Under the pieces are notes generated by a model. The model was not told the DNA's origin. It did no database searches and saw only the letters and a list, made by a program, of their open reading frames with translations. A stretch of 64,000 bases of DNA. Origin: Candidatus Oleincola secundus (lineage in GTDB: Bacteria > Atribacterota > Phoenicimicrobiia > Phoenicimicrobiales > Stramentimicrobiaceae). Location of the stretch: contig JAGYLS010000001.1 in assembly GCA_018400815.1 (NCBI GenBank), forward strand, positions 5,978 through 69,977, in the 5' to 3' direction. Positions 1 to 64,000 of the stretch are shown here, one piece after another. How positions within the stretch are numbered: position 1 is the first letter of the stretch; every line of letters starts with the position of its first letter. The position numbers were made by a program, and so were the translations under genes.

Positions 1-3000
1 AATTATCTTTCTGACGAACTGTAATATTTAAAAAAGTTTTATATTTATTATCTACTTCTTTTAAATATTTCTTTTTAGCTTCTTCAGGATTTTCAGAATT
101 AATTTGTTCTTCTAATGCGTTATTTGGATTTTTAAGACCTAACAGTTGTCTAATAGAATCATAAAGTACACTTTCTTGATGGGCAATAGATTCAATTATT
201 TTATCATATTGTTTCTTATTTTTATATGCTTTAATCTTGTCTGCTTTAAAATTATCATACAGCAACTGTATGATTTGTAAATTATCATCCTTATACAATG
301 ATCTAAGAAAATCAATTTGGTTATTTATAGTATCCATGTGTTGAAGATGACCTATAAAAACACCATCTTTGTTATAAATACCTATAGGAATATTATTTAT
401 ATCTTTATCTTCAATAAACTTATTTATTCCTTTAAAAGCAGTATCTATTTTAAATACTAAATCATCACCTGATTGCAAGTTTAATATTGCTTCATATTGA
501 TTTACTGATCTTTGATTTTTAATAATGATATTACCTGTCCATTGTCCATTTGCATCAGTTTCATAATCTAAATCACCTTCATATTGTTCATTAGGGAAAT
601 TAAGAACTTGGGTATTTATACTTAACCCTGAACTTGGAAGATTATCTTCTGATTTAGTTTGTTCAGAATTAGAAAAATCTTGTTGCACAGGTTGTTCTTG
701 AGATAATCTATTTTCAATCTTACTTACTATAGTAGATACTTTAGATGTACCTAATAATACTTTAGAATATTTACCTTGTTCTTTTAATATTTTAAATACA
801 TATCTGAATGTTTCATTAATTATAGGAGATTCAAATTCTTCTCTAGTTAATTGCCCATTTTGAACTAGATTCAAATAAGCATATTCAATAAAATCTACAA
901 GTGATAAAGTATCATTTTCAGTAATATTATTTGCTTTAGCATATTTCTCTATTTGTTTAAGAGCAGCTTCTGCATATTGAGCTGGTGTATATTCTGTAGT
1001 ATCAGTTACTTTAACTTCTCTAGTGTTGTCTTTTTTAGTGTTTTCTTCAGTTGATTTTACTTCAGTAGGTGTATTCTTACCTAATATATCATAAAATAAA
1101 TCTCTTAATTCTTCATTTAATTCGGCTTTTTCAGTCTTATTTATTTTACCTTTTAAAGTATCAACAAATTTAATTAGTTGTTCAAGTTGTTTATTGTTAT
1201 AAGTAGTTAATAAATGACCATGTTTGACATTTAAATGTTCTAATTTACCTTCTATGGTTTCTATATTTTTAATATCATTTAGAAATTCAGAATGTGTCTT
1301 ATCAAAATCGTTCTTTTTACTGCGTGATGTATATTCTTTACGTTGATCAACAGGTATTTGTTCTTTATACTTGTTAATAAGTTTTCTAAGATAAAGTAAT
1401 CTATTTATTTTATGTTGAATATCTTTAGTAGCTTTTATATCTTCAACTAACTTGTTGATATTTTCTTTAATTAATATTTCATTTCTAGCTTTAAGTTGCG
1501 ATTCTATCTTTTTAAATTCAGCATATTTTTGTTTAGTTTCTTTTCTTTTAGATTCAATAGTTGATTCAACTTCTTTTTTAATTTCATTTTTGAAGTTAGT
1601 ATCTTCTATTTTATTCTTTTCTATAGTTTCATTTAAAATTGATTTAACTTCATCAACTGCTGCATCAACATTTTCAAGCTCACCAAATTTAGATTCTATT
1701 TCTTTTAATTTATTAACAGCTGTTTCTTTCCAACCATCAATTATTTCTTTTTTAAGATCAGATTGTGCTTTTTTAAATTCTTTTTCTTTCTCTTCAGCTG
1801 TTTCAACTGTTAACAGATGATTTTTTTTTATTTTTAATTTACCTATTTGTAAATCATTATATATTTTTTCTTGTGTGTCATTGAATAAAGCATCAGAATT
1901 GGCTTCACCTATTTTAGGAATTAAATTAAGATCATAAAATACTTTATGAGAAAGATTAGATTTGAAATCTTTAGGTATGCCTGATCTTTGTTTATACTCT
2001 TCAATTTTATCTCTATAATAATCTATAGTTTTTCCAAATAATCTGCTTTGTCCATCTTGATTTTCAATCTTAGACAATTCTTTTTCCATCTGTTCATATA
2101 CTAAAGCCTCAAGATAAGTATTAACAAATGCACCTAAACTAGATTCTTCACCAGTAATAGGATTTTTTATAGTTTTAGCAATTGCTGTTTCATAAGATTC
2201 TGAAGTAATAATATTATTAATGGCATCTTCTAATTCTTTACTTCTTTTACTTATAGCTTTAATAGTACTTTCACTATGTATAGCTTGTGAGGCTAATATG
2301 GCAGCTATACCTGGATTAACACCATATCCTCCTAATTTAGTATAATGTTTATTATATTCTTTTGCTACTTCTTTACCACGAGAAACTATATCTTTTACTA
2401 TTTCATTAACATTTTCTGTAGTTGCTATTTTATTAGAAACAAGAAACTCTTTAGTTTGTTCATCTTCTAGATATTTATTCAATCTGTCAGTAGCATCATT
2501 ACGTTCAGCTTGAATATATAAATCATTAGTTAAATCATCAGCAATTCTATCTCTAGCATTTTGTATAGCTTGTTCTCTTTCAGCAGGAGTGTTATAATTT
2601 ACTTCAAATTTACTATTAGCTCTTTGTTCAGCATCTTCAGAAGTGGCATTAGGATTAAAAGGATCAAATCCATCATCTACTAGTTTAGATTTGTTTATAG
2701 CATCTAAAAGTTTAACTTTCCTAGAATTAATTTCAGTAAGTTGTGATGATTCAGTTCTATTCTTACCTCTGGCAGATTGTATTTTATTAGCAGCATGCAT
2801 ACCACCTGAAAATACTAAACCTCCCATAAATCCCCAAAAGCCTTGTTCCCAAGCTAAGGGATCAGATAAATATTCATCAACTCTATCTCCAAATTCAGTA
2901 TATGCATATTTATTCTTTTGACCAAGAAGATGCCTACCATACAACATACCTTCTTCTTGTGCTACAAAATTAATTATTTCTTCTGGCCCCTCTGTTGAAG

Positions 3001-4165
3001 CAGAACCAACATAAACTCCTATATTACGAAGTCTATTATTACGAATAGCTTTACTTGCAGCTTTAGTTCCTAATTTACCAACTTCTTTAAATTCAGCTTT
3101 TAATACACTACTTGGTCTATAGGTAAAGTTTTTAAGAAAACCAGTACTACCACCTTTCATTAGTCCAACTATAGGAAGAAACTGAACAGCATCAAAGACA
3201 ACATTAGCAGCATCTAATTTATAAGTTTTCCATGCGGAAGTAGATGCTATATATTTAGCAATATTTTCAGGAGTAAAATCATTAAAGATGTTTTGTGCTT
3301 TTTTGTTTAATTCCTTATTTGCATTAGGAGTATCATATATTCCAGCTTTACCTTGTAAATATTGTTCTAACTTATCATCATTTACATCTAATCCTAATAC
3401 ATCTACTTTAAAATTCTTACCTTCTTCTGAGTTAATCCAATCTAATATTTCTTCTTGTGGCATTGAAGAAAACTTATTATATGCTTCTTCATATATTCTC
3501 TTACTGGTTTCTGCTGATTCTCTAAAGTTTTCACCATGCCTCATTACAATAGGCATAGTAGTCATATTAATTAAAGTCTGAGCATTAGAAGATAATTTAG
3601 ATGTTTTTCCAGCACTAGTTAATAATTTAGCTAATTTAGAAAATGAAGATACAGCTTTAGTTGCACCAAGAGCAGGTAACATTAATCCTATAGAACTAGC
3701 TACACTAACACTATTTTGCATCCACCAACCCCAATCACCAACATCCCAAGTAGCATTAGGATCACGTCTATATATAGGAAAGTTTTCTTCTGTAGATTCC
3801 ATAATACTATCAGCAAATTCAGTAATAGCATTATTAAAATCTATAGGTTCGCCATTGGTTAATGAAGAAATCATATCAGGTATGTCTAATACTGCACCAA
3901 CACCATGTATAGTACCACCTATAATTTCTTTACCAGCAGCTTGCATTAAGAAATTACCAGTTTGATCCCAAGCTGATTGCCTAGACCATCTATTGTAATT
4001 TAAAACATTAGGATTTTTTTCATAAGCATAATCACTATAGACTTCAACATCTGGTATTAAGGAATTAGAATTATTGTTATTAGTTAAAAAAGAAGGATCA
4101 TTAATTAAATTTCTTTTTTGTTTTTTCTGATACTCTTTAGCTATTAAATCTAATGGATTGGACAT
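1..4165 (-). CDS. Giant virion or tail-associated protein, more than 1388 aa, with the C-terminus beyond the window start. It is coiled-coil rich, so possibly a tape-measure or ejected internal protein.
   Basis: There is an ATG (reverse complement of 4163-4165) 3 nt after the stop of the upstream gene. A manual minus-strand read continues without a stop to position 1. It is absent from the ORF track only because it has no stop inside the window. There are long Lys/Glu-rich heptad stretches. Confidence 0.6.
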   Translation of the reverse strand, partial: MSNPLDLIAKEYQKKQKRNLINDPSFLTNNNNSNSLIPDVEVYSDYAYEKNPNVLNYNRWSRQSAWDQTGNFLMQAAGKEIIGGTIHGVGAVLDIPDMISSLTNGEPIDFNNAITEFADSIMESTEENFPIYRRDPNATWDVGDWGWWMQNSVSVASSIGLMLPALGATKAVSSFSKLAKLLTSAGKTSKLSSNAQTLINMTTMPIVMRHGENFRESAETSKRIYEEAYNKFSSMPQEEILDWINSEEGKNFKVDVLGLDVNDDKLEQYLQGKAGIYDTPNANKELNKKAQNIFNDFTPENIAKYIASTSAWKTYKLDAANVVFDAVQFLPIVGLMKGGSTGFLKNFTYRPSSVLKAEFKEVGKLGTKAASKAIRNNRLRNIGVYVGSASTEGPEEIINFVAQEEGMLYGRHLLGQKNKYAYTEFGDRVDEYLSDPLAWEQGFWGFMGGLVFSGGMHAANKIQSARGKNRTESSQLTEINSRKVKLLDAINKSKLVDDGFDPFNPNATSEDAEQRANSKFEVNYNTPAEREQAIQNARDRIADDLTNDLYIQAERNDATDRLNKYLEDEQTKEFLVSNKIATTENVNEIVKDIVSRGKEVAKEYNKHYTKLGGYGVNPGIAAILASQAIHSESTIKAISKRSKELEDAINNIITSESYETAIAKTIKNPITGEESSLGAFVNTYLEALVYEQMEKELSKIENQDGQSRLFGKTIDYYRDKIEEYKQRSGIPKDFKSNLSHKVFYDLNLIPKIGEANSDALFNDTQEKIYNDLQIGKLKIKKNHLLTVETAEEKEKEFKKAQSDLKKEIIDGWKETAVNKLKEIESKFGELENVDAAVDEVKSILNETIEKNKIEDTNFKNEIKKEVESTIESKRKETKQKYAEFKKIESQLKARNEILIKENINKLVEDIKATKDIQHKINRLLYLRKLINKYKEQIPVDQRKEYTSRSKKNDFDKTHSEFLNDIKNIETIEGKLEHLNVKHGHLLTTYNNKQLEQLIKFVDTLKGKINKTEKAELNEELRDLFYDILGKNTPTEVKSTEENTKKDNTREVKVTDTTEYTPAQYAEAALKQIEKYAKANNITENDTLSLVDFIEYAYLNLVQNGQLTREEFESPIINETFRYVFKILKEQGKYSKVLLGTSKVSTIVSKIENRLSQEQPVQQDFSNSEQTKSEDNLPSSGLSINTQVLNFPNEQYEGDLDYETDANGQWTGNIIIKNQRSVNQYEAILNLQSGDDLVFKIDTAFKGINKFIEDKDINNIPIGIYNKDGVFIGHLQHMDTINNQIDFLRSLYKDDNLQIIQLLYDNFKADKIKAYKNKKQYDKIIESIAHQESVLYDSIRQLLGLKNPNNALEEQINSENPEEAKKKYLKEVDNKYKTFLNITVRQKDN

Positions 4166-4168
4166 ACC

Positions 4169-6691
4169 TTAATTATTTAAAAATTTCCCGTAAATGAATT
4201 GTTGAACATCTTTTAACATATCATATTTTAAAACTTCTATCCCTTGTTTATCTTTGGAATAAGGATTTATATTGGTAACAATATATTCTTTATCATTAGA
4301 GTTATTTGGATTAGGTACTACTGATATTCTATAATTTAAAGGTTGTCCTGATCTACTAGTCATAGACAATATTTTACTATTTCCTCCTCTGTGCAAATAT
4401 GATAATTCATCTGTTATTTCTTTATATGTTTGATTACTATAAAGCCTATCAAAATTTCTAGTATATTCTGAAGCACTAATTGCTTCATTACTATTAGCTT
4501 CTATAAAGTATCTTTTGTTTGATATAAGGTCTCCATCTTTATTTCCTAATTTAAAAGAAAATGCTCTTTCTCCATTTAGCCATGTATAACCATCAAATAT
4601 TATTGTATTTTTTCCTTCTTCGATTTGAGAAAATATGTTTCTTATTTCATCTGTAATTGGTTTATTATTTACATCTACGGGTTGTGTTAATAAGGGAATC
4701 GAAGCATCAGCTTTATTTTCTTTTATATTTCTATAAATATTTTGCATCCTAGTAGTTATATTATCAGTGGCAGCTGTTATTATTTTAGGATCATCATATT
4801 TATAAATATCAATATTATTACTTTCTAATGTAGAAAGTTCTGTTTCTTCTGCTTTAATATTTATATTTTTTATAACTTGTAAGTATGATTTTATTTCATT
4901 TAACACAGAAGCTTTATTTTTATCTTGAGGTACTTTATTAGAAGCAGACATTAAAGTTCCAATATTTTCATAACTAGGCGTAGTAGTGCCAGGATGTCTA
5001 TCAAAAACAGATACTGCTCCTATATGTTTTATCACATCACTATTAAATATTCCTAAACTGTATAATGTGTCTAATCCTTTTTGTATAGATTCAGTATTTT
5101 GACTACTTAAATCATCTATTGCTTCTATAGCTAAATCTAAAGAATGTCCAGATTCTTGTACACTCTCTAAATCATCATTATATGATTCAAAATAAGAATC
5201 TATATTACTAAATACAACTTCTCTAGGAAGTGATCGGTTAGGATCTAAAGAATAAAATTTATCACTAGAACCAATGGGAGCATTTAAATCATTAAATATA
5301 TCAGGATTAAGATTTAATTCTTCAATTGCTTGTTTTTTAGTTTGATGATATGCTTTCATAGTATAATACAAAGGAACTATATGTCCCATTGCTTCTATTT
5401 GAATATCTTCTTTGGAACTCATTAAGTCACTGCTTAACTTTTTAAATGATTCATCTAAATCGTCATATATAGAAATATTTAAAAAATCATTAATAGCATT
5501 GATGGCTTCTTCATTTTCAGGATCATATATTGGATTACCATCTTCGTCTCTTTGGATAGTTCCATCTTTTCTTTTTGCTAAAGACAATCCTAATAAAGCA
5601 GAAGTTCTATCTTTTTCATTGACTAAAGAACCATAATTATTAGGTACTATGGGCAATCCTTCTTTTGTTTCTAATCTTTCTTTAACATCTAAAGGAGAAC
5701 TGATTAGATCATTTCTTAAATTAGGAGGATCTGGTACTTCAGTACCCATATTATAAAATTCAAGTAATTTATCTAATTTTGTTTGAGTTTCAATATGTTT
5801 TGTATGTTTATATTCTAATCCAGATTGAATTCCTCTTAAATTAGCTTTAAGTATATCTCTTCCTGTTACATTTATATTTTCTCCATTTAAAAAAGCTAAT
5901 TCTGTTTCATATAACCCCATTGTATTTAAATAATCACCAAATTCATCTGGTCTATCTTCAGAACTAAATCCAAATATCATATTCATTAATCTATTTTCTA
6001 AATCAGAATATGTTATTTCAACTGTACCATCTGAAACTTCTAAATCAGAAAAAAACTTATTAGTTAGTATAGAAGGATCAAGAGTTAAACTTTCTAAAGG
6101 AACATCATTATGTTCATTAAAATATAACTTATTATATATATTTTCAATCTGATTAGGTTTAACAAAATCTTTTATATAGGATAAAACAGTAGATTTAATA
6201 TCTTTTTGTTTTGGTAACCTAGATAAAGTAGAAGCTAGTTCATTACTATTAATAATCTCTTCTTTTGCTAATTCACTCCGTAAAACTTGAAATCCATACT
6301 GTTTAGTTAAATCATTATAATCACCAGATAATAAAGCATTATCAAAACCTTTGAATGCTTCACTATTATGAGTCCATTTCTTTATCTGTTCTCCTTCTTC
6401 ACCCATAACTAAATTTCTTGTCAAATTATGTATGAAGTTATCAGCATCAGCTATACTATTTTGATCTAAAAAGGCATCTATCTGTCCATTTATATCATTC
6501 TTTATATTATCAGCACTAGCTTGATATGCTTCATCCAAATCTAATTCAGCAAAATACTCACCTATTTTATCTATACCTGCTCTATTTTTATAAACTCTTT
6601 CTTGTACTACATTAAGGCTATTAGCTAAAGCATTATTAGATGAACCTGGATATTCAGGTCTTAATTGTGAAAACGATTGTTGATAAGGCAT
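4169..6691 (-). CDS. Hypothetical large virion protein, 840 aa.
   Basis: Complete ORF tightly packed between two other giant genes on the same strand. No recognisable motif. Confidence 0.6.
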   Translation of the reverse strand: MPYQQSFSQLRPEYPGSSNNALANSLNVVQERVYKNRAGIDKIGEYFAELDLDEAYQASADNIKNDINGQIDAFLDQNSIADADNFIHNLTRNLVMGEEGEQIKKWTHNSEAFKGFDNALLSGDYNDLTKQYGFQVLRSELAKEEIINSNELASTLSRLPKQKDIKSTVLSYIKDFVKPNQIENIYNKLYFNEHNDVPLESLTLDPSILTNKFFSDLEVSDGTVEITYSDLENRLMNMIFGFSSEDRPDEFGDYLNTMGLYETELAFLNGENINVTGRDILKANLRGIQSGLEYKHTKHIETQTKLDKLLEFYNMGTEVPDPPNLRNDLISSPLDVKERLETKEGLPIVPNNYGSLVNEKDRTSALLGLSLAKRKDGTIQRDEDGNPIYDPENEEAINAINDFLNISIYDDLDESFKKLSSDLMSSKEDIQIEAMGHIVPLYYTMKAYHQTKKQAIEELNLNPDIFNDLNAPIGSSDKFYSLDPNRSLPREVVFSNIDSYFESYNDDLESVQESGHSLDLAIEAIDDLSSQNTESIQKGLDTLYSLGIFNSDVIKHIGAVSVFDRHPGTTTPSYENIGTLMSASNKVPQDKNKASVLNEIKSYLQVIKNINIKAEETELSTLESNNIDIYKYDDPKIITAATDNITTRMQNIYRNIKENKADASIPLLTQPVDVNNKPITDEIRNIFSQIEEGKNTIIFDGYTWLNGERAFSFKLGNKDGDLISNKRYFIEANSNEAISASEYTRNFDRLYSNQTYKEITDELSYLHRGGNSKILSMTSRSGQPLNYRISVVPNPNNSNDKEYIVTNINPYSKDKQGIEVLKYDMLKDVQQFIYGKFLNN

Positions 6692-6707
6692 TTGAATATA
6701 GTATTAA

Positions 6708-9068
6708 TTATTTATATAATCTAGGTAAAGCATTAGTTTGCCAATTTGAATTATAAAGTCTAGTTTTATTAGATTTAAATATCCTATTTTTATCTTTTTT
6801 GTTTCCATAAACATAATCTACAACTTCTTTAGGATAAGAATTAGCTGTGATATTAGCTATTTCCAAATCTAAATCTCTTCTTCTTTGATTATTAATAGAA
6901 CTCATTACATCATCACCAAAGTTAGCCATATTTGCACTAATATTAGCCATCATAGAATCACGTTTAGCAGCTAATTGATTATATTTAAATCTATTAACTT
7001 CATTGATTCTATTAGTATTTTCAGAATTAATTGCTACTGCCCTATTATTATATTCATTATCCATTTGAATATTCCTATCTATAATATCCGTCATAGTTTG
7101 TTGTTTAGCATTTAATCCAGCAGATACTAATTTTTGTTTAGCTGCTCTTAATACTTGTGAGTTTGAAGTATTTAATTCTTCATTACTAATAGCTGATTGT
7201 ATTTCTCTTGATATATTTCCTAATCTACCATAAGGATTTAATCTTCTTCTTGATGGCATAGATACTAATTGAGCAGCAGGAACATCAGGTTTATTAGCAA
7301 AACCATCATATAAAGATAAAGCTAAATTACCAATATTATCAACAGCAGATAAAGCTATGTCATTTTTAATATTAGATGTAGCATTACTATTCTTAGATGT
7401 AGCATTACTATTCTTAGTTTTTGTATTTATATCATTAGATATAGTATTATTAAATGTAGAATCCACATCTTGATTTTTATTTTTTCTTAAATCTTTATTG
7501 AATTGTCTTTTAAATTGTCTAAGTTGTTTATTAGCGTCTCTAGTAGCTAATCTGTCAAGACTTTTATCTGCCTTTTCAACTGTCTCATTTAAATCATAAT
7601 TAAAACCCCATTCATTATAAAAAAACGGATCGTTCATTAATCTCTTAGTATCTTCCTTCAAAGATTTATTTATAGTTCTTTTTTCTCTATTCTGTTTAAG
7701 TCTTTCACCTTTCAACAAATTAGGATGTTTAGACAAGTAATCATTCTTTGCATATTCCATAGTATGATCCATTTGTTTTTTTGGAATATCTTCAGAACCT
7801 ATTGGATTAGAAGGTTGTAAATATTCATATCTTTTTTGACCACCTTTAACTTTTCTATCATCTTGTCCAATTATACCGTCAGCACTAACATTTGAGTTAT
7901 TTGTTACATTCTGTTTCCCTTCAGATAAAGGTATATATAGCTTATCATTAAATCTATTTTTAGATTCATAATATTCTCCATTTATATACATACCATTATA
8001 CAAATCATCTGGTAATATAGGATAACTAGGTCTAGCACTTACATGATCAGGCCATTTAGATTTATTAAAAGTAATAGTTTTCCAATCACCAGAAGGATTA
8101 TTTATAGGGCCACCAGCTTGCATTTCATTAGTTTTCATCCCTGCATATCCCTGTTTATCATTAACAGAATTATACATTTCTTGTTCAGCAGGTATTAATT
8201 TAGCTTTAGACATAAAACCATCAGATAACCTCCTTAACCTATTACCTTCAATCTTATCTGCTGTTAGTGTAGCTTGTTCTTTGTATTTATCAGATTGAAG
8301 TTTAAGTTTCATATATCTATCAGAAAATGAATCACCAAGTCTAGGATTACGTTTGGATAAAGCATAATTACCATCAATTACAACCTCTCCTGGTTCTAGC
8401 CTAGATTCCTGCCCTGAGGCTCCCTTCAAAATTAATTCATCATTGGTCTCGTGGAATCCTTCAGTTGTTCCTTTATCATTAACAGATACAGAATCACCTC
8501 CACCTATATTCATAAGTCCACCATTAGCTAATCGACCTCCATTACTATAATCATCTAATTTAGATTCTCTAAAGTCTTTATATTTTTGATCAGCAGCATC
8601 TTTTTTACTTTTATATTTTCTAAGTTCTCTAGCTACAAGATCTTTATATGAAACACCATGTGCTTCAGCATTTTGTAATGCAAGTCCATAATAAGGTTTA
8701 CTAAGCCATCTATAAAGTCTATTCTTATCTTTGTGTCTATCTCCAGAATACCAATCTACATTTGTCTTAGCAAATCTGTTAAGTTTTTTTAATTGCCTAT
8801 TTTGATATTGAACATCCAAAGGTATCATTTTACCATCTATATCCCCACCAGCTTGAAAGTTAAAACTTTCAAATTCATTTCCACCATATTCATATCCAGA
8901 AAATCTATTTTGATCTTCAATTAATCTATTTGATCTGATTTGTTGAGATTGTTGAAGCATTTGCTTTCTTCTTAACTCTGCTTCTTTCTTCTTATTAATT
9001 TCATTCATCAGGATATTTGTTCCAACTCCTACCCCTTGTGCGACTAAAGAACCTAATAAAATTGACAT
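6708..9068 (-). CDS. Hypothetical large virion protein, 786 aa. It has an N-terminal hydrophobic segment and contains an in-frame 21-bp tandem duplication.
   Basis: Complete ORF. The repeat KNSNATS x2 is encoded at 7374-7415. Confidence 0.6.
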   Translation of the reverse strand: MSILLGSLVAQGVGVGTNILMNEINKKKEAELRRKQMLQQSQQIRSNRLIEDQNRFSGYEYGGNEFESFNFQAGGDIDGKMIPLDVQYQNRQLKKLNRFAKTNVDWYSGDRHKDKNRLYRWLSKPYYGLALQNAEAHGVSYKDLVARELRKYKSKKDAADQKYKDFRESKLDDYSNGGRLANGGLMNIGGGDSVSVNDKGTTEGFHETNDELILKGASGQESRLEPGEVVIDGNYALSKRNPRLGDSFSDRYMKLKLQSDKYKEQATLTADKIEGNRLRRLSDGFMSKAKLIPAEQEMYNSVNDKQGYAGMKTNEMQAGGPINNPSGDWKTITFNKSKWPDHVSARPSYPILPDDLYNGMYINGEYYESKNRFNDKLYIPLSEGKQNVTNNSNVSADGIIGQDDRKVKGGQKRYEYLQPSNPIGSEDIPKKQMDHTMEYAKNDYLSKHPNLLKGERLKQNREKRTINKSLKEDTKRLMNDPFFYNEWGFNYDLNETVEKADKSLDRLATRDANKQLRQFKRQFNKDLRKNKNQDVDSTFNNTISNDINTKTKNSNATSKNSNATSNIKNDIALSAVDNIGNLALSLYDGFANKPDVPAAQLVSMPSRRRLNPYGRLGNISREIQSAISNEELNTSNSQVLRAAKQKLVSAGLNAKQQTMTDIIDRNIQMDNEYNNRAVAINSENTNRINEVNRFKYNQLAAKRDSMMANISANMANFGDDVMSSINNQRRRDLDLEIANITANSYPKEVVDYVYGNKKDKNRIFKSNKTRLYNSNWQTNALPRLYK

Positions 9069-9070
9069 AA

Positions 9071-12000
9071 CTATATAGATTTTGTGTAATTTACAATAAT
9101 ATCATTAAGTATCACTTTGTAATTTGGTGTGCTTGCATCGTTTAAGATGAAGCGTAAGATGGCAAATTTACAAATAATATTTGACTTTTCAAACTTATTT
9201 TTGACAGAATAAATTATGCTATTCAGATCAACAAAAGTAACAGGAGCATCATTAACAGGTATAAAAATATCACCTGTTGAATATGTGTTTCCATCATGGT
9301 CAACAGAACCAAATAAAACATAATATTTTCTATTCAAAGGTAACTCATTTCCATCAGGAATAGGATATTCAGCCACTATATTAGGATTAATACTGTTATC
9401 CGACAATAGTAAAATGTCATTTCTATTATACTTTTGATCTTTTATTCTATTAAGATGATAGTTACCATTTATGTATTTTATGTACTTATCGAATTCTCCA
9501 TTAACTGCACAAGTATAATCATTATATATTATTAAATTTTTAATATGCTTATCCCAATATTTCTGATTACCTAAAGCAATTTCATTATTCCATACAATAC
9601 TCTCTAGAACTTTAGATAGAGTAACATTATCTGCAAATACTATATCTATGTAAGAAGTATAAGTTGTATCAAAGTATTTCCCATAATTAGTATCATTGTT
9701 AAATTTGACAATTTGTGTATCATCTGATATATTTTTGTATCCATAAGTTTGTTCTTTAATATTAAAGTAATTATTTAAGTTAAAATCATAAGTACTGACT
9801 AGTTGTTTTTCTGTTAGATAATAAGACCAACTTGATATTTCATTACCCCATATAGTAAAAAATATATGATCTGTTTCTTCATCATATCTACCAACAACAG
9901 CATTAATATCTAAGGATTTAAGATAATTATTCATTCCTAATTTGCTAATAGGAAAAGGTGCAGATTTAGTATCAAAAAGATATATTATTTCATTAATATC
10001 ATCATAAAACACAAATCCATACTTAGTTATAAATATATTATCTCTATTTTGAATATGTACTGATCTTTCAAATGTATCTTGAATCCTAATAGGAGAAGTA
10101 TCAAATAAATTATTAGTTCTTAAAGCTAGAGTTTGACCTCCACCAGTGTCTAATGTTTCTTTTACTTCAGCTATGTATATGTCTTTATTAAATCCAAATA
10201 GTATAGTTCTATCTCCGCCAAATAAATAAGTAGCTGTTCCTGCATCAGATGGAAAATCAAAATATTCTAATAAATTAAATTTTCTCCAACCTAATTCTTT
10301 AGCTTCAGTTCCTAATACAGCACTACGAGTAAATCTAGTATTTATTTCAGTTACATTCTTTAACTCAAGATTAGATGGAGTAAAATGATCAATTCCATTT
10401 CTTAATGAAAATACAGGATTATATTCTAATTGAGGATTGTCTCTATTGCCAGCATTATTTTTAGCATAACATGAGTTAACCTTAGAATAATTAGGAAAAC
10501 AAAATGAGAAAGATGTAACTATATACTCACCATATTCTACAAAATCTACTCCTGTATAGTATGTTATTTTTGTTTTAGCATACTCATTGTTAAAATAAGA
10601 ATCTCCTAAAAATCTTTTATCTGTTAAAGGTGTTCCTGATTCAATTTCTGAAAGTAATACCCCATTACGACTATTTGTAAAAGATAAACAATTAGCTCTT
10701 ATTAAATTTTTATTATTAAAATTAATATAATAAGAAGGTTTTAAAGAAAGTAATGTACCTAAATGAATGGAATTATACTTAGTTTTTGCTGAATCAGCAT
10801 ATAATCTTAATAACTTAGTACTAAATGTAAATTTAGAATTATGATGAATTATATAAGTACCCATAGAGCTATCTACTTTAGTGCTTTCTAATAAAGTATC
10901 ATCAACACTGTTTAATAGCAAAGCTACAGATTTTTCCCTATTGTCTATTACTAATGCATCATCTACATTTCTTTCATTTATATTTTTAGGAGTTTTGGAA
11001 GAATCTCCTTCAGGTAAATATATATAATTATCTAAAACTCTTATCCTAGTATTATTGTCTGGATCAACATCTCCGATAGTCAAAAGATCTGATTTATTTA
11101 TAAAGTCCATAGGAATTTCTAGAAAATAATTATTTGGGGCTGGATATGGTTCATTAACATTTTCTAATATAAATTCAGCTTTAACGAAAGTTGGAGAAAT
11201 ATGAGGATTTATAAGATTCAAAGAATTATCAAAAAATCTTATACTTTTATCATTATCTTTTAAATCTGTGTTATCATTATAATCTTTAGCATTATAGATA
11301 ACTCTATCTGAAAACATAGGAGACATACCTAATACTCTACTTTCAGAAGATGTTCTATCAGCATATAATAAATAAACAGTATCATATTTGTCTTTAACAC
11401 TTTGAGGCAGAGTTATAGTAGTGTAATCAAAATTTAAACTTATTCTATAGTTCAAATTAGTATCTAATCCCATTTTACAAATATGATCATATCCTGGTAT
11501 TTTATGATGTCTTATATTAGTATTTGCTAAACTATTTACAGGAGGAGTATCTGGATAATTAGAATTAAAATTTATATTATTTGGATATTGTTCATCCTCA
11601 TTTTCGTGATAAGCTGTTTTACCAGAAGGAGCATAATCTCTTATCTGAAACCACTTAGGAGAATCTATTACTTCTAATTCATGTATATCAAATTGAAGTT
11701 CATCATTAGCTTCTACACTAGTAGTATGCCAACTATTAACTAAAGTTTCAGTTATTATATCTTTTTCATTTATTTCAACTTCATCAAATGTTAAATCTTC
11801 AGCTACTCTACCCGGAATATGATAACCTTTACTGATTTTATCTCCTTTACCAAATGCTATATATAAAGCATATACTTCACCTGGACAAAAAGACATATTT
11901 TTAAAAGAATGTTTAGAATTTTTAGATATGTATATCCCATTATCGTTTTCAGAAGATGGTATTTGATCAACATGCAAAATAATTTTAATATCATTAGCTA

Positions 12001-13057
12001 GACTTTGATAAGTTGCACCAGCATCTTTATCTATCCAAATTTCATCATCTTCATAATTCAACCCTAATAAAGATAGTTTAGATTGAAATTTAGACATAGT
12101 ATATATCCCTGAAAATCTAGCATATCCTGACACTATAGAGTCATAATCTTCATTAAATAAAACTTGTCCTGAATCATTAATGGTAATAGTTCTATCAGAA
12201 GGTATATTGTAAATACCAACTGTTCTAGCTTCATGTGATTCACCTGTAGAAAATAAAGCTACTAATTTAAATCTATTAAAAGTAGAATCTAAATTTTCTA
12301 TTTTTAATGAAACAGTTTTATTAGATACTTGAGCATACTCATTATTTAAATATACACCACTTCTTCTAGTAGCCCCTGTAGAACTTACATCTATTCTTTC
12401 ATCTTTTACATCTCCTATTAAAATAGGTTCTGATTTAAGACTAGGATTTATAAAATCATAAGAATTTATTTCATATTGAATACAATATTGATAAGTTCCA
12501 CATTTTAATTGGCCTCCCTCTATAACATCTTCTAATCCAAAAAAAGGAGTTTCAAATTCAGGCTGAAGATACATTAATTCTAATGTTCTTTCTAATGTAC
12601 TATTAGTTTTAGGTAGTATTTCTTTAGCAGCATTAGTATCAAAAGGTAAAGAAGTAAGATTTAATATAAAAGGTTTACCTTTATTAACATAATCAAAAAA
12701 TGATATTATAACATCTTTTTTATAATTATAAGTATAAGTACCTGTTATTTTAGTAGTATAATTAATATTTAAATAATCACTGCTGTTTGTCTTACATTTT
12801 GTATTAAGACTAGTTCCATCATAAGTATGTATGCTAAAATAATCATTTTGATCTAATGTAAATAATATAACATAATCATCTAATTCAATATTTCCTATTA
12901 TTCTTGCATCTTCAAATAAATATTTATTAGTAAAACCTTTATGATTAGTAATACCTTTACCCGGTTGTCTAATTACATTTTTGGCATCAATCCAAGAACC
13001 TGTTGGCAGATTTATATGTTCTAAGTCTAAATTAAGACCTTTGTTAATTTCGATCAT
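9071..13057 (-). CDS. Very large tail or baseplate-associated protein, 1328 aa.
   Basis: Complete ORF. Asn-, Tyr- and Thr-rich composition is typical of tail or receptor-binding proteins. No RNAP DxDGD motif. Confidence 0.55.
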   Translation of the reverse strand: MIEINKGLNLDLEHINLPTGSWIDAKNVIRQPGKGITNHKGFTNKYLFEDARIIGNIELDDYVILFTLDQNDYFSIHTYDGTSLNTKCKTNSSDYLNINYTTKITGTYTYNYKKDVIISFFDYVNKGKPFILNLTSLPFDTNAAKEILPKTNSTLERTLELMYLQPEFETPFFGLEDVIEGGQLKCGTYQYCIQYEINSYDFINPSLKSEPILIGDVKDERIDVSSTGATRRSGVYLNNEYAQVSNKTVSLKIENLDSTFNRFKLVALFSTGESHEARTVGIYNIPSDRTITINDSGQVLFNEDYDSIVSGYARFSGIYTMSKFQSKLSLLGLNYEDDEIWIDKDAGATYQSLANDIKIILHVDQIPSSENDNGIYISKNSKHSFKNMSFCPGEVYALYIAFGKGDKISKGYHIPGRVAEDLTFDEVEINEKDIITETLVNSWHTTSVEANDELQFDIHELEVIDSPKWFQIRDYAPSGKTAYHENEDEQYPNNINFNSNYPDTPPVNSLANTNIRHHKIPGYDHICKMGLDTNLNYRISLNFDYTTITLPQSVKDKYDTVYLLYADRTSSESRVLGMSPMFSDRVIYNAKDYNDNTDLKDNDKSIRFFDNSLNLINPHISPTFVKAEFILENVNEPYPAPNNYFLEIPMDFINKSDLLTIGDVDPDNNTRIRVLDNYIYLPEGDSSKTPKNINERNVDDALVIDNREKSVALLLNSVDDTLLESTKVDSSMGTYIIHHNSKFTFSTKLLRLYADSAKTKYNSIHLGTLLSLKPSYYINFNNKNLIRANCLSFTNSRNGVLLSEIESGTPLTDKRFLGDSYFNNEYAKTKITYYTGVDFVEYGEYIVTSFSFCFPNYSKVNSCYAKNNAGNRDNPQLEYNPVFSLRNGIDHFTPSNLELKNVTEINTRFTRSAVLGTEAKELGWRKFNLLEYFDFPSDAGTATYLFGGDRTILFGFNKDIYIAEVKETLDTGGGQTLALRTNNLFDTSPIRIQDTFERSVHIQNRDNIFITKYGFVFYDDINEIIYLFDTKSAPFPISKLGMNNYLKSLDINAVVGRYDEETDHIFFTIWGNEISSWSYYLTEKQLVSTYDFNLNNYFNIKEQTYGYKNISDDTQIVKFNNDTNYGKYFDTTYTSYIDIVFADNVTLSKVLESIVWNNEIALGNQKYWDKHIKNLIIYNDYTCAVNGEFDKYIKYINGNYHLNRIKDQKYNRNDILLLSDNSINPNIVAEYPIPDGNELPLNRKYYVLFGSVDHDGNTYSTGDIFIPVNDAPVTFVDLNSIIYSVKNKFEKSNIICKFAILRFILNDASTPNYKVILNDIIVNYTKSI

Positions 13058-13059
13058 AA

Positions 13060-13710
13060 TTATAATATCATAGTATTAACCATAGAATGTATTTCTTTCA
13101 TAACTAGTTTATCAAAAGACATATCATTTCTAGCCATAGCTGTGTATTTATCAAATTGATAATTAGGATTTAAATCTGGTAGATTAGGATTAAAACTTAA
13201 AGGTTTAATTTCTAATCCTTGAAGCATTATTCTTTTCAATATATACCAAGAGATGGCTTCTTTTAATAAATCATTATTAATTATAATAGGAAACTCTATA
13301 CCTAACTTAGTATCGAGTTCTGTTTTTAATTTCCTATAGGTCATAATCAAAGGAGTATCATCTTGAACTATATCTGTATGTATATACCCATTATGGATTT
13401 TTAATTGTATGTTTGAATTATATTCATTATTAACATTAAAGTTAGGATTATAATTAGGATGATCTATTCTTAATTTATATCCTTTATACTTTATATATTC
13501 TATTTCTTTAATAGAACAAGGTAACTTAGTGTTACCTTCTGTCAATGTTAATTCTTCATCTTCAATTAAATTCCAAACTAAGGGACATCTTATTTCAGAT
13601 AAAGCCTTTTCAATCCACATTGGAGATAAATTAATCCAACCTCTGTGAGGAATATTATAACTAGATAATAAATAAGCTATTATCTCTTTAGAATTAATTA
13701 AATTTTCCAT
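13060..13710 (-). CDS. Hypothetical structural protein, 216 aa.
   Basis: ORF in an operon-like array with 3-12 nt spacers. Confidence 0.5.
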   Translation of the reverse strand: MENLINSKEIIAYLLSSYNIPHRGWINLSPMWIEKALSEIRCPLVWNLIEDEELTLTEGNTKLPCSIKEIEYIKYKGYKLRIDHPNYNPNFNVNNEYNSNIQLKIHNGYIHTDIVQDDTPLIMTYRKLKTELDTKLGIEFPIIINNDLLKEAISWYILKRIMLQGLEIKPLSFNPNLPDLNPNYQFDKYTAMARNDMSFDKLVMKEIHSMVNTMIL

Positions 13711-13721
13711 TATAGGTAGTA

Positions 13722-14597
13722 TTAAACATTTTTACTATAATTAATAACATGCAAAGGATCAAATATTATAAGCCATAATAGTTTTTGAGAACTACCGATG
13801 TAATCACAATTTAATATATCTTCTTTAGTAGTACATTTTTCTATAAATTTATCTCTTGACTTTTCACCAACATATAGTTTATTTCCTTTTTCTATTCTTT
13901 GGACATTATTAAAAGAAGTTGGAACAAAAGTAAAATATTTCCTATTGGGTAATTTACAAAAATAAATATGCCAATTCCACCAATAGTCATAGGTATTATC
14001 ATAATAAACTATATATTTATGTCCTGTTGTATTATCTTTAGAATATAATTCTTTACCAGATTCCAGTAATTCTTTTTTTAATTTAGTTGTTGAATCCCAA
14101 TCTATTTGAGAATTAGTTCTTTTGTTTTCTTCTAATATCTTTCTTTCTCTAATGAAAATACTAGATAGTTTATAACCAAAAGAATAAGTACCATACATTA
14201 AAGTATATTTAGTTATCTCATGGTTTATAGTATTTATTGTTTTAGCATATCTTTTTGAAGATTTAACTTTATATAATACAGTAGAATAGAAACTTAATTC
14301 TTTTAAATTATTTTCATATTGTTTTAATGGTTTTATATATTCCTTTAATAAATAAAATAGTTTTCTTTGAGAATCACTAATAAACTTATTAGGTTTTAAA
14401 ATATATAAATCTTTAACTTTTTCAGAAGATAATTTAATAAATTTGGTATGATCTATTTTAAGTAAAACTAAATAATTAGTTAATTCTTTAACTATTAAAT
14501 TTATCTTATTTAATAACTCTATATTATCTTCTTGTATCTTATTAAGTTTTGCTTCTAAATATTGGATAGTAAATTGGTGTTGATCTGATATTGTCAT
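13722..14597 (-). CDS. Hypothetical protein, 291 aa.
   Basis: ORF in the same array. Confidence 0.5.
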   Translation of the reverse strand: MTISDQHQFTIQYLEAKLNKIQEDNIELLNKINLIVKELTNYLVLLKIDHTKFIKLSSEKVKDLYILKPNKFISDSQRKLFYLLKEYIKPLKQYENNLKELSFYSTVLYKVKSSKRYAKTINTINHEITKYTLMYGTYSFGYKLSSIFIRERKILEENKRTNSQIDWDSTTKLKKELLESGKELYSKDNTTGHKYIVYYDNTYDYWWNWHIYFCKLPNRKYFTFVPTSFNNVQRIEKGNKLYVGEKSRDKFIEKCTTKEDILNCDYIGSSQKLLWLIIFDPLHVINYSKNV

Positions 14598-14599
14598 AA

Positions 14600-15256
14600 T
14601 TAATTCTCTGCTTGTTTAGATGATATAAATTGTTCAGATAGTAATTTAGTGTTTATTCTATTTATTATGTCTATGGGTATGTCTAATTCAATATTGGTTT
14701 TCTGTTTAACTGTTATTTCTTGTGGTTTAGATAATAAGGATGTATATTTTTTATCTGTTGTGTATTCATATACTGTAGTTAAATCAGCAAATACAGATGT
14801 TATTTTTGTTTTGTTAATAGGAACAATACTAAATACATAAATTAATTCATTTTGATAAGCATATCTAATTCCTCCAGATACTAAAGGTAGATATTCAACA
14901 AAGTTTAATTCTTCAAAAGAACAAGGTATAAATGATACAGTTCCATCTTCAGAACCAACAAAAGTAAATATCTTTAAAGAATTATTTGTTCTTATTGGTT
15001 GCTTAATCTTAAATCTACTAACATATAATGATATTTTACTTGTTTTCTCTAAAGGCGAGTTTAGTACCCTTTCTAAAGGCATAAAAATAGATGATAATAA
15101 AGAATTACTATATCCATTTTTATCTATTGTTTGTTTAATTAAAGTAGCATATTCTTGTTGTATTAAATCTTTCAATGTAGATTTAAACAATAAATCATTT
15201 GATTTACCAACATTGTTAGCTATTTGATCTGCCCATTTGTCTAAAGTAATTATCAT
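14600..15256 (-). CDS. Hypothetical protein, 218 aa.
   Basis: ORF in the same array. Confidence 0.5.
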   Translation of the reverse strand: MIITLDKWADQIANNVGKSNDLLFKSTLKDLIQQEYATLIKQTIDKNGYSNSLLSSIFMPLERVLNSPLEKTSKISLYVSRFKIKQPIRTNNSLKIFTFVGSEDGTVSFIPCSFEELNFVEYLPLVSGGIRYAYQNELIYVFSIVPINKTKITSVFADLTTVYEYTTDKKYTSLLSKPQEITVKQKTNIELDIPIDIINRINTKLLSEQFISSKQAEN

Positions 15257-15310
15257 AATTATTATATTAAAAAGTAGGCTTTAAATTAATAAAGCCTACT
15301 ATTATTAAAT

Positions 15311-15583
15311 TTATTTTTTATTTAGAAAAATCAATTTAAATATTTCTCCAACTAAATCTGCTGCTTCATCTATCATTCCTGCTTTATTAGCAACAACAAA
15401 CTCTTGGGCTAATTGTAGAAACTCATTGTAAATGGCAATATTAAAATCCTTTAATGCTTTACCACCTTCTTTAATAATTAGACTAATGGCAATATCTGTA
15501 CCCCATTCTAACCATATTTTTTTAGGTTCAATTAGTTTATCTAATTCATCAATTAATTCTTTTAATACTTGTTCTTCATCCAT
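15311..15583 (-). CDS. Small hypothetical protein, 90 aa.
   Basis: ORF immediately upstream of the holin-like gene. Confidence 0.4.
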   Translation of the reverse strand: MDEEQVLKELIDELDKLIEPKKIWLEWGTDIAISLIIKEGGKALKDFNIAIYNEFLQLAQEFVVANKAGMIDEAADLVGEIFKLIFLNKK

Positions 15584-15591
15584 AATATTTA

Positions 15592-16029
15592 TTATTTAGT
15601 TAAGTTTTTAATTTTAGAAGTTAATCCTCTTTTATCAATAGTTCTCATTCCTGAATATCCAAGATAACCAGCCCCAAATAACCAATACAAATCACTTGGT
15701 ATTGCTGACCAAAAGCCTGTTAATCCTTCTGTAAATGCTAATGCTGCTTCTTGATTGAATGTTCCTACTATTGCTACAGGTATAGCCATCAATATTATAA
15801 TGTAAAATACATACATAAATGAAGGTCTTGCTCTTGAAGTCCACGGATCAGCACTTTTGGCTTCTGTTTTAATTACATCTAATGTTGCTTTCAATTCTTC
15901 AAGTTCACCTTTTCCTTCCATTTCCATCAACTTCATTTTAGCTTCATTCTTAGCTTGTTCTGAAGGAAAGTAATCACTGATTTTATCAATCAATTTTGTA
16001 CCTATATTGAATATTTCTCCTACCATCAT
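15592..16029 (-). CDS. Putative holin. Membrane protein with an N-terminal coiled segment and two predicted TM helices.
   Basis: Hydrophobic stretches SFMYVFYIIILMAIPVAIVGTF and WLFGAGYLGYSGM. Its start codon overlaps the endolysin stop (ATGA). Confidence 0.5.
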   Translation of the reverse strand: MMVGEIFNIGTKLIDKISDYFPSEQAKNEAKMKLMEMEGKGELEELKATLDVIKTEAKSADPWTSRARPSFMYVFYIIILMAIPVAIVGTFNQEAALAFTEGLTGFWSAIPSDLYWLFGAGYLGYSGMRTIDKRGLTSKIKNLTK

Positions 16030-16493
16030 TAATCAATTATGAAAAAATGTACAGCATCAAATAGTTTCTGGTCTTTTAAGTCCCAATCCCCATCCCAATC
16101 TATTCCACAACCTATTCTGTGTTCAATAACTCCTTGCCTATGTAACATCTCTGCTATTCCAATAACATATCCAGCAAAATAGATTATCTTATTTGTATCA
16201 GAATACATTTCAGGATAAGGAACTACATCAACTGCTTTAGATGGAAAATGATTATGATCTGATTTAACATCATGTCCATCACAGTTAGTAACCACTTTGG
16301 ATTTATCTGCAACTTCCCAATACCCATTGACTTTTGTTCTGCCTTTTTTCCAAAGATCAAATTGTTCATCTGGTGTCCTATGACCAAATACAACTGAACA
16401 ATCTACAAACTCTATTATAAAATTGAATAGAGTTTGCAGATCATCATGTGCAGTTGATAATGCTCTTTTACTATTTACAGAGTAAGCAGGCAT
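16029..16493 (-). CDS. Endolysin of the peptidase M15 family (L-Ala-D-Glu peptidase / VanY-like zinc peptidase).
   Basis: Zinc-ligand motifs HRTPDEQ (H-x3-D), SDHNHFPSKAVDVVP (SxHxxGxAxD-like) and a C-terminal D-x-x-H (DAVHFF). Confidence 0.7.
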   Translation of the reverse strand: MPAYSVNSKRALSTAHDDLQTLFNFIIEFVDCSVVFGHRTPDEQFDLWKKGRTKVNGYWEVADKSKVVTNCDGHDVKSDHNHFPSKAVDVVPYPEMYSDTNKIIYFAGYVIGIAEMLHRQGVIEHRIGCGIDWDGDWDLKDQKLFDAVHFFIID

Positions 16494-18127
16494 TAAAGGT
16501 TATATGTTTTGTTAATATTATGGTAATTACCACCAACATTAACATTTTTTATTTCTACAGTATCCCAATCTGATGTTTTTAATGATCTAGATTCACCATC
16601 TTGTTTAACTACTTGTCTATTAGTTGTACCACTTCCATTTTTCTCAAATTTAAGTTTTACATCAAGAGTATCTTTTGTTTTATTTTGAATAAAAACATAA
16701 TTTCCAAGTGTTAAATGAGGTTTTATTAATAATTTAAAAAATGCATTATCATCCAACACTAATTCAGTAACTTTTTCGATTGGATCAAATTTAACAGTTA
16801 CTTTGTGAGAGCCAACGTTATAGTTAAATTCATAATCGTGAAACTTCTCTGGATTAGAGAGATAATAGGCACTGATTATAAAGCTATGTACTTCATTTCT
16901 AAGTGCTAACATTTTCCCAGCAACTCCCGTAGTCCTTGATTCTCCATAAGAGCAATTAACCCTGCAAACAATCCTTTGATCTTTCTTGTTGACATAATGA
17001 TATTTACCATTTTCTTTAAAAAATGCAACATTTTCATCATCATAAATTGTAGTTTCAGGAATATCAACTTCTGGTAATTCGGGTATATCTTCCTCAAAAG
17101 GTTTAGCACCTTCAAATGTAATAGTTGTTCCTTCAACAGAACTTGGTTCATACCTCTTATCTGCTTTAACATAATAGGTTGTAAATTTCCAAGTGCCCCC
17201 CGCATCAAGAAAATAATCAAGTGTGTGTAATACTTTTGATCCTCTTATAGAAGCACTCTTACCATGTGCAGACGATCTGTTGTCAACTATCTCGCCATTT
17301 TTGTCAAGCCGTTTAATTATGAAATAAACTGGTGATGTCTTATTTTCTGCATAAACTGTGTTGTTAGCAACATAAAACACCATGTAATCATCTTCATAAA
17401 TCACATTTTCCCATTGCTTTTGATTTACGGCCATAATTGCCTCATCTTCAATAAGTTCCCCTGTAAATGCATCAGTACCTGTTGCTTTCAATATTACCTC
17501 TGTGTCATTTCCCGAAACAGCGTAACATCTTGTGTAAGGCTTACCATCCCTCCACATTGACCTTGAATATTGGATAAGCTCGCCTTCACCTTTAACAACT
17601 TCGATTTTTGGATTAGCAATATTTTTAGCTGAAAAACCAATCATTACAGGACTTGTATCACCTTCGTTAAAAGTATCGGGTAAACTTACCATAAGTTCAA
17701 CTTCTGCCAGTTCAGGATCATAAATCAAATCAGTGATTTCCTCGCCAATTTCAATGTTATTCATCCAATATATCTGCAACCCCTGATAAATCATATCTTC
17801 AACAGGATCCTTCACCATATTAACGATTTCCTCACTTAGCATTTTTTTGTAAGTCCCATCTGGAAAATAAATACCAGTTTCAATTTCTTCATTATAATCA
17901 AAACCTTCATCCCCCTCTTGCATTGTATCTTCTGATTTTCCTACTATCCATGCATACCATTTTCCGTTCTCAAATTTAAACGGTACTGACCCATACACTC
18001 TCTTAGTGATTGGAGAATACATAAATCCCCAACATCCTGCCAGGTTTATGTCTTTTAGCTCTGCATATACAAAAGTGGGCAATCCTGCTCCGCCTTTGGG
18101 ATTTAATAAAATTTTTGTTGGTTCCAT
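16493..18127 (-). CDS. Hypothetical virion protein, 544 aa. Compositionally chimeric: the N-terminal two thirds are GC-elevated.
   Basis: Complete ORF. GC shifts from about 30% (16493-16900) to about 40% (16900-18127). Confidence 0.5.
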   Translation of the reverse strand: MEPTKILLNPKGGAGLPTFVYAELKDINLAGCWGFMYSPITKRVYGSVPFKFENGKWYAWIVGKSEDTMQEGDEGFDYNEEIETGIYFPDGTYKKMLSEEIVNMVKDPVEDMIYQGLQIYWMNNIEIGEEITDLIYDPELAEVELMVSLPDTFNEGDTSPVMIGFSAKNIANPKIEVVKGEGELIQYSRSMWRDGKPYTRCYAVSGNDTEVILKATGTDAFTGELIEDEAIMAVNQKQWENVIYEDDYMVFYVANNTVYAENKTSPVYFIIKRLDKNGEIVDNRSSAHGKSASIRGSKVLHTLDYFLDAGGTWKFTTYYVKADKRYEPSSVEGTTITFEGAKPFEEDIPELPEVDIPETTIYDDENVAFFKENGKYHYVNKKDQRIVCRVNCSYGESRTTGVAGKMLALRNEVHSFIISAYYLSNPEKFHDYEFNYNVGSHKVTVKFDPIEKVTELVLDDNAFFKLLIKPHLTLGNYVFIQNKTKDTLDVKLKFEKNGSGTTNRQVVKQDGESRSLKTSDWDTVEIKNVNVGGNYHNINKTYNL

Positions 18128-18258
18128 AATTTGTTAATTTTAAATGAATGTTTTAATAATGTAGCCTAAAGCCACAAGCAGTATTCCTATAATTATCAGA
18201 TAAAGGAATAGTGCTGTTTTGTATTTCTTTAATTTTATATTTTTTAAAAGGTCTCTCA

Positions 18259-18648
18259 TTAAATATTATCTGTTGGGTGATTCCTCAAATGAGCATTTTC
18301 AAGATTATGGAATTTAGATTCAATCTTGTTAACCCTCGCTTCAAGTCTATCTACACAGGTTTCAAGTTTCATTATTTTGGTTTCAACAAATTGAATTTTC
18401 ATTGTAACATTACTATCTAATTCCTGAACAGCACTCCTTGTCAACTGATTATCAAGTTTAACATCAGCTATTTGACTTTTTACATCATCAAGTAGTTTCT
18501 TTATGTCATTTAAAGTAGATTGTAAAGAAGTTATCCAATTCTTTCCTCCCCAAAAAATAAATGTTATAGTTCCACCTATTAGTGCAACTGCCAGTATTCC
18601 CACAAACCATTCAGTCATATTATTTAGTATTTTTAGTAATTCATCCAT
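18259..18648 (-). CDS. Membrane-anchored coiled-coil protein, 129 aa. Has i-spanin-like topology, possibly a type II membrane protein.
   Basis: N-terminal TM WFVGILAVALIGGTITFIFW followed by heptad-rich coiled coil. Confidence 0.4.
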   Translation of the reverse strand: MDELLKILNNMTEWFVGILAVALIGGTITFIFWGGKNWITSLQSTLNDIKKLLDDVKSQIADVKLDNQLTRSAVQELDSNVTMKIQFVETKIMKLETCVDRLEARVNKIESKFHNLENAHLRNHPTDNI

Positions 18649-18683
18649 CGGATTAAACTTTAAATTCCTTATTTTACTTTATT

Positions 18684-19463
18684 TTAAACCACTTCCCATC
18701 CTTGTGGATATGCTGTTGGTGACCAAACATTTGCATCAATCAAAGACCGATAATGAGTTCCTTCAAACATTACTTCATCTCCTGTATTGTAAGCATCATG
18801 CGCACCTGCTGGTTGTGTCCACTCTGGAATAACACCAGGAGGAGCTATTTCAACAAATAATGAAACTGCCACTAAAGGATTCCAATCATTTTGCGAAGTG
18901 TGAGATTGAATTACTTTATATAATTTGCCATCATGCACAACTTTATCATCAATTTCATAAGAAACACCATTTCCACGCCATTGTGAAAATAACATCTTAA
19001 TATCTTCGATGTCTTGTTCAGTTAAATTATCTTCATCAGCAATGATAGGTTCAGCTATTTTTCTTAATAGCCTTTTGGCTGCTTTATCATTGAATTGATT
19101 ATCTTCGATTTGTAATTTCAATTCTTCGTAATCTTCTGTTGATAATTCATCAACCATTGCCTTAGCATAGTTCGCAAAATTGTTATATTCAATAAAAGAA
19201 TCAATATCCTCATTTGCTTGCTTTTTGCGCACAATAGCAGCTTCCTGATCGGCTGTGTATCGGGTGCGGATGATTGCTGTTATAATTGTGCCTCTGTTAA
19301 TGTCAGGAACATTCACATATTGATAATTAAAACTTGCGGGCGTTTCCTCTGTTGCTTCAATTTCTGTAAAATCATACCTGAACTGATACGTTTTATCGGT
19401 AAGAAGTTGTGTTTCGGTTGTCGGTAAGGCTTCATTGCCTTGTTTTGTTCTGTTGCCTTTCAT
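18684..19463 (-). CDS. Protein with two tandem C-terminal CBM5/12 (chitin-binding type 3) carbohydrate-binding modules. Possibly a tail-fibre accessory or adhesin.
   Basis: DGKLYKVIQSHTSQNDWNPLVAVSLFVEI and AYNTGDEVMFEGTHYRSLIDANVWSPTAYPQGWEV match the CBM5/12 consensus (AY..G..V.Y.G..Y.C.Q.HTS..W.P...W). The gene is GC-elevated. Confidence 0.6.
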   Translation of the reverse strand: MKGNRTKQGNEALPTTETQLLTDKTYQFRYDFTEIEATEETPASFNYQYVNVPDINRGTIITAIIRTRYTADQEAAIVRKKQANEDIDSFIEYNNFANYAKAMVDELSTEDYEELKLQIEDNQFNDKAAKRLLRKIAEPIIADEDNLTEQDIEDIKMLFSQWRGNGVSYEIDDKVVHDGKLYKVIQSHTSQNDWNPLVAVSLFVEIAPPGVIPEWTQPAGAHDAYNTGDEVMFEGTHYRSLIDANVWSPTAYPQGWEVV

Positions 19464-19547
19464 GTTATTATTATTATGTCGTTATTATTAATGATTTTGC
19501 GAGCATAGCGAAGCAATCTTATGTTGTTTTTATACTTCATACTATGT

Positions 19548-21149
19548 TTAAAACTCCAGGAAAAGGCGAGAGCCAATGCTCGCATGGCGATCAGACGCAG
19601 GATAGCTGACGCGCAGAGACGCGAGGCCGTCAAACGCACCAAGGTGCAGATAGCCGCCCGCAAAAAGGCCGCGAAAACCAACGGTGGGATAGGCGGTATA
19701 AAAATAATCGCCACAATGGTTTGATCCGCTGCCTGTACCGCCCGTGAGTAGTGGCAGCATAGAGCCTTCTGCAAAGGTATTCACATAACCATTGCCTTCA
19801 GCTATGTTTTTGTAAAACTCATAATTTGTAAAAGTATCGTCAGCAAAATTTGCAGGATTTTTACAAATGTATGTTTCTGAATTTTCGGCACTGTTGTAAA
19901 TGTTAATGCCATCCTTCCACTCCCATATATGCCCAAAAACATCGCGCTGCCAGTGGAAAATAGCCATCTGCGTGCTTAAATCGCCTGTGCCACCTACAAA
20001 ATCACTAACAGTAAGTGGTATGCTGCCATTGCGGACATTAGCGGTATTCGGGTCAGCAGGTGTGGCAGTAACCGTTCCTGCTCCTGTTGCCGCTGCGCTT
20101 CCTCCGTCAGTTGTCCATACAGGATTGTAGGCGTTGTAGCTACTCCAATCGTCGCTACTTGCATTTGATGCGCCATCTCCCAGGTTTGTTTGTGAGTTCA
20201 TGTTCAAAAACTCAACCAACATCAGCCAGTATTTCATTTCATAATACCAAAATGGTTCCTGGCTCCATTTGCTGTGTGCTGTTTTATTTTGCGCGTAGGT
20301 ACGAAATTCAGATCGGCCTTTATTCGTTGTTGGCGTTACGCCTGAAATACTTCGCAGCTTACTATCTCCTGCAAGGTCAGCGTAGGCAGGGTAAATGCCT
20401 ACTGCATGTTTTGGCACTTCAATAAATCCTGGCAGTGCATACTTGCTAAACATGATTTGTTGTTTGTTACGCAAAGTATCTCTGTATGCTTTGAAATACA
20501 TACGTTCATACACCGTCATTACATCACCATCAGCACCTGTAAGAACAGATGCAGTAACTCCATCTTCTTTCAGTGAAAGATTTGTTGGGTCAAGTTTATA
20601 GGCAATTGTTCCATCTTCTTCAACCACAGCAGGGTAGATCATGTCATAACCAGTTACTGCATTTTGTGCAAACAAAACAGGATTACCTATTGCAGTAACA
20701 GTTGAATTTGTTTGACCTGGTGTCCATTCTACGCCGTACCAATATGTATCAAATGAATTGAATATTGGGTCATTCATCACTACATAATCACTTGCCCCTG
20801 TGTACATCACATCAACATACTCCCATTGGTATCTTAATGTTGCTATTGTATCACCATTATAATCAGTTACAGCTACAGTACCAGATGTATCATCTACTTT
20901 TTGTATTCTGAATCTGACATTTGTTAGGGTACTCGAATACAAAGGGTGAGAACCATAAATTTGAAATTCTAAATCATCTGTACCTGTAGTAAACAGATAA
21001 TGATTGTAACCTTCATAATCAGATACACTCTGACTTGTAGATACCGCAATAGGATTAAAAATAGTCGATGTAATAACAATAGGTGTAGTATCACTTGTTA
21101 AATCTGATATTCTTAAATCTCCTAATATATAATCATAAACTAGTCCCAT
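19548..21149 (-). CDS. Tail fibre / receptor-binding protein. It has an AT-rich N-terminal phage-type anchor and a GC-rich C-terminal FGE-sulfatase / C-type-lectin-like domain.
   Basis: C-terminal motifs FGHIWEWKDG (FGE 'GNVWEW') and GG..LG....RVSYPASDRHASIGSRL (FGE 'RGGSW..R.AYR....R..IGFR'). GC jumps from about 30% to 45-58% at about 20750. Confidence 0.6.
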   Translation of the reverse strand: MGLVYDYILGDLRISDLTSDTTPIVITSTIFNPIAVSTSQSVSDYEGYNHYLFTTGTDDLEFQIYGSHPLYSSTLTNVRFRIQKVDDTSGTVAVTDYNGDTIATLRYQWEYVDVMYTGASDYVVMNDPIFNSFDTYWYGVEWTPGQTNSTVTAIGNPVLFAQNAVTGYDMIYPAVVEEDGTIAYKLDPTNLSLKEDGVTASVLTGADGDVMTVYERMYFKAYRDTLRNKQQIMFSKYALPGFIEVPKHAVGIYPAYADLAGDSKLRSISGVTPTTNKGRSEFRTYAQNKTAHSKWSQEPFWYYEMKYWLMLVEFLNMNSQTNLGDGASNASSDDWSSYNAYNPVWTTDGGSAAATGAGTVTATPADPNTANVRNGSIPLTVSDFVGGTGDLSTQMAIFHWQRDVFGHIWEWKDGINIYNSAENSETYICKNPANFADDTFTNYEFYKNIAEGNGYVNTFAEGSMLPLLTGGTGSGSNHCGDYFYTAYPTVGFRGLFAGGYLHLGAFDGLASLRVSYPASDRHASIGSRLFLEF

Positions 21150-21152
21150 AAT

Positions 21153-21485
21153 CTAAAATGTTATATTAGTTCCTGTAAAAGCATATATTTTAGCCCTATT
21201 ATCATTCAACCATGTTTCTTCTACATAATCTCTACTAACATTACCACCATCAGCAACTTCTACAGTTTTAGTAAGAGTTAGTTTTCTAATAGCCCACTTT
21301 TCATCAGAAGCCGCAGTTTCAGATGATTCAGGATAACCTATATAAATAGTAGTCACATTAGAATCGGCAGTCAACACATTAGATACATATTTTCCACCAT
21401 TTAGAACTATAGTTCTTTTTATTGGTTCATTTCCTATACTTAAAACTTCAGGTATTGTGTAATTCATTATTTTATTCTTTAACAA
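21153..21485 (-). CDS. Hypothetical tail-associated protein, 110 aa.
   Basis: ORF overlapping its neighbour by 14 nt. Confidence 0.45.
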   Translation of the reverse strand: MLKNKIMNYTIPEVLSIGNEPIKRTIVLNGGKYVSNVLTADSNVTTIYIGYPESSETAASDEKWAIRKLTLTKTVEVADGGNVSRDYVEETWLNDNRAKIYAFTGTNITF

Positions 21486-22719
21486 TTAATACTTCATAAG
21501 TTATTGTATTTCCTTCAAATCCAAATGAACCAGGAACAACTTCACTAATCCAAATTTCAGTTATTGCTGTCTCATTAATAAAAGAATTAACAATAGTTCC
21601 ATCATTTTCATATTCAACATTAGCAATTAAATCACTAGCTGCACTACTACTACCTATCTTTAAATAAGCAGTACCTGTTCCACCAGAAGCTGAACCTTTT
21701 ATATTAAATAATCTATAACCAACTGGTACATCCATTAATTTACCATCAGCAGATATAGTAGCTTCTATGAGTTTATGTTCTCTATTAGATTCAAATGCAA
21801 AAGAATCATCTACTGTATCAGAAGCAGGATCATAAGGATTTTTTAATAAAGTACAATTAAAATAATCTCTCTTATCTAATAGTAAACCATAATAAACACT
21901 ATTTATAGAAAATAATACTTCATTGTCTTTATTTGTCTTTACCATTTTATACTCTTTAAAAGGTATAAAATTAGAATACGATCTATCTATTTCTATATCA
22001 TTAGAAGATGTATCACAAAACACATTAAAATTATACATATTAATACTAGGAGAAGCAACACTTACATTAAGAAGTGGATGTTGACCACCTACCATTTCAA
22101 AATTAAGCCAAGTGTAAGTACCAAATGTAGAAGGATAATGTACCCAATCTGAATATCCTACAGTTAATGTACCATCAGGAATAATTGTACCTTTTGTAGA
22201 ATAAATCCATTGTGAATTTTTATAATTAGTTCCTTGTGATGCTACAAATATTATACCTGTTAAGGTATCTGTTGCTTCATCAAATATAGATAATCTTTCC
22301 CACGGTTCATCTTCATGCACTATATATACTCCATTTAAAGGCCCAAGCCAAGCAGGACATAATACTACATCACCCTCTTCACAAAGAACACCATCACAAG
22401 TAGCACTACCTTGTATTTCTGTATCTACTAAAGGAGTAGCACTGTTTATATTAATAGCTTTAACATAAAACGAACCATCATAAACTCTAGCCTTCCAAGT
22501 AGAACCATCGTTATATAATTGCCATGTTATACTGTTATTCGGATCTTCAAATGTAAAACCTTCATAGTAAGCATCACTACTTACATCATTTAAATATGTT
22601 AATAACTCTGTTAGTGTATTAAAATAAGCACCTGGAGCTAATGATTTCTTAGAATCTACTGGAGATTTAGTAATATTCATTAAAGAATAGTTAACTGTTT
22701 TAATAGTTTTATTTGCCAT
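21472..22719 (-). CDS. Hypothetical tail protein, 415 aa.
   Basis: ORF. Confidence 0.5.
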   Translation of the reverse strand: MANKTIKTVNYSLMNITKSPVDSKKSLAPGAYFNTLTELLTYLNDVSSDAYYEGFTFEDPNNSITWQLYNDGSTWKARVYDGSFYVKAININSATPLVDTEIQGSATCDGVLCEEGDVVLCPAWLGPLNGVYIVHEDEPWERLSIFDEATDTLTGIIFVASQGTNYKNSQWIYSTKGTIIPDGTLTVGYSDWVHYPSTFGTYTWLNFEMVGGQHPLLNVSVASPSINMYNFNVFCDTSSNDIEIDRSYSNFIPFKEYKMVKTNKDNEVLFSINSVYYGLLLDKRDYFNCTLLKNPYDPASDTVDDSFAFESNREHKLIEATISADGKLMDVPVGYRLFNIKGSASGGTGTAYLKIGSSSAASDLIANVEYENDGTIVNSFINETAITEIWISEVVPGSFGFEGNTITYEVLIVKE

Positions 22720-22720
22720 G

Positions 22721-23188
22721 TTATGTGTTATTAACTTTAAATTTTAAATTTAAAGGCCAAGTTTTATTTCCATAATTATCTGTACCATTACTTATGTATA
22801 GTATATGACTTTTACCTCCAACAGGATATTCAAAATCGTCAGTTTTAGTAAAAGTAGTAACAGTTTCATATCCTGAACCATCTAAAGGAATAGTAATATA
22901 ATCAATTCCAACTTGTTGTTGCCAATAATAATATTGAGGAAATGGAGGAAAATGTTTAGGCAATAATACATACATATAACAACTAACTATACCAAACAAG
23001 GTTTGCCAATTTAAAGATATAGTTTCTGCTGGAGAAATACTACTAGATTCATAAGCACGTTGACCTTCTACAATTGAAGCTAAATCACTAATAATTGTAG
23101 CTGGTGTAATAGTTCTAGACTGACTAACTCCTATTATAGCTTGAGTTTTTGAAGCTACACTAGAGAGTATTGGAATTGGATAATGCAT
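22721..23188 (-). CDS. Hypothetical protein, 155 aa.
   Basis: ORF. Confidence 0.45.
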   Translation of the reverse strand: MHYPIPILSSVASKTQAIIGVSQSRTITPATIISDLASIVEGQRAYESSSISPAETISLNWQTLFGIVSCYMYVLLPKHFPPFPQYYYWQQQVGIDYITIPLDGSGYETVTTFTKTDDFEYPVGGKSHILYISNGTDNYGNKTWPLNLKFKVNNT

Positions 23189-23200
23189 ATTATTTATTTT

Positions 23201-25060
23201 TTATATAGCTAATAAATTACCAATAGGTTTACTAATTGAACCCATAAATCTCACCTTACTTCCTGGAGTAGTAAGATCTACTTTTCCTGATATTAAACCC
23301 GAATATACAACTACATCTGAACTTCTATTTAATGTAGCTACATCGCCAGTATCAACTTTTATAAACCTACTATCATCAAAAATAATAGTCATGCTGTCTC
23401 CTTCACTACCAATCGTATTATATTTAGATTCAACTATAATAGTAAATGACCCACCTATTCCCGCTTCTATATTTGTTCCATCTCCATAATCTTCTAGAGT
23501 AATAGTAAGAGTTTTTCCATCTAAAACATACGCATAAATAATATGAAGAATATTGCCTTTACTAATATCAAATGCTATTTCTTCAGTCATATCCTCTTCA
23601 GTTCCCTCTACAAATTGAAGTCCTGTTCTACCAAATCCTTCTATTGTAGAATGGCCTGATCTTCTTTTTATATTATTGCTTCCTTCTACAACATTCTTTT
23701 TAATTTCAATGTTACCATATCCTTCTAATTTCTTAGGAGTGACTAAAGTACTATGCTCTGTACTAACACCAAAGTTAATATCACCTCTAACAAAAGTATC
23801 ACCAAATCCCTCAATATCGCCTATATTGTCATTTACTGATATTGCTACCACTGTATCTTTATCACCTCTTACTCCAGCATCATCTAAAGATTCAGTGCCT
23901 GCTTCATCATTTACTACATAAAAGTCTTTGTGTATAGTTAATTTAGAAGTATTACCTATTATAAGTTGCTTAGAGGTAGTATCTTTAATATTTACATCAG
24001 CAATTCCATAAATTGTTTTACTAGTAATATCTACACTAAATACAGAATTTGAATAACCACTAGCAGCTGACCCAACATAAAGATCATTTTTAACATAAGC
24101 TTTTCCATTTAAAGTAGTAATTCCAGTTACTATTAAAGTTCCACCAATTGAAACATTCCTACTAGCTATATAATCTCTAGAGTTAATATCCCTTGTGGTA
24201 ATTAAAGTGCAATATTCATTAATAAGTAACGCCTGTTCGGTTGTTGTATTACGAACTCTTAATAAATTAGAACCCGCTCCATAATTTATATCTATGATTT
24301 TTGTACCAGTAGCATTTTGTAATACTACATCTTCATATTTAGATACTATTCTGTCTCCGTATGCAATAAGTTTACCACTATGAATATTCAATAATTCATC
24401 ATCATCTAAAATAACAGGATTAGTTCCTATGTTTAAAGTTTTAGGTATTGATACTTCATTAGTAAAACTAACTTCTATATATCTTCCATTATAATCATCT
24501 TCTCCAGTTTCGTCTACTCTATTAAATATAAAATTAGTTACTCCATCTGGTTGCACTAAACCTAATATAGAATCTCCACCTAAATAACAAGCAAAATCCC
24601 AACCTAAACTAATATTACTAGTTATAACTGAATTTCTAACATAAATAGCATCTGTTGTTTTATCAATTAATACATCTCCTTGAAGAGTATATCGTTTCCA
24701 AAAAGGAATATATGAATTTGCATCTTCACTGTCACCTATATTATTTATATTGTTTACAACAAAAACTCTATGATTATCATCAAAAAACTTAGTATGCTCT
24801 TCATTACTATGTAAAAAAGGATTAGCCTCTGAATAAGCTGTTAAGTTTGTTGGAAAAGTAATTCCATCTCTCATTATAAGTCTATATCTTCTTTGAGAAG
24901 CAGCATTTACTATAGTAGAGGGTATTAATTTATTACCAAATTCTGTTTCAACTACTTGTTGAATAGTAGTTAAAGTACCATATCCAAAAAAACTTTTATA
25001 ATCTAAATTACCAACTGAATTATAAGATAATAAAGTTCCTATTGTTTCTATTAGTGCCAT
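23201..25060 (-). CDS. Tail fibre or spike-like protein, 619 aa.
   Basis: Repetitive beta-rich Gly/Thr/Asn/Ile composition and repeated VxNDxxG segments typical of fibre shafts. Confidence 0.45.
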   Translation of the reverse strand: MALIETIGTLLSYNSVGNLDYKSFFGYGTLTTIQQVVETEFGNKLIPSTIVNAASQRRYRLIMRDGITFPTNLTAYSEANPFLHSNEEHTKFFDDNHRVFVVNNINNIGDSEDANSYIPFWKRYTLQGDVLIDKTTDAIYVRNSVITSNISLGWDFACYLGGDSILGLVQPDGVTNFIFNRVDETGEDDYNGRYIEVSFTNEVSIPKTLNIGTNPVILDDDELLNIHSGKLIAYGDRIVSKYEDVVLQNATGTKIIDINYGAGSNLLRVRNTTTEQALLINEYCTLITTRDINSRDYIASRNVSIGGTLIVTGITTLNGKAYVKNDLYVGSAASGYSNSVFSVDITSKTIYGIADVNIKDTTSKQLIIGNTSKLTIHKDFYVVNDEAGTESLDDAGVRGDKDTVVAISVNDNIGDIEGFGDTFVRGDINFGVSTEHSTLVTPKKLEGYGNIEIKKNVVEGSNNIKRRSGHSTIEGFGRTGLQFVEGTEEDMTEEIAFDISKGNILHIIYAYVLDGKTLTITLEDYGDGTNIEAGIGGSFTIIVESKYNTIGSEGDSMTIIFDDSRFIKVDTGDVATLNRSSDVVVYSGLISGKVDLTTPGSKVRFMGSISKPIGNLLAI

Positions 25061-25084
25061 TTTATATATTTGTTAAATTATTAA

Positions 25085-26782
25085 TTAAATCTCAGAATAA
25101 CGTAATTCAAAATAGGTTAAAGCATTGGACATAACACCTACATAAGTGTTATAATCATAAACAAGAATATCAACAGTATTAGTTGATACAAACCACATTG
25201 TATATAATTTACCATCATAAGTTACATTTTCGATATGAGCAACTGGATTATTAACACCTATTGTGTGATATATACCAGAAGCATTTACTTTAGTATAATT
25301 ATAAATAGGAAAACCTATTCCTTCAGGAATCATAAAAACACAAATGCAATTAGTAGTAGGCCAAGTACCATAATATTGTCCTTGCAAATATACATCAGTG
25401 GCTATAGCTTTAAATCTAGCATCCAAATTTCTATTATTGTCAATAGAAAAAACTAAATTATTTTTATTTGTAATTTCAGCAGCATTAATCTTAAAACTGT
25501 GATTATCATCTAACCAACTTAAAATACTATTTTTTAAATCTTCAAGTTCCCACGGGGGATTTACTAATTCACTTCCATCTATATCAATATCATAATTTTT
25601 AAATCCTTTACTTGAGTCAAAATCAGAATTTAAAGGATCAACACTATAAGGAGTGCCATCTATATTTTGATATTGGCTTAGTGCGAATATTGGAAAATAT
25701 ATAATACTATTTTCAGGAGTTCCTATTAATTCACTTTCAGATAAAGTTAAATATTCAACACCATCTATATCTTTAAATGTTATTTCAGCTGTTACTGTAT
25801 CTCCTTCAACTATAGAATATTCACCGCCTATAATTCCATTTAATACAAATTGTTGAATTACTACATCAGGATTTTCTATAGATTGATTATCAAAAGGATC
25901 AGGACTATCATTTAAATAATAAGATATTTCTGTGTTACCTTCATATTTACTAGGTAGAAATTGATAAATAGCGGTTAATGTGTTTTCTATTTCATCATAT
26001 GTCAAATAAGTAAAACTCTGAAAAGGATTTAAATCCATATATATAGTAGCATTTATATCTTGATCTTCTACTATTATATTTGTATTAGGAGTAGTCTGTT
26101 GAGAATTATAAGGATGGAAATTTTGAACAGTAGCACTTATTCTATATTCTCCAGGAATAACGTCAAGTAAAGTAACTTCACCTTGATCATTAGTAGTTCC
26201 TGTTTTAGTAACTGAAGGATTAGATATATCTTCTATGATTACACTAACCCCTTGTATAATATCATGAATATTTAAATCATCTTTAACCTGAATAGTTACA
26301 GTATAAGTATCTATCGGAGGAATTGCAGTAGAAGTAAATACATAGGCATTAGATTTACTATGTATAACTTCTCCTGAATTATTCAATACCTCTAAAGTTA
26401 TTCCATATTGTCCAACAGGAAAAGAACTAAATAAAGGAATAAATTTATTAGATTCCTTGTAAATAACTCCATCCCTTAATATTCTCCATCTAAGTTGACC
26501 AATTTCTTTATTTGTGGCTATAATTGGCTGTAATGTTATATTATTACCAGCCTGATAAGTAAACGGAGAATCGCCGGATTCAGCTAAATGTTGAGTATCA
26601 TTATAAAATACAACAAAATCTACTGATCCTGAAGAAGTACCACCACCAATACTTTTTAATAACTCTCCCGATATTTTTTTATCTTTAAGATCATTTGGGT
26701 CATAGCCATATAATATAGCATTATCTGGAATACTAGGAAAAGACTCAGATAATTGACTTACATGTTTTGTTTCATCAGCCAT
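25085..26782 (-). CDS. Tail fibre / adhesin-like protein, 565 aa, with a carboxypeptidase-regulatory-like (Cna-B-type) beta-sandwich domain.
   Basis: VKDDLNIHDIIQGVSVIIEDISNPSVTKTGTTNDQGEVTLLDVIPGEYRISATVQNFHPY matches CarboxypepD_reg-like pattern (G.V.D...G..........tD..G...l..l..G.Y.l). Confidence 0.45.
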   Translation of the reverse strand: MADETKHVSQLSESFPSIPDNAILYGYDPNDLKDKKISGELLKSIGGGTSSGSVDFVVFYNDTQHLAESGDSPFTYQAGNNITLQPIIATNKEIGQLRWRILRDGVIYKESNKFIPLFSSFPVGQYGITLEVLNNSGEVIHSKSNAYVFTSTAIPPIDTYTVTIQVKDDLNIHDIIQGVSVIIEDISNPSVTKTGTTNDQGEVTLLDVIPGEYRISATVQNFHPYNSQQTTPNTNIIVEDQDINATIYMDLNPFQSFTYLTYDEIENTLTAIYQFLPSKYEGNTEISYYLNDSPDPFDNQSIENPDVVIQQFVLNGIIGGEYSIVEGDTVTAEITFKDIDGVEYLTLSESELIGTPENSIIYFPIFALSQYQNIDGTPYSVDPLNSDFDSSKGFKNYDIDIDGSELVNPPWELEDLKNSILSWLDDNHSFKINAAEITNKNNLVFSIDNNRNLDARFKAIATDVYLQGQYYGTWPTTNCICVFMIPEGIGFPIYNYTKVNASGIYHTIGVNNPVAHIENVTYDGKLYTMWFVSTNTVDILVYDYNTYVGVMSNALTYFELRYSEI

Positions 26783-26785
26783 AAT

Positions 26786-27187
26786 TTAATCTTTATAAGT
26801 TTGAATAAATTCATCTCCATCTCTAAGAGTAAAATAAATTCTATCTATTGTTACTAATATATTAAGTCCATCTTCAGTAACTACTGGTATTTCAAATATG
26901 TCTAAGAAAGTTTTAAACTTAATATTATGACAATACATTTTCTTAACTATATCTTCTACATCATAATCAACTAAAACATCAGTCCATCCATATCCACTAT
27001 TAAATGTCATTTTAGCTTTAATAGAATAGAATATATAGAAAAAGTATTTATAATTAGCAGGACTAGTATATACATCTGATCTTCCTGTTATACTTTCTAT
27101 GTAAATATGATCTTTCCAAATATTACTCATTTGATTAGAGAAATAATCAGTAAATCTATTATAATATATAGACAAAGGAGTTAACAT
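26786..27187 (-). CDS. Hypothetical protein, 133 aa.
   Basis: ORF. Confidence 0.45.
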   Translation of the reverse strand: MLTPLSIYYNRFTDYFSNQMSNIWKDHIYIESITGRSDVYTSPANYKYFFYIFYSIKAKMTFNSGYGWTDVLVDYDVEDIVKKMYCHNIKFKTFLDIFEIPVVTEDGLNILVTIDRIYFTLRDGDEFIQTYKD

Positions 27188-27756
27188 GAATATTCAAAAT
27201 TAGAACTTAATAAATATTGATTTATTCTATATATTATTTCACTTGTTTCAAATAACCTATTATATAGTCCACTTGGTAAATTATCTACTGTACTATTAAT
27301 ATCTCTAAACTCCCAACCTAAAAATGAAAAAGACATATTACTGACTACATTAAAAACATAATCCCTATGTGAGAAATAATACTCATTACAAGGTTTAGTT
27401 GGACAACAACATATATTATCCTGTGCTGTTTCAAACAAGTAGTCAGTAATATTCTTAACATTGATTATAACATGCTTGTATTCTTCACCTAATTCATTTT
27501 GTATGTACAGATAATAAATACCATCATCTGTAACATTTATACTTATAGAGGCAGATAGAATATCAAATATTTTAATATATTTACCAACACGAGAATAATT
27601 GATTTCATCTATTAAAGGAAGTACTATATTATCTTCTTCATTAGTAACAGGATTTAGTTTATTAATTTTGTAAGAATAATAAACATCAGGTGTAGCCGCT
27701 AATGTAAAATCAATAGTTACTTTATTATAATCATTTCTAGTTATTATATAACTCAT
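27181..27756 (-). CDS. Hypothetical protein, 191 aa.
   Basis: ORF with overlapping start and stop codons with its neighbours. Confidence 0.45.
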   Translation of the reverse strand: MSYIITRNDYNKVTIDFTLAATPDVYYSYKINKLNPVTNEEDNIVLPLIDEINYSRVGKYIKIFDILSASISINVTDDGIYYLYIQNELGEEYKHVIINVKNITDYLFETAQDNICCCPTKPCNEYYFSHRDYVFNVVSNMSFSFLGWEFRDINSTVDNLPSGLYNRLFETSEIIYRINQYLLSSNFEYSC

Positions 27757-28940
27757 TGTTGTTGATTTTGTAATTGACCAGTAGCAGAAGCATTTTTCAT
27801 ATTATATCTAGTCAAGCTAAGAGCAATAGCTAAATCTAATATTTTATTATGTGATTTAATAGGTAAATTAGAAGTTATATTATTTTCAACATCAATACCT
27901 ATAGGTTCAGTAACATAAGACATTTTCACATAATTAACAATCTTTTCATCTGAATATATTTTTAGCTTATTGTTTACTATTTCAGCTATTAAAAAATAAT
28001 CAGGATTTATATATTTGTTATCATTAAGAAGATAAGCATTTTCAGTAGTTATTAATTCAACAGGAATAGTCTTAGTTTCTATTAATTGAACACCATCAGG
28101 TAATGTAAAATTTCTACTAATATTACATTGAAACACTACTCCTTCAATACTACTACTATATCCTCCTACAGTTGATAGATCAATAGGATCATCTGCAAAT
28201 TTCAATTTATATTCTTTACCCAATTCTAATTCAACAGAATTAGTTAAAGGATTTCCTACTTCTATATTAGCTTTTAAATTTAATATTTTGTAATTAGAAA
28301 TAGAATTAAGAGGCTTTAAAGAACTATTTGTATCCTCAAAGGTACTTCTTAATATTTTATATTTAGGGTTTGTGCTTTCAGATATAATGTCAACAGGGTT
28401 ATTAAATTCGTACAAATTCATGTATTTGTGAGTATTTGACAAAGGATTCTCACATAAATAACTTCCTTTTTTAAATTCTACAGAATCATTAAGTGTATTA
28501 TAATTAGCATATCCTAAATCACATTTAAAAGAAGCCCCTACAGGAGAGTTTACAACTCCCCCATAAGGACTCAAATCAACACCACCCAAATCACTAACTA
28601 ACTTATAAGACACACCAGAAATAATTAAATCACCGTTTCTTATTGTATTATCACTATTTAAAATATTCTCATAAGGAAAATCACATAACACATAATCATT
28701 ATAATTTTCTATAGGCAAATAATCATCTCGAAGAAGAGTAGAGATTTCAGAATAATAATGCTTACTTAACTCAAAATTTAAATCATTATTAGAAGAATCA
28801 TCAAGAAAACCGTTTACAAACTGAAATATAGCATTATTAATAATAAAATCTCTATCCTCTTCTTCAAGACGATTAAATAAATTAGAATTTAGCTGTTGTA
28901 TAGCTAAATCAAAGCCTATATGAAATTCTTTAGATGTCAT
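27753..28940 (-). CDS. Hypothetical structural protein, 395 aa.
   Basis: ORF. Confidence 0.5.
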   Translation of the reverse strand: MTSKEFHIGFDLAIQQLNSNLFNRLEEEDRDFIINNAIFQFVNGFLDDSSNNDLNFELSKHYYSEISTLLRDDYLPIENYNDYVLCDFPYENILNSDNTIRNGDLIISGVSYKLVSDLGGVDLSPYGGVVNSPVGASFKCDLGYANYNTLNDSVEFKKGSYLCENPLSNTHKYMNLYEFNNPVDIISESTNPKYKILRSTFEDTNSSLKPLNSISNYKILNLKANIEVGNPLTNSVELELGKEYKLKFADDPIDLSTVGGYSSSIEGVVFQCNISRNFTLPDGVQLIETKTIPVELITTENAYLLNDNKYINPDYFLIAEIVNNKLKIYSDEKIVNYVKMSYVTEPIGIDVENNITSNLPIKSHNKILDLAIALSLTRYNMKNASATGQLQNQQQ

Positions 28941-28942
28941 TT

Positions 28943-29848
28943 CTAATCAGGTATATCTGCAGGGAATGAATCTAATGTACCATCCAACCAAGTCATAATA
29001 GTAGCTAAGGTAGCAGGTGTATCACCAGCATCTACTACTTTATCTGAATCATAAAACAATAATAGTTCTTTATCAAAATTATTTTCTTTTGGTAAAGCAT
29101 GATCCATGACAGATGCAGTTTTAATAACAGCTAAATGAGTACAATCTGAATCATATCCACTATCCACAGAAAAACTACTATCTACTGTTCTAAATTTATA
29201 TTTACCATCACCCAAATGAGTATCAGAATCAGATTCTAATTTCTTAATTTCAGCTTCAGTAAGACCAAAATCACCAGTACTACTATTAAAATTAAAACTA
29301 CTATCCAATTCTGTAGCTGCATCTTCAACCCAAGCTGTTAGTTTTTGATCTTTATAAGAAGAACCTACAGTAAGAGTTAAAACACTAGCAGTGTCTGTAC
29401 ATGTGAAAGTAATACCAGGAATATCATCAGCATTAGCCCCAATAGCAGCTGTAAAAGCATCCAATAAAGATTCAATAGTAGCAGCGCTAGGAGTAACTTG
29501 ATATTTTTTAGTATATCTATTCATATTAGTAGCCCTACCTGCCACAGCTACAGCTAATGTATAAACTTTACTAACACTAACTGTTCCAGTAGGCGTCCAT
29601 GTCAAAGTTTGAGCATCAGCAGTAGGCAACAATCCATAATCAATACTATAATTTTTAGGATTAATAGGAAAACTAAGAATTTCACTATCCCTTTGAACTT
29701 GCAAAGTTATATTTGAATAACTAGCTATATTACCAGCATCACCAAAATCAAGATATGTATTAGTATCTGCTTCAAATATAGCCATTTCTCCATCTATAGT
29801 AGGAGAAACACCTCCTTTAAAATCAGTAGCAAAAAGTACTTTTTTCAT
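28943..29848 (-). CDS. Hypothetical structural protein, 301 aa.
   Basis: ORF. Thr/Ala-rich. Confidence 0.5.
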   Translation of the reverse strand: MKKVLFATDFKGGVSPTIDGEMAIFEADTNTYLDFGDAGNIASYSNITLQVQRDSEILSFPINPKNYSIDYGLLPTADAQTLTWTPTGTVSVSKVYTLAVAVAGRATNMNRYTKKYQVTPSAATIESLLDAFTAAIGANADDIPGITFTCTDTASVLTLTVGSSYKDQKLTAWVEDAATELDSSFNFNSSTGDFGLTEAEIKKLESDSDTHLGDGKYKFRTVDSSFSVDSGYDSDCTHLAVIKTASVMDHALPKENNFDKELLLFYDSDKVVDAGDTPATLATIMTWLDGTLDSFPADIPD

Positions 29849-29859
29849 TGTAATATCGT

Positions 29860-30849
29860 TTATTTATTTAAACTATTTAATTTAGTATATAGCTCTTTAA
29901 CTTTAGCACTTTTAACTTGTGCATTTGAATTAAAATAAGCTACAGTTTCATAAAGTGTATCTCCTAATACTATATCCGGTTCAGAAGCATCTACAATTAT
30001 ACTGGTATTAGGAAGTCTATTTAATACACCTTTTTTAATCATTCTTTCTATATCCGCTTTTACCTGAATTGCTTTATCATCATAAACAGTAATAAATTTA
30101 TCAGGATTACTATTAACTTGTTCTTTTAAGAACATATTTTTATCTATATCTGTTTTAAAATCTACAGGGTCAAGGTCATATAAATAAATCATATTATCAA
30201 CCTTCTTACTATCTTTAATAGCTAACATATATTTTTCATTAGCTTCTTCTGCTTTAACAAAAGCCTTACGTTTATTATCTTCTAATTCTCCTTCCATGAC
30301 AATATAGAATTTAATAAAGTTACTTTTATTAACATCTTCTAATTTATTAGCTACATCTCTATATTCCCAAGTATATAACCAAAGAATATAATCTTCGGGT
30401 TTAATTGGGGTAGCATATCTAAATTTAAATTCTTCTAAAACATTAGGTTTATGTTTAATTGTTCCATTTACCCACTGTTCTAAATCTTCATCAGTTTTAA
30501 TATTAGAATTAGATTTTAATAATTCTACTACATGAGGTTTATCTGAAGTAATATCATATTCTAAACCTAATTCTAACATTAATCCTGATGGTGGTACTGG
30601 AATAGATAAAGAATCGAAATAACGTTTTACTGATTGATGCCAATTAGAACTAGCAGAATTAGGGTCTATACCTAAAATATTAGGCATAAGTGATCTCAAT
30701 AATTCACCTCTAGCCAACATAGCATTAACAGCTTTCATAGAAGAACCTAATCTTCTGTTATCTTCAACTATATTATCTTTATTTATTTTAACGTAATAGG
30801 AAGGATTTAATTTCCATTCAATAGTTGCAATTCGTGATACTATTTTCAT
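29860..30849 (-). CDS. Hypothetical head-associated protein, 329 aa.
   Basis: ORF immediately downstream of the major-capsid-protein candidate. Confidence 0.45.
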   Translation of the reverse strand: MKIVSRIATIEWKLNPSYYVKINKDNIVEDNRRLGSSMKAVNAMLARGELLRSLMPNILGIDPNSASSNWHQSVKRYFDSLSIPVPPSGLMLELGLEYDITSDKPHVVELLKSNSNIKTDEDLEQWVNGTIKHKPNVLEEFKFRYATPIKPEDYILWLYTWEYRDVANKLEDVNKSNFIKFYIVMEGELEDNKRKAFVKAEEANEKYMLAIKDSKKVDNMIYLYDLDPVDFKTDIDKNMFLKEQVNSNPDKFITVYDDKAIQVKADIERMIKKGVLNRLPNTSIIVDASEPDIVLGDTLYETVAYFNSNAQVKSAKVKELYTKLNSLNK

Positions 30850-30896
30850 CCTTTTATATTTTATAAATATTTATAAGTTATTTAGTAATGTTATTA

Positions 30897-32360
30897 TTAA
30901 GTTCTCTCCAACCAAAATGAAGTAGTGGGATTAGTCATATAAATACCCATAGAACTCATAATTTCATAAGTAGCAATATCTTGTCTAGTTGAAAGTAAAC
31001 TTTCAGGAACAGAACCCCAAACAGGAGGCAATGGAGACATACCTTTATAAACACCAGTTATATATTCTCTACCTTTTTCTGCAATAAGACCAATATTTCT
31101 ACCACCATCATCAGTACGAGAATGGTCAAGAGATACCATATTATAAGAATAAGCAGGAAAACCAGCAATCATATTACCATTGGCTCTATCCTTTTCAGCT
31201 TGTGGGCCATGATTAAACAGATTAGTATTTATGATACTTATGATCTTACCATCAATAGTTTTATACTGATTAAAGTATTTACCATAAGTAAGATAACCAT
31301 CAGATTCTCCAATTACCCTATCGCCAAGAGGAATCATATATGTATTGGTATTAGCATCGTCTTGTAATGCTTTATTAAATTGACGAATACCACCATCACC
31401 TGTATAAATAATAATTTCAGTAGGAGTATTATCTACTCTATTACCAAATGCTGAAACAATAGTACTATCTATCTTCGCTAATGTTAAATCTGAATAAGTA
31501 TCATAATTTCCAATAGATGTTACAATTTCCTTAACCCCAGCTGTTTCTGGAACAGGTTCATGTGTTTCTTCATCTATTAAAGTAATATTACCTTTTTCAT
31601 CCCTATTAAATTCAGAGTGCCACAGATGATCTTCTTCAAGTAACATCCTATCAATATCAAATCGTTTCATATCAAAAGGCATCCACATATCAGTAGTTCC
31701 ACCATTATCTAATGGTAAACGAATGTTTAAAGTTTTATTAGATACATTACCAGCAATATGCTTAGACCATCTATGTAAACCAAATTGACTAACCCATTCA
31801 CCGGGTGTCATAGTATTATCTCTATTTCCACCTGCTTTACTTAAAGGAACAGTAGGTGCTGTAAGTACCCAATATTTACCAACAGCAAATTCGGTAACAG
31901 GAATACCTGCTCCAGTAGTATCTTTAGATTGAACTAAGTAATAATGAAAACCATCTGATTGTTTACCCATTTCCTTTTCAATACGAATCCTATATCCACC
32001 AGAAGGAGACATAGCACCATATTGTTTAATAAACATACCATCTCTCATTTTAATAGTAAATAAAGCATGGCCTTTACCAACATTTCCACTACCACTAACA
32101 CCAGCACATTCAGATACATGCTTCATCCTACCAAATACTTTCCAAGTAAAAGTAGTATCGTTAGCCCGTATAGGAGTTTTAGATTTCATTAATCCTTCGC
32201 CTCTTGTTTTAGTTAGCAAAGGAAAAATATCACTATCTTTACCATACATATAAGTCATATTAATATCTAACTGAACTGGATCAATCAGCTTATTTCTATA
32301 TAACAAATTTTCATCTGCGTAAAGATTAGAATCATAAGTTGTTACACTTAATTCTTTCAT
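30897..32360 (-). CDS. Candidate major capsid protein, 487 aa.
   Basis: Position after the scaffold-like gene and portal. The size is typical of HK97-fold major capsid proteins of large podo- or sipho-like phages. There is no explicit motif, so the call rests on synteny. Confidence 0.35.
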   Translation of the reverse strand: MKELSVTTYDSNLYADENLLYRNKLIDPVQLDINMTYMYGKDSDIFPLLTKTRGEGLMKSKTPIRANDTTFTWKVFGRMKHVSECAGVSGSGNVGKGHALFTIKMRDGMFIKQYGAMSPSGGYRIRIEKEMGKQSDGFHYYLVQSKDTTGAGIPVTEFAVGKYWVLTAPTVPLSKAGGNRDNTMTPGEWVSQFGLHRWSKHIAGNVSNKTLNIRLPLDNGGTTDMWMPFDMKRFDIDRMLLEEDHLWHSEFNRDEKGNITLIDEETHEPVPETAGVKEIVTSIGNYDTYSDLTLAKIDSTIVSAFGNRVDNTPTEIIIYTGDGGIRQFNKALQDDANTNTYMIPLGDRVIGESDGYLTYGKYFNQYKTIDGKIISIINTNLFNHGPQAEKDRANGNMIAGFPAYSYNMVSLDHSRTDDGGRNIGLIAEKGREYITGVYKGMSPLPPVWGSVPESLLSTRQDIATYEIMSSMGIYMTNPTTSFWLERT

Positions 32361-32388
32361 TTTCTATTTAATTTTAATTAATAATTGT

Positions 32389-33696
32389 TTAACTTTGTCT
32401 TTTGACTTTTAATGCAATTTTGCCAGTGGATTTATTAGTTCCACCTTTTACTTTAAGTTTATTCTTAGTTGTGTTATATTTTGTTAAATCTTCTTTTTGT
32501 TCAATCAAAGGATTAGTATGTGTAAACATTGTAAATGCTTCATACAAATCATCATTCATAGTTTTATTAGAATCTCTAACCAACGAATCATATTGATATT
32601 TACTCATTTTACTTTTCTGACCACCAACATCAAATACTTGTGGTTTATATAAATAATCAAAAAATTCAGATTTATTTTTAGATACAAAACTATTACCTTG
32701 CTTTACTCTAATCTGATCAGGTATTTTAAATTTCTGATCTTGAATAGTTATCTCTTTTTTATTAAATATTAAATCTCTAACTGAACCTTCAACTTCAACA
32801 GGTTTACCTGTTTTAGGATTAATACCCCAAGTTTGTATAAACTCATTTTGTTTATTTTGTTCTATTTGAGAATTATATTGTTCTTTATCTTGTTTAATTC
32901 TATCTTGAGTAGATTTAGCTACATTATATAATTTCTCATTATCTTCTAAATAAGAAATATATCCATTAGCTTCTTCTACTGTTTCCCCTTTAGCCAATCT
33001 ATCTTTTCTAATTATAGCTCTTTGTGATTCTAAATCATCTTGCTTTATATCTCTAAATACATCAATAGATGCATCATAATTATCAAGACTACCATACTTA
33101 TCTAAATGAGGAAGTACATCAGATAGAACAGGATATTTAGAAATTAAATTAGATATAAAAACTTCTTCATTATTACTTTCTAATACTTCAGAAGCAACTT
33201 GATTTTTTATATCTTCAACATAAGTTTTAAGACCTTCTAAAGAAGCATCATATTTCTTATATTCTCCATTTTCATCCTGTACTTTAACTTCAGTTTTATC
33301 AAAGAACTCTTCAATCGGATTAGATTCTACTTCTATATCTTCTTTCTTATAAACTACTTCACCAGAATCATTAACATAATTACCATCTTCACTTTCATAC
33401 AATTCAACTTCACCATCTTCAGTTTCAACAGTTACTTTTTTTAATGTAGAGGTATCAAAGGGTTTATCATCTTTATCATCTTTGTTGTCTTTATCCTCTT
33501 TATCTTCTTTATCTTTATTTGTATTTACATCTACATCATCTGATTTAGCTTCTTCCTTTGATTCATCCTTTGATTCATCTGGTTTATCATTAACATCTTC
33601 TTTTGCTTCAGTAGGTTTATCAAAATCAAAATCAACATTCAAATCTTCTTGAACATCAGGGTCAATTCTACTCTTTGGAAATTTAACTTTTGTCAT
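32389..33696 (-). CDS. Scaffold-like protein, 435 aa, with a highly acidic low-complexity N-terminus and predicted helical remainder.
   Basis: Asp/Glu/Lys-rich N-terminal 90 aa (DKEDKEDKDNKDDKDDK). Located between the portal and the capsid candidate. Confidence 0.35.
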   Translation of the reverse strand: MTKVKFPKSRIDPDVQEDLNVDFDFDKPTEAKEDVNDKPDESKDESKEEAKSDDVDVNTNKDKEDKEDKDNKDDKDDKPFDTSTLKKVTVETEDGEVELYESEDGNYVNDSGEVVYKKEDIEVESNPIEEFFDKTEVKVQDENGEYKKYDASLEGLKTYVEDIKNQVASEVLESNNEEVFISNLISKYPVLSDVLPHLDKYGSLDNYDASIDVFRDIKQDDLESQRAIIRKDRLAKGETVEEANGYISYLEDNEKLYNVAKSTQDRIKQDKEQYNSQIEQNKQNEFIQTWGINPKTGKPVEVEGSVRDLIFNKKEITIQDQKFKIPDQIRVKQGNSFVSKNKSEFFDYLYKPQVFDVGGQKSKMSKYQYDSLVRDSNKTMNDDLYEAFTMFTHTNPLIEQKEDLTKYNTTKNKLKVKGGTNKSTGKIALKVKRQS

Positions 33697-33806
33697 AATT
33701 TAAAAATATTTTAAACATTATTAGTTAATTAGAACTCAAATATAATTGTTATTAATCAGTTGATAGACAAAGAATTAATATAAATCAATATTAACGGGTC
33801 TATCTT

Positions 33807-36134
33807 TTATTTATTATCCTTTTGTTTAACTTTTGAATTAGAATATTTAGCTTTTATTTCTTCTTTTTCTTTATCATAATTTGACTTAATCTGTTGTATT
33901 TTCTCTCTTGAAATAATACCTTCTCTAGCTGTTTGAGCATCTATTTCACTAGCTCTTTCTTTAATTTCATTATTCTCTCTATTCATTATTAAGTCATATT
34001 CTTTCCCAATTACTAAGTTTTCTTGTTCCAATGAACCTTTTAATTCTTCCATTAATTGTTCATTATTTATTCTCTTATCTTCTAATTCTAAAGCTCCCTG
34101 ATTAGCTAATTCTTGTTGTTGTAATCTGGATTGTTCTAATGCTTGTTGTTGTTCTTCATTAGCTTTTTTAATCATCTTAACAGCTAATTTAATTTCTTCT
34201 ATATTATCACTTTCTATAGCAGAAATACCCTGATCAAAATCACCATTTTGAGCAGCACTAACTGCCATTTGTCTAATTTGATTTAATTTATTATCTAGAT
34301 TTAATCCATTATCAATATATACACCATAACTACGTTTAAAATTAATATAACCATCTATATCTATTTGTATGACTTTTCCTTTTTCATCAAACATAGTATC
34401 TGATATGCCATCTATAAATATATATTTAGCATATTCTAAATCAGCTTCATGTTCTTTTTCAAGTATCTTTCTAAATACCTCAAGTGATAAAGCATTTCCT
34501 AATTTTGATCTATATATATTTTGTTCTACATTGCCAACACCACTTCTTGTATCTATATTACCTAATCTATCATTATTTAAACTACCTGTTTCTTGTGCTC
34601 GTGATGCAAAATATTGTTGTATCTGAATTAAGGTATTAAGATATTTATCTGTAGATGAACCTTGAACTAATCTAAAACCTTGAACAACTGTTTGTAAGTT
34701 AACTATACTATCATCATAAACTATTCTTCCATCTTTCAATAAATAATATGTTTTTTCAGTAGTACTAGCCCCTTTATCTGAAGCTAGCATAGACTTAGGA
34801 ATGATTAGTATGTCGTCTTTATATTTATGTAATGTTTTTTCTATATGAAAAGTCAACATCATATCTATCAATTGATAAGCTACTAATCTAAAAGGAACAG
34901 GATTAATCTTTTTATTTTTTAATATTCCAATCTTACCAGTAACAGGTAATTTACCATCTCTTTGAACTAATAATTTTTCAGGTTTAGTATATACTCCAGT
35001 ATGTTCATAACCATATCTAGCACCATAATAAACTTCAGGTATTTGCCTGTTTTTAATTTCAATATCCCCCAGAGAGGTATTCAAATTATAATCATCAGGA
35101 ACAATAGTAATCTTTTCTTTGTTTGTACTCAAATCAACATATCTTAGTTCTTTCACTTTACGATATGCTTTAAATACTATATTATGTTTTCTAATTGTTC
35201 TACTTGATTCAGTCAAATATTTACCAACTCTATCTGTTTCTCCTATCCTATACCAATCGTTATATCTTCTACTTTCAATTAGATGTGGAGGAGCATATAT
35301 CGGAGAGTTAGTAGATACAGAACCCATTAAAGCTTCAACATAATTTCTTTGTTCTTTAGTTAACTTATCTTTTTCTTTCATTAAAAATTCATCCCATGTA
35401 ATATCTTCAACCCAAAGAAAAGCTATTCCATCTTCAACAAAATCACAATCACCTAAATAAGGGAATCCTTCTTGTGGCAATATTATTTTTTTAATAAACT
35501 CTCCATTCTCAATAGTTCTATATGTATAAGTTTCTTCAGTAGTCCACCAATTATAATACATCTGATACCTATAATAATCAAAGTCTGTTTTCTCATTTAC
35601 ATATTGTAAATATCGTTTAGCTTTAAGAGTTTCATTAAATATATATTCCTCTTTCTTTTTTTCTATTAAAGCCTTCAGTTGAACAGGAGTTATATCTTCA
35701 GAAGAGTTCTCACTTTGAGCTTTTCTTAATTCTTCAATAATTGAAGCCTTGATAACATCTGCCATTAGCTGTCGTATTTCAGAATCTTGAGCTGTAGCTA
35801 TATCAGGATCATGGAATTTAACAGAATAATTATAAGGAAGTTCTATATATTCACCTATTATTTTCTCTACTATAGGAGTTATAATATCAGTACTCTTTAG
35901 TTTAATAGGGAACTTCTCATTTAATTCTTCAGCCTGTTCATTAAAAGGTTTCAATAAATAATTTAAAACAGACTTATCTATTATGCCATTTGAAGCATCT
36001 ATTAATATTTGAGTTTGATTATTATTTTTAGCAGTAGTACATTGATAAATCCAATAATCATAAGTAGGAACAAACCATTTCTCTTTTCTCTTAGCACTAT
36101 CTGAGACATCTTGTTGAGGCAAAAATACATTCAT
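33807..36134 (-). CDS. Candidate portal protein, 775 aa.
   Basis: Large ORF directly downstream of the terminase large subunit. The C-terminal coiled-coil tail is typical of portals. The call rests on synteny. Confidence 0.4.
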   Translation of the reverse strand: MNVFLPQQDVSDSAKRKEKWFVPTYDYWIYQCTTAKNNNQTQILIDASNGIIDKSVLNYLLKPFNEQAEELNEKFPIKLKSTDIITPIVEKIIGEYIELPYNYSVKFHDPDIATAQDSEIRQLMADVIKASIIEELRKAQSENSSEDITPVQLKALIEKKKEEYIFNETLKAKRYLQYVNEKTDFDYYRYQMYYNWWTTEETYTYRTIENGEFIKKIILPQEGFPYLGDCDFVEDGIAFLWVEDITWDEFLMKEKDKLTKEQRNYVEALMGSVSTNSPIYAPPHLIESRRYNDWYRIGETDRVGKYLTESSRTIRKHNIVFKAYRKVKELRYVDLSTNKEKITIVPDDYNLNTSLGDIEIKNRQIPEVYYGARYGYEHTGVYTKPEKLLVQRDGKLPVTGKIGILKNKKINPVPFRLVAYQLIDMMLTFHIEKTLHKYKDDILIIPKSMLASDKGASTTEKTYYLLKDGRIVYDDSIVNLQTVVQGFRLVQGSSTDKYLNTLIQIQQYFASRAQETGSLNNDRLGNIDTRSGVGNVEQNIYRSKLGNALSLEVFRKILEKEHEADLEYAKYIFIDGISDTMFDEKGKVIQIDIDGYINFKRSYGVYIDNGLNLDNKLNQIRQMAVSAAQNGDFDQGISAIESDNIEEIKLAVKMIKKANEEQQQALEQSRLQQQELANQGALELEDKRINNEQLMEELKGSLEQENLVIGKEYDLIMNRENNEIKERASEIDAQTAREGIISREKIQQIKSNYDKEKEEIKAKYSNSKVKQKDNK

Positions 36135-36149
36135 ATCTTTAATATTAAA

Positions 36150-38513
36150 TTAATTTAAACACATTGCTTCTGTTATAGTATTATAATTATCTCCTTGTAA
36201 ATTATCATTTTCATATTGAGCCTGCCTAGTTAAAGATATTACTTTTCTTCTAAACATAAAAGCTCTTAATGCAGAAAGTCTATCCACATTTAACCCAGAT
36301 GAATACTTACTAAATTCTTGCAATAAAGGCAAATCTTCAATTCTTTCTAATGTATAAATAGAACTACCATCTTCTCTAACTGAACTATAATCATAAAGCC
36401 ATTCTTTAGTCCATTTCAAACCATCTTCTGCTTTCTCTCCTGTACCTCCTATATTAATACCATACCCAATATTTAAAGGTTCTTCTTTGCCTTTAATCTT
36501 ATACATGGGATCGTGTAATAATAAATCTAATCCTCCCCATGATCTAAAATTAGTAACAGCATTACCTCTATCCACTTCTATTATAATTTTAGCATTATAA
36601 TATCTACAAGCATTAAATACATATCTATCAGAAGTTTTCATTAACATAGGCCTACCAACGTAAGCAGCTACTATTAAATCAGGAGGAATACCATAATCAT
36701 TAGGAACTGTAATAATATAAAAAGCATTAAGAGAATGAAATATTTTAATCTCTGGTGTATTTAAATCTTTTCCAACTGTATCATAACAGGCTTCATATAA
36801 GCCGGAAGGAATATTACCATTTTTATCTTTATAAGGAGCGTGATATATTCTGAAACACCCATGAGGGTCAGCATCCATCTGCATAGGGAAAGATTCTATA
36901 TAAGGGTGAATCATGTCCTTATACTTAACATTTTTCTTAGATAAAGTGTCTAATTCAGATAACGTTTTAAATTTATAAACATCATCTTCTTTAATAAAGT
37001 TACCATCTTTATAATACAATAAATCCTTAGAAGATTTAATAGATTCAATATGATTTGCTAAAATACCACTAGAAAATATATTAGATGATGCACTAGAAAA
37101 TGCTTCACTAGGTCTATTTGAATATTGAGAACAATATTTAGTATATCTTTCATTAGATATTCCACCAACAGCATTAGCTTTTATTTTTCTTTCATTCTTA
37201 GAAATAGCAATAGCAACTTCATAAATACTATTACCATCTTTATCTAAAGAATGTTTACCATTTAATATACCTTGTAAGCCATACCAATAAGGCATAAACC
37301 AACCAACTTTATTATGTCTAGAATTAGCATCCCATATATTTTCAAAAGGCATAAAATTAAACATTTCAGGAGATTCATAGTTTCTTTCAAACTGAACCCA
37401 TGACCCTTCTTTAGAACCACCTGTTCCTCCACAAAATATAAAACCAGTTAGATATGCTCCAGTTCTGGTAGTAGGTTCTGTAACATCCATTACTTTTTCA
37501 AAGTTAGGAAAGTTACTCATTTCATCTAATTTAATTTTCTTACCATCTTTACCAATAGCAGCATCAGGATTATTACCAAAAGATAAAGCTAATATCCTAG
37601 ATAAATAACCTGAATTTGTACTATCTGATCTTTTATATCCAATTATTAATTCGTTGATGTCTTTTTTAAGTAAACCTTTACCTGGAAAATTACGTCTAAA
37701 CGGTGTATGATCTTCATAAAATTCTAATTGAGTTTTAGACATAGGAGATAATGAGTTACCTTGAGTTACATATTTTTTATCATAAGCACCATGTATCACT
37801 GTAACTTTAGGATTTAAATTAACTTCATTAGCAGAATCACAACCTTCCATGTAACTCATCCCTTTACGTCTAGATTTAAGAACAATCATGTGATAACCAT
37901 TGAGTTTAGCAAACTCTTTAGCTTTAGTTATCCAATACTGAGAATCTATAAATAAAGGAATTTGTTGATCTTTTTCACCACCTAAAGAACCATCTGCAAC
38001 TTTATGTTCATCCAGTAAAAAGATTTGACCATAATTTATAAAGTTGTATTGTTCACCTGATATTCTTAAAGGCTTTAATAAATTATCAGCTTCATCTAAT
38101 CTACCTAAATCTATTAACTTATTATATTTAGGAATATCAGAATGTAATAATTTACAATTAGCTGTTATTCCATGTTTTCTCCTATGTTCTTCCCTTCTTC
38201 TAAATTTATTATATTCTATGCTATCTTTATCAGAATCTAAAAATGTATATTTACCATGTTTATTATAAAACAAAGCAGCTTCTCTTAATCTATGGGTTTC
38301 TTTAAATATAAAATTAATATTAGGTAGAAAACCACCAGATTCACCAACTAACCAATCTTCATCAGGATCATAATAAACTTTACCTGTTTTAGGATTAATT
38401 ACTTGATTAGCTCTTTTATATTTAGATTTATCTTCTAAAATATAAGAATAAAAAGGCTCATTCTCTTTAGGGTCTAAGTCTAAATTAAAATTTATATAAT
38501 CATTAGATTCCAT
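36150..38513 (-). CDS. terL: Terminase large subunit, with an ATPase domain and a C-terminal RNaseH-like nuclease.
   Basis: Walker-A-like VLKSRRKGMSYM and Walker B IKLDEMSNF. Nuclease-domain motif MQMDADPHG (terminase 'G.DpA..G') with additional acidic residues (EVDRGN). Confidence 0.6.
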   Translation of the reverse strand: MESNDYINFNLDLDPKENEPFYSYILEDKSKYKRANQVINPKTGKVYYDPDEDWLVGESGGFLPNINFIFKETHRLREAALFYNKHGKYTFLDSDKDSIEYNKFRRREEHRRKHGITANCKLLHSDIPKYNKLIDLGRLDEADNLLKPLRISGEQYNFINYGQIFLLDEHKVADGSLGGEKDQQIPLFIDSQYWITKAKEFAKLNGYHMIVLKSRRKGMSYMEGCDSANEVNLNPKVTVIHGAYDKKYVTQGNSLSPMSKTQLEFYEDHTPFRRNFPGKGLLKKDINELIIGYKRSDSTNSGYLSRILALSFGNNPDAAIGKDGKKIKLDEMSNFPNFEKVMDVTEPTTRTGAYLTGFIFCGGTGGSKEGSWVQFERNYESPEMFNFMPFENIWDANSRHNKVGWFMPYWYGLQGILNGKHSLDKDGNSIYEVAIAISKNERKIKANAVGGISNERYTKYCSQYSNRPSEAFSSASSNIFSSGILANHIESIKSSKDLLYYKDGNFIKEDDVYKFKTLSELDTLSKKNVKYKDMIHPYIESFPMQMDADPHGCFRIYHAPYKDKNGNIPSGLYEACYDTVGKDLNTPEIKIFHSLNAFYIITVPNDYGIPPDLIVAAYVGRPMLMKTSDRYVFNACRYYNAKIIIEVDRGNAVTNFRSWGGLDLLLHDPMYKIKGKEEPLNIGYGINIGGTGEKAEDGLKWTKEWLYDYSSVREDGSSIYTLERIEDLPLLQEFSKYSSGLNVDRLSALRAFMFRRKVISLTRQAQYENDNLQGDNYNTITEAMCLN

Positions 38514-38526
38514 TGTTTATTATATT

Positions 38527-39123
38527 CTATTTATTAGGTATCATACTATCAACTATAACTCCTCCACCTAATCCTTTTTCTTTAGATTCTTCTTCTTTCT
38601 TAACTTTAAACTCTAATTCTTTTAATTTAGAAATATTACTATCCGCACTAGTTGCCATTTCAAATAAAGATTTATTATTAGATATTACTTGATTAATTAA
38701 TCCTATTTTGTTTTTAAGTTCTTCAGGATCATTTAAATCTAATGCTTCAATTTTAATTAATAATTCCTCATTTAAAACATTTAACAACTTAATAGCTTTA
38801 CTACTACTATTTAATGCTTTATATAATTCTCTTAAATATTTAATTGCTACTGTATCTCTTATTTTATAATATGCTTCTATTGCTTTTTCTACAGTCTTAT
38901 TAGGAATAAAAGAAGGAGGCAGTCCTGATTCTTCAATTGCATATTGATGTGTTTCTATTTCATTATATCCAGATTGAATAGGATAAGCATTATAATCAGA
39001 TACATTATAAACATACAACATTAAACTATAAAAGGTATATTCTTTTACTTCTCTAAGTTTAATTAATGCTTTATCTTTAGTATGTAAAAATACTTTATTA
39101 TCTTCAAAAGTTACTATTTCCAT
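38527..39123 (-). CDS. Hypothetical protein, 198 aa. Possibly a terminase small subunit or DNA-binding protein, but this is unverified.
   Basis: ORF immediately upstream of terL. Helical, with a charged C-terminus. Confidence 0.35.
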   Translation of the reverse strand: MEIVTFEDNKVFLHTKDKALIKLREVKEYTFYSLMLYVYNVSDYNAYPIQSGYNEIETHQYAIEESGLPPSFIPNKTVEKAIEAYYKIRDTVAIKYLRELYKALNSSSKAIKLLNVLNEELLIKIEALDLNDPEELKNKIGLINQVISNNKSLFEMATSADSNISKLKELEFKVKKEEESKEKGLGGGVIVDSMIPNK

Positions 39124-39335
39124 GAATAATTCACTTTAATTACAGCCCAACTATCTTCTAAATCTTCTTTGATTTTTACAATATCTACTTTAACTCTAGC
39201 CATACAATACTCATTTATTCTACTTATGATTTCCTCCATAGTTCCAGTTATATAATAAAAAGCTTCAGGTTTAAGAGGAGGAGCATAATAATCAAAATCA
39301 GAATCATCAAATATGGGTGCTGTTATATCTTTCAT
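39114..39335 (-). CDS. Small hypothetical protein, 73 aa.
   Basis: ORF. Confidence 0.35.
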   Translation of the reverse strand: MKDITAPIFDDSDFDYYAPPLKPEAFYYITGTMEEIISRINEYCMARVKVDIVKIKEDLEDSWAVIKVNYSWK

Positions 39336-39346
39336 AATATTTAAAT

Positions 39347-40315
39347 TTAAACTGTTATCTTTTTTAAATTATTAAATAAAGTACCTTGTTTATTAACTGT
39401 ATTCTTTTTTACCTTTATTAGATTATGTTCTAAAAGTAATTTGCTTTCATTAGTTAAATCAGGTAGTTTAGGAATATCTATTATATTCAAACCATTTTCA
39501 TCTACATCATGTCTAATATGAAATAATACATTACCCTTATGATTAATCTTAAATTTAGAAGCTAAATAAGAATATAAAGACAATTGTAAACTATATTCAT
39601 TACCCTTACTGGCTTGTAAATGAGATATAGGATATTTAAAATATTCTTCTTTATTAATAAATGTGTCTAGTCTATTACCAGCTATATCTTTTTTAAAATA
39701 TCCAGCTTCAAATTTAATAGGAGCATTATTAGTTTTCCAATCTAATATTAAAAATGTACCCTTATCTGGATTATAACAAAACACATCTATTAACCCACTA
39801 ACTAAATTAATAACATCAAACACTCCTACTTCAGCATATATTCTAAATCCTTTATTAGTTAATAAAGATAAAAAATTATATATTATAGGATAATGTTTTT
39901 CTATTCCTTTTAATTTAAAATAATCTAAATTTAATACTCCATGATTAGGATTCTTTATTATTTCAGGTACAGTATATATTCTATCATTTACATATTTATT
40001 AGATATTCTATTATACCCATTAGCTGACTTAATCGAATCTTCTAAATAATTATGTTTTTCTGTACCAAACTCACAAGCTTCCTTGTTTATTATATCCCAC
40101 TCCTTTATTATTCTTTTAGCTGATTTACCTCTATACTTACCATAATCAGGATGTGTTGGATTTTTACCTATTCGTTCACAGGCTTTAGCTACATTCCATT
40201 TATCAAATTTATCTTTATAGTTTCCTATTAATGTAGTAACACTGGTATAGGTATTCCCATAAACATCTGTGTATTTATGTAATTCCTCATTAAAATATAA
40301 TATTATATCATTCAT
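39347..40315 (-). CDS. PD-(D/E)xK nuclease of the RecB/Cas4-like family. Probably the phage recombination exonuclease.
   Basis: Motifs IDVF...ILDWKT (D...DxK) and QLSLYSYL (RecB-family QxxxY). N-terminal H-KYTD..G..Y.SVT pattern of PDDEXK_1. Confidence 0.6.
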   Translation of the reverse strand: MNDIILYFNEELHKYTDVYGNTYTSVTTLIGNYKDKFDKWNVAKACERIGKNPTHPDYGKYRGKSAKRIIKEWDIINKEACEFGTEKHNYLEDSIKSANGYNRISNKYVNDRIYTVPEIIKNPNHGVLNLDYFKLKGIEKHYPIIYNFLSLLTNKGFRIYAEVGVFDVINLVSGLIDVFCYNPDKGTFLILDWKTNNAPIKFEAGYFKKDIAGNRLDTFINKEEYFKYPISHLQASKGNEYSLQLSLYSYLASKFKINHKGNVLFHIRHDVDENGLNIIDIPKLPDLTNESKLLLEHNLIKVKKNTVNKQGTLFNNLKKITV

Positions 40316-40360
40316 AGTTTAAATTAAAAAAGCCATGTGAGTAAATCAAACATGGCTTTA
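40316..40360 (-). terminator. Rho-independent terminator on the minus strand, between the small basic ORF and the nuclease gene.
   Basis: aaagccatg / catggcttt form a 9-bp stem with an 11-nt loop. This is followed by a U-run on the minus strand (plus strand aaattaaaaa). Confidence 0.5.
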
Positions 40361-40402
40361 GTGTTGAGAGAATAAGTAATTTGAATAATCATTAGTCCAT
40401 TA

Positions 40403-40621
40403 CTAAAACAGAATAAGAGTGTTTCTAAGTATCTTGTAAGAAACTTGCATGAAGCTACCTTTTTTATTTTTGCTTTTGTTGATCTCATTGATAAAGGGTT
40501 TTACATTACCTTTGACCTTGTTAGTAGCAGATTCTTTAACGATGATGTTTTTGATTTTTGTTTTCATAATCTTAATTATTAATGACATTGCAAAAATAAT
40601 ACAGATTAGTCTAATATGCAA
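40403..40621 (-). CDS. Small basic protein. The likely true start is the internal ATG, giving about 54 aa (MKTKIKNIIVKES...).
   Basis: ORF. The N-terminal 18 codons of the tracked ORF are hydrophobic and may not be translated. Confidence 0.3.
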   Translation of the reverse strand: MHIRLICIIFAMSLIIKIMKTKIKNIIVKESATNKVKGNVKPFINEINKSKNKKGSFMQVSYKILRNTLILF

Positions 40622-40633
40622 GTTTTATTTCAA

Positions 40634-41041
40634 TTATTTTATGCTTTTAACATTTTTAAACTGTGATTTTAGTTTATTAGCCAGATTGCCATTTTCTTTG
40701 TCTCTGATTTCTAAATTTCGTTTGGCTATTGATTTCTTTAATAGATTCTTTTTCTGAATATCATTTATAGTATCCTTATCTATACCTTGTTCTTTTAAGT
40801 ATTTATCAAAATAAGCATAACCTGTTATTTTTGATTCATTACAAATAAATGTACCAAGTTTAGGAAAATTAAAATCTACTTTATTATTAAAAGCATCAAT
40901 ACAAGCAGCTAGATTTATATTATGTATTGCTAATAACTCTTCTTCAGTAAAGCCTTTTAATCTTTTATTGGCTTTTGATATTATAGTATTCTTACAAAAA
41001 CTACTATCTTTTAAATCAATATCTAAGTCAAAATTATACAT
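40634..41041 (-). CDS. Hypothetical protein, 135 aa.
   Basis: ORF. Second gene of the minus-strand arm. Confidence 0.45.
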   Translation of the reverse strand: MYNFDLDIDLKDSSFCKNTIISKANKRLKGFTEEELLAIHNINLAACIDAFNNKVDFNFPKLGTFICNESKITGYAYFDKYLKEQGIDKDTINDIQKKNLLKKSIAKRNLEIRDKENGNLANKLKSQFKNVKSIK

Positions 41042-41525
41042 CGAATACTTTATTAGCTTCTTTAGTAGTAAGTTTAATTTCTGAATCTAAATCTAATAAT
41101 TGTTTAGCTGCTTCTGAAGTAGAATCATAATAACCTAATATTCCATAAGCGGGAATAATAACATATTCTTCTAACTTATATCTTTTAATTCTACTAATTA
41201 TTATCTTTCTTTGGTCAGGTGTTAGCTTTTCAAATAAACTAGAATAATATTTAAATGATTTAGTATTATTAGGTAAGTTAACACCAAAAGGAGCTGAATT
41301 AGTATAATCATTAGTTAGTTTAACTACATCACCTATTTGAAAACCATGTGTAGTTGGCCCATATCCTTCTACAGTTAATACAGTTTTATCATTATAATCT
41401 TTAGGTATTTTACCTTGACTAAAAGCCATAGCTGATACATTATAACTAATCTTCAATAATACATTATCTCCAATTAGTTTAATAGGTTGTCTTGTTTGTG
41501 GTGGTCTTGATTGTGTAAAGTCCAT
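41034..41525 (-). CDS. First gene of the minus-strand arm, 163 aa. It has a weak GroES-like co-chaperonin pattern.
   Basis: IKLIGDNVLLK ... GKIPKDYNDKTVLTVEGYGP ... FQIGDVVKL resembles GroES (P.GDRVLVK ... G.VVAVGPG ... VKVGDKV). The similarity is low. Confidence 0.3.
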   Translation of the reverse strand: MDFTQSRPPQTRQPIKLIGDNVLLKISYNVSAMAFSQGKIPKDYNDKTVLTVEGYGPTTHGFQIGDVVKLTNDYTNSAPFGVNLPNNTKSFKYYSSLFEKLTPDQRKIIISRIKRYKLEEYVIIPAYGILGYYDSTSEAAKQLLDLDSEIKLTTKEANKVFDV

Positions 41526-42791
41526 AAATTTAATGTTTAATTAGTAATGTATATTAATATGTAAAACAAATATTAGCTGAAAAATATTTTCTTTTAACTG
41601 GGCTAGTTCTAATTAGAACATTTTTATATAATTGCAAGTAATAATTTTTTATTATTATATACATTATAAATAATTTGTTTTAATTTTTGCAATCTTCCTT
41701 AAATTAATTTTTATAATTTAAAATAATTTTTTATTATCGTATTTTATAATTTCAATTAGTTATTTTTTAATTATTTTTCAAATAATTACAAACAACTATT
41801 TCAATTACAAAATATAAAACTTTTTAAATATATCTTAAATCTTAAATACTTGGCAAAGTTAGTAAAAATAAATGACAATGGCAACTACATTTAACATTTT
41901 TTAACATTTTTTAATTTATAACTACTTGATTATCAATACTTTACAAATAGATATATTTTTATCAATATTAAAAACTCTACTATTATCTATTGTATATTCT
42001 ACATTTACAATCATTAAATCTATTTTTGTTATTATTAATATTATTATCAATATCTTTATTAAATTTATTATATAATCAAATAATTACACAACATCTTGTA
42101 AGCCTGCCCGGAGGTTCTTCGGAAAATAATACATATAATTGGCACGACTTTTCCAATATCTACTATAATCTACTATTTAACCTAATGTTTAAACTAATGT
42201 ATTAAGTCTATTAGCAACTATAGTATTTAATAAATCAACTAAATTATTAGTTCAGAGACAATAAAAATACACCATAATAAATAGATATTAAATAAATAAA
42301 CTGTGATTAATAATATAGATGCTATAATAATACTAATAATATAGATTTTAATAATAGTAGAATAATACTAAATAATATTATGATATTTTAGAAATAACAT
42401 TAGGTTATATGATAGAAATTTAAATAATATATAATAATGAAGATTGATTTATTCTGTGGTTGATTTTAATAATTGATTAAATTGTAGATTGAGATAGGTA
42501 AAATTTAAAATTATAAAATGTAATTTTAAGCATGAGTCTCTCTTATCCTATACCCCCACTACAATTTTGGTTTTGAAGTACCCCGTCTCTTTTTGTCAGA
42601 GGTATTATTACTAATGTTAAAAAGGGACCCTTTACACTTGTCTCTCCTCATATTCACGCAATGGTTGATAATAGAAATCAGGCAGCATTCTTACCTAATG
42701 CTCCTCGCACACTTAGCAATAAAGTCTGCCTGATTATTTTTAATGATTGATGAAATGATCCTATACATACGACAATAGTGGTCTTGGCTTT
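41526..42791. promoter_or_regulatory. A 1.27-kb AT-rich divergent intergenic region. Presumed to hold early and late promoters and possibly an origin.
   Basis: No ORF. Very AT-rich (over 80%) until 42.5 kb. A 10-bp tandem repeat ttaacatttt x2.5 lies at 41891-41915, and iteron-like aataatacta(a)ataata copies lie at 42330-42400. Confidence 0.5.
42676..42745 (+). promoter_or_regulatory. Hairpin plus U-run upstream of the moron gene. It could be a terminator, an attenuator or a small RNA.
   Basis: aatcaggcag...ctgcctgatt forms a 10-bp stem with an inner gcatt/aatgc stem. It is followed by atttttaat. Confidence 0.35.
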
Positions 42792-43541
42792 ATGCCTATT
42801 TTTAATGTAATTAATATGTTTAATTTAAAATCTTATCTTATGAAAAGAGATGAATTTAGTGCTAAGATGATTGAACTTAATGTTGACGCAGCAGATGTTG
42901 ACAGATTAGTAGCAATTCCCGGTATCAATGGCAAAACTTATGCTCAATATGCAAAGAGAATTGCTGAATCTGGTGATCCGATCAATGAAGTAACTGCAAT
43001 CATTGCCGAAAGCATCCCGGTAGATGATAATGTATTCTCCATTGACAGACCAGAAAGAGTACTGGCTACTGGTAAAATTGTATCCTGCAAAGTACAAAAA
43101 GCGTACAAAGGATCAACAGCCAGTGTAGTTAATGAAGATGGCAGTGTAACATTACCTACAACAGATTGGCAACGTACTCATTACAGATTAGTTTTGTCTG
43201 TAGACAATGATGTTATCGTTGTTATAGCCGGACACAGGAAAATGTATCAACAAACAGAAGAGATGTTGAGTGATTCGGAAATGTCCATTGATCGTAAAAT
43301 CATTAATGCGGTAAATGGTAAAAATGCTACCCTTGAATTTGATGTGTTTAAACCTGGTAAAATATATCAGATTGAAGGTAGTGATACTGTTAAAAGACCT
43401 GATGTCCTCGAAAGACATTTAGTAGACTTATCCATTGGTGAATCCGAAGATCAACGAAGGATCGAGTTCATTCAAAAACTCATGGAAATCTCAGGAGGAC
43501 AGTTAACCCCAGAGATAGTAGAGTTGAGCAAGTCTATCTAA
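42792..43541 (+). CDS. Hypothetical protein encoded by a GC-elevated (about 40%) moron. The likely start is ATG at 42840.
   Basis: ORF with codon usage unlike the rest of the phage. It is flanked by its own structured leader and a terminator. No family recognised. Confidence 0.55.
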   Translation: MPIFNVINMFNLKSYLMKRDEFSAKMIELNVDAADVDRLVAIPGINGKTYAQYAKRIAESGDPINEVTAIIAESIPVDDNVFSIDRPERVLATGKIVSCKVQKAYKGSTASVVNEDGSVTLPTTDWQRTHYRLVLSVDNDVIVVIAGHRKMYQQTEEMLSDSEMSIDRKIINAVNGKNATLEFDVFKPGKIYQIEGSDTVKRPDVLERHLVDLSIGESEDQRRIEFIQKLMEISGGQLTPEIVELSKSI

Positions 43542-43568
43542 GAAACGAGTGTAACCTCCTTTAGCAAG

Positions 43569-43598
43569 TCTCCCAGATCATCGGGAGATTTGCTTTTT
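43569..43598 (+). terminator. Rho-independent terminator after the moron gene.
   Basis: tctccc-agatcatc-gggaga hairpin followed by tttgcttttt. Confidence 0.5.
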
Positions 43599-44008
43599 AT
43601 AACTAATACGACAGTTGAATTAAAAGTTAGAATAAAATTAAGTGAAGTTATGATTATGAAGATAGATATGAAGATAGATATGAGGTGTAGTCTGAACACT
43701 CTCCTAAGATTATCTCTACTATTCTAAACAATCATCCATTTGAAAATTAACAGTTCTTAATCTCACTTTAAATAAAACTAATCTTACCTCAATTAATATT
43801 AATACTCTAGTTAATAATCTTTAAACTACATTACAGCATCACATTAAAGGTATTAATTACAATATTAATAAACTCTTTAGACCTGTTAATAATCCTAAAA
43901 TTATTTGTTTTTTAAAATAAAATTATTATCTTTACAAGTCAAATTCAACAATACAGAAATAATAGTAATAAATAATAGTAATAAACAGTATTTTATTAAT
44001 ATTATAAT

Positions 44009-44203
44009 ATGCAATACAATCTACTGAAACAAGTTATGAAAACTACTAAAGAGAAACTGCAAGAGTTGTTTAATCAAAAAGTAATTGAACACTCTAAAGA
44101 TAAAGAGGTTGACTTAAATGCTTTCTTCAATGATCCTAAAATACTTAAACGTATTAAAGATCAAATTGAAGTTGTTAAATTAATTCAAACTTCTAATAAT
44201 TAA
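44009..44203 (+). CDS. Small hypothetical early protein, 64 aa.
   Basis: ORF in a low-coding-density region. Confidence 0.3.
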   Translation: MQYNLLKQVMKTTKEKLQELFNQKVIEHSKDKEVDLNAFFNDPKILKRIKDQIEVVKLIQTSNN

Positions 44204-44833
44204 GGTGATTTGGTATGTCGACCTTGAATATTTATTCTGCGGATTGAATATGTCTAAAGAGAACATACTAATCTACAGGATAGGGATGAAAGCCTGAGTA
44301 ATAGATTATAAAATCATATTCCAGTAATATTAATACACATGCTTGGCGTGTCAATATTAATAGCTACGTTGGTAATGTTACAACCATTTCTTTTTAGTTG
44401 AGTAATTAACTAAATCTTATCACAACATTAATTGTGCGATAAAATAGTGTTTCTAAAGTCAAACATTATGCCTTTGTTGTGGTAAGATTTTATTCTTTTT
44501 AGTTGAGTGATTAAGGTGTACAAATCATGCGTTGTAGTAATACAAGTTCACTAACTAAAAACTTTAATAAGTATGGAAAATTTAACAATTGAAATTGTAG
44601 CTATTGTATCTTGTGTAATAACTTTTTTTGCAGGATATACAATAGGTAAAGGAGTTTATGAGAAAACATATAAAAATAAAAAACTCCATTAAACCCCATC
44701 TAAAGATTCAATTGATAATGTAAAATTCATCAATGAATTAAATCCGATTGTAGTAGATATTTACAATCTATTTATAAGTGAAAATGGAACTAAACACTTC
44801 ATTGAATTAAGTCATAATATCTTTATAGATAGT

Positions 44834-45034
44834 ATGAATATTTTAATTTGGGCTGCTAATGACAGATTTCATAGACATTTTACTTCAATACCAACACACA
44901 TGCTAAAAACAGCAAATATGGCAATAGATGAAATTAATAAATCACTATCTTTAGCTGATAAAACAGTACTAGATAGAATTGTTAATGCTGTTAAAGTAAA
45001 TAATAAAGAGTTTTTATCAAGATTGTTCGTTTAA
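44834..45034 (+). CDS. Small hypothetical protein, 66 aa.
   Basis: ORF. Confidence 0.3.
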   Translation: MNILIWAANDRFHRHFTSIPTHMLKTANMAIDEINKSLSLADKTVLDRIVNAVKVNNKEFLSRLFV

Positions 45035-45047
45035 TAACTAAAACCTT

Positions 45048-45401
45048 ATGGTGTATAGGCAACCGTACAAAGTCATGCAAAACTACAACCAACAACAGCA
45101 AGCTGTAATCCTTAAAGGGATAGCACAACAAATCCTTTCAATGAATGTTCCATCTTTCAAGGTAGTTAAGAAACTATTTGAAGAATTTGGAATTGATTTT
45201 GAAGGTGATTTACTATATTCTCAAATGTATGCTGCTTTAAAAGTAGCAGTATCATTGAGTGATGATAGTAAAGAAGTAATAAAACATGACTTTAATCTTA
45301 AAGATAAATCAGATATAGTCCATAGAATTGCTCATTTTGCTTTAAATATGGATGAACCTGGTGAAATAAAATTGAGATTGAAAGTTATGTGTGAAAAATG
45401 A
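45048..45401 (+). CDS. Hypothetical protein, 117 aa.
   Basis: ORF. Confidence 0.45.
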   Translation: MVYRQPYKVMQNYNQQQQAVILKGIAQQILSMNVPSFKVVKKLFEEFGIDFEGDLLYSQMYAALKVAVSLSDDSKEVIKHDFNLKDKSDIVHRIAHFALNMDEPGEIKLRLKVMCEK

Positions 45402-45420
45402 TACAAAAGAGTGCTAATAA

Positions 45421-45606
45421 GTTTGGAGTGTGTATGATGTAATCGAAAGCATAGCTTGTAAGAATGTTTGGGTTTGAATCCCAGTGCACACCATTCTATT
45501 TCCAAATAAGTTAGAGTTGTAATATGTACCATTATAAGTATCATATTACATTGGGGTGATACATTACAACTTCACCCAACATAGATAGGGTGACACTCTT
45601 TTTTTT
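45421..45606 (+). ncRNA. Candidate small structured RNA containing a tRNA-like T-arm and acceptor 3' fragment. It ends at an intrinsic terminator.
   Basis: gtgtgta(45428-34) pairs with tgcacac(45485-91). T-arm ttggg-TTTGAAT-cccag at 45468-45484. Long imperfect hairpin gttgtaatatgta/tacattacaac. Terminator caccc..gggtg + T8 at 45574-45606. Confidence 0.3.
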
Positions 45607-45917
45607 AATGATATAGTAACAAGTAATAGACCTATACACGTAGAAACTGCAACCATAAGAACGCAAGCATTTGAAGATGCGTACTCACGATATAACTATT
45701 ACTTGTTACTTTCTTATAATGATTGATGCTAACTTACGGTCTAAAGGGTTACAATCTGGTATGTAAATAGGTTGATTTAAAATACACTAAGAGTTGGGGT
45801 TATACCTATACAAGCAACATTAAGTTGGCGATATGTATCTCTTTAAGTAAAATAAATTTGTAAAAATATTCCTGAGTCAGATCATCAATCATTTTTTATT
45901 AACTAAAATATTTACAA

Positions 45918-46625
45918 ATGAAAACAAAAAAAGTAAAACCAGTACTGATTAAAAGTGAAAAATTCACTAATATAGTTCAAATATTAAAAGATACTATTTC
46001 ATTTACTACTACACCAAATATACCTGGAGGTAAATACTTACAATTAATCTTAATCAGTTTAGATCCTGATGAAAAGATTGAAGATGGAGATATATTACTT
46101 GATTCAGATTTAAAAACAAGTTTTGAACTATTTTCACCTTATGAAGAAGGAGATATTGCAGTAGATAAATTCTATAAAGTAATAGCAAACCAACACCAAA
46201 TACCTCCAGAATATATTAAACAATTTATTGGAGAATATAATAAAGGTGAAGTTAAAAATGTTGAAATTGAGATGGAGGAATATGATTATGTTGAAGAATG
46301 GTCAGATAACCACGGTGCGTATGAAACATTTAAATTAAAACCTAGAATAACCAATGGTTTTGTTACTATTATTAATAATCATACAGAAGAAAAAAATATT
46401 ATTTATGGTGATAAAGCATATTCTTTTGATGAATTTCGTAAATTAATGACAAAACCAAATCCTATCTATCTTATTGATCCGACAGATATTAAAAATCCAA
46501 AACCAGTTTATACAGAAGAAGAAGTTAAAGATTTAATTCTTAAAGCTTTTGATACACAAGAAAAGTATCAAATAGTTGATAAAGAATTAATACTGGATTG
46601 GTTCGATCAAAACAAAAAGAAATAA
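45918..46625 (+). CDS. Hypothetical protein, 235 aa.
   Basis: ORF. Confidence 0.5.
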   Translation: MKTKKVKPVLIKSEKFTNIVQILKDTISFTTTPNIPGGKYLQLILISLDPDEKIEDGDILLDSDLKTSFELFSPYEEGDIAVDKFYKVIANQHQIPPEYIKQFIGEYNKGEVKNVEIEMEEYDYVEEWSDNHGAYETFKLKPRITNGFVTIINNHTEEKNIIYGDKAYSFDEFRKLMTKPNPIYLIDPTDIKNPKPVYTEEEVKDLILKAFDTQEKYQIVDKELILDWFDQNKKK

Positions 46626-46627
46626 AT

Positions 46628-46864
46628 ATGAGTACACATATAAAAACAATAAAAGGATCTTATCATAAAGAAGTATCCGCAGCATTTAAAGTAACACATG
46701 AAAAAGCTGAAATATCCTTAATTAAATTTTCTAATGGAAAAAAGTTAGGTAATAGTATTCAGTTAAACATAGACCAAGAAGAAGGCTATGATAGTTACAT
46801 TCATCTTACAAAACAACAATGTGAAGAATTAACTAAAGCTCTATCAGAATGGATAAACCAGTAA
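46628..46864 (+). CDS. Hypothetical protein, about 78 aa. The start was chosen at the first ATG after the upstream stop.
   Basis: The tracked ORF 46598..46864 overlaps the upstream gene. The ATG at 46628 follows the TAA at 46623-25. Confidence 0.4.
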   Translation: MSTHIKTIKGSYHKEVSAAFKVTHEKAEISLIKFSNGKKLGNSIQLNIDQEEGYDSYIHLTKQQCEELTKALSEWINQ

Positions 46865-47057
46865 GTTTGAATTAACAAAGTTGCTAAAAGAAAAAGGGTT
46901 TGATATAAAAGCAAAATGGCTTGAACATAACCTTTTATTAAACTTTATAATTATGATAACTTTATTAATAATAGTAGGAGTAATTTCTATTTTAATAGGA
47001 TTACTCTTAGGAACAATTTTAGATAATTAACAATTTACAAATTAAAAACTTAAACAA

Positions 47058-47480
47058 ATGATTAATTTTCGGATTCTTCATCAATTAAAAAGATTAGTAA
47101 CTACATTAGAACAAACACAAATAAAAGATGTAGTTAAACAAACAACATTAATTCCTAAAAAGGAAGCATACTCTTTTAGTAAAACAGATAAAGAAAGAGA
47201 TATGCTTAAACAAGCAAAAGCTAATTCTACATATTCTGAAATAGGTAGAATTAACTCTGGTTTTAAAAGATCAGGATTTAAAGAAGAAGTTACACCTGTT
47301 GGTAAATTAGTAATCCATGTTAAAAACAAAGGATTAAGATCAAATAACACTAGTAAGTTCTATAGAACTACTTATTCATTCAGAGTAAGGGAAACAGAAA
47401 TAGTAGATATTATTCTTCAATTAACAAAAAAAGGAGAAGTAATAACAAAAATAATGTTTAATGGTAAACCAATAAAATAG
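47058..47480 (+). CDS. Hypothetical protein, 140 aa.
   Basis: ORF. Confidence 0.45.
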   Translation: MINFRILHQLKRLVTTLEQTQIKDVVKQTTLIPKKEAYSFSKTDKERDMLKQAKANSTYSEIGRINSGFKRSGFKEEVTPVGKLVIHVKNKGLRSNNTSKFYRTTYSFRVRETEIVDIILQLTKKGEVITKIMFNGKPIK

Positions 47481-47481
47481 T

Positions 47482-47883
47482 ATGAAAAAACATATAGAAA
47501 ATTACAAAAAATATGCAAATCCAACTAAAGAACAATTAGAAGGATTTATAGCTGGTTTAAAAGTAAATTCTTCATCTAGAGGATTAGTTACATATAAGCG
47601 AAAGTATGATGGTTTAGATGAAAAAACAGCTAAAGTTCAAGAAGATGGGTATTGGACATTGGAATTAATGAAGTTGTTAATTAAAAATTTAGATAATCCA
47701 GATATAGATGTAGTTGATATTGAAGTCGGAAAAGAAGATTGCATTGGATTATCTAAATACTTCTTTGCTATGATTCTAGCAAAAGGGCTTGGACTTAATG
47801 TTCATAATTTTGGTCATGTGAAAGGATTAAAAGTTATAGAAAATGATGAAAAGATAACCATGATTATGACTAGAAAACAGTAA
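47482..47883 (+). CDS. Hypothetical protein, 133 aa.
   Basis: ORF with start adjacent to the upstream stop. Confidence 0.45.
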   Translation: MKKHIENYKKYANPTKEQLEGFIAGLKVNSSSRGLVTYKRKYDGLDEKTAKVQEDGYWTLELMKLLIKNLDNPDIDVVDIEVGKEDCIGLSKYFFAMILAKGLGLNVHNFGHVKGLKVIENDEKITMIMTRKQ

Positions 47884-47948
47884 ATAAATTAGCCTACTTT
47901 TTCTTTATAGTTAGAGTAGGCTATTTAATAATTAAACATTTTAAAACA

Positions 47949-48176
47949 ATGAACATATTTAAAATACTAATACCGAAAGAAAATGTCCAAGAAGTTAGAG
48001 AACTTGAAAGCTGGAAAGTAAGTTGGACAGTTGCTAAATCTATTAGATGGGGCGAAGGTACTATGAACTTTAAATCCTTTATAGACAAAAATGAAGCAGA
48101 AGAGTTTAAAAAGCAACTTGAAGAAAGTGCAAAGTTTATAGACACTCCAATAGTTACTAAATTAGAAAAGAACTAA
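47949..48176 (+). CDS. Small hypothetical protein, 75 aa.
   Basis: ORF. Confidence 0.4.
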   Translation: MNIFKILIPKENVQEVRELESWKVSWTVAKSIRWGEGTMNFKSFIDKNEAEEFKKQLEESAKFIDTPIVTKLEKN

Positions 48177-48245
48177 TGAGACCTAATACAGAATTTAAAA
48201 TGAAAGCATTACATATACATATTGTTAGCGTTTCGTTTTTGAGCG

Positions 48246-48533
48246 TTGGCAGTACAAAACTTAAATAAAATGGATAATGTTGGAAGAATTATAAATGATT
48301 TCTATTGTAACGGTTATTTTGGCCGTGATTACGATCTTTCAGGTGCTGAAATAATTGCAGAAGGTGATGACTACCTTGTGATAAGAAAAGAAAATGGAAT
48401 AGTTGAAACATGTAATTTTCAAAGTTGGAATTGTAATAGAAATGAAGATGGAACTCTTGCTGGTGGAATATCAAATCTTCAATGTATGGATAGAGATGAA
48501 AAACAAAAACTGATTGATAATTGGTGTGCGTAG
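48246..48533 (+). CDS. Small Cys-rich hypothetical protein. The likely start is the internal Met at about 48270.
   Basis: ORF. Confidence 0.4.
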   Translation: MAVQNLNKMDNVGRIINDFYCNGYFGRDYDLSGAEIIAEGDDYLVIRKENGIVETCNFQSWNCNRNEDGTLAGGISNLQCMDRDEKQKLIDNWCA

Positions 48534-48600
48534 GTAAATGAACGCTAACAGTCAGTAGCTTATTTACATTTACTATTAAACATTTTAAATACATTAAGAA

Positions 48601-48825
48601 ATGAATACATTAAAATGGACAAAAGAAAAACCAAAGATAGAAGATATTGGAGAAAATCTTCTATTAATTGCAGATGATTATGGTAATTATTATAATTACA
48701 AATTATTTATAATCAGTAAAATGGATGGTGATTTGTACCTTTGTGATCATTTTGGGGAATTATGGGGAGATTATGAAGAGGATTTAAACGCAGATATGTA
48801 TGCAGTGATAGAAAAAATAAAATAA
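48601..48825 (+). CDS. Small hypothetical protein, 74 aa.
   Basis: ORF. Confidence 0.4.
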   Translation: MNTLKWTKEKPKIEDIGENLLLIADDYGNYYNYKLFIISKMDGDLYLCDHFGELWGDYEEDLNADMYAVIEKIK

Positions 48826-48830
48826 TTATT

Positions 48831-49085
48831 ATGGAACTAAAAACACCAGAAGAAATAACACAGTACGTATTAGACGGAATGATGGGAATAGGAGGCTGCC
48901 CAAATAATGAAGAATTTTACGCAGAATTTAATGATAGACTAAAGAGGGCATTAAGTATAGCTGCTGTAGAGCAAAGCGAACAATTGTTTTGCCCTTATTG
49001 TGGTAATAAAAAAGATTATATAGTATCAACAGATATTAATAGTGGAACTGTTTGTAAAAATAGATTATGCAAGGTAAATAATTAA
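48831..49085 (+). CDS. Small zinc-ribbon-containing protein, 84 aa.
   Basis: CPYCGN ... CKNRLC forms a four-Cys cluster. Confidence 0.4.
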   Translation: MELKTPEEITQYVLDGMMGIGGCPNNEEFYAEFNDRLKRALSIAAVEQSEQLFCPYCGNKKDYIVSTDINSGTVCKNRLCKVNN

Positions 49086-49387
49086 AAATATTTAAAATTA
49101 TGGATAAATTTACCAAAATGATGTTTGAGCTTGGAGTAGCAGAGTCAAGCACAAAAGCAGAAAACGTTAGAAAAATAGCTGTTAAAGAAGCTGAAAAAGC
49201 TACAAATGACCTAATCAGGGAGTGCATAATAGAATATCACAACTTTTTTGTGTAAACATTCACCAGAAACTAAATCAACAAGAGAGTTGGGTGGAGAATT
49301 TTTAAAAACATTGGGAATAGACCCTGTAAAATGGATAGGTAGAGAATTTCATGAGGCTTTTAAAAAAGAATACGAAAAATTGACAAA

Positions 49388-49909
49388 ATGACAAAAGAAC
49401 AAAAAATAGAAGAACTTCAGGATAAACTTGATGCACTTCAAGATGAACAAATTGAAATTGTTAGGAATCGGGGGGTTGGTTCACAACAAGAAATATCTAA
49501 TAAATTATCTCAAAACATTGTAGAAGCTCAATTAGTAGCTTTAAGATGGGAATTTAATGATGATAAATCATTAAAACCAGCTTTAAAATTAGCAGGTAAA
49601 TTGGCTCTTGCTGCAAGATTAGTAGGTAAATTGGCTCTTGCTGCAAGATTAGTAGTAGAGTCTAATGCTATTGATGTAAGTTATAAAATATTACAAATGC
49701 AAATTGCATTGGACAATTATGATGATAAATTAATTAGAATGACCGATAAAAATAATAACTCATCATTACCAGAATTAGATTTTATTTTAAATGATTGTCT
49801 TAATAAAGCTCTATGCGGAGAAAATAGGATTAAAGGTATTCCTGACAGTAATAAAATTGCAAAATTTGTATCTGAATATTTAGGTTTTAATAATTATGAA
49901 AAAAGCTGA
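49388..49909 (+). CDS. Hypothetical protein, 173 aa, containing a perfect in-frame 30-bp tandem duplication.
   Basis: ORF. GKLALAARLV x2 is encoded by 49595-49654. Confidence 0.45.
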   Translation: MTKEQKIEELQDKLDALQDEQIEIVRNRGVGSQQEISNKLSQNIVEAQLVALRWEFNDDKSLKPALKLAGKLALAARLVGKLALAARLVVESNAIDVSYKILQMQIALDNYDDKLIRMTDKNNNSSLPELDFILNDCLNKALCGENRIKGIPDSNKIAKFVSEYLGFNNYEKS

Positions 49910-50198
49910 AGAATATTTAAAGGAATTTTCAAAAGAAAGAGGATCTTTAACACTTGGAAATTATACCTGTATTGGTGTAAAATATGAGGATGCTTATTAT
50001 GCTATTCAACAAGCACTGATTGATGCTATTGATACTGCTGTTGAGATGTGTGCTGATGATGTCTATATGTTATATCACGATGGACATTTCAAAAAAGATA
50101 CTCCTATGAATCATGTTCAAGTTGGGAGCGACAATGTTCAGATTAATAAACAATCTATCTTACAAGTAGCAGATAAACTTAAAGATAAAATTTTATAA
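49896..50198 (+). CDS. Hypothetical protein, 100 aa.
   Basis: ORF. Confidence 0.45.
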   Translation: MKKAEEYLKEFSKERGSLTLGNYTCIGVKYEDAYYAIQQALIDAIDTAVEMCADDVYMLYHDGHFKKDTPMNHVQVGSDNVQINKQSILQVADKLKDKIL

Positions 50199-50215
50199 AA
50201 CAAAAATAAATAACT

Positions 50216-51115
50216 ATGAAAATAATTTATAATTGTGATCAAGAAGTTAAAATGGGTGATTACATTATCTATAAAGCTATTAAAACAAGGGTTACTCGAG
50301 AACTGATTGATGACAATCCTCATTTATTTGAAGTCAAAGATGATAAACAAGAGTTACTTGAAGAAGTTAAAAAGAAGTTTCCAGTAGGAACTAAGTTTAG
50401 GAATATGGGTAATGGAGTTACTCAAACGGTAATTGGTGAGCCATATTACCATAGTATAGTTAATTACATACATGTACTTGCTCCTAAACATGAATGGTCT
50501 CCTTATGGAAATTCCAATCCTACTGTTTACGAAGATGGCAGATGGGCTAAAAGATATTTGTTTACATCTGAAGATGGAGTAGATATTTTTGAAGGGGATT
50601 ATTATTGGCTTATTGATTCTATTACAAGTCCATGCAGGAAGAAAAAGGATAGTGTAGAAGCTTGGAAGCCTAATGAAGGAGATGGACTTAAAAGGTTTTC
50701 ATCTGAAGAAACTGCTGAAAAGTATCTTAAATCTTTAAAAGAAAAGACTTTAGAAGATTATGAGAATATACTTTTGAATAATAAATGTTCTGCAACAGTG
50801 TGGTATTTAGATAATGATATTTCTAAACCTTTAATATTGTTGAGTAAAGGAAAATTTTATGAAACACTAAGAAATAATGAACCAAAACTTTATTGGACTA
50901 AAGTTCTTAAATTAATTGCTGATGATTTAAATGATGGTTGGAAGTCTGATTGGAATTATCCGGGAAACAAAAGCTATTTTATAAAAAAAGATGATTATTA
51001 TTATACAGACTGGAGTTCAACTGATCAATATGGGAATGTAAGTTTCAAATCAAAAGAATTAGCTGATAAAGCTATTAAAATAATGGGTGATAAATTAGAT
51101 TTTATTTTTAGTTAA
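50216..51115 (+). CDS. Hypothetical protein, 299 aa.
   Basis: ORF. Confidence 0.5.
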   Translation: MKIIYNCDQEVKMGDYIIYKAIKTRVTRELIDDNPHLFEVKDDKQELLEEVKKKFPVGTKFRNMGNGVTQTVIGEPYYHSIVNYIHVLAPKHEWSPYGNSNPTVYEDGRWAKRYLFTSEDGVDIFEGDYYWLIDSITSPCRKKKDSVEAWKPNEGDGLKRFSSEETAEKYLKSLKEKTLEDYENILLNNKCSATVWYLDNDISKPLILLSKGKFYETLRNNEPKLYWTKVLKLIADDLNDGWKSDWNYPGNKSYFIKKDDYYYTDWSSTDQYGNVSFKSKELADKAIKIMGDKLDFIFS

Positions 51116-51152
51116 GTTATTAATGTTTGCTAATACTTAATAGAACTATATT

Positions 51153-51371
51153 ATGGTAATTATAGAAAACTTAAAACCAGGAGATAGTGTTCATTATATG
51201 CCAGATCATTATAAAACAATAGACCACTTTGAAAATGGTGTAGTTAAAAAAATAGCACCAAATGGAAATGTGTTTGTGGTTTATAATTGTAATGGTGAAT
51301 GGCATAGATATAAAGAATACACAGCAGCTAGTACAAAACCAGAAGATTTATATATGGGATGGAAACAGTAA
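51153..51371 (+). CDS. Small hypothetical protein, 72 aa.
   Basis: ORF. Confidence 0.4.
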   Translation: MVIIENLKPGDSVHYMPDHYKTIDHFENGVVKKIAPNGNVFVVYNCNGEWHRYKEYTAASTKPEDLYMGWKQ

Positions 51372-51473
51372 GACTTTAAATGTTATAAATATTGAGTAAA
51401 CTGAACATCACATAATACATTATTTTCTGAAGATACCTCCGGGCAGGTTTAGTAACCATTTAAAATATTAAAT

Positions 51474-51662
51474 ATGATTGTTAGTAATTTTGTAAAAGAT
51501 GAAGTTTCCGATAACTTAATTGAGTTATTTAGAAAAGAAATGGAAAAGTGGGATAGTTTATTAATAGGATTATCTTTTAATCATTATCCTACTTATGATA
51601 AAGATGTACTTGAAACAATGTTGCAATATGCAATAGAAAAAGAAAATGGATATGATATTTAA
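51474..51662 (+). CDS. Small hypothetical protein, 62 aa.
   Basis: ORF. It lies 20 nt downstream of copy B of the GC-rich inverted element. Confidence 0.4.
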   Translation: MIVSNFVKDEVSDNLIELFRKEMEKWDSLLIGLSFNHYPTYDKDVLETMLQYAIEKENGYDI

Positions 51663-51972
51663 TTTAAATGAATATTTAATCAAAGTAGATAATTTAACTA
51701 TATCTGAAACAGTAAATGAAATAAAGAAACATTTATTATACATAGGACTTAATCAAATAGATAATATTACATTTACTAGTGTTGATTATATACTTCATGT
51801 ATTAGATACAGATGATATTTACATTTACACTAATACAACAACTACAGATTTAGTTAGAGCCTATGATGCAAAACATTTTTTAAGTAGTTTATTATTTTAT
51901 GAATGGAATAATAAATTAAATTTAAAACGATGTAAGGATAATTTAGTATTATTATTTCATAGATACAAATAA
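51646..51972 (+). CDS. Hypothetical protein, 108 aa.
   Basis: ORF. Confidence 0.4.
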   Translation: MDMIFNLNEYLIKVDNLTISETVNEIKKHLLYIGLNQIDNITFTSVDYILHVLDTDDIYIYTNTTTTDLVRAYDAKHFLSSLLFYEWNNKLNLKRCKDNLVLLFHRYK

Positions 51973-51985
51973 AATAGAAATAGTC

Positions 51986-52372
51986 ATGGATTTAAAAAGT
52001 AAGCTAATACAAAACAACCCTAAGAATAAAACTAAAACTGATTCTAAATCTACAAAAGTCAGAACAGGTGAAGTATCAGCTAAGAGTTACAATTTAACTT
52101 TAGTAGATGTTGAATATGATGATGATTTTTACTGTATTATTGATAATAAAAAATATCCCTTGTTGTGGGATTCCAATAATACAGGAATAATGTATTTATA
52201 TTCATTGCCTACTAATGAAGTACATCCAGCTTGGACTTGTGTTGAAGCAGATATTAGATATGAAAATTTAGATATAGTTTTTACTGCCTGGTCTCCTATT
52301 AAACCAAAAAGTAAAGTATTTGTTTTAATTCACAAAGATAAAGCAATAGTAAGTAAAATAAAAAAACATTAG
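51986..52372 (+). CDS. Hypothetical protein, 128 aa.
   Basis: ORF. Confidence 0.45.
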   Translation: MDLKSKLIQNNPKNKTKTDSKSTKVRTGEVSAKSYNLTLVDVEYDDDFYCIIDNKKYPLLWDSNNTGIMYLYSLPTNEVHPAWTCVEADIRYENLDIVFTAWSPIKPKSKVFVLIHKDKAIVSKIKKH

Positions 52373-52375
52373 ATT

Positions 52376-53068
52376 ATGGATAAGAAAATAACTTGGAAAG
52401 GATATGAATGGTTACTTCAAGAAGCATGGGGAAATATTCATCCTGAATTTACTTACAAGTGGTATGATCCATCTTGTGTGATAGTAGATAATGATAGTTT
52501 AAAATTATTAACTAAGTATAATCCTAAGAAATTTGAAATTAATGGAATTAACATTATATCTGAGACAGGAATAGGATTAATAAGTTGTCAATATCCTTTT
52601 CATTTCGGAATTTATGACATTGAGGCTAAATTACCAGAAGGTTCAAATCTTTGGCCTGCAATATGGCTTTGGGATAAGAATAAGGAAATAGATATTATGG
52701 AAGCCTATTCCAATGATAAAGGATCATATTTTAGATGTGGTTGGGATTTTTGGAAATTATGGAAGATTCAAAACAATTTTCATTATAAAAACAATAATAT
52801 TAATACACACATAGGGGCTAGAAATATGTTTGTGGGATTTAATAATCCAACTAGTGGGTTTATTAAATATAGAATGGAATGGACATCAGAGTTTATTAAA
52901 ATTAGCATTAATGGCAAAGTAAGACGAATATTTAAAGGAGATACAATGAAATATTTTCAAAGATCAACTCAGTTTGTTATTAACAATGGAGTTAAAGATA
53001 CACATAAAGTAGGTTCTCCTGTTTCTATATTTGAAATTAAAGATTTTAAATATACTAAGTATGAATGA
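52376..53068 (+). CDS. Glycoside hydrolase family 16-like protein (minimal beta-glucanase / laminarinase-type catalytic domain), 230 aa, with no signal peptide.
   Basis: Catalytic motif E-I-D-I-M-E (GH16 ExDxxE) preceded by WPAIWLW (GH16 'WPAFWML'). Confidence 0.5.
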   Translation: MDKKITWKGYEWLLQEAWGNIHPEFTYKWYDPSCVIVDNDSLKLLTKYNPKKFEINGINIISETGIGLISCQYPFHFGIYDIEAKLPEGSNLWPAIWLWDKNKEIDIMEAYSNDKGSYFRCGWDFWKLWKIQNNFHYKNNNINTHIGARNMFVGFNNPTSGFIKYRMEWTSEFIKISINGKVRRIFKGDTMKYFQRSTQFVINNGVKDTHKVGSPVSIFEIKDFKYTKYE

Positions 53069-53381
53069 TCAATTTGTTAAACTACTACTTAAATATAACG
53101 ATAGAGATATAAATGATTGGTTAATTAATAATCATAATATATCACTAAAAGATTTAGTTAATCATCGTTATATATTCCAAATAGGTTTGTTGTTAGATTA
53201 TTTATTTGAATATCATCACATAAGCATTAGTTATGATGGAAATATGGTAATTATTATTTATCATAATCCAAATAAAGAAGTTTTATCTAAAGATGAAGTT
53301 TCTACTAATACTAAATCTTATATAAAACTAACATCCATAGGCATATCTAAACCTATTAAAAATAGATATTCACCTTTTTAA
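53061..53381 (+). CDS. Hypothetical protein, about 106 aa. The start was chosen at the ATG overlapping the upstream stop.
   Basis: The tracked ORF 53031..53381 overlaps the GH16 gene. The ATG at 53061 gives a compact ATGAATGA junction. Confidence 0.4.
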   Translation: MNDQFVKLLLKYNDRDINDWLINNHNISLKDLVNHRYIFQIGLLLDYLFEYHHISISYDGNMVIIIYHNPNKEVLSKDEVSTNTKSYIKLTSIGISKPIKNRYSPF

Positions 53382-53390
53382 ATTAAAAAC

Positions 53391-54683
53391 ATGGATTTAA
53401 TAAATAAATTAGATAAAGAACAAAATAAAGCAAAGATAGGATTAAGTAAATCTCAGAAAGAAGGATTAGACTATTTAGTTAAATGGTTTAATGATCCTAA
53501 TGACTTAGTATGTACTTTATATGGAGCAGCAGGTACAGGTAAAACTTATTTATTAAAAAGGTTTTTAGATAATTATGTGAAATATGGAATATCTGTAACT
53601 GCTCCTACTCATAAGGCAGTTAGTGTCATTGAAGCTTCCACTGGTCGTAAAGGTAAAACTTTTCAATCTTTACATGGACTAAGACCTAATTATAATCTTG
53701 AACAATTCAATATTGATAATTTTCAATTTGACACATTAGGGAAACCTTTGATTCAAAGTTATAGATTAGTTGTGGTTGATGAATGTTCTCAAATCTCTTA
53801 TGACTTAGATAGATTAAATAGAACTAGGGCTAAACAATTTATAGTTAAAATATTGTATGTTGGAGATATTTTACAATTACCTCCAATCACTACAAGAAAA
53901 AACCAAAGATTAAGTCCAGTTTTTAATAATCCTACTAGGTTTGAATTAATAGAGATAATTCGTCAAAAAGGAGATAATCCTTTATTAGAAGTATTAAGTC
54001 TATTAAGAGATGATGTTAAAAATGAATCATCTAAGTTTCTAACTTTACTTAAAAAGAAATCATATTCTTTAAATGAAAAAGATGAAGGTTATATTTCTTT
54101 AAATCTTAAAGATTTTAAAATTAGTTTATATAGAAGATTTAAAGATCAAAAATATAAAACTAATTCTGATTATGTTAAATATACTAGTTGGAGAAATAAG
54201 AATATTTCAAGTTGGAATAAATATCTCAGAACAGTATTGTTTAATAACCCCGCAGATGCCATAATTAAAGATGATTTGCTATTAGGATATAATACTATAA
54301 TTGATCCAGATAATTTTATGGAAAGTATTATAACTAATAGCATAAACTACACAATTACAGGTATAACTAAAAGACGATCAGATAGAGGATTTGACATTTA
54401 TGTGATAGATATAAAAAATAATAAAACCATTAAGACTATATTTGTAGTTGACCATGAATCAACCACATTCCGAACATTTTATTCTATATTATCTAATCTG
54501 CATAGAAAAGCTTTATTTGCTCAACCTTATCAAAAATCATCATATTGGACTGAATATTATTCTTTTAAGAATAAATATCTAACTATGATTGATTTTAATA
54601 TAATAGATCAGTCAGATAACATAAAACGAGGTAAAGTTAAAAAAGACTTAGATTATGGTTATGGTATGACTGTACATAAGCTT
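53391..54683 (+). CDS. Dda/RecD-like SF1 DNA helicase, exon 1 (431 codons). It ends inside helicase motif VI, where the intron interrupts.
   Basis: Walker A GAAGTGKT, Walker B VVVDECSQ, GDILQLPP motif. The ORF terminates at ...YGMTVHKL* in the middle of the canonical TVHKxQGS motif. Confidence 0.8.
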
Positions 54684-55821
54684 TAGAAATTGGGGCTTGT
54701 AAAACACTTCTAATTGACGGGAACATCCTTAGAGTTTATCATACTAAATTTATTATAGAAATATAAGTAAATGGCACATCTAATCAATGTGGTATAGTAA
54801 AAAATGATAAAATTGGACAATCCGCAGCTAAGACTCTAAGTGTAAAATAATACATATGAGTAAAGTTCAACGACTATCCCAAATGGGAGTAGGGTTATTA
54901 TTCAAATAATAGCTCGAAACGGAGTGATTATTATATATTGAATGTTCATAAGTTGTTAACAACTTTACATAAATTTGTTATGTAGTGTTATGAATTGTAG
55001 TAATTTTACAAAATAATTAATTAAAATATAAAAATTATGAAAGTTTATAATTCAACAGACAAAAGTAAAAGTAGTAAGAAGCATATTATTTATGCTTTGC
55101 TTAATCCTGTATCAGGTGAAATATTTTATATAGGGTGTACTACAAAATCTTTACAAATAAGATTAGAAAATCATTATCGTAGTTTGGCAGAAGCAATGAA
55201 TACAGATAGAAGAAAAATGTCAGAACGACATAGGTATTTAAAAAATATTTACCCTATTAGAGCTACAATAATTAAATTAGATGAAACTAATACAAATCCA
55301 TACGAGTTAGAAAAGGAATATATTGAAAAATATAAACAATTAAATCCTAATTTAACAAATGTAGCAATTGGAGGAAAAGGTGGTGATACTTTTACTAATC
55401 TTACTAATAAAGAAAAAGAAGAAAGACAACGACTTACGAAACTTGCTTTAACAGGAAGAAAAAAACCAGAGGGTTTTGCTGAAAACTTATCAATAACTAG
55501 AACAGGTTCTGGTAATCCTAGAGCAGGAGCCACTAAATATGGAAAAGTGGTTAGATTCAATGAAAAAAGTGATATTATTACGATTTATAATGCTGGTTAT
55601 GAACTTGCAGAAGAATTTGGTAAGTATTTTCATGGTAATTTAATTAGAAGTTTAAAGAACTTAACAACTTTAGAAAAATTAAATTATTATCATAGAACTA
55701 CAAATACTTATTGGAATTTTGAACATAATTTAAAATACAATCCAGTTAATCGTATTACACATCCTTTTACTAATAATAAGATATAGTCTGACTTTATATG
55801 AAAGTATAAAGATAAAAACCG
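54684..55821 (+). mobile_element. Group I self-splicing intron, about 1138 nt, carrying a homing-endonuclease ORF between the R and S elements (P8 region).
   Basis: P-like aattgacgggaacatcc (54712-28), Q aatccgcagc (54819-28), R gttcaacgactatcc (54865-79) and S aagatatagtctgac (55778-92). The exon ends in U (ctt), and the IGS gggctt (54692-97) can pair with exon aagctt. The intron ends with G55821. Confidence 0.7.
55037..55786 (+). CDS. Intron-encoded GIY-YIG homing endonuclease (I-TevI-like), with a C-terminal NUMOD-like DNA-binding region.
   Basis: HIIYALLNPVSGEIFYIGCTTKSLQIRLENH matches the GIY-(x10)-YIG ... R ... NH motif. There is a conserved Glu (LEKEYIEKY) and Asn (NPNLTNVAIGGKG). Confidence 0.8.
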   Translation: MKVYNSTDKSKSSKKHIIYALLNPVSGEIFYIGCTTKSLQIRLENHYRSLAEAMNTDRRKMSERHRYLKNIYPIRATIIKLDETNTNPYELEKEYIEKYKQLNPNLTNVAIGGKGGDTFTNLTNKEKEERQRLTKLALTGRKKPEGFAENLSITRTGSGNPRAGATKYGKVVRFNEKSDIITIYNAGYELAEEFGKYFHGNLIRSLKNLTTLEKLNYYHRTTNTYWNFEHNLKYNPVNRITHPFTNNKI

Positions 55822-55998
55822 CAAGGTTCTACAGTTGAATATATTTATGTAAACTTAATAGATATTTGTTATTCTGAAGGGGATAAAAGTAAACCAATAA
55901 CAAATAGTCCAAGAAATCCCCATGCTATTGAGTTTAGAAATAGGCTTATTTATACAGCTATAAGTAGAGCTAGTAAAAAAGCAATATTATTAATTTAA
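55822..55998 (+). CDS. Dda/RecD-like helicase exon 2 (58 codons plus stop). It completes motif VI and the C-terminal LYVAxTRA-type helix.
   Basis: The in-frame continuation QGSTVEYIYVNL...RLIYTAISRASKKAILLI* joins to exon 1 as ...TVHKL|QGST..., restoring HKxQGS. Confidence 0.7.
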   Translation, partial: QGSTVEYIYVNLIDICYSEGDKSKPITNSPRNPHAIEFRNRLIYTAISRASKKAILLI

Positions 55999-56007
55999 AA
56001 ACTTAAA

Positions 56008-56190
56008 ATGATGAATTATTTTATAATAATTGCATTAATGTTTGTTTCTATTTTTTTAGTCATAACAGCTATTCATGTTTCTGAAAATTTAAAATATCTT
56101 AAAGATGAAATCACTAAAGTCTATAAGGAATTAAAAAGATTAGAAATAGAATTAAAAAAACTAATTAAAGAAACAAATAATGAAATATGA
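56008..56190 (+). CDS. Small membrane protein, 60 aa.
   Basis: N-terminal TM IIIALMFVSIFLVITAI followed by a charged helix. Confidence 0.4.
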   Translation: MMNYFIIIALMFVSIFLVITAIHVSENLKYLKDEITKVYKELKRLEIELKKLIKETNNEI

Positions 56191-56596
56191 ATTGAAACTA
56201 AATAAACACCAATTATCAGTAATAGCTACAGCATTAGAATTTTATAGTAGATTTTTAGCTGGCCAATGGGATATTCCAAAAAAGATGCAAGATAAAGAAT
56301 ATAACTTACAAGAAAAATATAGTGGATTTTGGAATAAAAGAAATTATGTAGTAGAACAATTAAAAATATTAAAGTCTCATTTCACAGGACTTAATATTAA
56401 TGCGTCTTATGGAATAGGTACTACTAATCTACATGAAAATGCAAATACAGCTTATGACATTTATAGACCAATACTTGAATTATTTGTAGAAGAACATACA
56501 AAAAAACATTCAGGTGTAAATCATAGTGTTTATGCTTCTCCTGGTCTTTCATATAGTAAAGATGGAAGAATTAAAATTAAGAAAGTAAATAATTAA
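56180..56596 (+). CDS. Hypothetical protein, 138 aa.
   Basis: ORF. Confidence 0.45.
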   Translation: MKYELKLNKHQLSVIATALEFYSRFLAGQWDIPKKMQDKEYNLQEKYSGFWNKRNYVVEQLKILKSHFTGLNINASYGIGTTNLHENANTAYDIYRPILELFVEEHTKKHSGVNHSVYASPGLSYSKDGRIKIKKVNN

Positions 56597-56623
56597 TTAT
56601 GAAAACTAAAACCTATTAACATT

Positions 56624-57907
56624 ATGTCAGTATCAGCAATAGATAGAATACATCGTTGGTTTAATAAAGGAATTACTAAGGATTGTCAAAGTGGAAGTTA
56701 TTCATTTACACCTACTGAAATTAAATATGATAATTGGACAATAGCTTATAAAAAACGTAATAAGTATTTTATAGCTCATAAGTTTTTTAGATTTGGGTCA
56801 TTTGGTAAGGGATATTCTTCTTATGATTTAATACAAGCTGGAAAACATAGAGATTTATATTTAATAGAACATGATTATTTATTTGATTCAAAATTAAGAA
56901 TTGAATGTAAATATGCTGTTAAAGAGTATGTTAAAGAAGTACTTTTAAATAAGATAGATAACCGATTAGAATATTATATTGGTACATTAGGTAAGATAAA
57001 TAACAAAGTATTCAATAACAAAGTAACTACTTGGCATAATGTTAAAATAGATAAATTGGGATTAAATACAGATTTATATGATGAATTATATACTTTAAAA
57101 TTATATTTCCCTACTGAAAAGAAATTAATTAATAAAGTGTATAGTGAATTGTTTAAATCCAAACCTTCAGGTGCTTATTGGACTAATGAAGGTTGGGGTT
57201 CAAATCCTATTTATTATACTTGTAAAAAAATAACATATAGAGATACTTTAAAATTAGACTTTGAGAATATAGTAGTTAAAGAGTTAAGTAAAAAACACTT
57301 AGAAGAATATAAATTTAAAACTTGGAGATACAATACAAAATATCGTAATTTATTTCCTTATGATTTAAAAGAATCTAGAAGAATATACAATTTACCAGAA
57401 GCAGAAAGAGAAGAAATTTTACTTAAACTAAAACAATCCATACAAAATAAAGAAAAGTTAAAGAAGATAGAAAAGCATTTAAGAAAAGTAAATAAACTTA
57501 ATAAAGCTCTAGATTCATTCTATAATAAACAAGTAATAAGCAGTGATTTAAGATTATTAGATTATGATGTCATTGAAAAAGTTAAGAATAAAATAGTAAC
57601 TTCTCAAAGAGTTACAATTGATTATGATGAAGGTGTTAAACTTTATATCCTACTATTTCTTAAATACGCTAATGAAATAAAAAATAATCAAGAAGTAGAT
57701 TTATCAAATTTAAATTTAACTATTGATTATTATAATGTAAGAGGATTATTTAAATATCCTATAATTGATAGAAAAGTGATTGATGAGAAAGAAGTATATT
57801 CTCAAAATGATGTTTTGTGTTTAAAAATAGGTTGTCATAATATACCTGTGTTTGAAATAGAAAGATTTGTTAATAAATATGTTAAAACTGATGATGTTAA
57901 AAGATAA
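56624..57907 (+). CDS. Hypothetical replication-module protein, 427 aa.
   Basis: ORF. No AEP, primase or zinc-finger motif found. Confidence 0.5.
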   Translation: MSVSAIDRIHRWFNKGITKDCQSGSYSFTPTEIKYDNWTIAYKKRNKYFIAHKFFRFGSFGKGYSSYDLIQAGKHRDLYLIEHDYLFDSKLRIECKYAVKEYVKEVLLNKIDNRLEYYIGTLGKINNKVFNNKVTTWHNVKIDKLGLNTDLYDELYTLKLYFPTEKKLINKVYSELFKSKPSGAYWTNEGWGSNPIYYTCKKITYRDTLKLDFENIVVKELSKKHLEEYKFKTWRYNTKYRNLFPYDLKESRRIYNLPEAEREEILLKLKQSIQNKEKLKKIEKHLRKVNKLNKALDSFYNKQVISSDLRLLDYDVIEKVKNKIVTSQRVTIDYDEGVKLYILLFLKYANEIKNNQEVDLSNLNLTIDYYNVRGLFKYPIIDRKVIDEKEVYSQNDVLCLKIGCHNIPVFEIERFVNKYVKTDDVKR

Positions 57908-58262
57908 TTTTATTCAAATAGGTTTTATTTTCTTAGCTGGAATAGTAATATCAATAATAGTTATGCTAATAAGTACTGCTTATGATAAACCAGCCACTAA
58001 TGAAAATATGAAATTGTTAGATGTAACTCAATTATATAAAGTAGATAGTATTTATTTTGAATACATAGATGTATGTTATAATATAACAAAGATAGAAAGA
58101 AAAATAACAAATTCAGCTGCAATTTCTATGCTTCATATGGATAAAAAAGAATATGATTCTTTGATTAAACTTAGAAATAATATTTATTTTGTTTATAAAA
58201 ATGAATATAATAAATTAAATCCTAAGTTTAAAGATCATTTTTATTTACCTAAACCTTATTGA
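57867..58262 (+). CDS. Membrane protein, 131 aa.
   Basis: N-terminal TM GFIFLAGIVISIIVMLI. Confidence 0.4.
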   Translation: MLINMLKLMMLKDNFIQIGFIFLAGIVISIIVMLISTAYDKPATNENMKLLDVTQLYKVDSIYFEYIDVCYNITKIERKITNSAAISMLHMDKKEYDSLIKLRNNIYFVYKNEYNKLNPKFKDHFYLPKPY

Positions 58263-58263
58263 T

Positions 58264-58530
58264 ATGGATGAATTAATAGTTAATAATAAAATAAATCAAC
58301 GTACTAATATAAATTGGACACCTTATTTAGCCACTGCTTATGCTGAAGGATTTTGTGAAGGTGAAGCTGCAACAGCAGAAGAAGAGTTAGAGGCTTGGGC
58401 TTATTTGATCTCTACTAAAGTAGCCTATTCTTTACAAGGATGGTTTGGTAGAGTTGCTAATAAATTAATTGAAAACGGCCTTATAAATACAGATGGTTCT
58501 ATTAATTGGAATCAATATGATAGTCAATAA
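58264..58530 (+). CDS. Hypothetical protein, 88 aa.
   Basis: ORF. Confidence 0.4.
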   Translation: MDELIVNNKINQRTNINWTPYLATAYAEGFCEGEAATAEEELEAWAYLISTKVAYSLQGWFGRVANKLIENGLINTDGSINWNQYDSQ

Positions 58531-59053
58531 TTGTTATAATTGTGAAATATCACACTTTAGAAAGAATATAGTCAACGGATATGGTGTGAAAAATAAAATA
58601 TTATTCATACTTGAAGCACCCGGCTATGTTGAAGATAAAACAGGAAAAATGTTAGTTGGAATAACCGGTAAGTTATTTAAGGCTTTACTAAAAGAAATAG
58701 GAATATATAATCAATCATATTATATTAATGTGATTAGATGTTATCCTAGAAATAGACCACCTAATGAACATGAAATTAAGAATTGTTTACCTTATTTAAT
58801 TAAAGAAATAAGAGAAGTAAATCCTAAGATCATATGTTTGTTAGGTGGTACTGCTTTAAGAACTTATTGGGGAAATCCTTTAGCTAAAGTATCTACTAAT
58901 TTGAATAAAATAAAAATCAATAATGGTAGAATAGTAACTTGTTTATATCATCCTTCTTATGTTTTTAGACCTAAGTCTAATACTAAAATATTAGATTTTA
59001 TAAAACAGCTAGTTATAATTAAAAAATTATTAATAAAATGGGAAAATCTGTAG
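58493..59053 (+). CDS. Uracil-DNA glycosylase family 4-like protein with 4Fe-4S-type Cys pairs.
   Basis: CYNC...GYG, LEAPGYVED (GEAPG motif), VGITGKLF, VIRCYPRNRPP, HPSY (HPS motif). Overlaps the polymerase start by 16 nt. Confidence 0.65.
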   Translation: MVLLIGINMIVNNCYNCEISHFRKNIVNGYGVKNKILFILEAPGYVEDKTGKMLVGITGKLFKALLKEIGIYNQSYYINVIRCYPRNRPPNEHEIKNCLPYLIKEIREVNPKIICLLGGTALRTYWGNPLAKVSTNLNKIKINNGRIVTCLYHPSYVFRPKSNTKILDFIKQLVIIKKLLIKWENL

Positions 59054-61227
59054 TATATGATATAGAAGTATTACCTAATGTATTCACTTTAGTTTTTATT
59101 GATATATCTACAAAGTTAAGTGAAATAGAACATTATAAGAAATTAGATATTAATAATGAAGATACAGTTGAATATTTTAAACATTACATAAATGGAGAAA
59201 TCTTTGTGTTTCACGATAAACATAGGTCAGATGAATTAATAGAAGAAGCATACAGATTAAAAAAGTATGTTAATAATTTAGATATTATATTTGGCTATAA
59301 TAATATAAAATATGATGATGTTTTATTATTTTATTTTCTATCTATTATAGATAAATTCTGTATTTATGTAAATGATAATAAAGTATCTAAATTCTTATTT
59401 GATCTAAAACAATCATCAGATGAATTAATAAATGGTGATCATTTTATATTTACTAAAGAAAAGAAAGCACATAAGTTTTATCCTAATAAACCTACATCTA
59501 TAGATTTACAAAAATTAAACCATTTAGATGTAAGTATGACATCTTTAAAACATTGTGAAGTAATATTAAAATGGCATAATGTTAAAGAGTTTGAATTACC
59601 TCCTATATGCGAATTAGATGCTGATTATTATGTTGAACATATAGCTACTAAAAATGGATATAAAAAAGAAACATTAGCTAAGTATCCTGCTTTATGGAAA
59701 CAAAGAACACAACAATATGAAGTGTTTAATAGGTATATTCCTATTGAATATTTACATAATTTACTATATTATAATATTAATGATGGAATGGCCACTTTAG
59801 TATTATTTAGACATAGTTATTCTGAAATAATACAAAGAGCTAACATTACTAAAAAGTATAATATTAATGTACTTACTTTAAGTAGAAGTTCTACAGCAGA
59901 AAGAATGTTAGTCAATTTCTATTTAAAGAAATCAAATGAAGATTATAAAGATGTTAAAAATAGAATAGATTTATCTCCTATTGTTCCTCTTAGAGAAGTG
60001 GTTGATCCAAAAATAGAATTCAATGATGTTTTATTAAAGGATTTAGTAAATGAGATTAAGAATAATGTTGTTGGTGTAGATAAAAACTTTAAAAAAAGCA
60101 TTGTTTATGCTAATAATAAATTTAGTTTTGGATTAGGAGGAGTACATACCGAAGATAGACCTGGAATATTAGAATCTAAAAATGATTATTACTATAGAGA
60201 TGCTGATGCTGAATCATTTTATCCAACTACATTTATCAATAATAATTTATGTCCTAGACATTTAAAAAGAGAACATTTTATTCCAACTTATATTAATTTA
60301 AGAAATAGAAGATTAGAAGCTAAACATACTAGATATGATGAAAAGGGAAATTTAAATGAAGAACTAGAAACAGAAAATCAAGCATTGAAAATAGTACTTA
60401 ATGCTGTGTATGGTAAAAGTAAAGAACCAAATAGTTTTATTTATGATCCTTATGTTACTTATGGTATTACTATTAATTGTCAACTTTACATTATGAAGTT
60501 AGTTGAAATGTACCATGAAGCAGGAATTAAAATAGTAAATGCTAATACTGATGGCGTAGTTTGTAAAGTGTATGATAAGCAATTAGATGAATATCATAAT
60601 ATTGGAAAGAAATGGGAATTATTATTTAACCAAACATTAGAATATAATAAATATAAAAAATATATTAGGAATGATGTAAATAATTATATAGCTATTAAAG
60701 ATGATGGTAAAATTAAAGCTAAAGGTAGATTACTAAATGATATTGATTTATCTAAAGGCTATAGACATCCTGTTGTTAAAATGGCAGTGTATGAGTATTT
60801 TGTTAATAACATATCATATAGAGACTTTATTATTGATCATATAAAAAAAGATCCTTATCATATTTTAGATTATATGATTTCGGTTAAAATAGGTGGTCAA
60901 TTTGTACCTGAATCACATAGTTTGGATAAAGAAGGAAATAGAATAGTAACGACTTTGTCTAAGACAAATAGATATTATATTTCAAATAAAGGAGAGATAT
61001 TGATTAAAAGGTATCTTGATAAAAACAAATCTATAAATGTGGTTAAGGGTGAATATTTAACTATAATGAATAAGTTTGTATACAAAGATGATTATGATAT
61101 TAAATTTACTTATTACATAAAAGAAGCTGAAAAAATAATAAATAATATATTAGGTAAAATACCTAAATTTAAACATAATAGAGCAATGATAAGTGGAACA
61201 ATGTTTGATGAACTTGAAGATTTTTAA
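59038..61227 (+). CDS. DNA polymerase, family B-like (short form), with an N-terminal DnaQ-type 3'-5' exonuclease.
   Basis: Exo I VYDIEV, Exo II YNNIKYD, Exo III YYNINDG. Pol motif A DAESFYPT (Dx2SLYPS), motif B KIVLNAVYGK (Kx3NSxYG), motif C-like NTDGV. Confidence 0.6.
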   Translation: MGKSVVYDIEVLPNVFTLVFIDISTKLSEIEHYKKLDINNEDTVEYFKHYINGEIFVFHDKHRSDELIEEAYRLKKYVNNLDIIFGYNNIKYDDVLLFYFLSIIDKFCIYVNDNKVSKFLFDLKQSSDELINGDHFIFTKEKKAHKFYPNKPTSIDLQKLNHLDVSMTSLKHCEVILKWHNVKEFELPPICELDADYYVEHIATKNGYKKETLAKYPALWKQRTQQYEVFNRYIPIEYLHNLLYYNINDGMATLVLFRHSYSEIIQRANITKKYNINVLTLSRSSTAERMLVNFYLKKSNEDYKDVKNRIDLSPIVPLREVVDPKIEFNDVLLKDLVNEIKNNVVGVDKNFKKSIVYANNKFSFGLGGVHTEDRPGILESKNDYYYRDADAESFYPTTFINNNLCPRHLKREHFIPTYINLRNRRLEAKHTRYDEKGNLNEELETENQALKIVLNAVYGKSKEPNSFIYDPYVTYGITINCQLYIMKLVEMYHEAGIKIVNANTDGVVCKVYDKQLDEYHNIGKKWELLFNQTLEYNKYKKYIRNDVNNYIAIKDDGKIKAKGRLLNDIDLSKGYRHPVVKMAVYEYFVNNISYRDFIIDHIKKDPYHILDYMISVKIGGQFVPESHSLDKEGNRIVTTLSKTNRYYISNKGEILIKRYLDKNKSINVVKGEYLTIMNKFVYKDDYDIKFTYYIKEAEKIINNILGKIPKFKHNRAMISGTMFDELEDF

Positions 61228-61230
61228 AAT

Positions 61231-61410
61231 ATGAAAAATTTAATTGAACCTGAACATATAGGAGATGGTTTTTATATGTCAGATGAAGGTCATGCTGTAG
61301 CTATTGCTATAAACGACCATAGAAATATAGTAGCTTCTATTGATATAGAAGATGTTGATAAAGCTATTAAATATTTAATAAGAGTTAAACTTAGATATGA
61401 GAAAGTATAA
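61231..61410 (+). CDS. Small hypothetical protein, 59 aa. It is below the ORF-track size cut-off.
   Basis: ATG at 61231 to TAA at 61408-10. It fills the gap between the polymerase and the next gene. Confidence 0.3.
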   Translation: MKNLIEPEHIGDGFYMSDEGHAVAIAINDHRNIVASIDIEDVDKAIKYLIRVKLRYEKV

Positions 61411-61412
61411 TT

Positions 61413-61679
61413 ATGAAAGGTTATTATTATAAAAAATATGCAATAAAAGAAGGAGAAATTGTTGAAATTCATCGTTCTCCTAATCTTACTAAACGTGCTG
61501 TCATAGAAGTAGTTGAATCTTATAGAGATATTCATAACTCTGAAGTAGATGATCCATCTCAAGAAATTCAAGTTATAGCTTTTAGATACCATAATAAATC
61601 TAGTATTATATCTTTTAGTAAAGGTAAAATATTTAAAGAAAAAGAATCACATTTAAAAAAGAAAGCTATTAAAGAGTAA
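61413..61679 (+). CDS. Hypothetical protein, 88 aa.
   Basis: ORF. Confidence 0.4.
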   Translation: MKGYYYKKYAIKEGEIVEIHRSPNLTKRAVIEVVESYRDIHNSEVDDPSQEIQVIAFRYHNKSSIISFSKGKIFKEKESHLKKKAIKE

Positions 61680-61706
61680 TTTAAACAATATTAAATATTA
61701 CAAATT

Positions 61707-63158
61707 ATGACTCGTAATGATAGGCAGAAACAAAGTGTATCTTTAATTAATAGAGATAACAATAATATAATATTAAATTATGTACCCAGATTTGGTAAAA
61801 CTAAAACAGTAATAAAAGCTATAGCTAATGGTAATTATAATGAAATATTTATTGTTGCTCCTAATGATTTATTAAAACGTCATTGGGAGGAAAACATTAG
61901 AAGTGATTATAGTATTTCTAATTTACCTATTTCAATAACAGTAGAAACTGCCCGGAGAGTTGCTTCAAAAAATGATATATTATTTTGTGATCTTCTTGTA
62001 ATAGATGAAATACATAAGTATCTAACTCCTGACTTAAAGGCTATTCTAAATAATGAAATAGTAATATCTAAAAAAATAATAGGTTTAACTGGTACTATGC
62101 CTGTTAAAAAAGAAGATTTGAATTACTTAAAAGCTATATTTCCCCTAACAGATGTAATTACTGAAGAACAAGCTATATTAAATAATTGGATTAGTAACTA
62201 TACAGAATATAACTTAGGTGTTTCTTTTCCAGATAGACAAAAAGACAGATATGCTTCATTAAGTGATACAATAACTAAAGTATTAGAGATATTTAAAAAA
62301 ACTCATTTGCTAATTACTTACAACAATGGGCAAGGAAAGGTCTTTAAGGATGATTTAGCATTAATATATGCTTGTCTTAGGGGAATAACATTAAATAGTA
62401 AATATATTCCTGGAGAAAAAATAAGAGATACTTTAGCTAGGAAAAAAGGTTGGACTAAATCAATATCTTTAAAAGATGATGCTTATTCTGAAAATATAGA
62501 TATTTATTGGAATCCTAATTCTATAAAAGATAATGCCCTGGCTTTTACAAATGCTATTAGAGCTAGAAATAAGTTATTATCTGAATCTTGGATTAAATTA
62601 GATACAGCTGTAGAAATATGTAAAAAGTTTAATGCACCTACTATTATATTTAGTGAAAGTAGTAAATTTGCAGATGATTTAGAATTAAATATTGAAAAAC
62701 ATTATCCGGGTAAAAGTTGTATTTATCATTCAGCTTTAGAGTCTAGATATATGTATGATGTAGAAGGTAATTTAATAACTTATAAAAATGGTAGAGTTAA
62801 GAAGTTTGGTAAAGCTGCTTTAAAGAAATTAGCTGTAGAAGGACTTAAAACTGGAGTATATACTTTTTTATCTACTGTTAAATCATTAGATGAAGGATTT
62901 GATATTCCTAATTTGACTAATGCTATAATAACATCTGGCACAGTTAATCCTTTACAACAACAGCAAAGAAGTGCTAGAGTTAAAACATTAGATTTAATGA
63001 ATACATCTAAATCTCCAAGAGTAATTAATATTTTCTTTAAAGATTTTATCATTAATGGAAATTTGATAAAATCTAGAGATTTAACCAAATTATTAGAGCG
63101 ACAAAAGGTTAATTCTTTTGAACCAGTTTGGATAAATTCAGTAGATGAAATTATCTAA
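61707..63158 (+). CDS. SF2 helicase (DEAD/DEAH-like, ResIII/UvsW-like).
   Basis: Motif I PRFGKTKT, motif II VIDEIHK, motif III GLTGT, motif V TFLSTVKSLDEGFDIPNL, motif VI QQQQRSARV. Confidence 0.7.
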   Translation: MTRNDRQKQSVSLINRDNNNIILNYVPRFGKTKTVIKAIANGNYNEIFIVAPNDLLKRHWEENIRSDYSISNLPISITVETARRVASKNDILFCDLLVIDEIHKYLTPDLKAILNNEIVISKKIIGLTGTMPVKKEDLNYLKAIFPLTDVITEEQAILNNWISNYTEYNLGVSFPDRQKDRYASLSDTITKVLEIFKKTHLLITYNNGQGKVFKDDLALIYACLRGITLNSKYIPGEKIRDTLARKKGWTKSISLKDDAYSENIDIYWNPNSIKDNALAFTNAIRARNKLLSESWIKLDTAVEICKKFNAPTIIFSESSKFADDLELNIEKHYPGKSCIYHSALESRYMYDVEGNLITYKNGRVKKFGKAALKKLAVEGLKTGVYTFLSTVKSLDEGFDIPNLTNAIITSGTVNPLQQQQRSARVKTLDLMNTSKSPRVINIFFKDFIINGNLIKSRDLTKLLERQKVNSFEPVWINSVDEII

Positions 63159-63220
63159 TTATTTTGTTAAATTACTTGTTTGATTCAAAGTAAAGTAGTA
63201 TATTTGTCAACACAAAACCT

Positions 63221-64000
63221 ATGGATAAATTAGCACTCAAAAACCAATTCGATAGCTTAAAAGCCCTCGAAATAGCAGATAAGTTCATTGACAGTTTGAA
63301 AGATTCAACCTACCTTAAAAAGTTTAAAACTACAAATGATGAAGGAAAAGAAATAGTATCTAAAGGTGATGCCTTAGCTGTAATAGTAATGGGTTTTAAA
63401 ATAGGATTAGATCCAATTACATCTTTAAGTATAGGTAGTGAACTGAAAGGTTCTAAAATATATGCTGTAGATAAAGGTGTAGCTTTAGGGTTAACTCCTT
63501 TAGAAGCTATTAAATTAATTCATGTAATCACTAATAAACAAGGTAGTAATACTGTATATAGTGGAATTGATTTAATTACTAGACAATTAAATAAAGCTAA
63601 AGTCAAAATAGAAATATTAAAAGACCATGAGCCTATTTATTCTTATGAAGTTAGAGCTAAGGACAAAAACGGGAAATCTATATTTGTACCTGTAGATACA
63701 AATAGAATAATAGAAAATGATACTATATTAGATAAATATTATCTGTATGATGCTTCTTCAACTCAAGAAGAAATAAATAAAGCTAAAGAAGAAAATAAAT
63801 TAATAATTAGAAGATACATTTCTGATTATGAAACAGTAGTTAGATTAACTAGAACAGAAACAGATACTATTATTTCATTAAGTTATAAACGATCACAAGC
63901 TGTTAAAGCTGGATACTTAGAAGTAACAGATCAAAGTGGAAATGTAATAATACCCGGAAAATTAAATTGGAATAACCATGAAGTAGAAATGATGAGAGCC
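63221..64000 (+). CDS. RecT-like single-strand annealing protein. It is 3'-truncated by the window end.
   Basis: ALAVIVMGFKIGLDPITSL (RecT 'aLm.caqlGLeP') and TVYSGIDLITRQL (RecT 'IGYrGmidLarRs'). Confidence 0.4.
   Translation, partial: MDKLALKNQFDSLKALEIADKFIDSLKDSTYLKKFKTTNDEGKEIVSKGDALAVIVMGFKIGLDPITSLSIGSELKGSKIYAVDKGVALGLTPLEAIKLIHVITNKQGSNTVYSGIDLITRQLNKAKVKIEILKDHEPIYSYEVRAKDKNGKSIFVPVDTNRIIENDTILDKYYLYDASSTQEEINKAKEENKLIIRRYISDYETVVRLTRTETDTIISLSYKRSQAVKAGYLEVTDQSGNVIIPGKLNWNNHEVEMMRA

Follow-up and report, generated by a model that had tools for sequence, protein, structure and literature searches.

A compositionally distinct patchwork in the tail and lysis region of a divergent crAss-like phage with a DGR-type binding domain and an orphan variable repeat

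Genes of the tail and lysis region

The window, i.e., the whole 64-kb stretch of DNA that was analysed, covers 64 kb of an 88.5-kb contig, of which 24.5 kb lie outside the analysis, and has a GC content of 0.275. Its predicted products point to a crAss-like phage that is deeply divergent. The major capsid protein scores 119 bits against PF23898 (Crass_capsid) and a tail ring protein 41.6 bits against PF25702 (CrAss_Ring_2) (cut-off 27 for both), a CrAss_Ring_1 match of 25.2 bits falls slightly below the cut-off of 27, and across 93-98% of its length the large terminase shares 35-38% identity with those of crAss-like phages. On these capsid, ring protein and terminase matches we assign the window to the crAss-like phages. 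Tail genes, lysis genes and ring protein genes follow one another in a coherent order. The features of the region are listed in Table 1.

Table 1. Features of the tail and lysis region and GC3 segments (positions in the window)
Feature	Position	Strand	Remarks
Holin	15592..16029	-	PF11351 and phrog_3427; outside the island proper
Endolysin	16029..16493	-	phrog_465, 1.1e-18; outside the island proper
544-aa mostly beta-strand protein, end of tail module	16493..18127	-	GC3 switch at ~16805 (codon 441)
129-aa membrane-anchored coiled-coil protein	18259..18648	-	N-terminal hydrophobic helix, then heptad-rich; GC3 0.12-0.23
C-terminal half of 259-aa gene, two CBM5/12 carbohydrate-binding modules	18684..19148	-	PF02839, 2 stretches, E=2.4e-14
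N-terminal domain of 259-aa gene (aa 1-105); conserved target-gene partner	19149..19463	-	GC3 0.30-0.38
84-bp AT-rich spacer	19464..19547	-	slot where relatives have TR and RT gene
Putative imported domain for receptor binding (aa 138-533); DGR variable protein fold (C-type lectin)	19548..20738	-	homology, profile and fold
Orphan (fossil) variable repeat (VR)	19557..19661	-	last ~100 nt of the domain; 105 nt aligned to the L001 TR
N-terminal aa 1-137 of 533-aa tail protein, native; presumed anchor in the virion	20739..21149	-	GC3 0.10-0.20
GC3 segment 1	4169-16802	minus-strand genes	GC3 0.117
GC3 segment 2	16805-19218	minus-strand genes	GC3 0.236
GC3 segment 3	19221-20946	minus-strand genes	GC3 0.358
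GC3 segment 4	20949-40313	minus-strand genes	GC3 0.114

The tail protein consists of two parts. For aa 1-137, presumed to be the virion anchor, no homologue was found, none of 46 family members aligns there, and the AlphaFold model has a pLDDT below 50. From aa 138 to the end, the protein is 76% identical at the amino acid level and 77% at the nucleotide level to P0002 of a metagenomic contig (L001), the similarity starting exactly at aa 138. This part matches phrog_5302 ("tail protein") at 7.6e-58, and a profile of 47 homologues matches TaqVP (PDB 5VF4) with E=3.7e-12, the VR scaffold included. The AlphaFold model reaches a pLDDT above 90 across most of aa 130-533, and its best Foldseek match is TaqVP (E=1.8e-8), followed by Mtd, PvdO and TvpA. 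Profile and model together place aa 138-533 in the class of DGR variable proteins, with a predicted C-type-lectin/FGE-like fold, a C-terminal VR and a presumed role in receptor binding. Other family members carry unrelated N-termini of ~10 to 400 residues, and the junction at aa 138 is the domain boundary of the family.

Of the 259-aa gene next to it, aa 1-105 are 76% and 48% identical to the genes following the RT in L001 and in a Draconibacterium-bin prophage (L002), respectively, and 26% identical to a gene directly after an RT-less target (L004). The gene abutting the target in the window thus corresponds to the one that comes after the RT in L001 and L002. The similarity to L001 stops at aa 105. 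The CBM5/12 half shares 43-58% identity with proteins from phages of Brevibacterium, Arthrobacter, Acutalibacter and Streptococcus, one of these proteins being annotated as a minor tail protein. Profiles of Rz-like spanins and of XhlA match the 129-aa protein weakly (E ~1e-4), and it is possibly an i-spanin or an XhlA-like lysis protein. For the 544-aa gene no close homologue was found, only distant ones with 25-32% identity over ~300 aa. One of them, P0055 of locus L008, was examined in its gene context and is found towards the end of a phage tail module, with an integrase directly after it. Another, P0053 on a 24%-GC contig, has both the N- and the C-terminal domains. A single-sequence model of the 544-aa protein was unusable (pLDDT 37).

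Composition and edges of the island

In 300-bp windows, the backbone has a GC content of 0.269 ± 0.038 and the island a mean of 0.374 (range 0.263-0.503), while the backbone maximum of 0.393 belongs to a separate gene near 42900. At third codon positions, the genes between ~16805 and 20946 show a GC3 of 0.24-0.36, compared with 0.11-0.12 for the remaining 10,500 same-strand codons and 0.08-0.16 for backbone genes. Per gene, GC3 is 0.229 for 16493..18127, 0.242 for 18684..19463 and 0.324 for 19548..21149, where it peaks locally at 0.55. Since GC is raised at silent sites, amino-acid composition is not the explanation. Likelihood-ratio segmentation of 11,779 third positions in minus-strand genes gave four segments, the second and third of which are a left and a right compositional tier of the island. 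The endolysin and holin genes, with a GC3 of 0.18-0.19 mildly above background, were left unsplit. The dinucleotide delta* between island and backbone is 175, compared with 57 ± 19 (maximum 111) for 105 backbone chunks of equal size. The left tier (16805-19148/19218) is weakly distinct, with a delta* of 109 against the backbone maximum of 111 for larger chunks.

Both edges of the island lie within intact ORFs. On the left, at 16805, GC3 of the 544-aa gene changes from ~0.27 in codons 1-440 to 0.03-0.10 in codons 441-544. On the right, homology of the tail protein to foreign relatives begins exactly at residue 138 (20738), and the composition and homology breaks agree there within a few codons. 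A second coincidence is found in the 259-aa gene, in which homology ends at aa 105 (~19149) and the GC3 change-point lies at 19218. The island of the original prediction, with edges placed inside genes at 16900 and 20750, was thus recovered by sliding GC, GC3 segmentation and delta*, with its left edge at 16805 and, by homology, its right edge at 20738, and the tail gene does combine an AT-rich N-terminus with a GC-rich C-terminal binding domain. GC was also said to rise to 35-58%. The rise is real but not uniform, with a dip to 0.30-0.31 across 18000-18750, and the CBM5/12 gene, described as elevated over its full length, has a clearly raised GC3 only in its first ~100 codons (0.30-0.38, then 0.15-0.25). 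The extra plus-strand ORFs reported at 19218-20601 exist and are an expected by-product of the higher GC.

DGR relatives and the adenine scar

The source-type loci are arranged in the order target-VR-TR-RT-partner gene. The core of the island (19149-20738) is 76-77% identical to L001, which has a GC content of 41%, and shows 48-59% protein identity to the L002 prophage (the same locus as L006), which carries an integrase, has a GC content of 0.46 and is 59% identical in the domain. Relatives of higher GC, which had been anticipated, therefore exist for both the binding domain and the next gene, in loci of 41-46% GC. In L001, L002/L006 and L005, the template repeat (TR) and the RT gene (PF00078) lie directly 3' of the target gene, while L003, L004 and L007 contain versions of the target family without RT. 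The RTs of the relatives have GxxxSQ, in the form GNY(T/V/I)SQ, and YADD motifs. Their VR/TR pairs are 81% and 87% identical, and 22 of the 28 VR/TR mismatches of L002 fall on template adenines. A target-RT "fusion" ORF in L001 probably reflects a VR and TR that were collapsed in assembly.

A comparison over 105 nt of the VR of the window with the TR of L001, i.e., with the template of another phage and not of this one, placed 17 of the 19 mismatches at template adenines (P=2.7e-11); with the 3' end left out, it placed 14 of 16 there (P=6e-9). Of the 11 codons that differ, ten read AAY (Asn) in the L001 template. The last ~14 nt of the VR (19557-19570, ...CGCCTTTTCCT) resemble an IMH and encode ...SRLFL. 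The VRs of the relatives likewise end in ...GSRLFL, and their templates, reading CACCTA(A/T)(T/C)CCT, encode GSHL(I/S)L. No significant hairpin was found downstream of the VR (z=-0.55). The VR is also the GC maximum of the window (0.62 in the 100-bp window 19561-19660), a sharp peak that stems from a VR built with few adenines beyond those of the mutable Asn codons. Neither the DGR variable protein nor the orphan VR behind this peak had been recognised in the original prediction.

A tblastn search of the 64-kb window with the L002 RT gave a sole match, of the TR-encoded stretch to the VR, and an HMM built from the RTs of three relatives reached a best E of 0.24 in the six frames of the window. 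When the 64 kb were searched for further copies of the VR, by repeat search and by blastn-short, nothing but the VR itself was found. The spacer 19464..19547 has no significant similarity to the TR or RT regions of the relatives and contains no TR remnant. Judged by these searches, the 64 kb analysed of the 88.5-kb contig contain no complete DGR cassette, both RT and TR being missing.

Origin of the island and comparison with known systems

We consider it probable that the region is a patchwork devoted to host recognition, whose core, a DGR-type domain with an orphan VR, derives from a lineage of Bacteroidota phages or prophages. The core (~19149-20738) would have come from such elements with ~41-46% GC, and would comprise a receptor-binding domain of ~400 residues, grafted at residue 138 onto the native N-terminal anchor, together with residues 1-105 of the neighbouring gene. 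In the lineage of origin, the domain is the target of a DGR, in which the RT copies the TR, misreading adenines, and the resulting cDNA overwrites the VR, which encodes the ligand-binding surface. The VR of this phage still keeps the scars of this mutagenesis. Towards the left, the GC-raised zone may represent further imported or shuffled modules, namely the CBM5/12 modules, the coiled-coil protein and codons 1-440 of the 544-aa protein. We infer that the transfer was directed into this phage, and that the RT was lost rather than gained by the relatives. The nearest source relative is only 77% identical at the nucleotide level, too distant to name a donor or to date the transfer.

The core thus resembles a horizontally acquired island in its silent-site composition, in its signature, with a delta* of 89 to L001 and 265 to its own backbone, and in having relatives of matching GC. 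The left tier (16805-19148) is set apart by its GC3 only, and no source lineage was found for it in the searches. The proposed horizontal replacement accordingly stands as far as the mosaic and its foreign silent sites are concerned, while a source lineage can be named for 19149-20738 only. The single 3.9-kb cassette that had been proposed gives way to a patchwork of ~4 kb, in which the CBM5/12 half has its relatives among tail proteins from phages that infect Gram-positive bacteria, the 544-aa gene has distant relatives only and the left tier is weakly distinct.

It is quite improbable that nothing was transferred and that the module is ancestral, with a GC rise intrinsic to its amino acids, the adenine-poor design of a DGR target or codon selection. 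Such an origin would agree with the GC of the target gene, which is 0.39-0.46 in all genomes examined (31%-46% GC), including a 32%-GC crAss-like phage, although this constancy fits repeated transfer as well as an intrinsic compositional constraint. It would also agree with the raised GC1 and GC2 in the Gly/Ala/Thr-rich part (up to 0.70) and with the sharpest GC peak, which the VR accounts for. However, ~1,300 codons in four functionally unrelated genes have a two- to threefold higher GC3 than the background, which protein constraint cannot produce. Further points against it are the coinciding breaks at aa 138, the proximity of the aa 105 homology end to a GC3 change-point, the wholly different N-termini joined to the domain among family members and a core signature nearer to L001 than to the phage's own backbone. 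Backbone relatives bear on this question as well. None were found for the backbone genes or the N-terminal anchor in IMG/VR, JGI metagenomes, INPHARED phages or a set of 5.8 billion proteins, and neither was an alternative allele, while the DNA of the island region had no match among phage records. The searches therefore offered no before-and-after comparison that would prove a derived island against an ancestral one. An assembly chimera of reads from two phages is extremely unlikely. The assembly is of metagenome type, the contig was seen once and the compositional steps are abrupt, but a chimera would require at least two in-frame junctions that left the 533-aa and 544-aa ORFs intact, the order of the genes is coherent, and the island is a graded patchwork and not a single foreign block.

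It appears unlikely that the DGR is still active, whether through a TR and RT in the other 24.5 kb of the contig or through ones provided in trans by a host prophage or by a phage infecting the same cell. DGRs with remote targets are known in bacteria, the target ORF is intact, and so is the IMH-like 3' end, as in the VRs of the relatives. The VR equals the L001 template at 97% of non-adenine positions, compared with 77% identity in the rest of the gene, and 17 of the 18 VR codons for the same amino acid are identical, compared with fractions of 0.35-0.7 in most other blocks. However, TR and VR are generally more conserved than the remainder of the gene (85% compared with 64% between L001 and L002), and synonymous identity is similarly high in the block of aa 304-369; recent homing is therefore not required for the high identity. 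The conserved 3' end also encodes the nearly invariant structural residues R528 and L529. Moreover, TR and RT directly follow the target in all three complete relatives, in the place of which the phage has the 84-bp spacer, and neither was found in the 64 kb. There is a slim chance, in particular, that the VR is homing-competent and that a co-infecting phage or a resident prophage rewrites it in trans with its own DGR, the present phage encoding no RT. If true, the phage would borrow a diversifier that is absent from its own genome.

The region has parallels in several known systems. Phages exchange the C-terminal receptor-binding domains of their tail fibres, while the N-terminal anchor is conserved and the junction lies at a domain boundary. 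Here, too, the junction is at a domain boundary and a neighbouring accessory gene travels with the domain. Unlike in the usual exchange, the domain is of the DGR-target class and the contrast is unusually large (GC3 0.36 compared with 0.11). With TaqVP of Thermus aquaticus (5VF4), the domain shares the C-type-lectin fold, the C-terminal VR and the GG..G..AGL...G.R scaffold (Foldseek probability 1.00), but only 12-14% identity and a target-normalised TM-score of only 0.45. Unlike the tail protein of the window, which has an additional N-terminus of 137 residues, TaqVP does not belong to a phage tail; it is bacterial and encoded next to an intact DGR. The second-best structural family is that of Mtd from Bordetella phage BPP-1 (PDB 1YU0-1YU4; E=2e-3 to 1e-2), although with a TM of 0.30 it matches weakly. 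Mtd is a phage receptor-binding protein with a C-terminal C-type-lectin VR that its DGR rewrites at template adenines. This DGR is active and complete, comprising avd, TR and RT, whereas TR and RT were not found in the window.

The closest cases are crAss-like phages. The respective reports describe incomplete DGR cassettes in crAssphage LMMB and AlphacrAssvirinae genus I (PMC7290462), where they occur in 66 of 91 genomes of the genus, with the RT missing or fragmented in many, and in Epsilonunovirus crAssE-Sib (PMC11054128). Complete cassettes are described there in the order target-VR-TR-RT, without avd (PMC7290462, PMC11054128). As in these incomplete cassettes, a tail or receptor-binding protein of our phage ends in a DGR-type VR, and, as described for crAssE-Sib, this protein is closest to TaqVP 5VF4 (PMC11054128). 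Our phage differs from described crAss-like phages in its large terminase, which is only 35-38% identical. In comparison with these cassettes, the domain sits on a different, homologue-less N-terminus and a TR fragment is absent; the contrast with an extremely AT-rich backbone is not reported in the available parts of PMC7290462 and PMC11054128.

Since crAss-like phages with incomplete DGR cassettes have been described before, the novelty is modest, and the locus is a clear example of a known pattern rather than a new system. As TR and RT are absent between the two genes, the binding site of the imported domain is most likely frozen in one specificity. An effect of its acquisition on host range, including the host-range switch suggested by the original prediction, is plausible.

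Composition of the island and its phage setting

The GC-raised island described in the original prediction is real by three measures, namely GC windows, segmentation of third codon positions (GC3) and the dinucleotide signature. The GC content of the window is 27.5%. In 300-bp windows, the backbone (the window outside the island) gives 0.269 ± 0.038, and the stretch 16805-20946 has a mean of 0.374 and reaches 0.503. Backbone genes have GC3 values of 0.08-0.16, and a likelihood-ratio segmentation of 11,779 third positions yielded four segments (Table). The dinucleotide-signature distance (delta*) of the island to the backbone is 175, compared with 57 ± 19 and a maximum of 111 for 105 equal-sized backbone chunks. 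Both edges fall within intact ORFs, near the positions predicted. The view of the island as one high-GC block holds for the raised GC but not for its uniformity, since GC is 0.30-0.31 across 18000-18750 and two compositional tiers are seen. The core has a delta* of 265 to its own backbone and of 89 to the related locus L001; the left tier is weakly aberrant (109). The extra plus-strand ORFs at 19218-20601 exist as well, and are a side effect of the higher GC.

Since the 487-aa protein is a major capsid protein of crAss type (PF23898, 119 bits), a 218-aa protein matches CrAss_Ring_2, a 216-aa protein matches CrAss_Ring_1 slightly under the cut-off, and the large terminase is 35-38% identical over near full length to those of crAss-like phages, the window phage is a member of the Crassvirales, and a deeply divergent one. 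The window (1-64000) yielded no tRNA genes. There was no sign of stop-codon reassignment in it either, the ORFs being long and contiguous with the standard bacterial code.

The island lies between tail genes on one side and the endolysin/holin lysis pair on the other, and all genes of this region are encoded on the minus strand. The GC3 of the lysis pair is mildly above the background, and stringent segmentation did not split the two genes off. A strong terminator-like hairpin just past a 90-aa gene is where transcription of the tail and lysis unit probably stops, before the ring-protein genes. A 249-aa gene in the region 42500-43700 is a second, smaller case of raised GC; it adjoins a divergent switch region of 13-17% GC (41600-42400). 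It has no match in Pfam or PHROG and may be another imported gene.

Features and compositional segments of the window (VR, variable repeat)
Feature	Position	Strand	Remarks
Segment	4169-16802		GC3 0.117
Segment	16805-19218		GC3 0.236
Segment	19221-20946		GC3 0.358
Segment	20949-40313		GC3 0.114
Left tier of island	16805-19148
Core of island	19149-20738		domain aa 138-533 of tail protein and first 105 aa of 259-aa gene
Terminator-like hairpin	15273-15300	-	11-bp stem, then T-run
Holin	15592..16029	-	PF11351; GC3 0.18-0.19
Endolysin	16029..16493	-	phrog_465; GC3 0.18-0.19
544-aa gene	16493..18127	-	GC3 0.229
259-aa gene	18684..19463	-	GC3 0.242
Inverted repeat	19576-19584 / ~19499-19507	-	9 bp, perfect
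533-aa tail gene	19548..21149	-	GC3 0.324, locally <=0.55
VR	19557-19661
249-aa gene	42792..43541	+	GC 0.36, GC3 0.27

The tail protein and its variable repeat

The match of the 533-aa protein to PHROG 5302 ('tail protein') starts at residue 84. We found 46 homologues among 5.8 billion proteins, all of which align only from about residue 138, and the 137-residue N-terminus used alone as query returned none. The best homologue, P0002, is encoded on L001, a 4.5-kb contig of 41% GC (SRR33375162); between residue 138 (position 20738) and the end, its identity is 76% at the protein level and 77% at the DNA level. This junction is the domain boundary of the family, other members bearing unrelated N-termini of ~10 to 400 residues.

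A profile of 47 sequences matches a single PDB entry, 5VF4 (E=3.7e-12), including the C-terminal scaffold GG..G..AGL...G.R. This entry is TaqVP, the variable protein of a diversity-generating retroelement (DGR) of Thermus aquaticus. An AlphaFold model computed with the alignment has a pLDDT >90 for most of residues 130-533 and <50 for residues 1-127. In a Foldseek search against the PDB, TaqVP came first (E=1.8e-8, probability 1.00), followed by the BPP-1 tropism determinant Mtd, PvdO and Treponema TvpA, all of the C-type-lectin/FGE-like fold. By sequence and by predicted structure alike, the domain from residue 138 is a DGR variable protein.

When the VR was aligned to the template repeat (TR) of L001, which codes for Asn at every variable position but is the template of another phage, 17 of the 19 mismatches fell at template adenines (hypergeometric P=2.7e-11). 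The three mismatches closest to the end look like a fixed difference of the IMH/IMH* type, since GSRLFL terminates the VR in the window as well as in P0003, P0004 and P0005, and the templates encode GSHL(I/S)L; without them the count is 14/16 (P=6e-9), the 14 scarred positions lying within 19579-19652. The template has AAY in 10 of the 11 altered codons. These adenine-biased mismatches are the signature of DGR mutagenic homing.

The VR (~100 nt) coincides with the GC maximum of the entire window (top 100-bp window 19561-19660, GC 0.62). Apart from its mutable Asn codons, a DGR repeat contains few adenines, and mutagenesis strips more of them. The sharpest GC peak of the island is the adenine-poor VR of a former DGR target.

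A recent homing of the VR from an L001-like template, possibly in trans, could account for the 97% identity of VR and L001 TR at non-adenine positions, and for identical codons at 17 of the 18 sites with the same amino acid (VR against L001 1367-1471), compared with 0.35-0.7 in most of the gene. This explanation is weakened by two observations: conservation is generally higher in the repeat region than elsewhere in the gene (85% versus 64% between L001 and L002), and residues 304-369 (20043-20240) show a similar codon identity of 0.83-0.90. We assign homing in trans a low probability. The high codon identity of both blocks could reflect patchy recent exchange or a constraint at the nucleotide level.

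Relatives carrying the retroelement and the gap in the window

The target domain of L001 continues directly into a reverse transcriptase (RT, PF00078). The L002 locus (the same as L006) is an integrase-bearing prophage found on an 838-kb contig in the genome bin of an uncultured Draconibacterium (46% GC). Here, a 419-aa homologue is followed by the RT, and a 144-nt repeat pair (VR 11137-11280, TR 11327-11470) is 81% identical, with 22 of its 28 mismatches at template adenines. L005 has the same gene order and a repeat pair of 87% identity. All three RTs contain the GxxxSQ and YADD motifs, so these are bona fide DGRs arranged target-VR-TR-RT.

No avd-like gene was found in the L001 or L002 locus; L005 has an 86-aa ORF between target and RT. 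The annotated RT ORF in L002 (11265-12791) and in L001 starts upstream of the TR and includes it, the TR mimicking coding sequence so that the frame stays open. In L001, an 876-aa 'target-RT fusion' ORF (197-2827) has Asn at every variable position. It is most likely a VR and TR collapsed in short-read assembly, the alternative being a real VR-TR deletion.

In the window, which covers 64 kb of the 88.5-kb contig, a tblastn search with the L002 RT gave as its sole match the TR-encoded stretch on the VR, an HMM built from three RTs and run on all six frames gave a best E of 0.24, and repeat searches with the VR as query returned the VR alone. The window thus contains a DGR target without its diversifier within 64 kb, i.e., an orphan VR. 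Past the stop codon of the tail gene, an AT-rich spacer of 84 bp leads to the 259-aa gene, whose residues 1-105 are 76% identical to the product of the gene after the RT in L001 and 48% to that in L002. The window is therefore arranged target-[gap]-partner, compared with target-TR-RT-partner in the relatives. The loss of the RT may have preceded or followed the arrival of the cassette in the window phage.

We considered whether the spacer is what is left of the TR or the RT's 5' end, but the resemblance seen in a first alignment was lost in shuffling tests (p=0.1-0.9). The 544-aa gene as the missing RT was likewise rejected, as it resembles neither the L002 RT nor any Pfam family. A 9-bp perfect inverted repeat (TGCGAGCAT...ATGCTCGCA) has one arm at the VR end and the other in the spacer. 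A hairpin downstream of the VR was not significant, its fold being no better than that of shuffled sequence (z=-0.55).

RT-less versions of the target family are not rare, and were observed in the window, L003, L004 and L007. In L004 (42% GC), the target is followed directly by a partner-plus-CBM5/12 protein; L007 is also without a TR. L003 is a crAss-like phage of 88,972 bp and 32% GC with a 792-aa version of the domain.

Origin of the island and known systems

An imported host-recognition module from a higher-GC lineage had been proposed. This applies to the core, with its junctions inside genes and its higher-GC relatives, but not to the island as a single block, which is a mosaic. The proposal that a native N-terminus was kept and the GC-rich C-terminus is foreign agrees with homology to higher-GC relatives starting at residue 138; the retained part is a presumed anchor. 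The data support the core as a receptor-binding domain that was joined on at a specific residue and that came, together with the partner gene, from a higher-GC phage lineage. The import would have run from that lineage to the window phage and may have changed its host range; the nearest relative is only 77% identical in DNA. The DNA of 15500-23000 had no match among 50,697 phage records. No close relatives were found in IMG/VR for the tail protein and its 415-aa neighbor, nor in IMG/VR or JGI metagenomes for the 619-aa neighbor.

The remaining genes form a patchwork. In the 259-aa gene, the L001 homology ends at residue 105 (~19149), near the GC3 change-point at 19218. Beyond it, the C-terminal half contains two CBM5/12 modules and shares 43-58% identity with proteins from the tail region of phages that infect Gram-positive bacteria; from a by-eye reading of its acidic sequence, the N-terminal domain is unlikely to be an Avd. 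The 129-aa gene encodes one membrane helix and a coiled coil, with weak matches to spanin and XhlA. For the 544-aa gene no close homologue was found. An exhaustive HMMER search yielded distant ones (~300 aa, 25-32% identity) that have no annotation in Pfam or PHROG; the one whose context was read, P0055 (on L008), is found close to where a tail module ends. A single-sequence AlphaFold model was unusable (pLDDT 37). GC3 in this gene falls from ~0.27 to 0.03-0.10 at about codon 441, a composition that suggests an internal recombination junction; the homologues give no confirmation, and both the N- and C-terminal domains are present in a homologue on a 24%-GC contig.

The L003 domain lies four genes after the capsid gene, compared with eleven in the window, among neighbors unrelated to those of the window, which implies that two crAss-like lineages captured the domain independently. 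This is a clear case of the same DGR-target domain in different crAss-like backbones at different positions. Across L001-L005, the target gene has a GC of 0.39-0.46 and the remaining sequence 0.31-0.46, the target exceeding its background at four of the five loci. Such a pattern points to a ~45%-GC reservoir from which the domain spread more than once, or to an intrinsic compositional constraint.

Both complete and incomplete DGR cassettes are already documented in crAss-like phages. According to PMC7290462, 15 of 91 genomes of AlphacrAssvirinae genus I have a full TG-VR-TR-RT cassette without avd and 66 of 91 have incomplete ones. PMC11054128 describes a TaqVP-like receptor-binding protein in Epsilonunovirus, with the RT fragmented or absent in many genomes. 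The window locus is therefore an added instance of a documented phenomenon, one that is very divergent and stands out by its composition. The island reveals no new mechanism. An extremely AT-rich and very divergent crAss-like phage joins the phages with incomplete DGR cassettes. For annotation, this one example suggests that, in AT-rich phages, the VR of a DGR may be recognizable from a GC spike where a tail gene ends (3'), even without an RT.

Follow-up and report, generated by a model that had tools for sequence, protein, structure and literature searches.

Diversity-generating retroelements (DGRs) of crAss-like phages have been described with the architecture TG-VR(IMH)-TR(IMH*)-RT, in which a target gene with its variable repeat (VR) is followed by a template repeat (TR) and a lineage-3 reverse transcriptase (RT); avd is lacking from these lineage-3 DGRs and is therefore not required (PMC7290462). 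Among 91 genomes of genus I (AlphacrAssvirinae), complete cassettes were found in 15, VRs in 80 and TRs in only 30 (PMC7290462). Reports of DGR elements extend to the Alpha, Delta, Epsilon and Zeta groups, and some Epsilon phages, in which the receptor-binding protein (RBP) is TaqVP-like, carry an RT that is fragmented or deleted (PMC11054128). Both complete and fragmentary cassettes occur in Alpha and Epsilon phages (PMC12386605). The mechanism considered here is not new, complete and fragmentary crAss-like cassettes having already been published.

The locus of this study lies in a 64-kb window, that is, the whole stretch of DNA analysed. Positions 19557-19682 are supported as the 3'-terminal variable repeat of a DGR target gene encoding a receptor-binding tail protein. 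Three independent lines of evidence back this reading, two of which are the TR and RT found in the family and the adenine-specific differences from a relative's template. The first-pass annotation had likewise proposed a DGR variable region, and the differences at 14 of 23 adenines compared with 1 of 67 other sites, the TR and RT of the relatives and the fold of the protein all agree with it. The VR is located 3'-terminally in the gene of a tail protein or RBP, as it is in the cassettes of crAssphage LMMB, of AlphacrAssvirinae genus I and of the Epsilon and Zeta crAss-like phages; relatives of the window show the same order of target-VR(IMH)-TR(IMH*)-RT without avd, and many crAss-like genomes likewise keep a VR without TR or RT. 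The window phage is, however, distant from the described families, the best match of its major capsid protein (30897-32360, minus strand) being cr127_1 of the Crevaviridae with 41% identity. The tail proteins of cr55_1 and cr50_1 are only about 25% identical to the window target, whose nearest homologues are found instead in integrase-bearing elements (L001 and L013, described below).

The DGR of Bordetella phage BPP-1 (Mtd, TR, Avd, bRT) resembles this locus in its adenine-specific mutagenic retrohoming into the C-terminal, C-type-lectin-fold tip of a tail RBP and in its AAY template codons; its IMH at the VR end has a putative counterpart here. In contrast, the window family has no avd gene, no hairpin follows the window VR, TR and RT are absent from the 64 kb examined, and the structural similarity of Mtd to the window protein is weak. 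TaqVP of Thermus aquaticus (5vf4), the nearest structure, is a bacterial protein rather than a phage tail component and has a sequence identity of only 18% to the window protein, which in addition possesses a presumed N-terminal anchor and a beta-rich middle domain.

The phage and its tail protein gene

The window is from a crAss-like phage belonging to the Crassvirales. Besides the capsid protein, a weak match to CrAss_Ring_1 was found at 13060-13710; the genes are arranged in opposed blocks with a strand switch near 42 kb, the lysis genes adjoin the tail genes and the source contig measures 88,545 nt. No match was obtained by megablast of the window against GenBank phages, nor by exact look-ups of three of its proteins. 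With this locus, the phages in which a DGR has shaped the tip that recognizes the host gain a further, divergent crAss-like member lineage.

The target gene occupies 19548..21149 on the minus strand. It had been called a tail-fibre gene in the first-pass annotation, and the same ORF, of 533 aa, was recovered. The product was assigned to phrog_5302 ('tail protein', E 7.6e-58) in PHROGs, and its homologues in the crAss-like phages cr55_1, cr50_1 and cr111_1 are annotated as tail proteins. It gave no match to Pfam and nothing meaningful in a profile search of the PDB. A search of 5.8 billion proteins returned 47 homologues, of which P0001 is the identical protein from a single NCBI contig of 88,545 nt. 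The target protein forms a singleton cluster; its nearest non-identical homologue, P0002, shows 76% identity and is encoded on a 4.5-kb Logan contig, L001, of run SRR33375162.

The N-terminal portion of about 136 aa (20742..21149, minus strand) appears to be lineage-specific, since the closest homologues (P0002-P0014) cover only the C-terminal 72-77% or so of the protein. The tblastn matches begin near residue 137, and the N-terminal region is AT-rich (32% G+C) with an AlphaFold pLDDT below 35; it presumably anchors the protein to the virion. A full-length model built from 12 sequences (pLDDT 51) was too poor for use, and its place was taken by a model of the C-terminal domain (aa 270-533; 19551..20342, minus strand) built from 45 sequences. 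The best structural match of this model was TaqVP, a DGR variable protein (5vf4; score 16.2, 192 residues aligned), followed by a formylglycine-generating-enzyme paralogue (1y4j, 8.7), TvpA (2y3c, 8.4), Mtd (1yu0, 7.7) and AvpA (5ioo, 6.3), below which many canonical C-type lectins were ranked. The modelled domain is thus predicted to have a C-type-lectin fold nearest to that of TaqVP, a likeness that holds at the structural level only. An FGE-sulfatase/C-type-lectin fold at the gene end had been suggested earlier; the matches to TaqVP and the FGE paralogue uphold it, while Pfam is silent. The VR lies at the very 3' end of the gene, within this domain.

Adenine depletion and the template of a close relative

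The adenine depletion noted at the 3' end of the gene is real. On the coding strand, positions 19551-19680 contain 7.7% A, 33.1% T and 59.2% G+C, compared with a window background of 35.8% A, 36.7% T and 27% G+C and with 26.9% A in the 130 nt immediately upstream. For the final 126 nt (19551-19676) the values are 7.9% A, 32.5% T and 59.5% G+C. The earlier estimate of about 8% A for these 126 nt was accurate, whereas those of about 28% T and 64% G+C were a few points off, and the 21-25% A given for the upstream 130 nt was too low. On the plus strand the region has exactly the 10 T in 130 nt that had been counted, which is the lowest number among all 130-nt segments of the 64 kb (mean 47.7, sd 8.1; z = -4.65); the next-lowest count outside the VR region is 25. 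Other segments with at least 50% G+C contain 28-47 T, and those in the same gene retain 24-32% A. Third-position A is missing from all of the final 43 codons, whereas in the remaining gene it amounts to 28-30%. Because the depletion is strand-asymmetric, with A low and T high, enrichment in G+C alone is insufficient to account for it. A tail gene whose 3' end is depleted of adenine on one strand can be recognized by this feature alone as carrying a receptor-binding site written by a retroelement, also where the available sequence does not include the retroelement.

The VR can be divided into three parts, all on the minus strand. The mutagenised core is 90 nt long (19569..19658). It is preceded by a 5' part or scaffold (19659..19682), beginning GTTGGTTTTCGCGG and encoding VGFRG, in which a 14-nt block identical to L001 is followed by a few non-A mismatches; the 5' limit of the repeat is uncertain, and the VR/TR homology of L013 begins at the equivalent position. 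At the 3' end stands an IMH-like sequence, CGCCTTTTCCT (19558..19568), whose function is putative. The VRs of the window, L013, L068 and L069 share it without a difference, while the corresponding end in all four templates reads CACC(AG/TA)(TT/AT/TC)CC. The difference between the VR and template ends fits an IMH/IMH* pair, and the retention of the IMH-like end suggests that the window VR may still be a formally competent target.

Of the 23 adenines of the L001 template, 14 are replaced in the window core, as opposed to a single one of its 67 remaining sites (Fisher p = 1.2e-9); for example, the window reads GGYLHLGAFDGLASLRVSYPASDRHASIGSRL where the asparagine-rich template of L001 reads GGNLNNGANDGLAYLNVNNPASNRNANIGSHL. 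This template is that of the closest relative and not of the same genome. Only with the L001 type are the differences nearly confined to adenines; when the window is compared with the templates of L068, L069 and L013, 17-20 of 67-69 non-A sites disagree. The adenines of the L001 TR are placed at codon positions 1, 2 and 3 in numbers of 12, 13 and 1, respectively, and its codons include four AAC and six AAT, so that no change of A to another base can yield a stop codon. The AAC-derived codons proposed in the first-pass annotation are therefore present in the template, though AAT is found there as well. The adenine-specific pattern is the mark that mutagenic retrohoming leaves, with a template of the L001 type as its source.

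The flanks homologous to L001 are about 77% identical to the window, whereas 66 of the 67 non-A sites of the VR match. This disparity suggests that the last rewriting of the VR, or alternatively a recombination patch, came late compared with the time at which the flanks diverged. A match to the L001 template (1 difference in 67) so much closer than that of the flanks is not obviously to be expected of a long-frozen relic and leaves room for recent or continuing rewriting.

Relatives with cassettes and the slot behind the target gene

On L001 a single ORF of 876 aa was called, in which the target is continuous with a reverse transcriptase (RVT_1). Some 118 nt separate the repeat from the start of the RT, which contains the motifs GNYVSQ (the GxxxSQ hallmark of DGRs) and YADD; its identities to the RTs of cr55_1, cr52_1 and cr50_1 are 44-49%. 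As only one copy of the repeat is present on L001, the fusion of target and RT is probably a collapse of VR and TR in assembly. An integrase-like gene adjoins the cassette. In L013, a prophage-like region with an integrase on an 838-kb bacterial contig, the VR is followed after 76 nt by a TR (88% identical over 114 nt) and then by an RT with 64% identity to that of L001. The same VR-TR-RT layout was found in L068 and L069. No avd-type gene was seen between target and RT in the gene tables or Pfam columns of L001, L013, L068 and L069.

A wider survey covered the 28 loci with a match over the VR region (26 from IMG/VR, together with L012 and L013). In 21 of these the RT lies directly downstream of the target, with a TR between them in 20 by blastn; in one further locus (L058) the RT is about 1.1 kb upstream of the target. 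The terminal 130 nt are lower in A than the preceding 130 nt in 27 of the 28. Judged by these sequence comparisons, the family of the window target is a DGR target family.

In the window, the place where relatives hold TR and RT is taken by an AT-rich spacer of 84 nt (19464..19547, minus strand; 26% G+C), as recognized from synteny with L001, L068 and L069. The spacer resembles L001 and L013 no more than shuffled controls do and bears no deletion scar, so that loss of a cassette is inseparable from its never having been acquired. No notable hairpin was found in the spacer after the VR, its folding being no better than that of shuffled sequences (z +1.07). Downstream of the spacer is a gene (18684..19463, minus strand) whose product has a conserved N-terminal region of about 105 aa and CBM_5_12 carbohydrate-binding repeats (Pfam, E 2.4e-14). 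Its homologue is the gene after the RT in L001, L068 and L069, with N-terminal identities over 105 aa of 76% (L001 orf185), 62% and 54%, respectively, and the order of target, TR-RT and this partner gene is kept in all three. In the crAss-like locus L070, as in the window, the target is followed directly by a CBM_5_12 protein without an RT. Presence or absence of the TR-RT cassette is hence documented as a polymorphism at one conserved slot.

Another crAss-like relative, L012, on an 89-kb contig, has an adenine-depleted VR with no TR or RT within 10 kb. Orphan VRs also recur in other members of the family. A degenerate 24-mer common to VR and TR was found once each on the contigs of L027 (96 kb) and L046 (99.8 kb) and twice on that of L028, and the VRs of L027 and L046 fit the L028 template.

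The first-pass annotation had reported no RT or template repeat in the window and had advised a search for a near-repeat, a YxDD-bearing RT and an Avd-like gene; run on the 64 kb, such searches gave the same result. An adenine-tolerant ungapped scan of both strands found no template-like repeat, and a general repeat search of the window revealed nothing involving 19551-19680. No RT was detected in the window when a related RT served as the tblastn query, when YxDD motifs were scanned for, or when all six-frame ORFs of at least 40 aa were compared, filters off, with an HMM based on 60 DGR RTs (best E 0.17), and there was no avd-type match among the small ORFs neighbouring the target. A complete cassette of RT, template and avd is accordingly absent from the 64 kb of the 88,545-nt contig that the template and RT scans covered. 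Among the best 120 relatives of the L001 RT (at least 48% identity) in the collection of 5.8 billion proteins, none came from the source contig. That search recovered the RT of L013 and probably that of the contig bearing P0010, and left out the query-bearing P0002; a cognate RT should have ranked first, and the absence of one from the source contig among these 120 carries weak to moderate weight. Scans with the VR/TR pattern gave no match in IMG/VR or JGI metagenomes, and in GTDB genomes only chance matches, in high-G+C bacteria.

Competing explanations and origin of the receptor-binding module

That the genome has no cassette of its own, the VR being orphan and frozen, is the explanation considered most likely, and with good probability, because the adjacency of RT and target in the family is strong, orphan VRs are recurrent and the RT search found none from the source contig. 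A complete and active DGR with TR and RT elsewhere in the genome is unlikely by comparison. Such a cassette would have to lie in the remaining 24.5 kb or so, at least 19.5 kb to the left or at least 43 kb to the right of the target. DGRs with remote targets do exist in bacteria, about 24.5 kb of this genome extends beyond the window, and two features of the VR are in favour of this reading, namely that outside the adenines it departs from an L001-type template at just 1 of 67 sites and that its IMH-like end is intact and identical to those of complete relatives. A remote arrangement is, however, seen in no relative. The RT is directly downstream in 21 of the 28 loci (with the TR in 20) and about 1.1 kb upstream in L058, it is directly downstream also in L001, L013, L068 and L069, and neither L027 nor L046 has a second repeat copy in its 96-100 kb; no RT of the source contig was present among the best 120 relatives. 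Quite unlikely, too, is that the phage lacks a cassette and that a temperate phage similar to L001, co-resident in the host and with a template and IMH matching this VR, supplies the DGR that rewrites it in trans. Several features would suit this: the integrase-like gene next to the L001 cassette and the likewise prophage-borne L013, the agreement of the VR with the L001 template at all but one of the 67 non-A sites, within a gene only about 77% identical, the conserved IMH-like sequence, and a module with the G+C content of L001 rather than of the phage. If true, the hypermutation machinery of one phage would diversify the receptor-binding protein of another. We know of no natural case in which a DGR acts in trans between different phage genomes, a shared host or sample of L001 and the window phage is without support, and the identity to L001 is mosaic with patches of up to 95%, so that recent recombination of such a patch accounts for the match just as well.

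An origin without any retroelement, with the composition derived from a G+C-rich donor or from the amino-acid make-up of the domain, is exceedingly improbable. It has in its favour that the module at 19159-20646 is 39-44% G+C in a genome of 27%, and the first-pass annotation had offered a high-G+C donor as the alternative; the donor part of that proposal agrees with the composition of the module, but the adenine-specific pattern is left unexplained by it. A is low (7.7%) and T is not (33%), segments of the same gene with at least 50% G+C keep 24-32% A, the differences from an RT-linked template fall on adenines (p = 1e-9), and third-position A is found in 0 of 43 codons. Pure high-G+C donor composition was ruled out as the depletion is adenine-specific and falls on sites that are A in the template, and amino-acid bias was ruled out as synonymous third positions are also without A. 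The earlier suggestion that the lack of a template-like repeat or RT in the genome would count against a retroelement is too strict, since the adenine-specific pattern relative to the template of a relative shows a retroelement origin even without a genomic RT.

For the preferred explanation of an orphan, frozen VR, the following course may be envisaged from the established DGR mechanism. A DGR-type RT would have reverse-transcribed the template-repeat RNA with misincorporation opposite adenines, and the end of the gene would have been exchanged for the resulting cDNA. On the face of the C-type-lectin-fold domain that binds the ligand, some 14 codon positions would thereby have been randomised and the scaffold codons left untouched, the template used being of the type seen in L001. 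The TR-RT cassette may then have been deleted, or may not have been transferred together with the G+C-richer module when this entered the AT-rich phage.

The receptor-binding module looks to have been horizontally acquired from, or exchanged with, integrase-bearing elements, because the G+C content of the L001-homologous stretch (19159-20646; 39-44%) is similar to that of L001 (41%) and unlike that of the genome (27%), and because it matches L001 in a mosaic fashion, with identities between 52 and 95% in stretches of 60 nt. A small gene directly upstream of the target (21153..21485, minus strand; 110 aa) is a weakly conserved neighbour, to which the upstream fragment of L001 showed 38% identity over 37 aa in tblastn (E 2e-5).

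Presence and absence of the template and reverse transcriptase

The loci designated L027 and L046, both of which lie on crAss-sized IMG/VR contigs (96,009 and 99,817 nt), carry variable repeats (VRs) that are compatible with the template of their relative L028. No reverse transcriptase (RT) was found within 10 kb in either L027 or L046, and the repeat 24-mer occurs as a single copy in each whole contig. Set against L028, these two loci are an additional case of presence/absence polymorphism of the template repeat (TR)-RT cassette. Two further relatives, L016 and L017, bear a template-like repeat approximately 40 nt past the target gene (L016:11279-11387; L017:11342-11450), and tblastn at E < 1e-5 recognized no RT across roughly 7-8 kb downstream. 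The RT of these two loci may be degraded or divergent.

Reading frames of the RT genes

Amongst the closest complete cassettes, the RT ORFs of L013 (a prophage-like region, L013:11265-12791), L068 (L068:5096-6700) and L069 (L069:2887-4494) were called at 508-535 aa, apparently because the reading frame of the RT stays open through the TR and the TR-RT spacer. Frame arithmetic for L013 alone showed that the frame of its TR is its VR-equivalent frame. These calls may be an artefact of gene calling; alternatively, the RT ORF may be extended at its N terminus and include the template. In the closest relative, the Logan contig L001, the target gene, template repeat and RT were called in a single frame as a fused ORF of 876 aa (L001:197-2827), and only one repeat copy is present on the contig. 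This fusion is probably a collapse of VR and TR in the Logan assembly, or possibly the product of a genuine recombination between the two repeats.

The receptor-binding module and the gene downstream

Window 19159-20646 covers the receptor-binding module and the initial ~105 codons of the gene that follows it. G+C in this stretch is 39-44%, compared with 27% genome-wide, and its identity to L001 varies as a mosaic between 52% and 95% per 60 nt. The module appears to have been acquired horizontally and to have recombined. The downstream gene (18684-19463, minus strand) is chimeric: conservation with the post-RT gene of L001, L068 and L069 covers its N-terminal ~105 aa, and its C-terminal half contains two CBM_5_12 carbohydrate-binding repeats that are absent from L001 orf185.

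Hairpin and genomic surroundings

Within the VR/IMH end, a terminator-like hairpin (19566-19583, minus strand) consists of GCGAG-loop-CTCGC followed by CTTTTCC. Relative to the L001 template, one stem base and the 3'-arm CGC represent changes at A sites. A similar 5-bp stem is present in L068 but not in L069 or L013, and the hairpin is therefore probably incidental.

A lysis block (15592-18648, minus strand) adjoins the tail genes and comprises a holin (15592-16029, phrog_3427), an endolysin (16029-16493, phrog_465) and an ORF with weak spanin-like character (18259-18648). Gene orientation switches at ~41500-42800, from the minus-strand structural block to a plus-strand block with helicases, and the cumulative GC skew minimum coincides with this switch.

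Follow-up and report, generated by a model that had tools for sequence, protein, structure and literature searches.

A short GC-rich repeat family private to one lineage of crAss-like phages, and a regulatory role proposed for it

The timing of gene expression in crAss-like phages is largely unknown. In phi14:2 the virion polymerase, for which no promoters are known, uses only single-stranded or denatured DNA as a template, the early transcripts have no common upstream motif, and the middle and late promoters match the host-type (Bacteroidota) pattern (Drobysheva et al., bioRxiv 10.1101/2020.03.07.982082). No promoters other than host-type ones, middle and late, have been described for crAss-like phages, and those of the virion polymerase have not been found. 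The DNA analysed here, a stretch of 64,000 nucleotides that we refer to as the window, belongs to a genome which, judged from its sequence, is a distant crAss-like phage (Crassvirales). Both the large terminase and the portal are matched by Crassvirales profiles, no deposited phage has a terminase more than 38% identical to the one here, and no match to the window was found at the DNA level among deposited sequences. The genes are arranged in two arms, one running leftward from 41525 with exonuclease, terminase and structural genes, the other running rightward from 42792 with replication genes, and a switch in GC skew is seen at about 42 kb. From 42.8 to 70 kb every gene is on the plus strand. 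Start codons are preceded by A-rich leaders that have no Shine-Dalgarno sequence, the GC content of intergenic regions is about 20%, and promoters of the Bacteroidota type, TTG-N17-19-TAnnTTTG, i.e., the same pattern as that of the phi14:2 middle and late promoters, are found at 41861 (minus strand) and 45853 (plus strand). The host is probably one of the Bacteroidota.

Between 42.8 and 51.4 kb the rightward arm consists of small ORFs without family matches and of long non-coding regions. The layout of this block resembles the early left end of phi14:2 and, by this analogy, the block is probably an early region. No relatives of its proteins were found in IMG/VR, and searches of its ORFs for defence-system, recombinase and DNA-binding domains (Pfam, PHROGs, PADLOC) were negative. 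A GIY-YIG homing endonuclease (55037-55786), which adjoins no copy of the element described below, is the one mobile-type gene that was seen, and the block itself has no gene of homing type. A 163-aa protein adjoining the control region was weighed as a candidate regulator and set aside, as it looks GroES-like by eye (IKLIGDNVLLK).

The first-pass annotation of this DNA had reported an inverted and near-identical GC-rich pair at 42.1 and 51.4 kb. Both sequences lie where it placed them and share an exact 13-nt core, and the element is a small family of three copies, perhaps four, rather than a simple pair. The copies, named C1 to C4, are as follows.

C1, 42100..42134, plus strand: full copy, AAG CCTGCCCGGAGGT T CTTC GG AAAATAAT ACAT, nhmmer E about 1e-8.
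C2, 51415..51450, minus strand: full copy, AAA CCTGCCCGGAGGT AT CTTC AG AAAATAAT GTAT.
C3, 61947..61980, plus strand: partial copy within the SF2 helicase ORF 61707-63158, A CTGCCCGGAG AGTTG CTTC AA AAAAT G AT ATAT.
C4, 8405..8439, plus strand: possible eroded copy, antisense within the minus-strand ORF 6708-9068, ATT CCTGCCCtGAGGc TCC CTTC AAAATtAAT.

The core, CCTGCCCGGAGGT, occupies 42103-42115 on the plus strand in C1 and 51435-51447 on the minus strand in C2. The whole element is about 34 nt long and is built from three blocks, CTGCCCGGAG, CTTC and AAAAT, of which the first two are separated by 3-5 nt and the last two by 0-2 nt. C1 is read on the plus strand as aagCCTGCCCGGAGGT-T-CTTCGGAAAATAATACAT and C2 on the minus strand as aaaCCTGCCCGGAGGT-AT-CTTCAGAAAATAATGTAT; over the approximately 34 nt the two differ by one transition (G versus A) and one single-base indel, and past this extent their flanks are unrelated. 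About 15 bases more may be common to C2 and C3 (p about 0.02). Block spacing is not constant, with a difference of 1 nt between C1 and C2 and of up to 3 nt in C3 and C4. C1 and C2 are separated by 9.3 kb and inverted with respect to each other, the orientations being plus, minus and plus for C1, C2 and C3, and plus for C4. Both full copies are intergenic, as had been stated in the first-pass annotation. C1 is found in the 1.27-kb divergent non-coding region between the first leftward gene (41034-41525) and the first rightward ORF (from 42792), at a distance of 578 nt from the leftward gene and with a host-type promoter in between. C2 is found in the 102-nt gap between ORF 51153-51371 and ORF 51474-51662, with 27 nt from the end of its core to the ATG of the latter. 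The pair had also been described as bracketing the block of small genes. The two copies do flank small ORFs, with about 20 co-directional ORFs in the 9.3 kb that separates them, but C2 marks no clear boundary, as similar small ORFs continue to its right for about 2 kb, to 53.4 kb.

The AT-rich background here yields many long repeats of low identity, and composition rather than length was therefore taken as the yardstick for judging the copies. The exact 13-mer is expected by chance 1.5e-5 times in the window and, when up to two mismatches are allowed, three matches were obtained in 0 of 100 dinucleotide shuffles, which bears out the original impression that so GC-rich a core is improbable by chance. 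Among the repeated 11-mers of the 64-kb window, only those in C1 and C2 have a chance expectation that falls below 1e-3, and the two copies account for half of its four GC-rich 12-mer islands. In an independent contig (L006, from another sample and sequencing run) that is 99% identical to the window, C1 is unchanged and the sequence is colinear across it. A match to the core within the helicase gene had originally been described as a partial one of 10 nt at 61947-61956. The match is present, but it is located at 61948-61957 (CTGCCCGGAG) and runs on to about 61980 as CTGCCCGGAGagttgCTTCaaAAAATgAT, and this extension makes it a third copy and not a 10-mer coincidence (the full sequence from 61947 to 61980 is aCTGCCCGGAGagttgCTTCaaAAAATgATatat). 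The chance expectation for any 10-mer sub-word of the core is 0.007, the pattern of the C3 tail after a given position has a frequency of 1.6e-4, and a profile made from C1 and C2 alone recovers C3 with E=0.0036. C3 is a genuine third copy. C4 has 11 of the 13 core bases together with CTTC and AAAAT and is the top non-member match in leave-one-out profile searches, with E values of 0.12-0.34, which is suggestive only of a fourth, degenerate copy. No further copies were found in the window or in the 6.5 kb past its right end, recovered from a contig of 100% identity.

C3 is read in frame as T-A-R-R-V-A-S-K-N-D, between helicase motif Ia and motif II (the DExH box). Two of its codons are rare, GCC accounting for 5.6% of Ala codons and CGG for 1.2% of Arg codons, and the residues that C3 encodes vary among helicase homologues. 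The use of rare codons at residues that are variable among homologues points to a constraint at the nucleotide level. The comparison revealed no insertion at C3 relative to the helicase homologues, which rules out that C3 is an inserted element; on this comparison the motif is carried, at the nucleotide level, by native coding sequence.

Outside the window, three pattern scans of IMG/VR and one scan of JGI metagenomes gave isolated chance matches only, in GC-rich or coding contexts, and a match in these scans that resembled C3 was dismissed as a Cys-Pro-Glu-Cys coding coincidence. A scan of GTDB with one genome for each of 185,579 species gave two chance matches, both in GC-rich genomes, and an origin of the motif in a host genome or a CRISPR repeat was discarded on this result. 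As only chance matches were returned, the motif is, by the reach of these scans, private to this phage lineage. A motif search of related phages had been proposed alongside that of the genome, and it gave the same picture: the closest relatives, with terminases that are 64-69% identical, do not have the motif. Among them is L010 (GCA_964563715.1, contig CAZLXA010000005.1; terminase 64% identical), the closest relative that covers the divergent region. None of the ORFs from 42.8 to 57.9 kb is shared with L010, and short synteny anchors show that it has ordinary AT-rich DNA at the position syntenic to C1. L010 does have a three-copy motif of its own, of about 40 nt (35-40 nt). Two copies, with 695 nt between them, are inverted relative to each other and lie in the divergent control region syntenic to that of the window; 1 of 100 shuffles reached the score of this inverted pair. 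The third copy, at a distance of about 9 kb, has the orientation of the first and is intergenic in the structural arm. The arms of the pair have seven differences which, read by eye, are not enriched for wobble-compatible changes. The two motifs are alike in being private, in having three copies with an inverted pair at the control region and in their X, X', X layout, but they are unrelated in sequence, that of L010 is AT-richer, and its pair is 695 nt apart as opposed to 9.3 kb. An apparent match between their ends (ATGTATTATT ... ACAAGATG) was lost in profile searches, and homology between them was rejected. In phi14:2 no compositionally improbable repeat was found, and no motif comparable to this one. 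Motifs of 35-40 nt that are private, few in copies and in part arranged as an inverted pair at the control region recur in the subgroup, but are not order-wide.

Several known types of element were compared with the motif. The first-pass annotation had left room for the motif being a widespread consensus of promoters or terminators, with copies throughout the genome; with only three to four copies, which match neither a host-type promoter nor a terminator, the motif is no such consensus. The terminator scan called none of the copies as intrinsic terminators, the consensus scans did not match them either, and the copies are followed by no T run on either strand and have no shared stable hairpin. 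A conserved hairpin was likewise rejected with folding z-scores of about 0.2-0.9 on both strands, no better than those of shuffled sequence; what all copies share is a 4-bp stem (GGAG/CTTC) that closes a loop of 3-5 nt, and a 6-bp stem is found in C1 only. The host promoter elements (Bacteroidota sigma-A), i.e., TTG or TTTG around -33 and TAnnTTTG around -7, are absent from both strands of all copies. GGAGGT does not serve as a Shine-Dalgarno sequence in the copies; there is no suitably spaced start codon, and the genes here have A-rich leaders. No Rfam family matched anywhere in the window at gathering thresholds, and at E<=1 the region from 41.5 to 46 kb gave only a sub-threshold match to an S15 leader, away from the motif. 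A tRNA or tmRNA fragment was also rejected, as ARAGORN was negative and relaxed runs gave poor candidates away from the motif.

The reading that we favour, as possible rather than probable, is that the element is a lineage-specific cis-regulatory recognition site, operator or promoter-proximal, which is read by a co-evolving phage factor. Of the roles put forward in the first-pass annotation, that of a binding site for a phage regulator fits best. The boundaries and block structure that the copies share, together with their unrelated flanks, indicate a discrete recognised unit and not the remains of longer duplications, and the equal extent of the copies, the survival of a GC-rich core in AT-rich DNA and the rare-codon copy within a gene argue that this unit is under selection. 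The absence of the motif from databases and from the nearest relatives is what would be expected for a site that co-evolves with its reader. A regulatory site is also favoured by the intergenic position of both intact copies, each of which faces a gene arm in one reading, by the difference between the motif and the host-type promoters that are also present here, and by the unrelated motif of similar layout in L010, which shows that private low-copy control-region motifs recur. It is conceivable that a phage-encoded factor reads the site of about 34 nt and co-evolves with it. C1 and C2 flank the small-ORF block in mirror orientation and, read as ATTATTTTCYGAAGA(W)ACCTCCGGGCAGGYTTA, each would face outward, C1 towards the leftward arm (exonuclease, terminase and structural genes) and C2 towards the rightward arm (replication genes). 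The eroded copies inside ORFs may then be weaker secondary sites. We infer that a factor binds these sites, that it is encoded by the phage, that it acts in the timing of expression and that the block deserves the label early. Several observations count against a regulatory site. Spacers that vary between copies are hard to reconcile with rigid contact between a protein and the DNA, the palindromic symmetry of the core is weak, 578 nt and a host-type promoter separate C1 from the leftward gene, C2 is not at a sharp functional boundary, and C3 is antisense to the helicase gene in the outward reading. In addition, phi14:2 has no comparable motif and its early transcripts have no common upstream motif. 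A candidate reader was looked for among the nearby small ORFs, and none of them has a DNA-binding domain by Pfam, PHROGs or PADLOC.

The main rival to a regulatory site is long-range or trans RNA-RNA pairing between the copies, which we consider unlikely. Rightward transcripts would carry C1 (X), C2 (X') and C3 (X), and a GC-rich C1:C2 or C2:C3 duplex of about 30 bp could serve as a site of RNase III processing, or of control over translation or mRNA stability, located between the ORFan block and the replication genes and also inside the helicase mRNA. This would account for GC-richness in an otherwise AT-rich RNA, for the lineage-private sequence and for a rare-codon copy inside an mRNA, and it would tolerate the 1-nt spacer differences as bulges. 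The inverted orientation is required by such a model, and the predicted duplexes, -52.9 kcal/mol for C1:C2 and -37.4 for C3:C2, stand out from a background of -11.6 +/- 4.0; complementarity is, however, automatic for any inverted repeat. The substitution between C1 and C2 (G versus A) would give a G-U pair on plus-strand RNA, but a single wobble-compatible change is no evidence, and the seven differences between the arms in L010 are not enriched for such changes. Pairing also presumes that C1 is transcribed rightward, and the possible C4 sits on the transcript of the other arm. To our knowledge there is no precedent for pairing over 9-10 kb within the mRNA of a DNA phage. The specific proposal that the copies pair at the RNA level over 9-10 kb, with a duplex that separates the messages of the ORFan block and the replication genes and ties in the fate of the helicase mRNA, is in our view distinctly unlikely. 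Equally small is the probability that we give to a functionless relic, i.e., copies that have yet to erode, whether they are short patches spread by ectopic repair, gene conversion or template switching or mark where a mobile insertion, now decayed, once ended. In favour of this, the motif is confined to a single genome lineage, the DNA at the position syntenic to C1 is AT-rich in L010, the perhaps 15 further bases common to C2 and C3 (p about 0.02) hint at copying from or to the helicase gene, and the GIY-YIG homing endonuclease (55037-55786) could supply double-strand breaks. On the other hand, a common extent of about 34 nt with unrelated flanks is unlikely to arise from independent neutral events, and in intergenic DNA of about 20% GC one would expect fast erosion of a GC-rich core, which is perfect here in two copies. 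The suggestion of decayed insertion ends, made in the first-pass annotation, has lost ground: no target-site duplication is seen, the best shared flank being GTAA at unequal offsets from the repeats, the domain searches of the 9.3-kb block gave no transposase, its length greatly exceeds that of a MITE, and the helicase copy is native coding sequence and not an insertion relative to homologues.

Recombination had been suggested as well, with C1 and C2 as crossover sites for a site-specific recombinase that inverts or exchanges the 9.3-kb segment between them, and this now appears very unlikely. Inverted repeats of about 34 nt around a segment of several kb have the geometry of the Mu G and P1 C segments, an inverted block would join the leftward arm and leave the gene arms coherent, and no ORF of the block is present in L010. 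Against this, Pfam and PHROGs searches gave no recombinase domain in the ORFs that they covered, namely those of the block, those of the rightward arm out to 70.5 kb and a part of those of the leftward arm, in a genome of probably 88.5 kb, and the core is weakly palindromic, with four of six symmetric pairs in CCTGCCCGGAGG, no clear half-sites and an element that is asymmetric overall. One or two copies lie inside ORFs, including that of the helicase, and recombination between copies would therefore delete or break replication genes; C3 is in direct orientation to C1, and a crossover between these two would delete 20 kb of replication genes. L006 is colinear with the window and is the one independent contig that spans C1; none spans C2. 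No more probable than such crossover sites, in our estimate, is a site for the virion-packaged RNA polymerase of crAss-like phages, akin to the hairpin early promoters of N4. The genome falls within Crassvirales, the motif is low-copy, long and lineage-private in the manner of phage-polymerase promoters, and all copies can form the small GGAG/CTTC stem, which reaches 6 bp in C1. The hairpin is, however, not conserved (z-scores of about 0.2-0.9 on both strands), the orientations are mixed so that one copy is antisense to local genes in either reading, phi14:2 has neither a common motif upstream of its early transcripts nor a comparable repeat, and an ORF for the virion polymerase was not identified among those scanned here.

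What the DNA holds is a real, strongly non-random and lineage-private family of short repeats with a fixed extent, for which a regulatory role is proposed. Together with the unrelated motif of the same layout in L010, it provides a concrete target in the search for a lineage-specific control step, whether its reader is a protein or an RNA. If the favoured reading or its main rival holds true, the motif would stand either as a recognition motif new to crAss-like transcription or as an RNA switch that acts over a long range. If instead the motif is functionless, it is a clean example of short-patch sequence spread in a phage genome, including into an essential gene.

The proposed RNA pairing over kilobases may be likened to the cyclisation sequences of RNA viruses and to the processing stalks that RNase III cuts in rRNA operons, and we know of no kilobase-range RNA switch of this kind in a DNA phage. 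The Mu G segment with its gix sites, the P1 C segment with its cix sites and the hix sites of Salmonella resemble C1 and C2 as short inverted repeats around a segment of several kb; they differ in that no invertase gene was found here and the motif has no paired half-sites around a central dinucleotide, and in that the segment holds putative early ORFans rather than alternative tail fibres and a third copy lies in an essential gene. The N4 promoters share with the motif that they belong to a polymerase-packaging group and are few, long, lineage-specific, located beside a presumed early region and possibly able to form a stem-loop. They are, however, co-oriented at one genome end and have a conserved stem of 5-7 bp with a 3-nt loop, whereas here the common stem is 4 bp and orientations are mixed. 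The PeSL cassettes of T4-type phages also combine a repeated, regulatory-looking motif with a hypervariable, ORFan-rich early region, but PeSLs are numerous direct repeats of a sigma-70 promoter and a stem-loop, in contrast to three to four copies, with C1 and C2 inverted, that have neither a host promoter nor a stem-loop. The arrangement of C1 and C2 as a mirror-oriented pair around a central block, facing the outward arms, is also that of OL-pL/OR-pR and nutL/nutR in lambda and of putL/putR in HK022. The lambda operators are 17-bp palindromes in triplets with the repressor gene between them, whereas the site in C1 and C2 is asymmetric and GC-rich, and nut and put depend on conserved RNA hairpins, which the motif does not have. 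Compared with lambda, moreover, no repressor or antiterminator was found here, further copies lie inside ORFs, and the 9.3 kb in between holds about 20 co-directional ORFs. The motif fits none of the families tested and, in layout, most resembles the operator/promoter pairs of phage control regions.

Immediately 5' of ORF 42792-43541, the first ORF of the rightward arm, the window carries a non-coding, GC-richer element (42545-42640) that is common to it and to L010, a relative of this phage (contig CAZLXA010000005.1), whereas the DNA around the element is not conserved between the two. The boxes GGGTCCC, ACGGGGTACTTCAAA, and GGGGGTA are kept in both, and a repeated (G)ATCCTATAC is found on the flanks of the element, the window copies of ATCCTATAC being located at ~42546 and ~42760. 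The corresponding positions in L010 are:

4322-4344
4749-4771
4780-4870

There was no match to the element in Rfam, and it could be a conserved non-coding RNA or a control element. The ORF that follows encodes 249 aa, has a GC content slightly above that of its surroundings and had no family match; immediately 3' of it lies a strong terminator-like 12-bp hairpin (43563-43594) with a T run behind it.

L010 also has a motif of its own of ~40 nt (TATTCATTTTAAAGTTTT..GGGCTAT), present in three copies:

5092-5132 (+), L010 motif
5828-5868 (-), L010 motif
15003-15036 (+), L010 motif

Two of these lie in the divergent control region of L010, where they are inverted relative to each other. The third has the portal module on one side and the gene preceding the capsid gene on the other, and is directly followed by a terminator-like hairpin.

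Elsewhere in the window, a tRNA-like fragment (~45440-45500) is found in the non-coding block, with a T-arm-like GGGTTTGAATCCC and then an acceptor-like GTGCACACCA; with default settings it was not called by ARAGORN, and relaxed settings gave a weak call only. The replication module contains a free-standing GIY-YIG homing-endonuclease-like gene (55037-55786), and the gaps beside it are unusually long (350 and 221 nt). Between 19000 and 21150 the GC content is 40-41%, compared to ~27% for the genome. This stretch covers ORF 19548-21149 (533 aa, no Pfam match), which adjoins an ORF with a CBM_5_12 carbohydrate-binding module (18684-19463), and may represent a horizontally acquired host-recognition gene.

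The divergent region also includes a hypervariable patch (41645-41726), where an independent contig from another sample (L006) differs from the window by clustered substitutions and indels despite 99% identity elsewhere, and inside which L005, a contig from the other sample, terminates, at 41668. The leftward arm begins with:

41034-41525 (-), first gene of the arm, 163 aa

The encoded protein shares just 27-32% identity with the corresponding proteins of L010 and of L011, a further relative, and had no profile match; judged by sequence, its N-terminal IKLIGDNVLLK...GDVVKL resembles that of GroES/Gp31 co-chaperonins.

Follow-up and report, generated by a model that had tools for sequence, protein, structure and literature searches.

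A mobile group I intron with a GIY-YIG endonuclease gene very probably interrupts the Dda-like helicase gene of a crAss-like gut phage

The stretch of DNA analysed here (64,000 nucleotides, hereafter the window) carries the Dda-like SF1 helicase gene of a crAss-like (Crassvirales) gut phage, and this gene is, with high confidence, interrupted by a mobile group I intron of subgroup IA that encodes a GIY-YIG endonuclease. We document the anatomy of the split gene, the homology and covariation of its ribozyme, the conservation of the endonuclease family, and a patchy distribution of the intron that includes intron-free alleles. An initial annotation made from the letters of the window had read the region as a mobile group I intron and had named Rfam and an alignment of the spliced helicase as in-silico checks, both of which came out in favour of its reading. 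Coordinates of all features are given in Table 1.

Table 1 Features of the interrupted helicase gene (positions in the window)
Feature	Coordinates	Strand	Description and evidence
Helicase exon 1	53391..54683	+	431 codons, motifs I to first half of VI, ending ...TVHKL; ORF list
Group I intron	54684..55821	+	1138 nt; in-frame TAG at start, omega-G at 55821; Rfam RF00028 split matches
P1	54678..54698	+	exon AAGCUU 54678-54683 with guide GGGCUU 54693-54698; read directly, MFE fold
P3 5' strand	54705..54710	+	CACUUC, pairs GGAGUG 54921-54926; Rfam alignment; compensatory changes at 3/6 pairs
P4-P5 domain	54715..54826	+	Rfam alignment, fold, covariation
P4 (classical P and Q elements)	54715-54721/54821-54826	+	
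P5	54726-54728/54815-54817	+	extended P5a-c hairpins 54735-54811
P6/P6a	54827..54866	+	54827-54829/54864-54866 and 54833-54837/54857-54861; Rfam alignment, covariation
R element	54865..54876	+	GUUCAACGACUA; Rfam alignment; invariant in 6/6 introns
P7 5' strand	54872-54876	+	GACUA, pairs UAGUC 55784-55788
P7.1	54877-54880/54885-54888	+	segment folded alone; same hairpin in mini-intron folds
P7.2	54892-54901/54906-54915	+	segment folded alone; same hairpin in mini-intron folds
P8 5' strand	54927..54933	+	AUUAUUA, pairs UAAUAAU 55771-55777; compensatory changes at 6/7 pairs (six introns)
GIY-YIG homing endonuclease gene	55037..55786	+	249 aa, between R and S, P8 loop; Pfam PF01541
S element	55778..55788	+	J8/7 AAGAUA plus P7 3' strand UAGUC; Rfam alignment
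P9 hairpin	55792..55811	+	CUUUAUAU-GAAA-GUAUAAAG; Rfam alignment, covariation
Helicase exon 2	55822..55998	+	58 codons plus TAA (55996-55998), QGSTVE...ISRASKKAILLI; Pfam UvrD_C_2

The exon-1 ORF (53391..54686) runs to ...YGMTVHKL and there meets a TAG, and the rest of motif VI follows in the same frame 1138 nt downstream, just as the initial annotation had described. Exon 1 ends on U54683, the intron ends on G55821, and exon 2 opens with the codons CAA GGT TCT ACA (QGST). The insertion separates the Leu codon of motif VI from the Gln codon that follows it (HKL/QGST; phase 0), and the predicted ligated junction reads ...CAUAAGCUU/CAAGGUUCU. The junction originally placed at 54683/55822 held, whereas the product length given with it did not: the spliced protein has 489 aa, and 490 codons result only if the stop is counted.

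Further ways of bridging the gap were considered. An intein was rejected because stop codons occupy the exon frame of the insert from the first codon on, as was a programmed frameshift, the exons sharing one frame 1138 nt apart. Some crAss-like phages are documented to recode TAG and TGA (PMC7886860), and the exon-1 stop is indeed a TAG that could be read as an amino acid, with the helicase continued by read-through. However, such read-through would yield KLGLVKHF and then a TAA eight codons later (54711-54713), with no helicase sequence, and the missing QGST... lies 1138 nt away; in addition, no tRNA genes were found in the window, and the long ORFs listed for it (up to 1328 aa) read without a break under the standard code. 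We therefore give recoding next to no credence and regard it, as far as the sequence itself can tell, as refuted.

The Dda/RecD-like identity first proposed for the gene was well founded. Exon 1 matched the Dda-like helicases of PHROG 325 (E = 1.7e-60), Pfam assigned AAA_30, AAA_19 and PIF1 to exon 1 and UvrD_C_2 to exon 2, and relatives in the PDB included T4 Dda, RecD2 and Pif1, with the alignment to one solved relative (9kwf) spanning the exon junction. More than 100 homologues of 457-514 aa aligned to the spliced protein from end to end, at a query coverage of 96-100%. The spliced protein was collinear with 117 of 119 uninterrupted homologues, and the motif that is split here, HK[LS]QGST, was unbroken in the same proportion, confirming that the interruption lies inside motif VI, the most strongly conserved motif of the helicase. 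These comparisons support a predicted spliced product that is a Dda-like SF1 helicase (SF1B, Dda/RecD-like) with complete motifs I-VI.

When the region was scanned alone, the Rfam group I intron model (RF00028, Intron_gpI) matched on both sides of the endonuclease ORF, at 54705-54926 (40.2 bits, E = 1.7e-8, model positions 50-157) and at 55778-55808 (21.5 bits, E = 0.0073, model positions 221-251). The window intron stays below the gathering score of 50 bits for a single match because its 837-nt P8 loop splits it into these two pieces. Rfam scans of the whole 64-kb window at gathering and E-value thresholds returned nothing, because the ORF splits the match and the speed filters drop a split match across 64 kb; this blank is a filter effect and not counter-evidence to the intron.

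The P, Q, R and S elements listed in the initial annotation were all present, with one exact match each in the 64 kb for R (GTTCAACGACTATCC, from 54865) and S (AAGATATAGTCTGAC, from 55778), and the proposed pairing of the guide with the exon, the U at the exon end and the G at the intron end were likewise borne out. The 5' splice site is a wobble of U54683 with G54693, and both the P1 pairing and this wobble are kept in six of six introns at this site (the window intron and five relatives described below) through CUU/UCU and G/A changes. A P10 is possible, as UUG at 54690-54692 can pair with the exon-2 CAA (55822-55824). All seven intron 3' ends are G, and G55821 precedes CAAGG. The core sequences A[AU]GAUAUAGUC and GUUCAACGACUA are invariant across the family introns. 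P7.1 and P7.2, peripheral hairpins typical of subgroup IA group I introns, lie between P7 and the 3' strand of P3 and place the intron in subgroup IA.

An unconstrained MFE fold of the window intron with the ORF deleted gave P1, P3-P6, P7.1, P7.2, P8 and P9. Across the six introns, 97.8% of the structure cells were paired and 38 of 91 pairs showed double (compensatory) changes, counts that lean towards the structure used, since it was obtained with RNAalifold from the same six sequences. Slid controls reached 34-43% paired and 2-8 pairs with double changes, and none of 500 shuffles attained the observed percentage paired, the pairs or cells with double changes, or the covariation score. Rfam, folding and covariation together support a group I ribozyme in the intervening RNA, the Rfam match being far beyond chance, and self-splicing is predicted.

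The same data bear on whether this is a decayed intron or a pseudogene, with a ribozyme that has lost its splicing activity and a helicase that is either inactive or not needed by the phage. A possible hint in that direction is a TAnnTTTG box, found 24-32 nt upstream of the endonuclease start in five of six copies and lacking as an exact box in the window copy, which could reflect a lost expression signal. Against decay, the exons are undamaged, with every helicase motif present and the frame maintained; J8/7, P7 and P4 are identical to the family and the Rfam consensus; the unconstrained fold and the pairing across six introns are as given above; and the endonuclease ORF runs its full length with all family-invariant residues retained. 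We consider decay improbable and favour an intact intron.

The initial annotation had placed a GIY-YIG endonuclease between R and S, and the 249-aa ORF found there indeed exceeded the Pfam cut-off for PF01541 (33.0 versus 22.6 bits, residues 15-101). Its position can be refined to the P8 loop, from which the ORF extends into J8/7 and P7: its final codons encode J8/7 as well as the P8 3' strand, and the P7 3' strand begins with its TAG stop (55784-55786). Among the six family members, which are 42-70% identical, only the window copy passes the PF01541 threshold, the five relatives falling below it on their own. Y19, Y31, G33, R42, H46, E92 and N105 are invariant in all six and are probably equivalent to active-site residues of I-TevI. 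All endonuclease homologues found sit in the same intron. Pfam NUMOD3 did not match the window endonuclease, and its C-terminal half had no Pfam domain match; distant profile matches, to endonucleases with GIY-YIG and NUMOD3, aligned to query residues ~120-160. Sequence and profile searches of the PDB returned nothing significant. An AlphaFold2 model from five sequences was poor (pLDDT 45.6), and its N-terminal order of beta-beta-alpha-alpha-beta-alpha, compatible with the GIY-YIG fold, is not reliable. Taken together, domain match and conserved residues support membership of the GIY-YIG homing endonuclease family, with cleavage predicted.

Five further complete introns were found at the identical codon boundary in divergent crAss-like helicases that are 36-48% identical to the window helicase. 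The P8 stem directly flanks the ORF in every ORF-bearing copy, with differing sequences of 7-18 bp. One family member, L002, is an ORF-less intron of 291 nt that matches the full RF00028 model (81.7 bits over model positions 1-253). Within the window, nhmmer and tblastn detected no second copy of the ribozyme or the endonuclease, and searches for group I core motifs elsewhere in it gave near-chance matches only. Another 249-aa ORF (42792-43541) was rejected as a second endonuclease, showing no resemblance on reading and no tblastn match; an Rfam scan of 41500-46500 gave chance-level matches only.

The ORF-less intron also speaks to gene fission without splicing, in which a free-standing endonuclease cassette has broken the gene and polypeptides of 431 and 58 aa are translated separately and reassemble. 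Such split and reassembling products have been described for some phage genes broken by endonuclease insertions. Gene callers in public assemblies do call the pieces as separate genes, so that the window helicase appears as a fragment of 431 aa and an unnamed ORF, with its tail not called at all, and in L002 the last three intron bases are ATG by chance, which creates a callable 60-aa ORF. In the window, however, exon 2 has no start codon of its own: an in-frame TAA (55813-55815) is followed by only AAA CCG before CAA, and the ORF list holds no ORF of at least 30 aa in the exon-2 frame. Moreover, the insert is a complete ribozyme with strong covariation, and an endonuclease cassette cannot explain the split, because the ORF-less 291-nt intron splits the gene at the same place. 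Fission is thus very improbable, and a spliced intron is the reading that we retain.

Helicases with the intron occur dispersed among helicases that lack it. For each one that bears the intron, the closest relatives have none (58%, 65%, 75% and 87% amino-acid identity), and one intron-plus/intron-minus gene pair shares 89% DNA identity, so the intron-minus alleles that had been expected in related phages do exist. The nucleotide sequences of intron-free alleles run collinear with the predicted ligated junction. The guide-pairing AAGCUU or AAGUCU is kept in all intron-bearing alleles, and synonymous differences set the intron-free alleles apart at this position. Comparison of intron-plus with intron-minus pairs revealed no co-conversion tract adjacent to the junction, and the depth of divergence is similar for endonuclease, ribozyme and helicase. 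Much of this pattern would be explained equally well by frequent homing and by long vertical co-inheritance with occasional loss. The intron-free helicase alleles include L130, L131 and L132.

Splicing, cleavage, homing and a conflict between translation and folding are what we infer from these sequences. The pre-mRNA would fold into the P1-P9 ribozyme, in which the guide GGGCUU holds the exon end AAGCUU with the U-G wobble at the cleavage site. Free guanosine would attack after U54683, and the freed exon 1 would then attack after the terminal G55821 (omega-G) and join C55822, yielding an mRNA for the 489-aa helicase. The endonuclease would cut intron-free helicase alleles of co-infecting relatives near the conserved site, and repair of the cut allele would copy the intron in (homing). 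As the 3' end of the ORF also makes up the P8 3' strand, J8/7 and the beginning of P7, a single RNA molecule should not be able to adopt the active ribozyme fold while a ribosome translates the ORF. A broader reading, which we put forward tentatively and hold to be rather doubtful as a whole, joins these points: a previously undescribed lineage of intron and endonuclease may be dedicated to motif VI of the Crassvirales SF1 helicase and persist across helicases of 36-48% identity, with the endonuclease expressed from its own Bacteroidetes-type promoter in the P8 loop (TAnnTTTG) and with endonuclease translation and ribozyme folding mutually exclusive. If true, this exclusion would tie expression of the helicase to that of the endonuclease.

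That conserved replication genes of phages harbour mobile group I introns is textbook knowledge. The helicase intron adds an example and leaves the general picture unchanged, being a well-supported, ordinary selfish element of a known type, and its significance is modest because group I introns have already been reported in crAss-like phages. A practical consequence is that crAss-like phage helicases can be mis-annotated as truncated, because gene calls split the gene and whole-contig Rfam scans miss the intron. Defined here are a compact, single-site family of six introns, with the ORF-less 291-nt ribozyme among them, and a small divergent GIY-YIG endonuclease family whose natural target would be helicase motif VI (cleavage predicted); both could serve splicing assays and homing studies among uncultured gut phages.

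Among known systems, crAss-like phages, which belong to the same order, carry group I introns with endonuclease ORFs in core replication and structural genes, detected there through protein domains only (Yutin et al. 2021, PMC7886860). We found no description of the SF1 helicase site, the ribozyme structure or the endonuclease family in PMC7886860 or in the other literature searched. The window core (P3-P9, J8/7, P7) matches the RF00028 consensus and differs from it in being split by the 837-nt P8 loop. Like T4 td with I-TevI, the window holds a group I (IA) intron that interrupts a DNA-metabolism gene of a phage at a highly conserved coding motif; an in-frame stop immediately follows the 5' splice site, and the intron carries a GIY-YIG endonuclease, whose distant relatives have the I-TevI-type architecture of GIY-YIG plus NUMOD3. 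In contrast, the td host gene encodes thymidylate synthase and not an SF1 helicase, and the td intron ORF lies in P6, whereas that of the window occupies the P8 loop and shares sequence with J8/7 and P7. Further differences are that no P2 was detected in the Rfam alignment of the L002 intron and that no solved structure detectably matches the window endonuclease in sequence. The nearest annotated ribozyme is polA intron 2 (I-KsaIII) of Staphylococcus phages K and A5W, which is 71% identical to the 5' ribozyme over 190 nt, from P1 to the R element, and likewise interrupts a phage replication gene; it differs in carrying an HNH endonuclease, in residing in a DNA polymerase gene and in belonging to a Firmicutes phage (Herelleviridae).

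The helicase ORF comprises 431 residues, ending in ...DYGYGMTVHKL and TAG, and the same frame continues downstream as QGSTVEYIYVNL...RLIYTAISRASKKAILLI, followed by TAA. Removal of the 1138 nt in between, with U54683 as the last base of exon 1 and G55821 as the last base of the insert, resulted in a 1470-nt reading frame (489 codons plus stop). The initial annotation had interpreted this region as an intron-split helicase, interrupted in motif VI and with its in-frame remainder 1138 nt downstream; ORF reading and homologue alignment bore out the split, and the interpretation proved correct. The predicted intact frame was likewise confirmed, but the given product length of 490 aa had included the stop. 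A search of the spliced product against 5.8 billion proteins gave 729 matches. The best 120 of these comprised the window's own exon-1 product (431 aa), two homologues (404 and 416 aa) that ended at the split point, and others that were nearly all 457-514 aa long with 91-100% query coverage. In the alignment of homologues among the matches listed, H429, K430, Q432, G433, S434, and T435 were nearly invariant and HK[LS]QGST was unbroken in 117 of 119, placing the split exactly between two motif VI codons.

Because a TAA closes the exon-2 frame upstream and leaves just AAA CCG before CAA, exon 2 is not translatable alone, and no standalone ORF of at least 30 aa is among those listed for the window there. 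Recoding of the TAG would not rescue the gene either, since read-through meets a further TAA after eight codons. No tRNA genes were found in the window.

Exon 1 matched Pfam AAA_30, AAA_19, and PIF1, exon 2 matched UvrD_C_2, and the window helicase matched PHROG 325 ('Dda-like helicase', E = 1.7e-60). Solved relatives included a putative deoxyribonuclease (9kwf), T4 Dda, RecD2, and Pif1; the 9kwf alignment crosses the proposed junction without a break ('kdldygygmtvhklqgstveyiyvnlidi'). Top phage tblastn matches were Crassvirales helicases (29-36% identity), including those of cr127_1, Bacteroides cellulosilyticus crAss-like phage, and crAssphage, all unsplit. The window (27.5% G+C) encodes crAss-type major head and portal proteins and shares with Crassvirales references the gene order helicase, uracil-DNA glycosylase (UDG), DNA polymerase. 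A gene for a glycoside hydrolase family 16 (GH16) protein lies directly upstream of the helicase, inside the replication-gene block.

Coordinates of features in the window and in contigs of related phages (L numbers)
Feature	Contig	Position	Details
GH16 gene	window	52376-53068 (+)	230 aa; Pfam PF00722, E = 1.7e-11
Helicase ORF with exon 1	window	53391-54686	
Intron	window	54684-55821	1138 nt
Exon 2	window	55822-55998	
Read-through stop	window	54711-54713	TAA
Stop upstream of exon 2	window	55813-55815	TAA
Intron_gpI match 1	window	54705-54926	40.2 bits, E = 1.7e-8; model 50-157; P3 to P3 3' strand
Intron_gpI match 2	window	55778-55808	21.5 bits, E = 0.0073; model 221-251; J8/7, P7 3' strand, P9
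Palindrome	window	54950-54965	16 nt, in P8 loop
Box region	window	54970-54977 and 55000-55010	
Endonuclease ORF	window	55037-55786	249 aa
Rejected ORF	window	42792-43541 (+)	249 aa
ORF-less insert	L002	5213-5503	291 nt
tRNA-model matches	L002	1803-1886, 5708-5823, 6271-6368	
Intron start without stop	L126	735-905	TAT
HNH_3 gene	L125	6172-6888	HNH_3 + NUMOD4 + NUMOD1
TAnnTTTG box	L003	1786	
TAnnTTTG box	L125	3024	
TAnnTTTG box	L126	1062	
TAnnTTTG box	L127	2709	
TAnnTTTG box	L129	91	

Rfam scans of the whole window (1-64000) gave no match at gathering or E-value thresholds. In contrast, scanning 54600-55900 alone revealed two partial Intron_gpI matches flanking the ORF. Routine scans easily miss ORF-containing introns: this one scored 40.2 bits in 1.3 kb scanned alone and gave nothing in the whole window. 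When the P8 loop was replaced by a tetraloop, the unconstrained minimum free energy fold gave P1 (exon plus guide), P3, P4, P5 with extensions, P6, P7.1, P7.2, P8, and P9. Two of these hairpins, P7.1 and P7.2, separate P7 from the 3' strand of P3, which indicates subgroup IA. The ribozyme's nearest counterpart by sequence is polA intron 2 of Staphylococcus phages K and A5W (annotated as carrying I-KsaIII), with 71% identity to the 5' half over 190 nt.

Both shortened homologues end at HKS, the same stopping place as exon 1 of the window, and their contigs are arranged alike. The L002 insert lacks an ORF and matched the complete Rfam model (81.7 bits, E = 7.7e-20), and the insert of L003 and L004 (1009 nt) carries a 224-aa ORF. 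Altogether, the set comprises six complete introns (1138, 291, 1009, 1243, 1234, and 1193 nt) plus a 3' fragment, all inserted at HK[LS]|QGST with a final G before CAAGG. In this set, the guide GRGCUU pairs with exon AAGCUU or AAGUCU. In L126 the intron starts without a stop codon (TAG or TAA in the others), and the exon-1 frame enters the ribozyme for ~57 codons. Three tRNA-model matches flank the intron-bearing helicase of L002; two of them, at 116 and 98 nt, exceed the usual length, and the matches may represent long-arm or interrupted tRNAs.

For covariation analysis, the six ORF-deleted introns were aligned and their RNAalifold consensus was modified by removing one helix that occupied a P7 strand, whose segment went to P7 and P7.1 instead, and by adding P7 as a pseudoknot. 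Standard pairs occupied 97.8% of cells across 91 pairs and both sides changed in 38 pairs, counts favoured by deriving the structure from the same six sequences, while the helices are the canonical set given independently by the Rfam model. Sliding the 3' partners by 1-3 columns left 34-43% of cells paired and double changes in 2-8 pairs. In 500 shuffles, the observed values for percent paired, for pairs and cells with double changes, and for the covariation score were never reached, and that for further pair types was reached once. Double changes occurred in P3 (3/6 pairs), the P5 extensions (5/8 and 6/7), and P8 (6/7); P4 and P7 are invariant and therefore uninformative. The strongest case is P8, which in all copies joins the bases immediately following the 3' strand of P3 to those immediately preceding J8/7 in stems of 7-18 bp, unrelated in sequence between copies, that enclose 4 nt in L002 and 716-912 nt of ORF elsewhere.

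The ORF within the intron exceeded the Pfam GIY-YIG cut-off (33.0 versus 22.6 bits), in agreement with the endonuclease proposed earlier; its relatives, taken alone, did not reach this threshold. Searching with it retrieved only four other proteins, each encoded directly downstream of a truncated helicase, except on L129, a short contig truncated on its upstream side, where the gene lies directly upstream of helicase exon 2. The six family members share 42-70% identity and invariant Y19, F30-Y31-x-G33, R42, H46-Y47, E92, and N103/N105/N108, in line with the Tyr, Tyr, Arg, His, Glu, Asn pattern seen in GIY-YIG active sites, with presumed equivalence of the residues. Among 1.84 billion representatives, a profile search gave 7215 relatives at E <= 1e-3 and just 23 at E <= 1e-30; distant relatives sampled were GIY-YIG plus NUMOD3 proteins, some also with NUMOD1, an architecture of the I-TevI type. 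No significant match was found in the PDB, and the AlphaFold2 model (pLDDT 45.6) was too poor for use. The final ORF codons (ACU AAU AAU AAG AUA UAG) also encode the P8 3' strand, J8/7, and the first P7 3'-strand bases; such extension of ORFs into the intron core has been described before (PMC3984707).

Another ORF of the window, equal in length, was rejected as a second such endonuclease: tblastn with the endonuclease found nothing there, no intron signal was detected around it, and the shared length is coincidence. Separately, L125, a related 88.6-kb phage contig, carries a second homing-endonuclease-like gene ~2.2 kb downstream of the helicase intron, beyond the UDG gene, which may mark another mobile insertion.

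In five of six introns, a TAnnTTTG box (background frequency ~0.0009 per nt), the Bacteroidetes -7 promoter consensus, precedes the endonuclease start codon by 24-32 nt. At the aligned place the window has TAATTTTA, with one mismatch, and an exact match, TAAATTTG, lies 60 nt upstream. This suggests a putative promoter of the endonuclease gene's own within the P8 loop. The same loop contains a perfect palindrome, AAGTTGTTAACAACTT; in the equivalent position, a conserved palindromic element, ATTCATAAA(C/G)TTTATGAAT, is common to L126 and L127 and recurs in degenerate form in L125 and L129. The palindrome could be a hairpin or protein-binding site controlling the endonuclease gene.

As anticipated, related phages harbour intron-minus alleles, and several features point to mobility. 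Helicases with the intron are scattered, and the closest relative of each is intron-free (identity: window, 58%; L125, 65%; L002 and L003, 75-76%; L127, 87%), and L127 and the intron-free L131 share 89% DNA identity across the gene. Three alleles that lack the intron run in register, base for base, with the predicted product of exon ligation. Before the insertion site, all intron-bearing alleles read AAG-CUU or AAG-UCU, pairing with the guide, and intron-free alleles have the synonymous or near-synonymous AAA-UUA, AAG-UCA or AAA-AUG, which would weaken P1. The L002 and L003 ribozymes are 94% identical, with the ORF present only in L003, consistent with endonuclease gene loss in a homing cycle. 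Other evidence speaks against mobility: between the main lineages, divergence is similarly deep in the ribozyme (67-79% nt identity), in the endonuclease (42-52% aa), and in the helicase (36-48% aa), so that much of the intron's history may be vertical descent with losses. No co-conversion tract was seen between helicase alleles with and without the intron.

The intron-split helicase is real, and this kind of element is already known: group I introns have been reported in crAss-like phages (Yutin et al., PMC7886860), and a later Zeta-group paper notes endonuclease ORFs and nothing more (PMC12386605). The open-access literature searched yielded no account of an intron in the SF1 helicase or of the present endonuclease family, an absence that is not proof. 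The main value lies in annotation of crAss-like genomes, and the ORF-less intron, ORF-bearing introns, and intron-free alleles form a natural compact set for splicing and homing experiments. The window element would work like classic phage introns such as T4 td with I-TevI.
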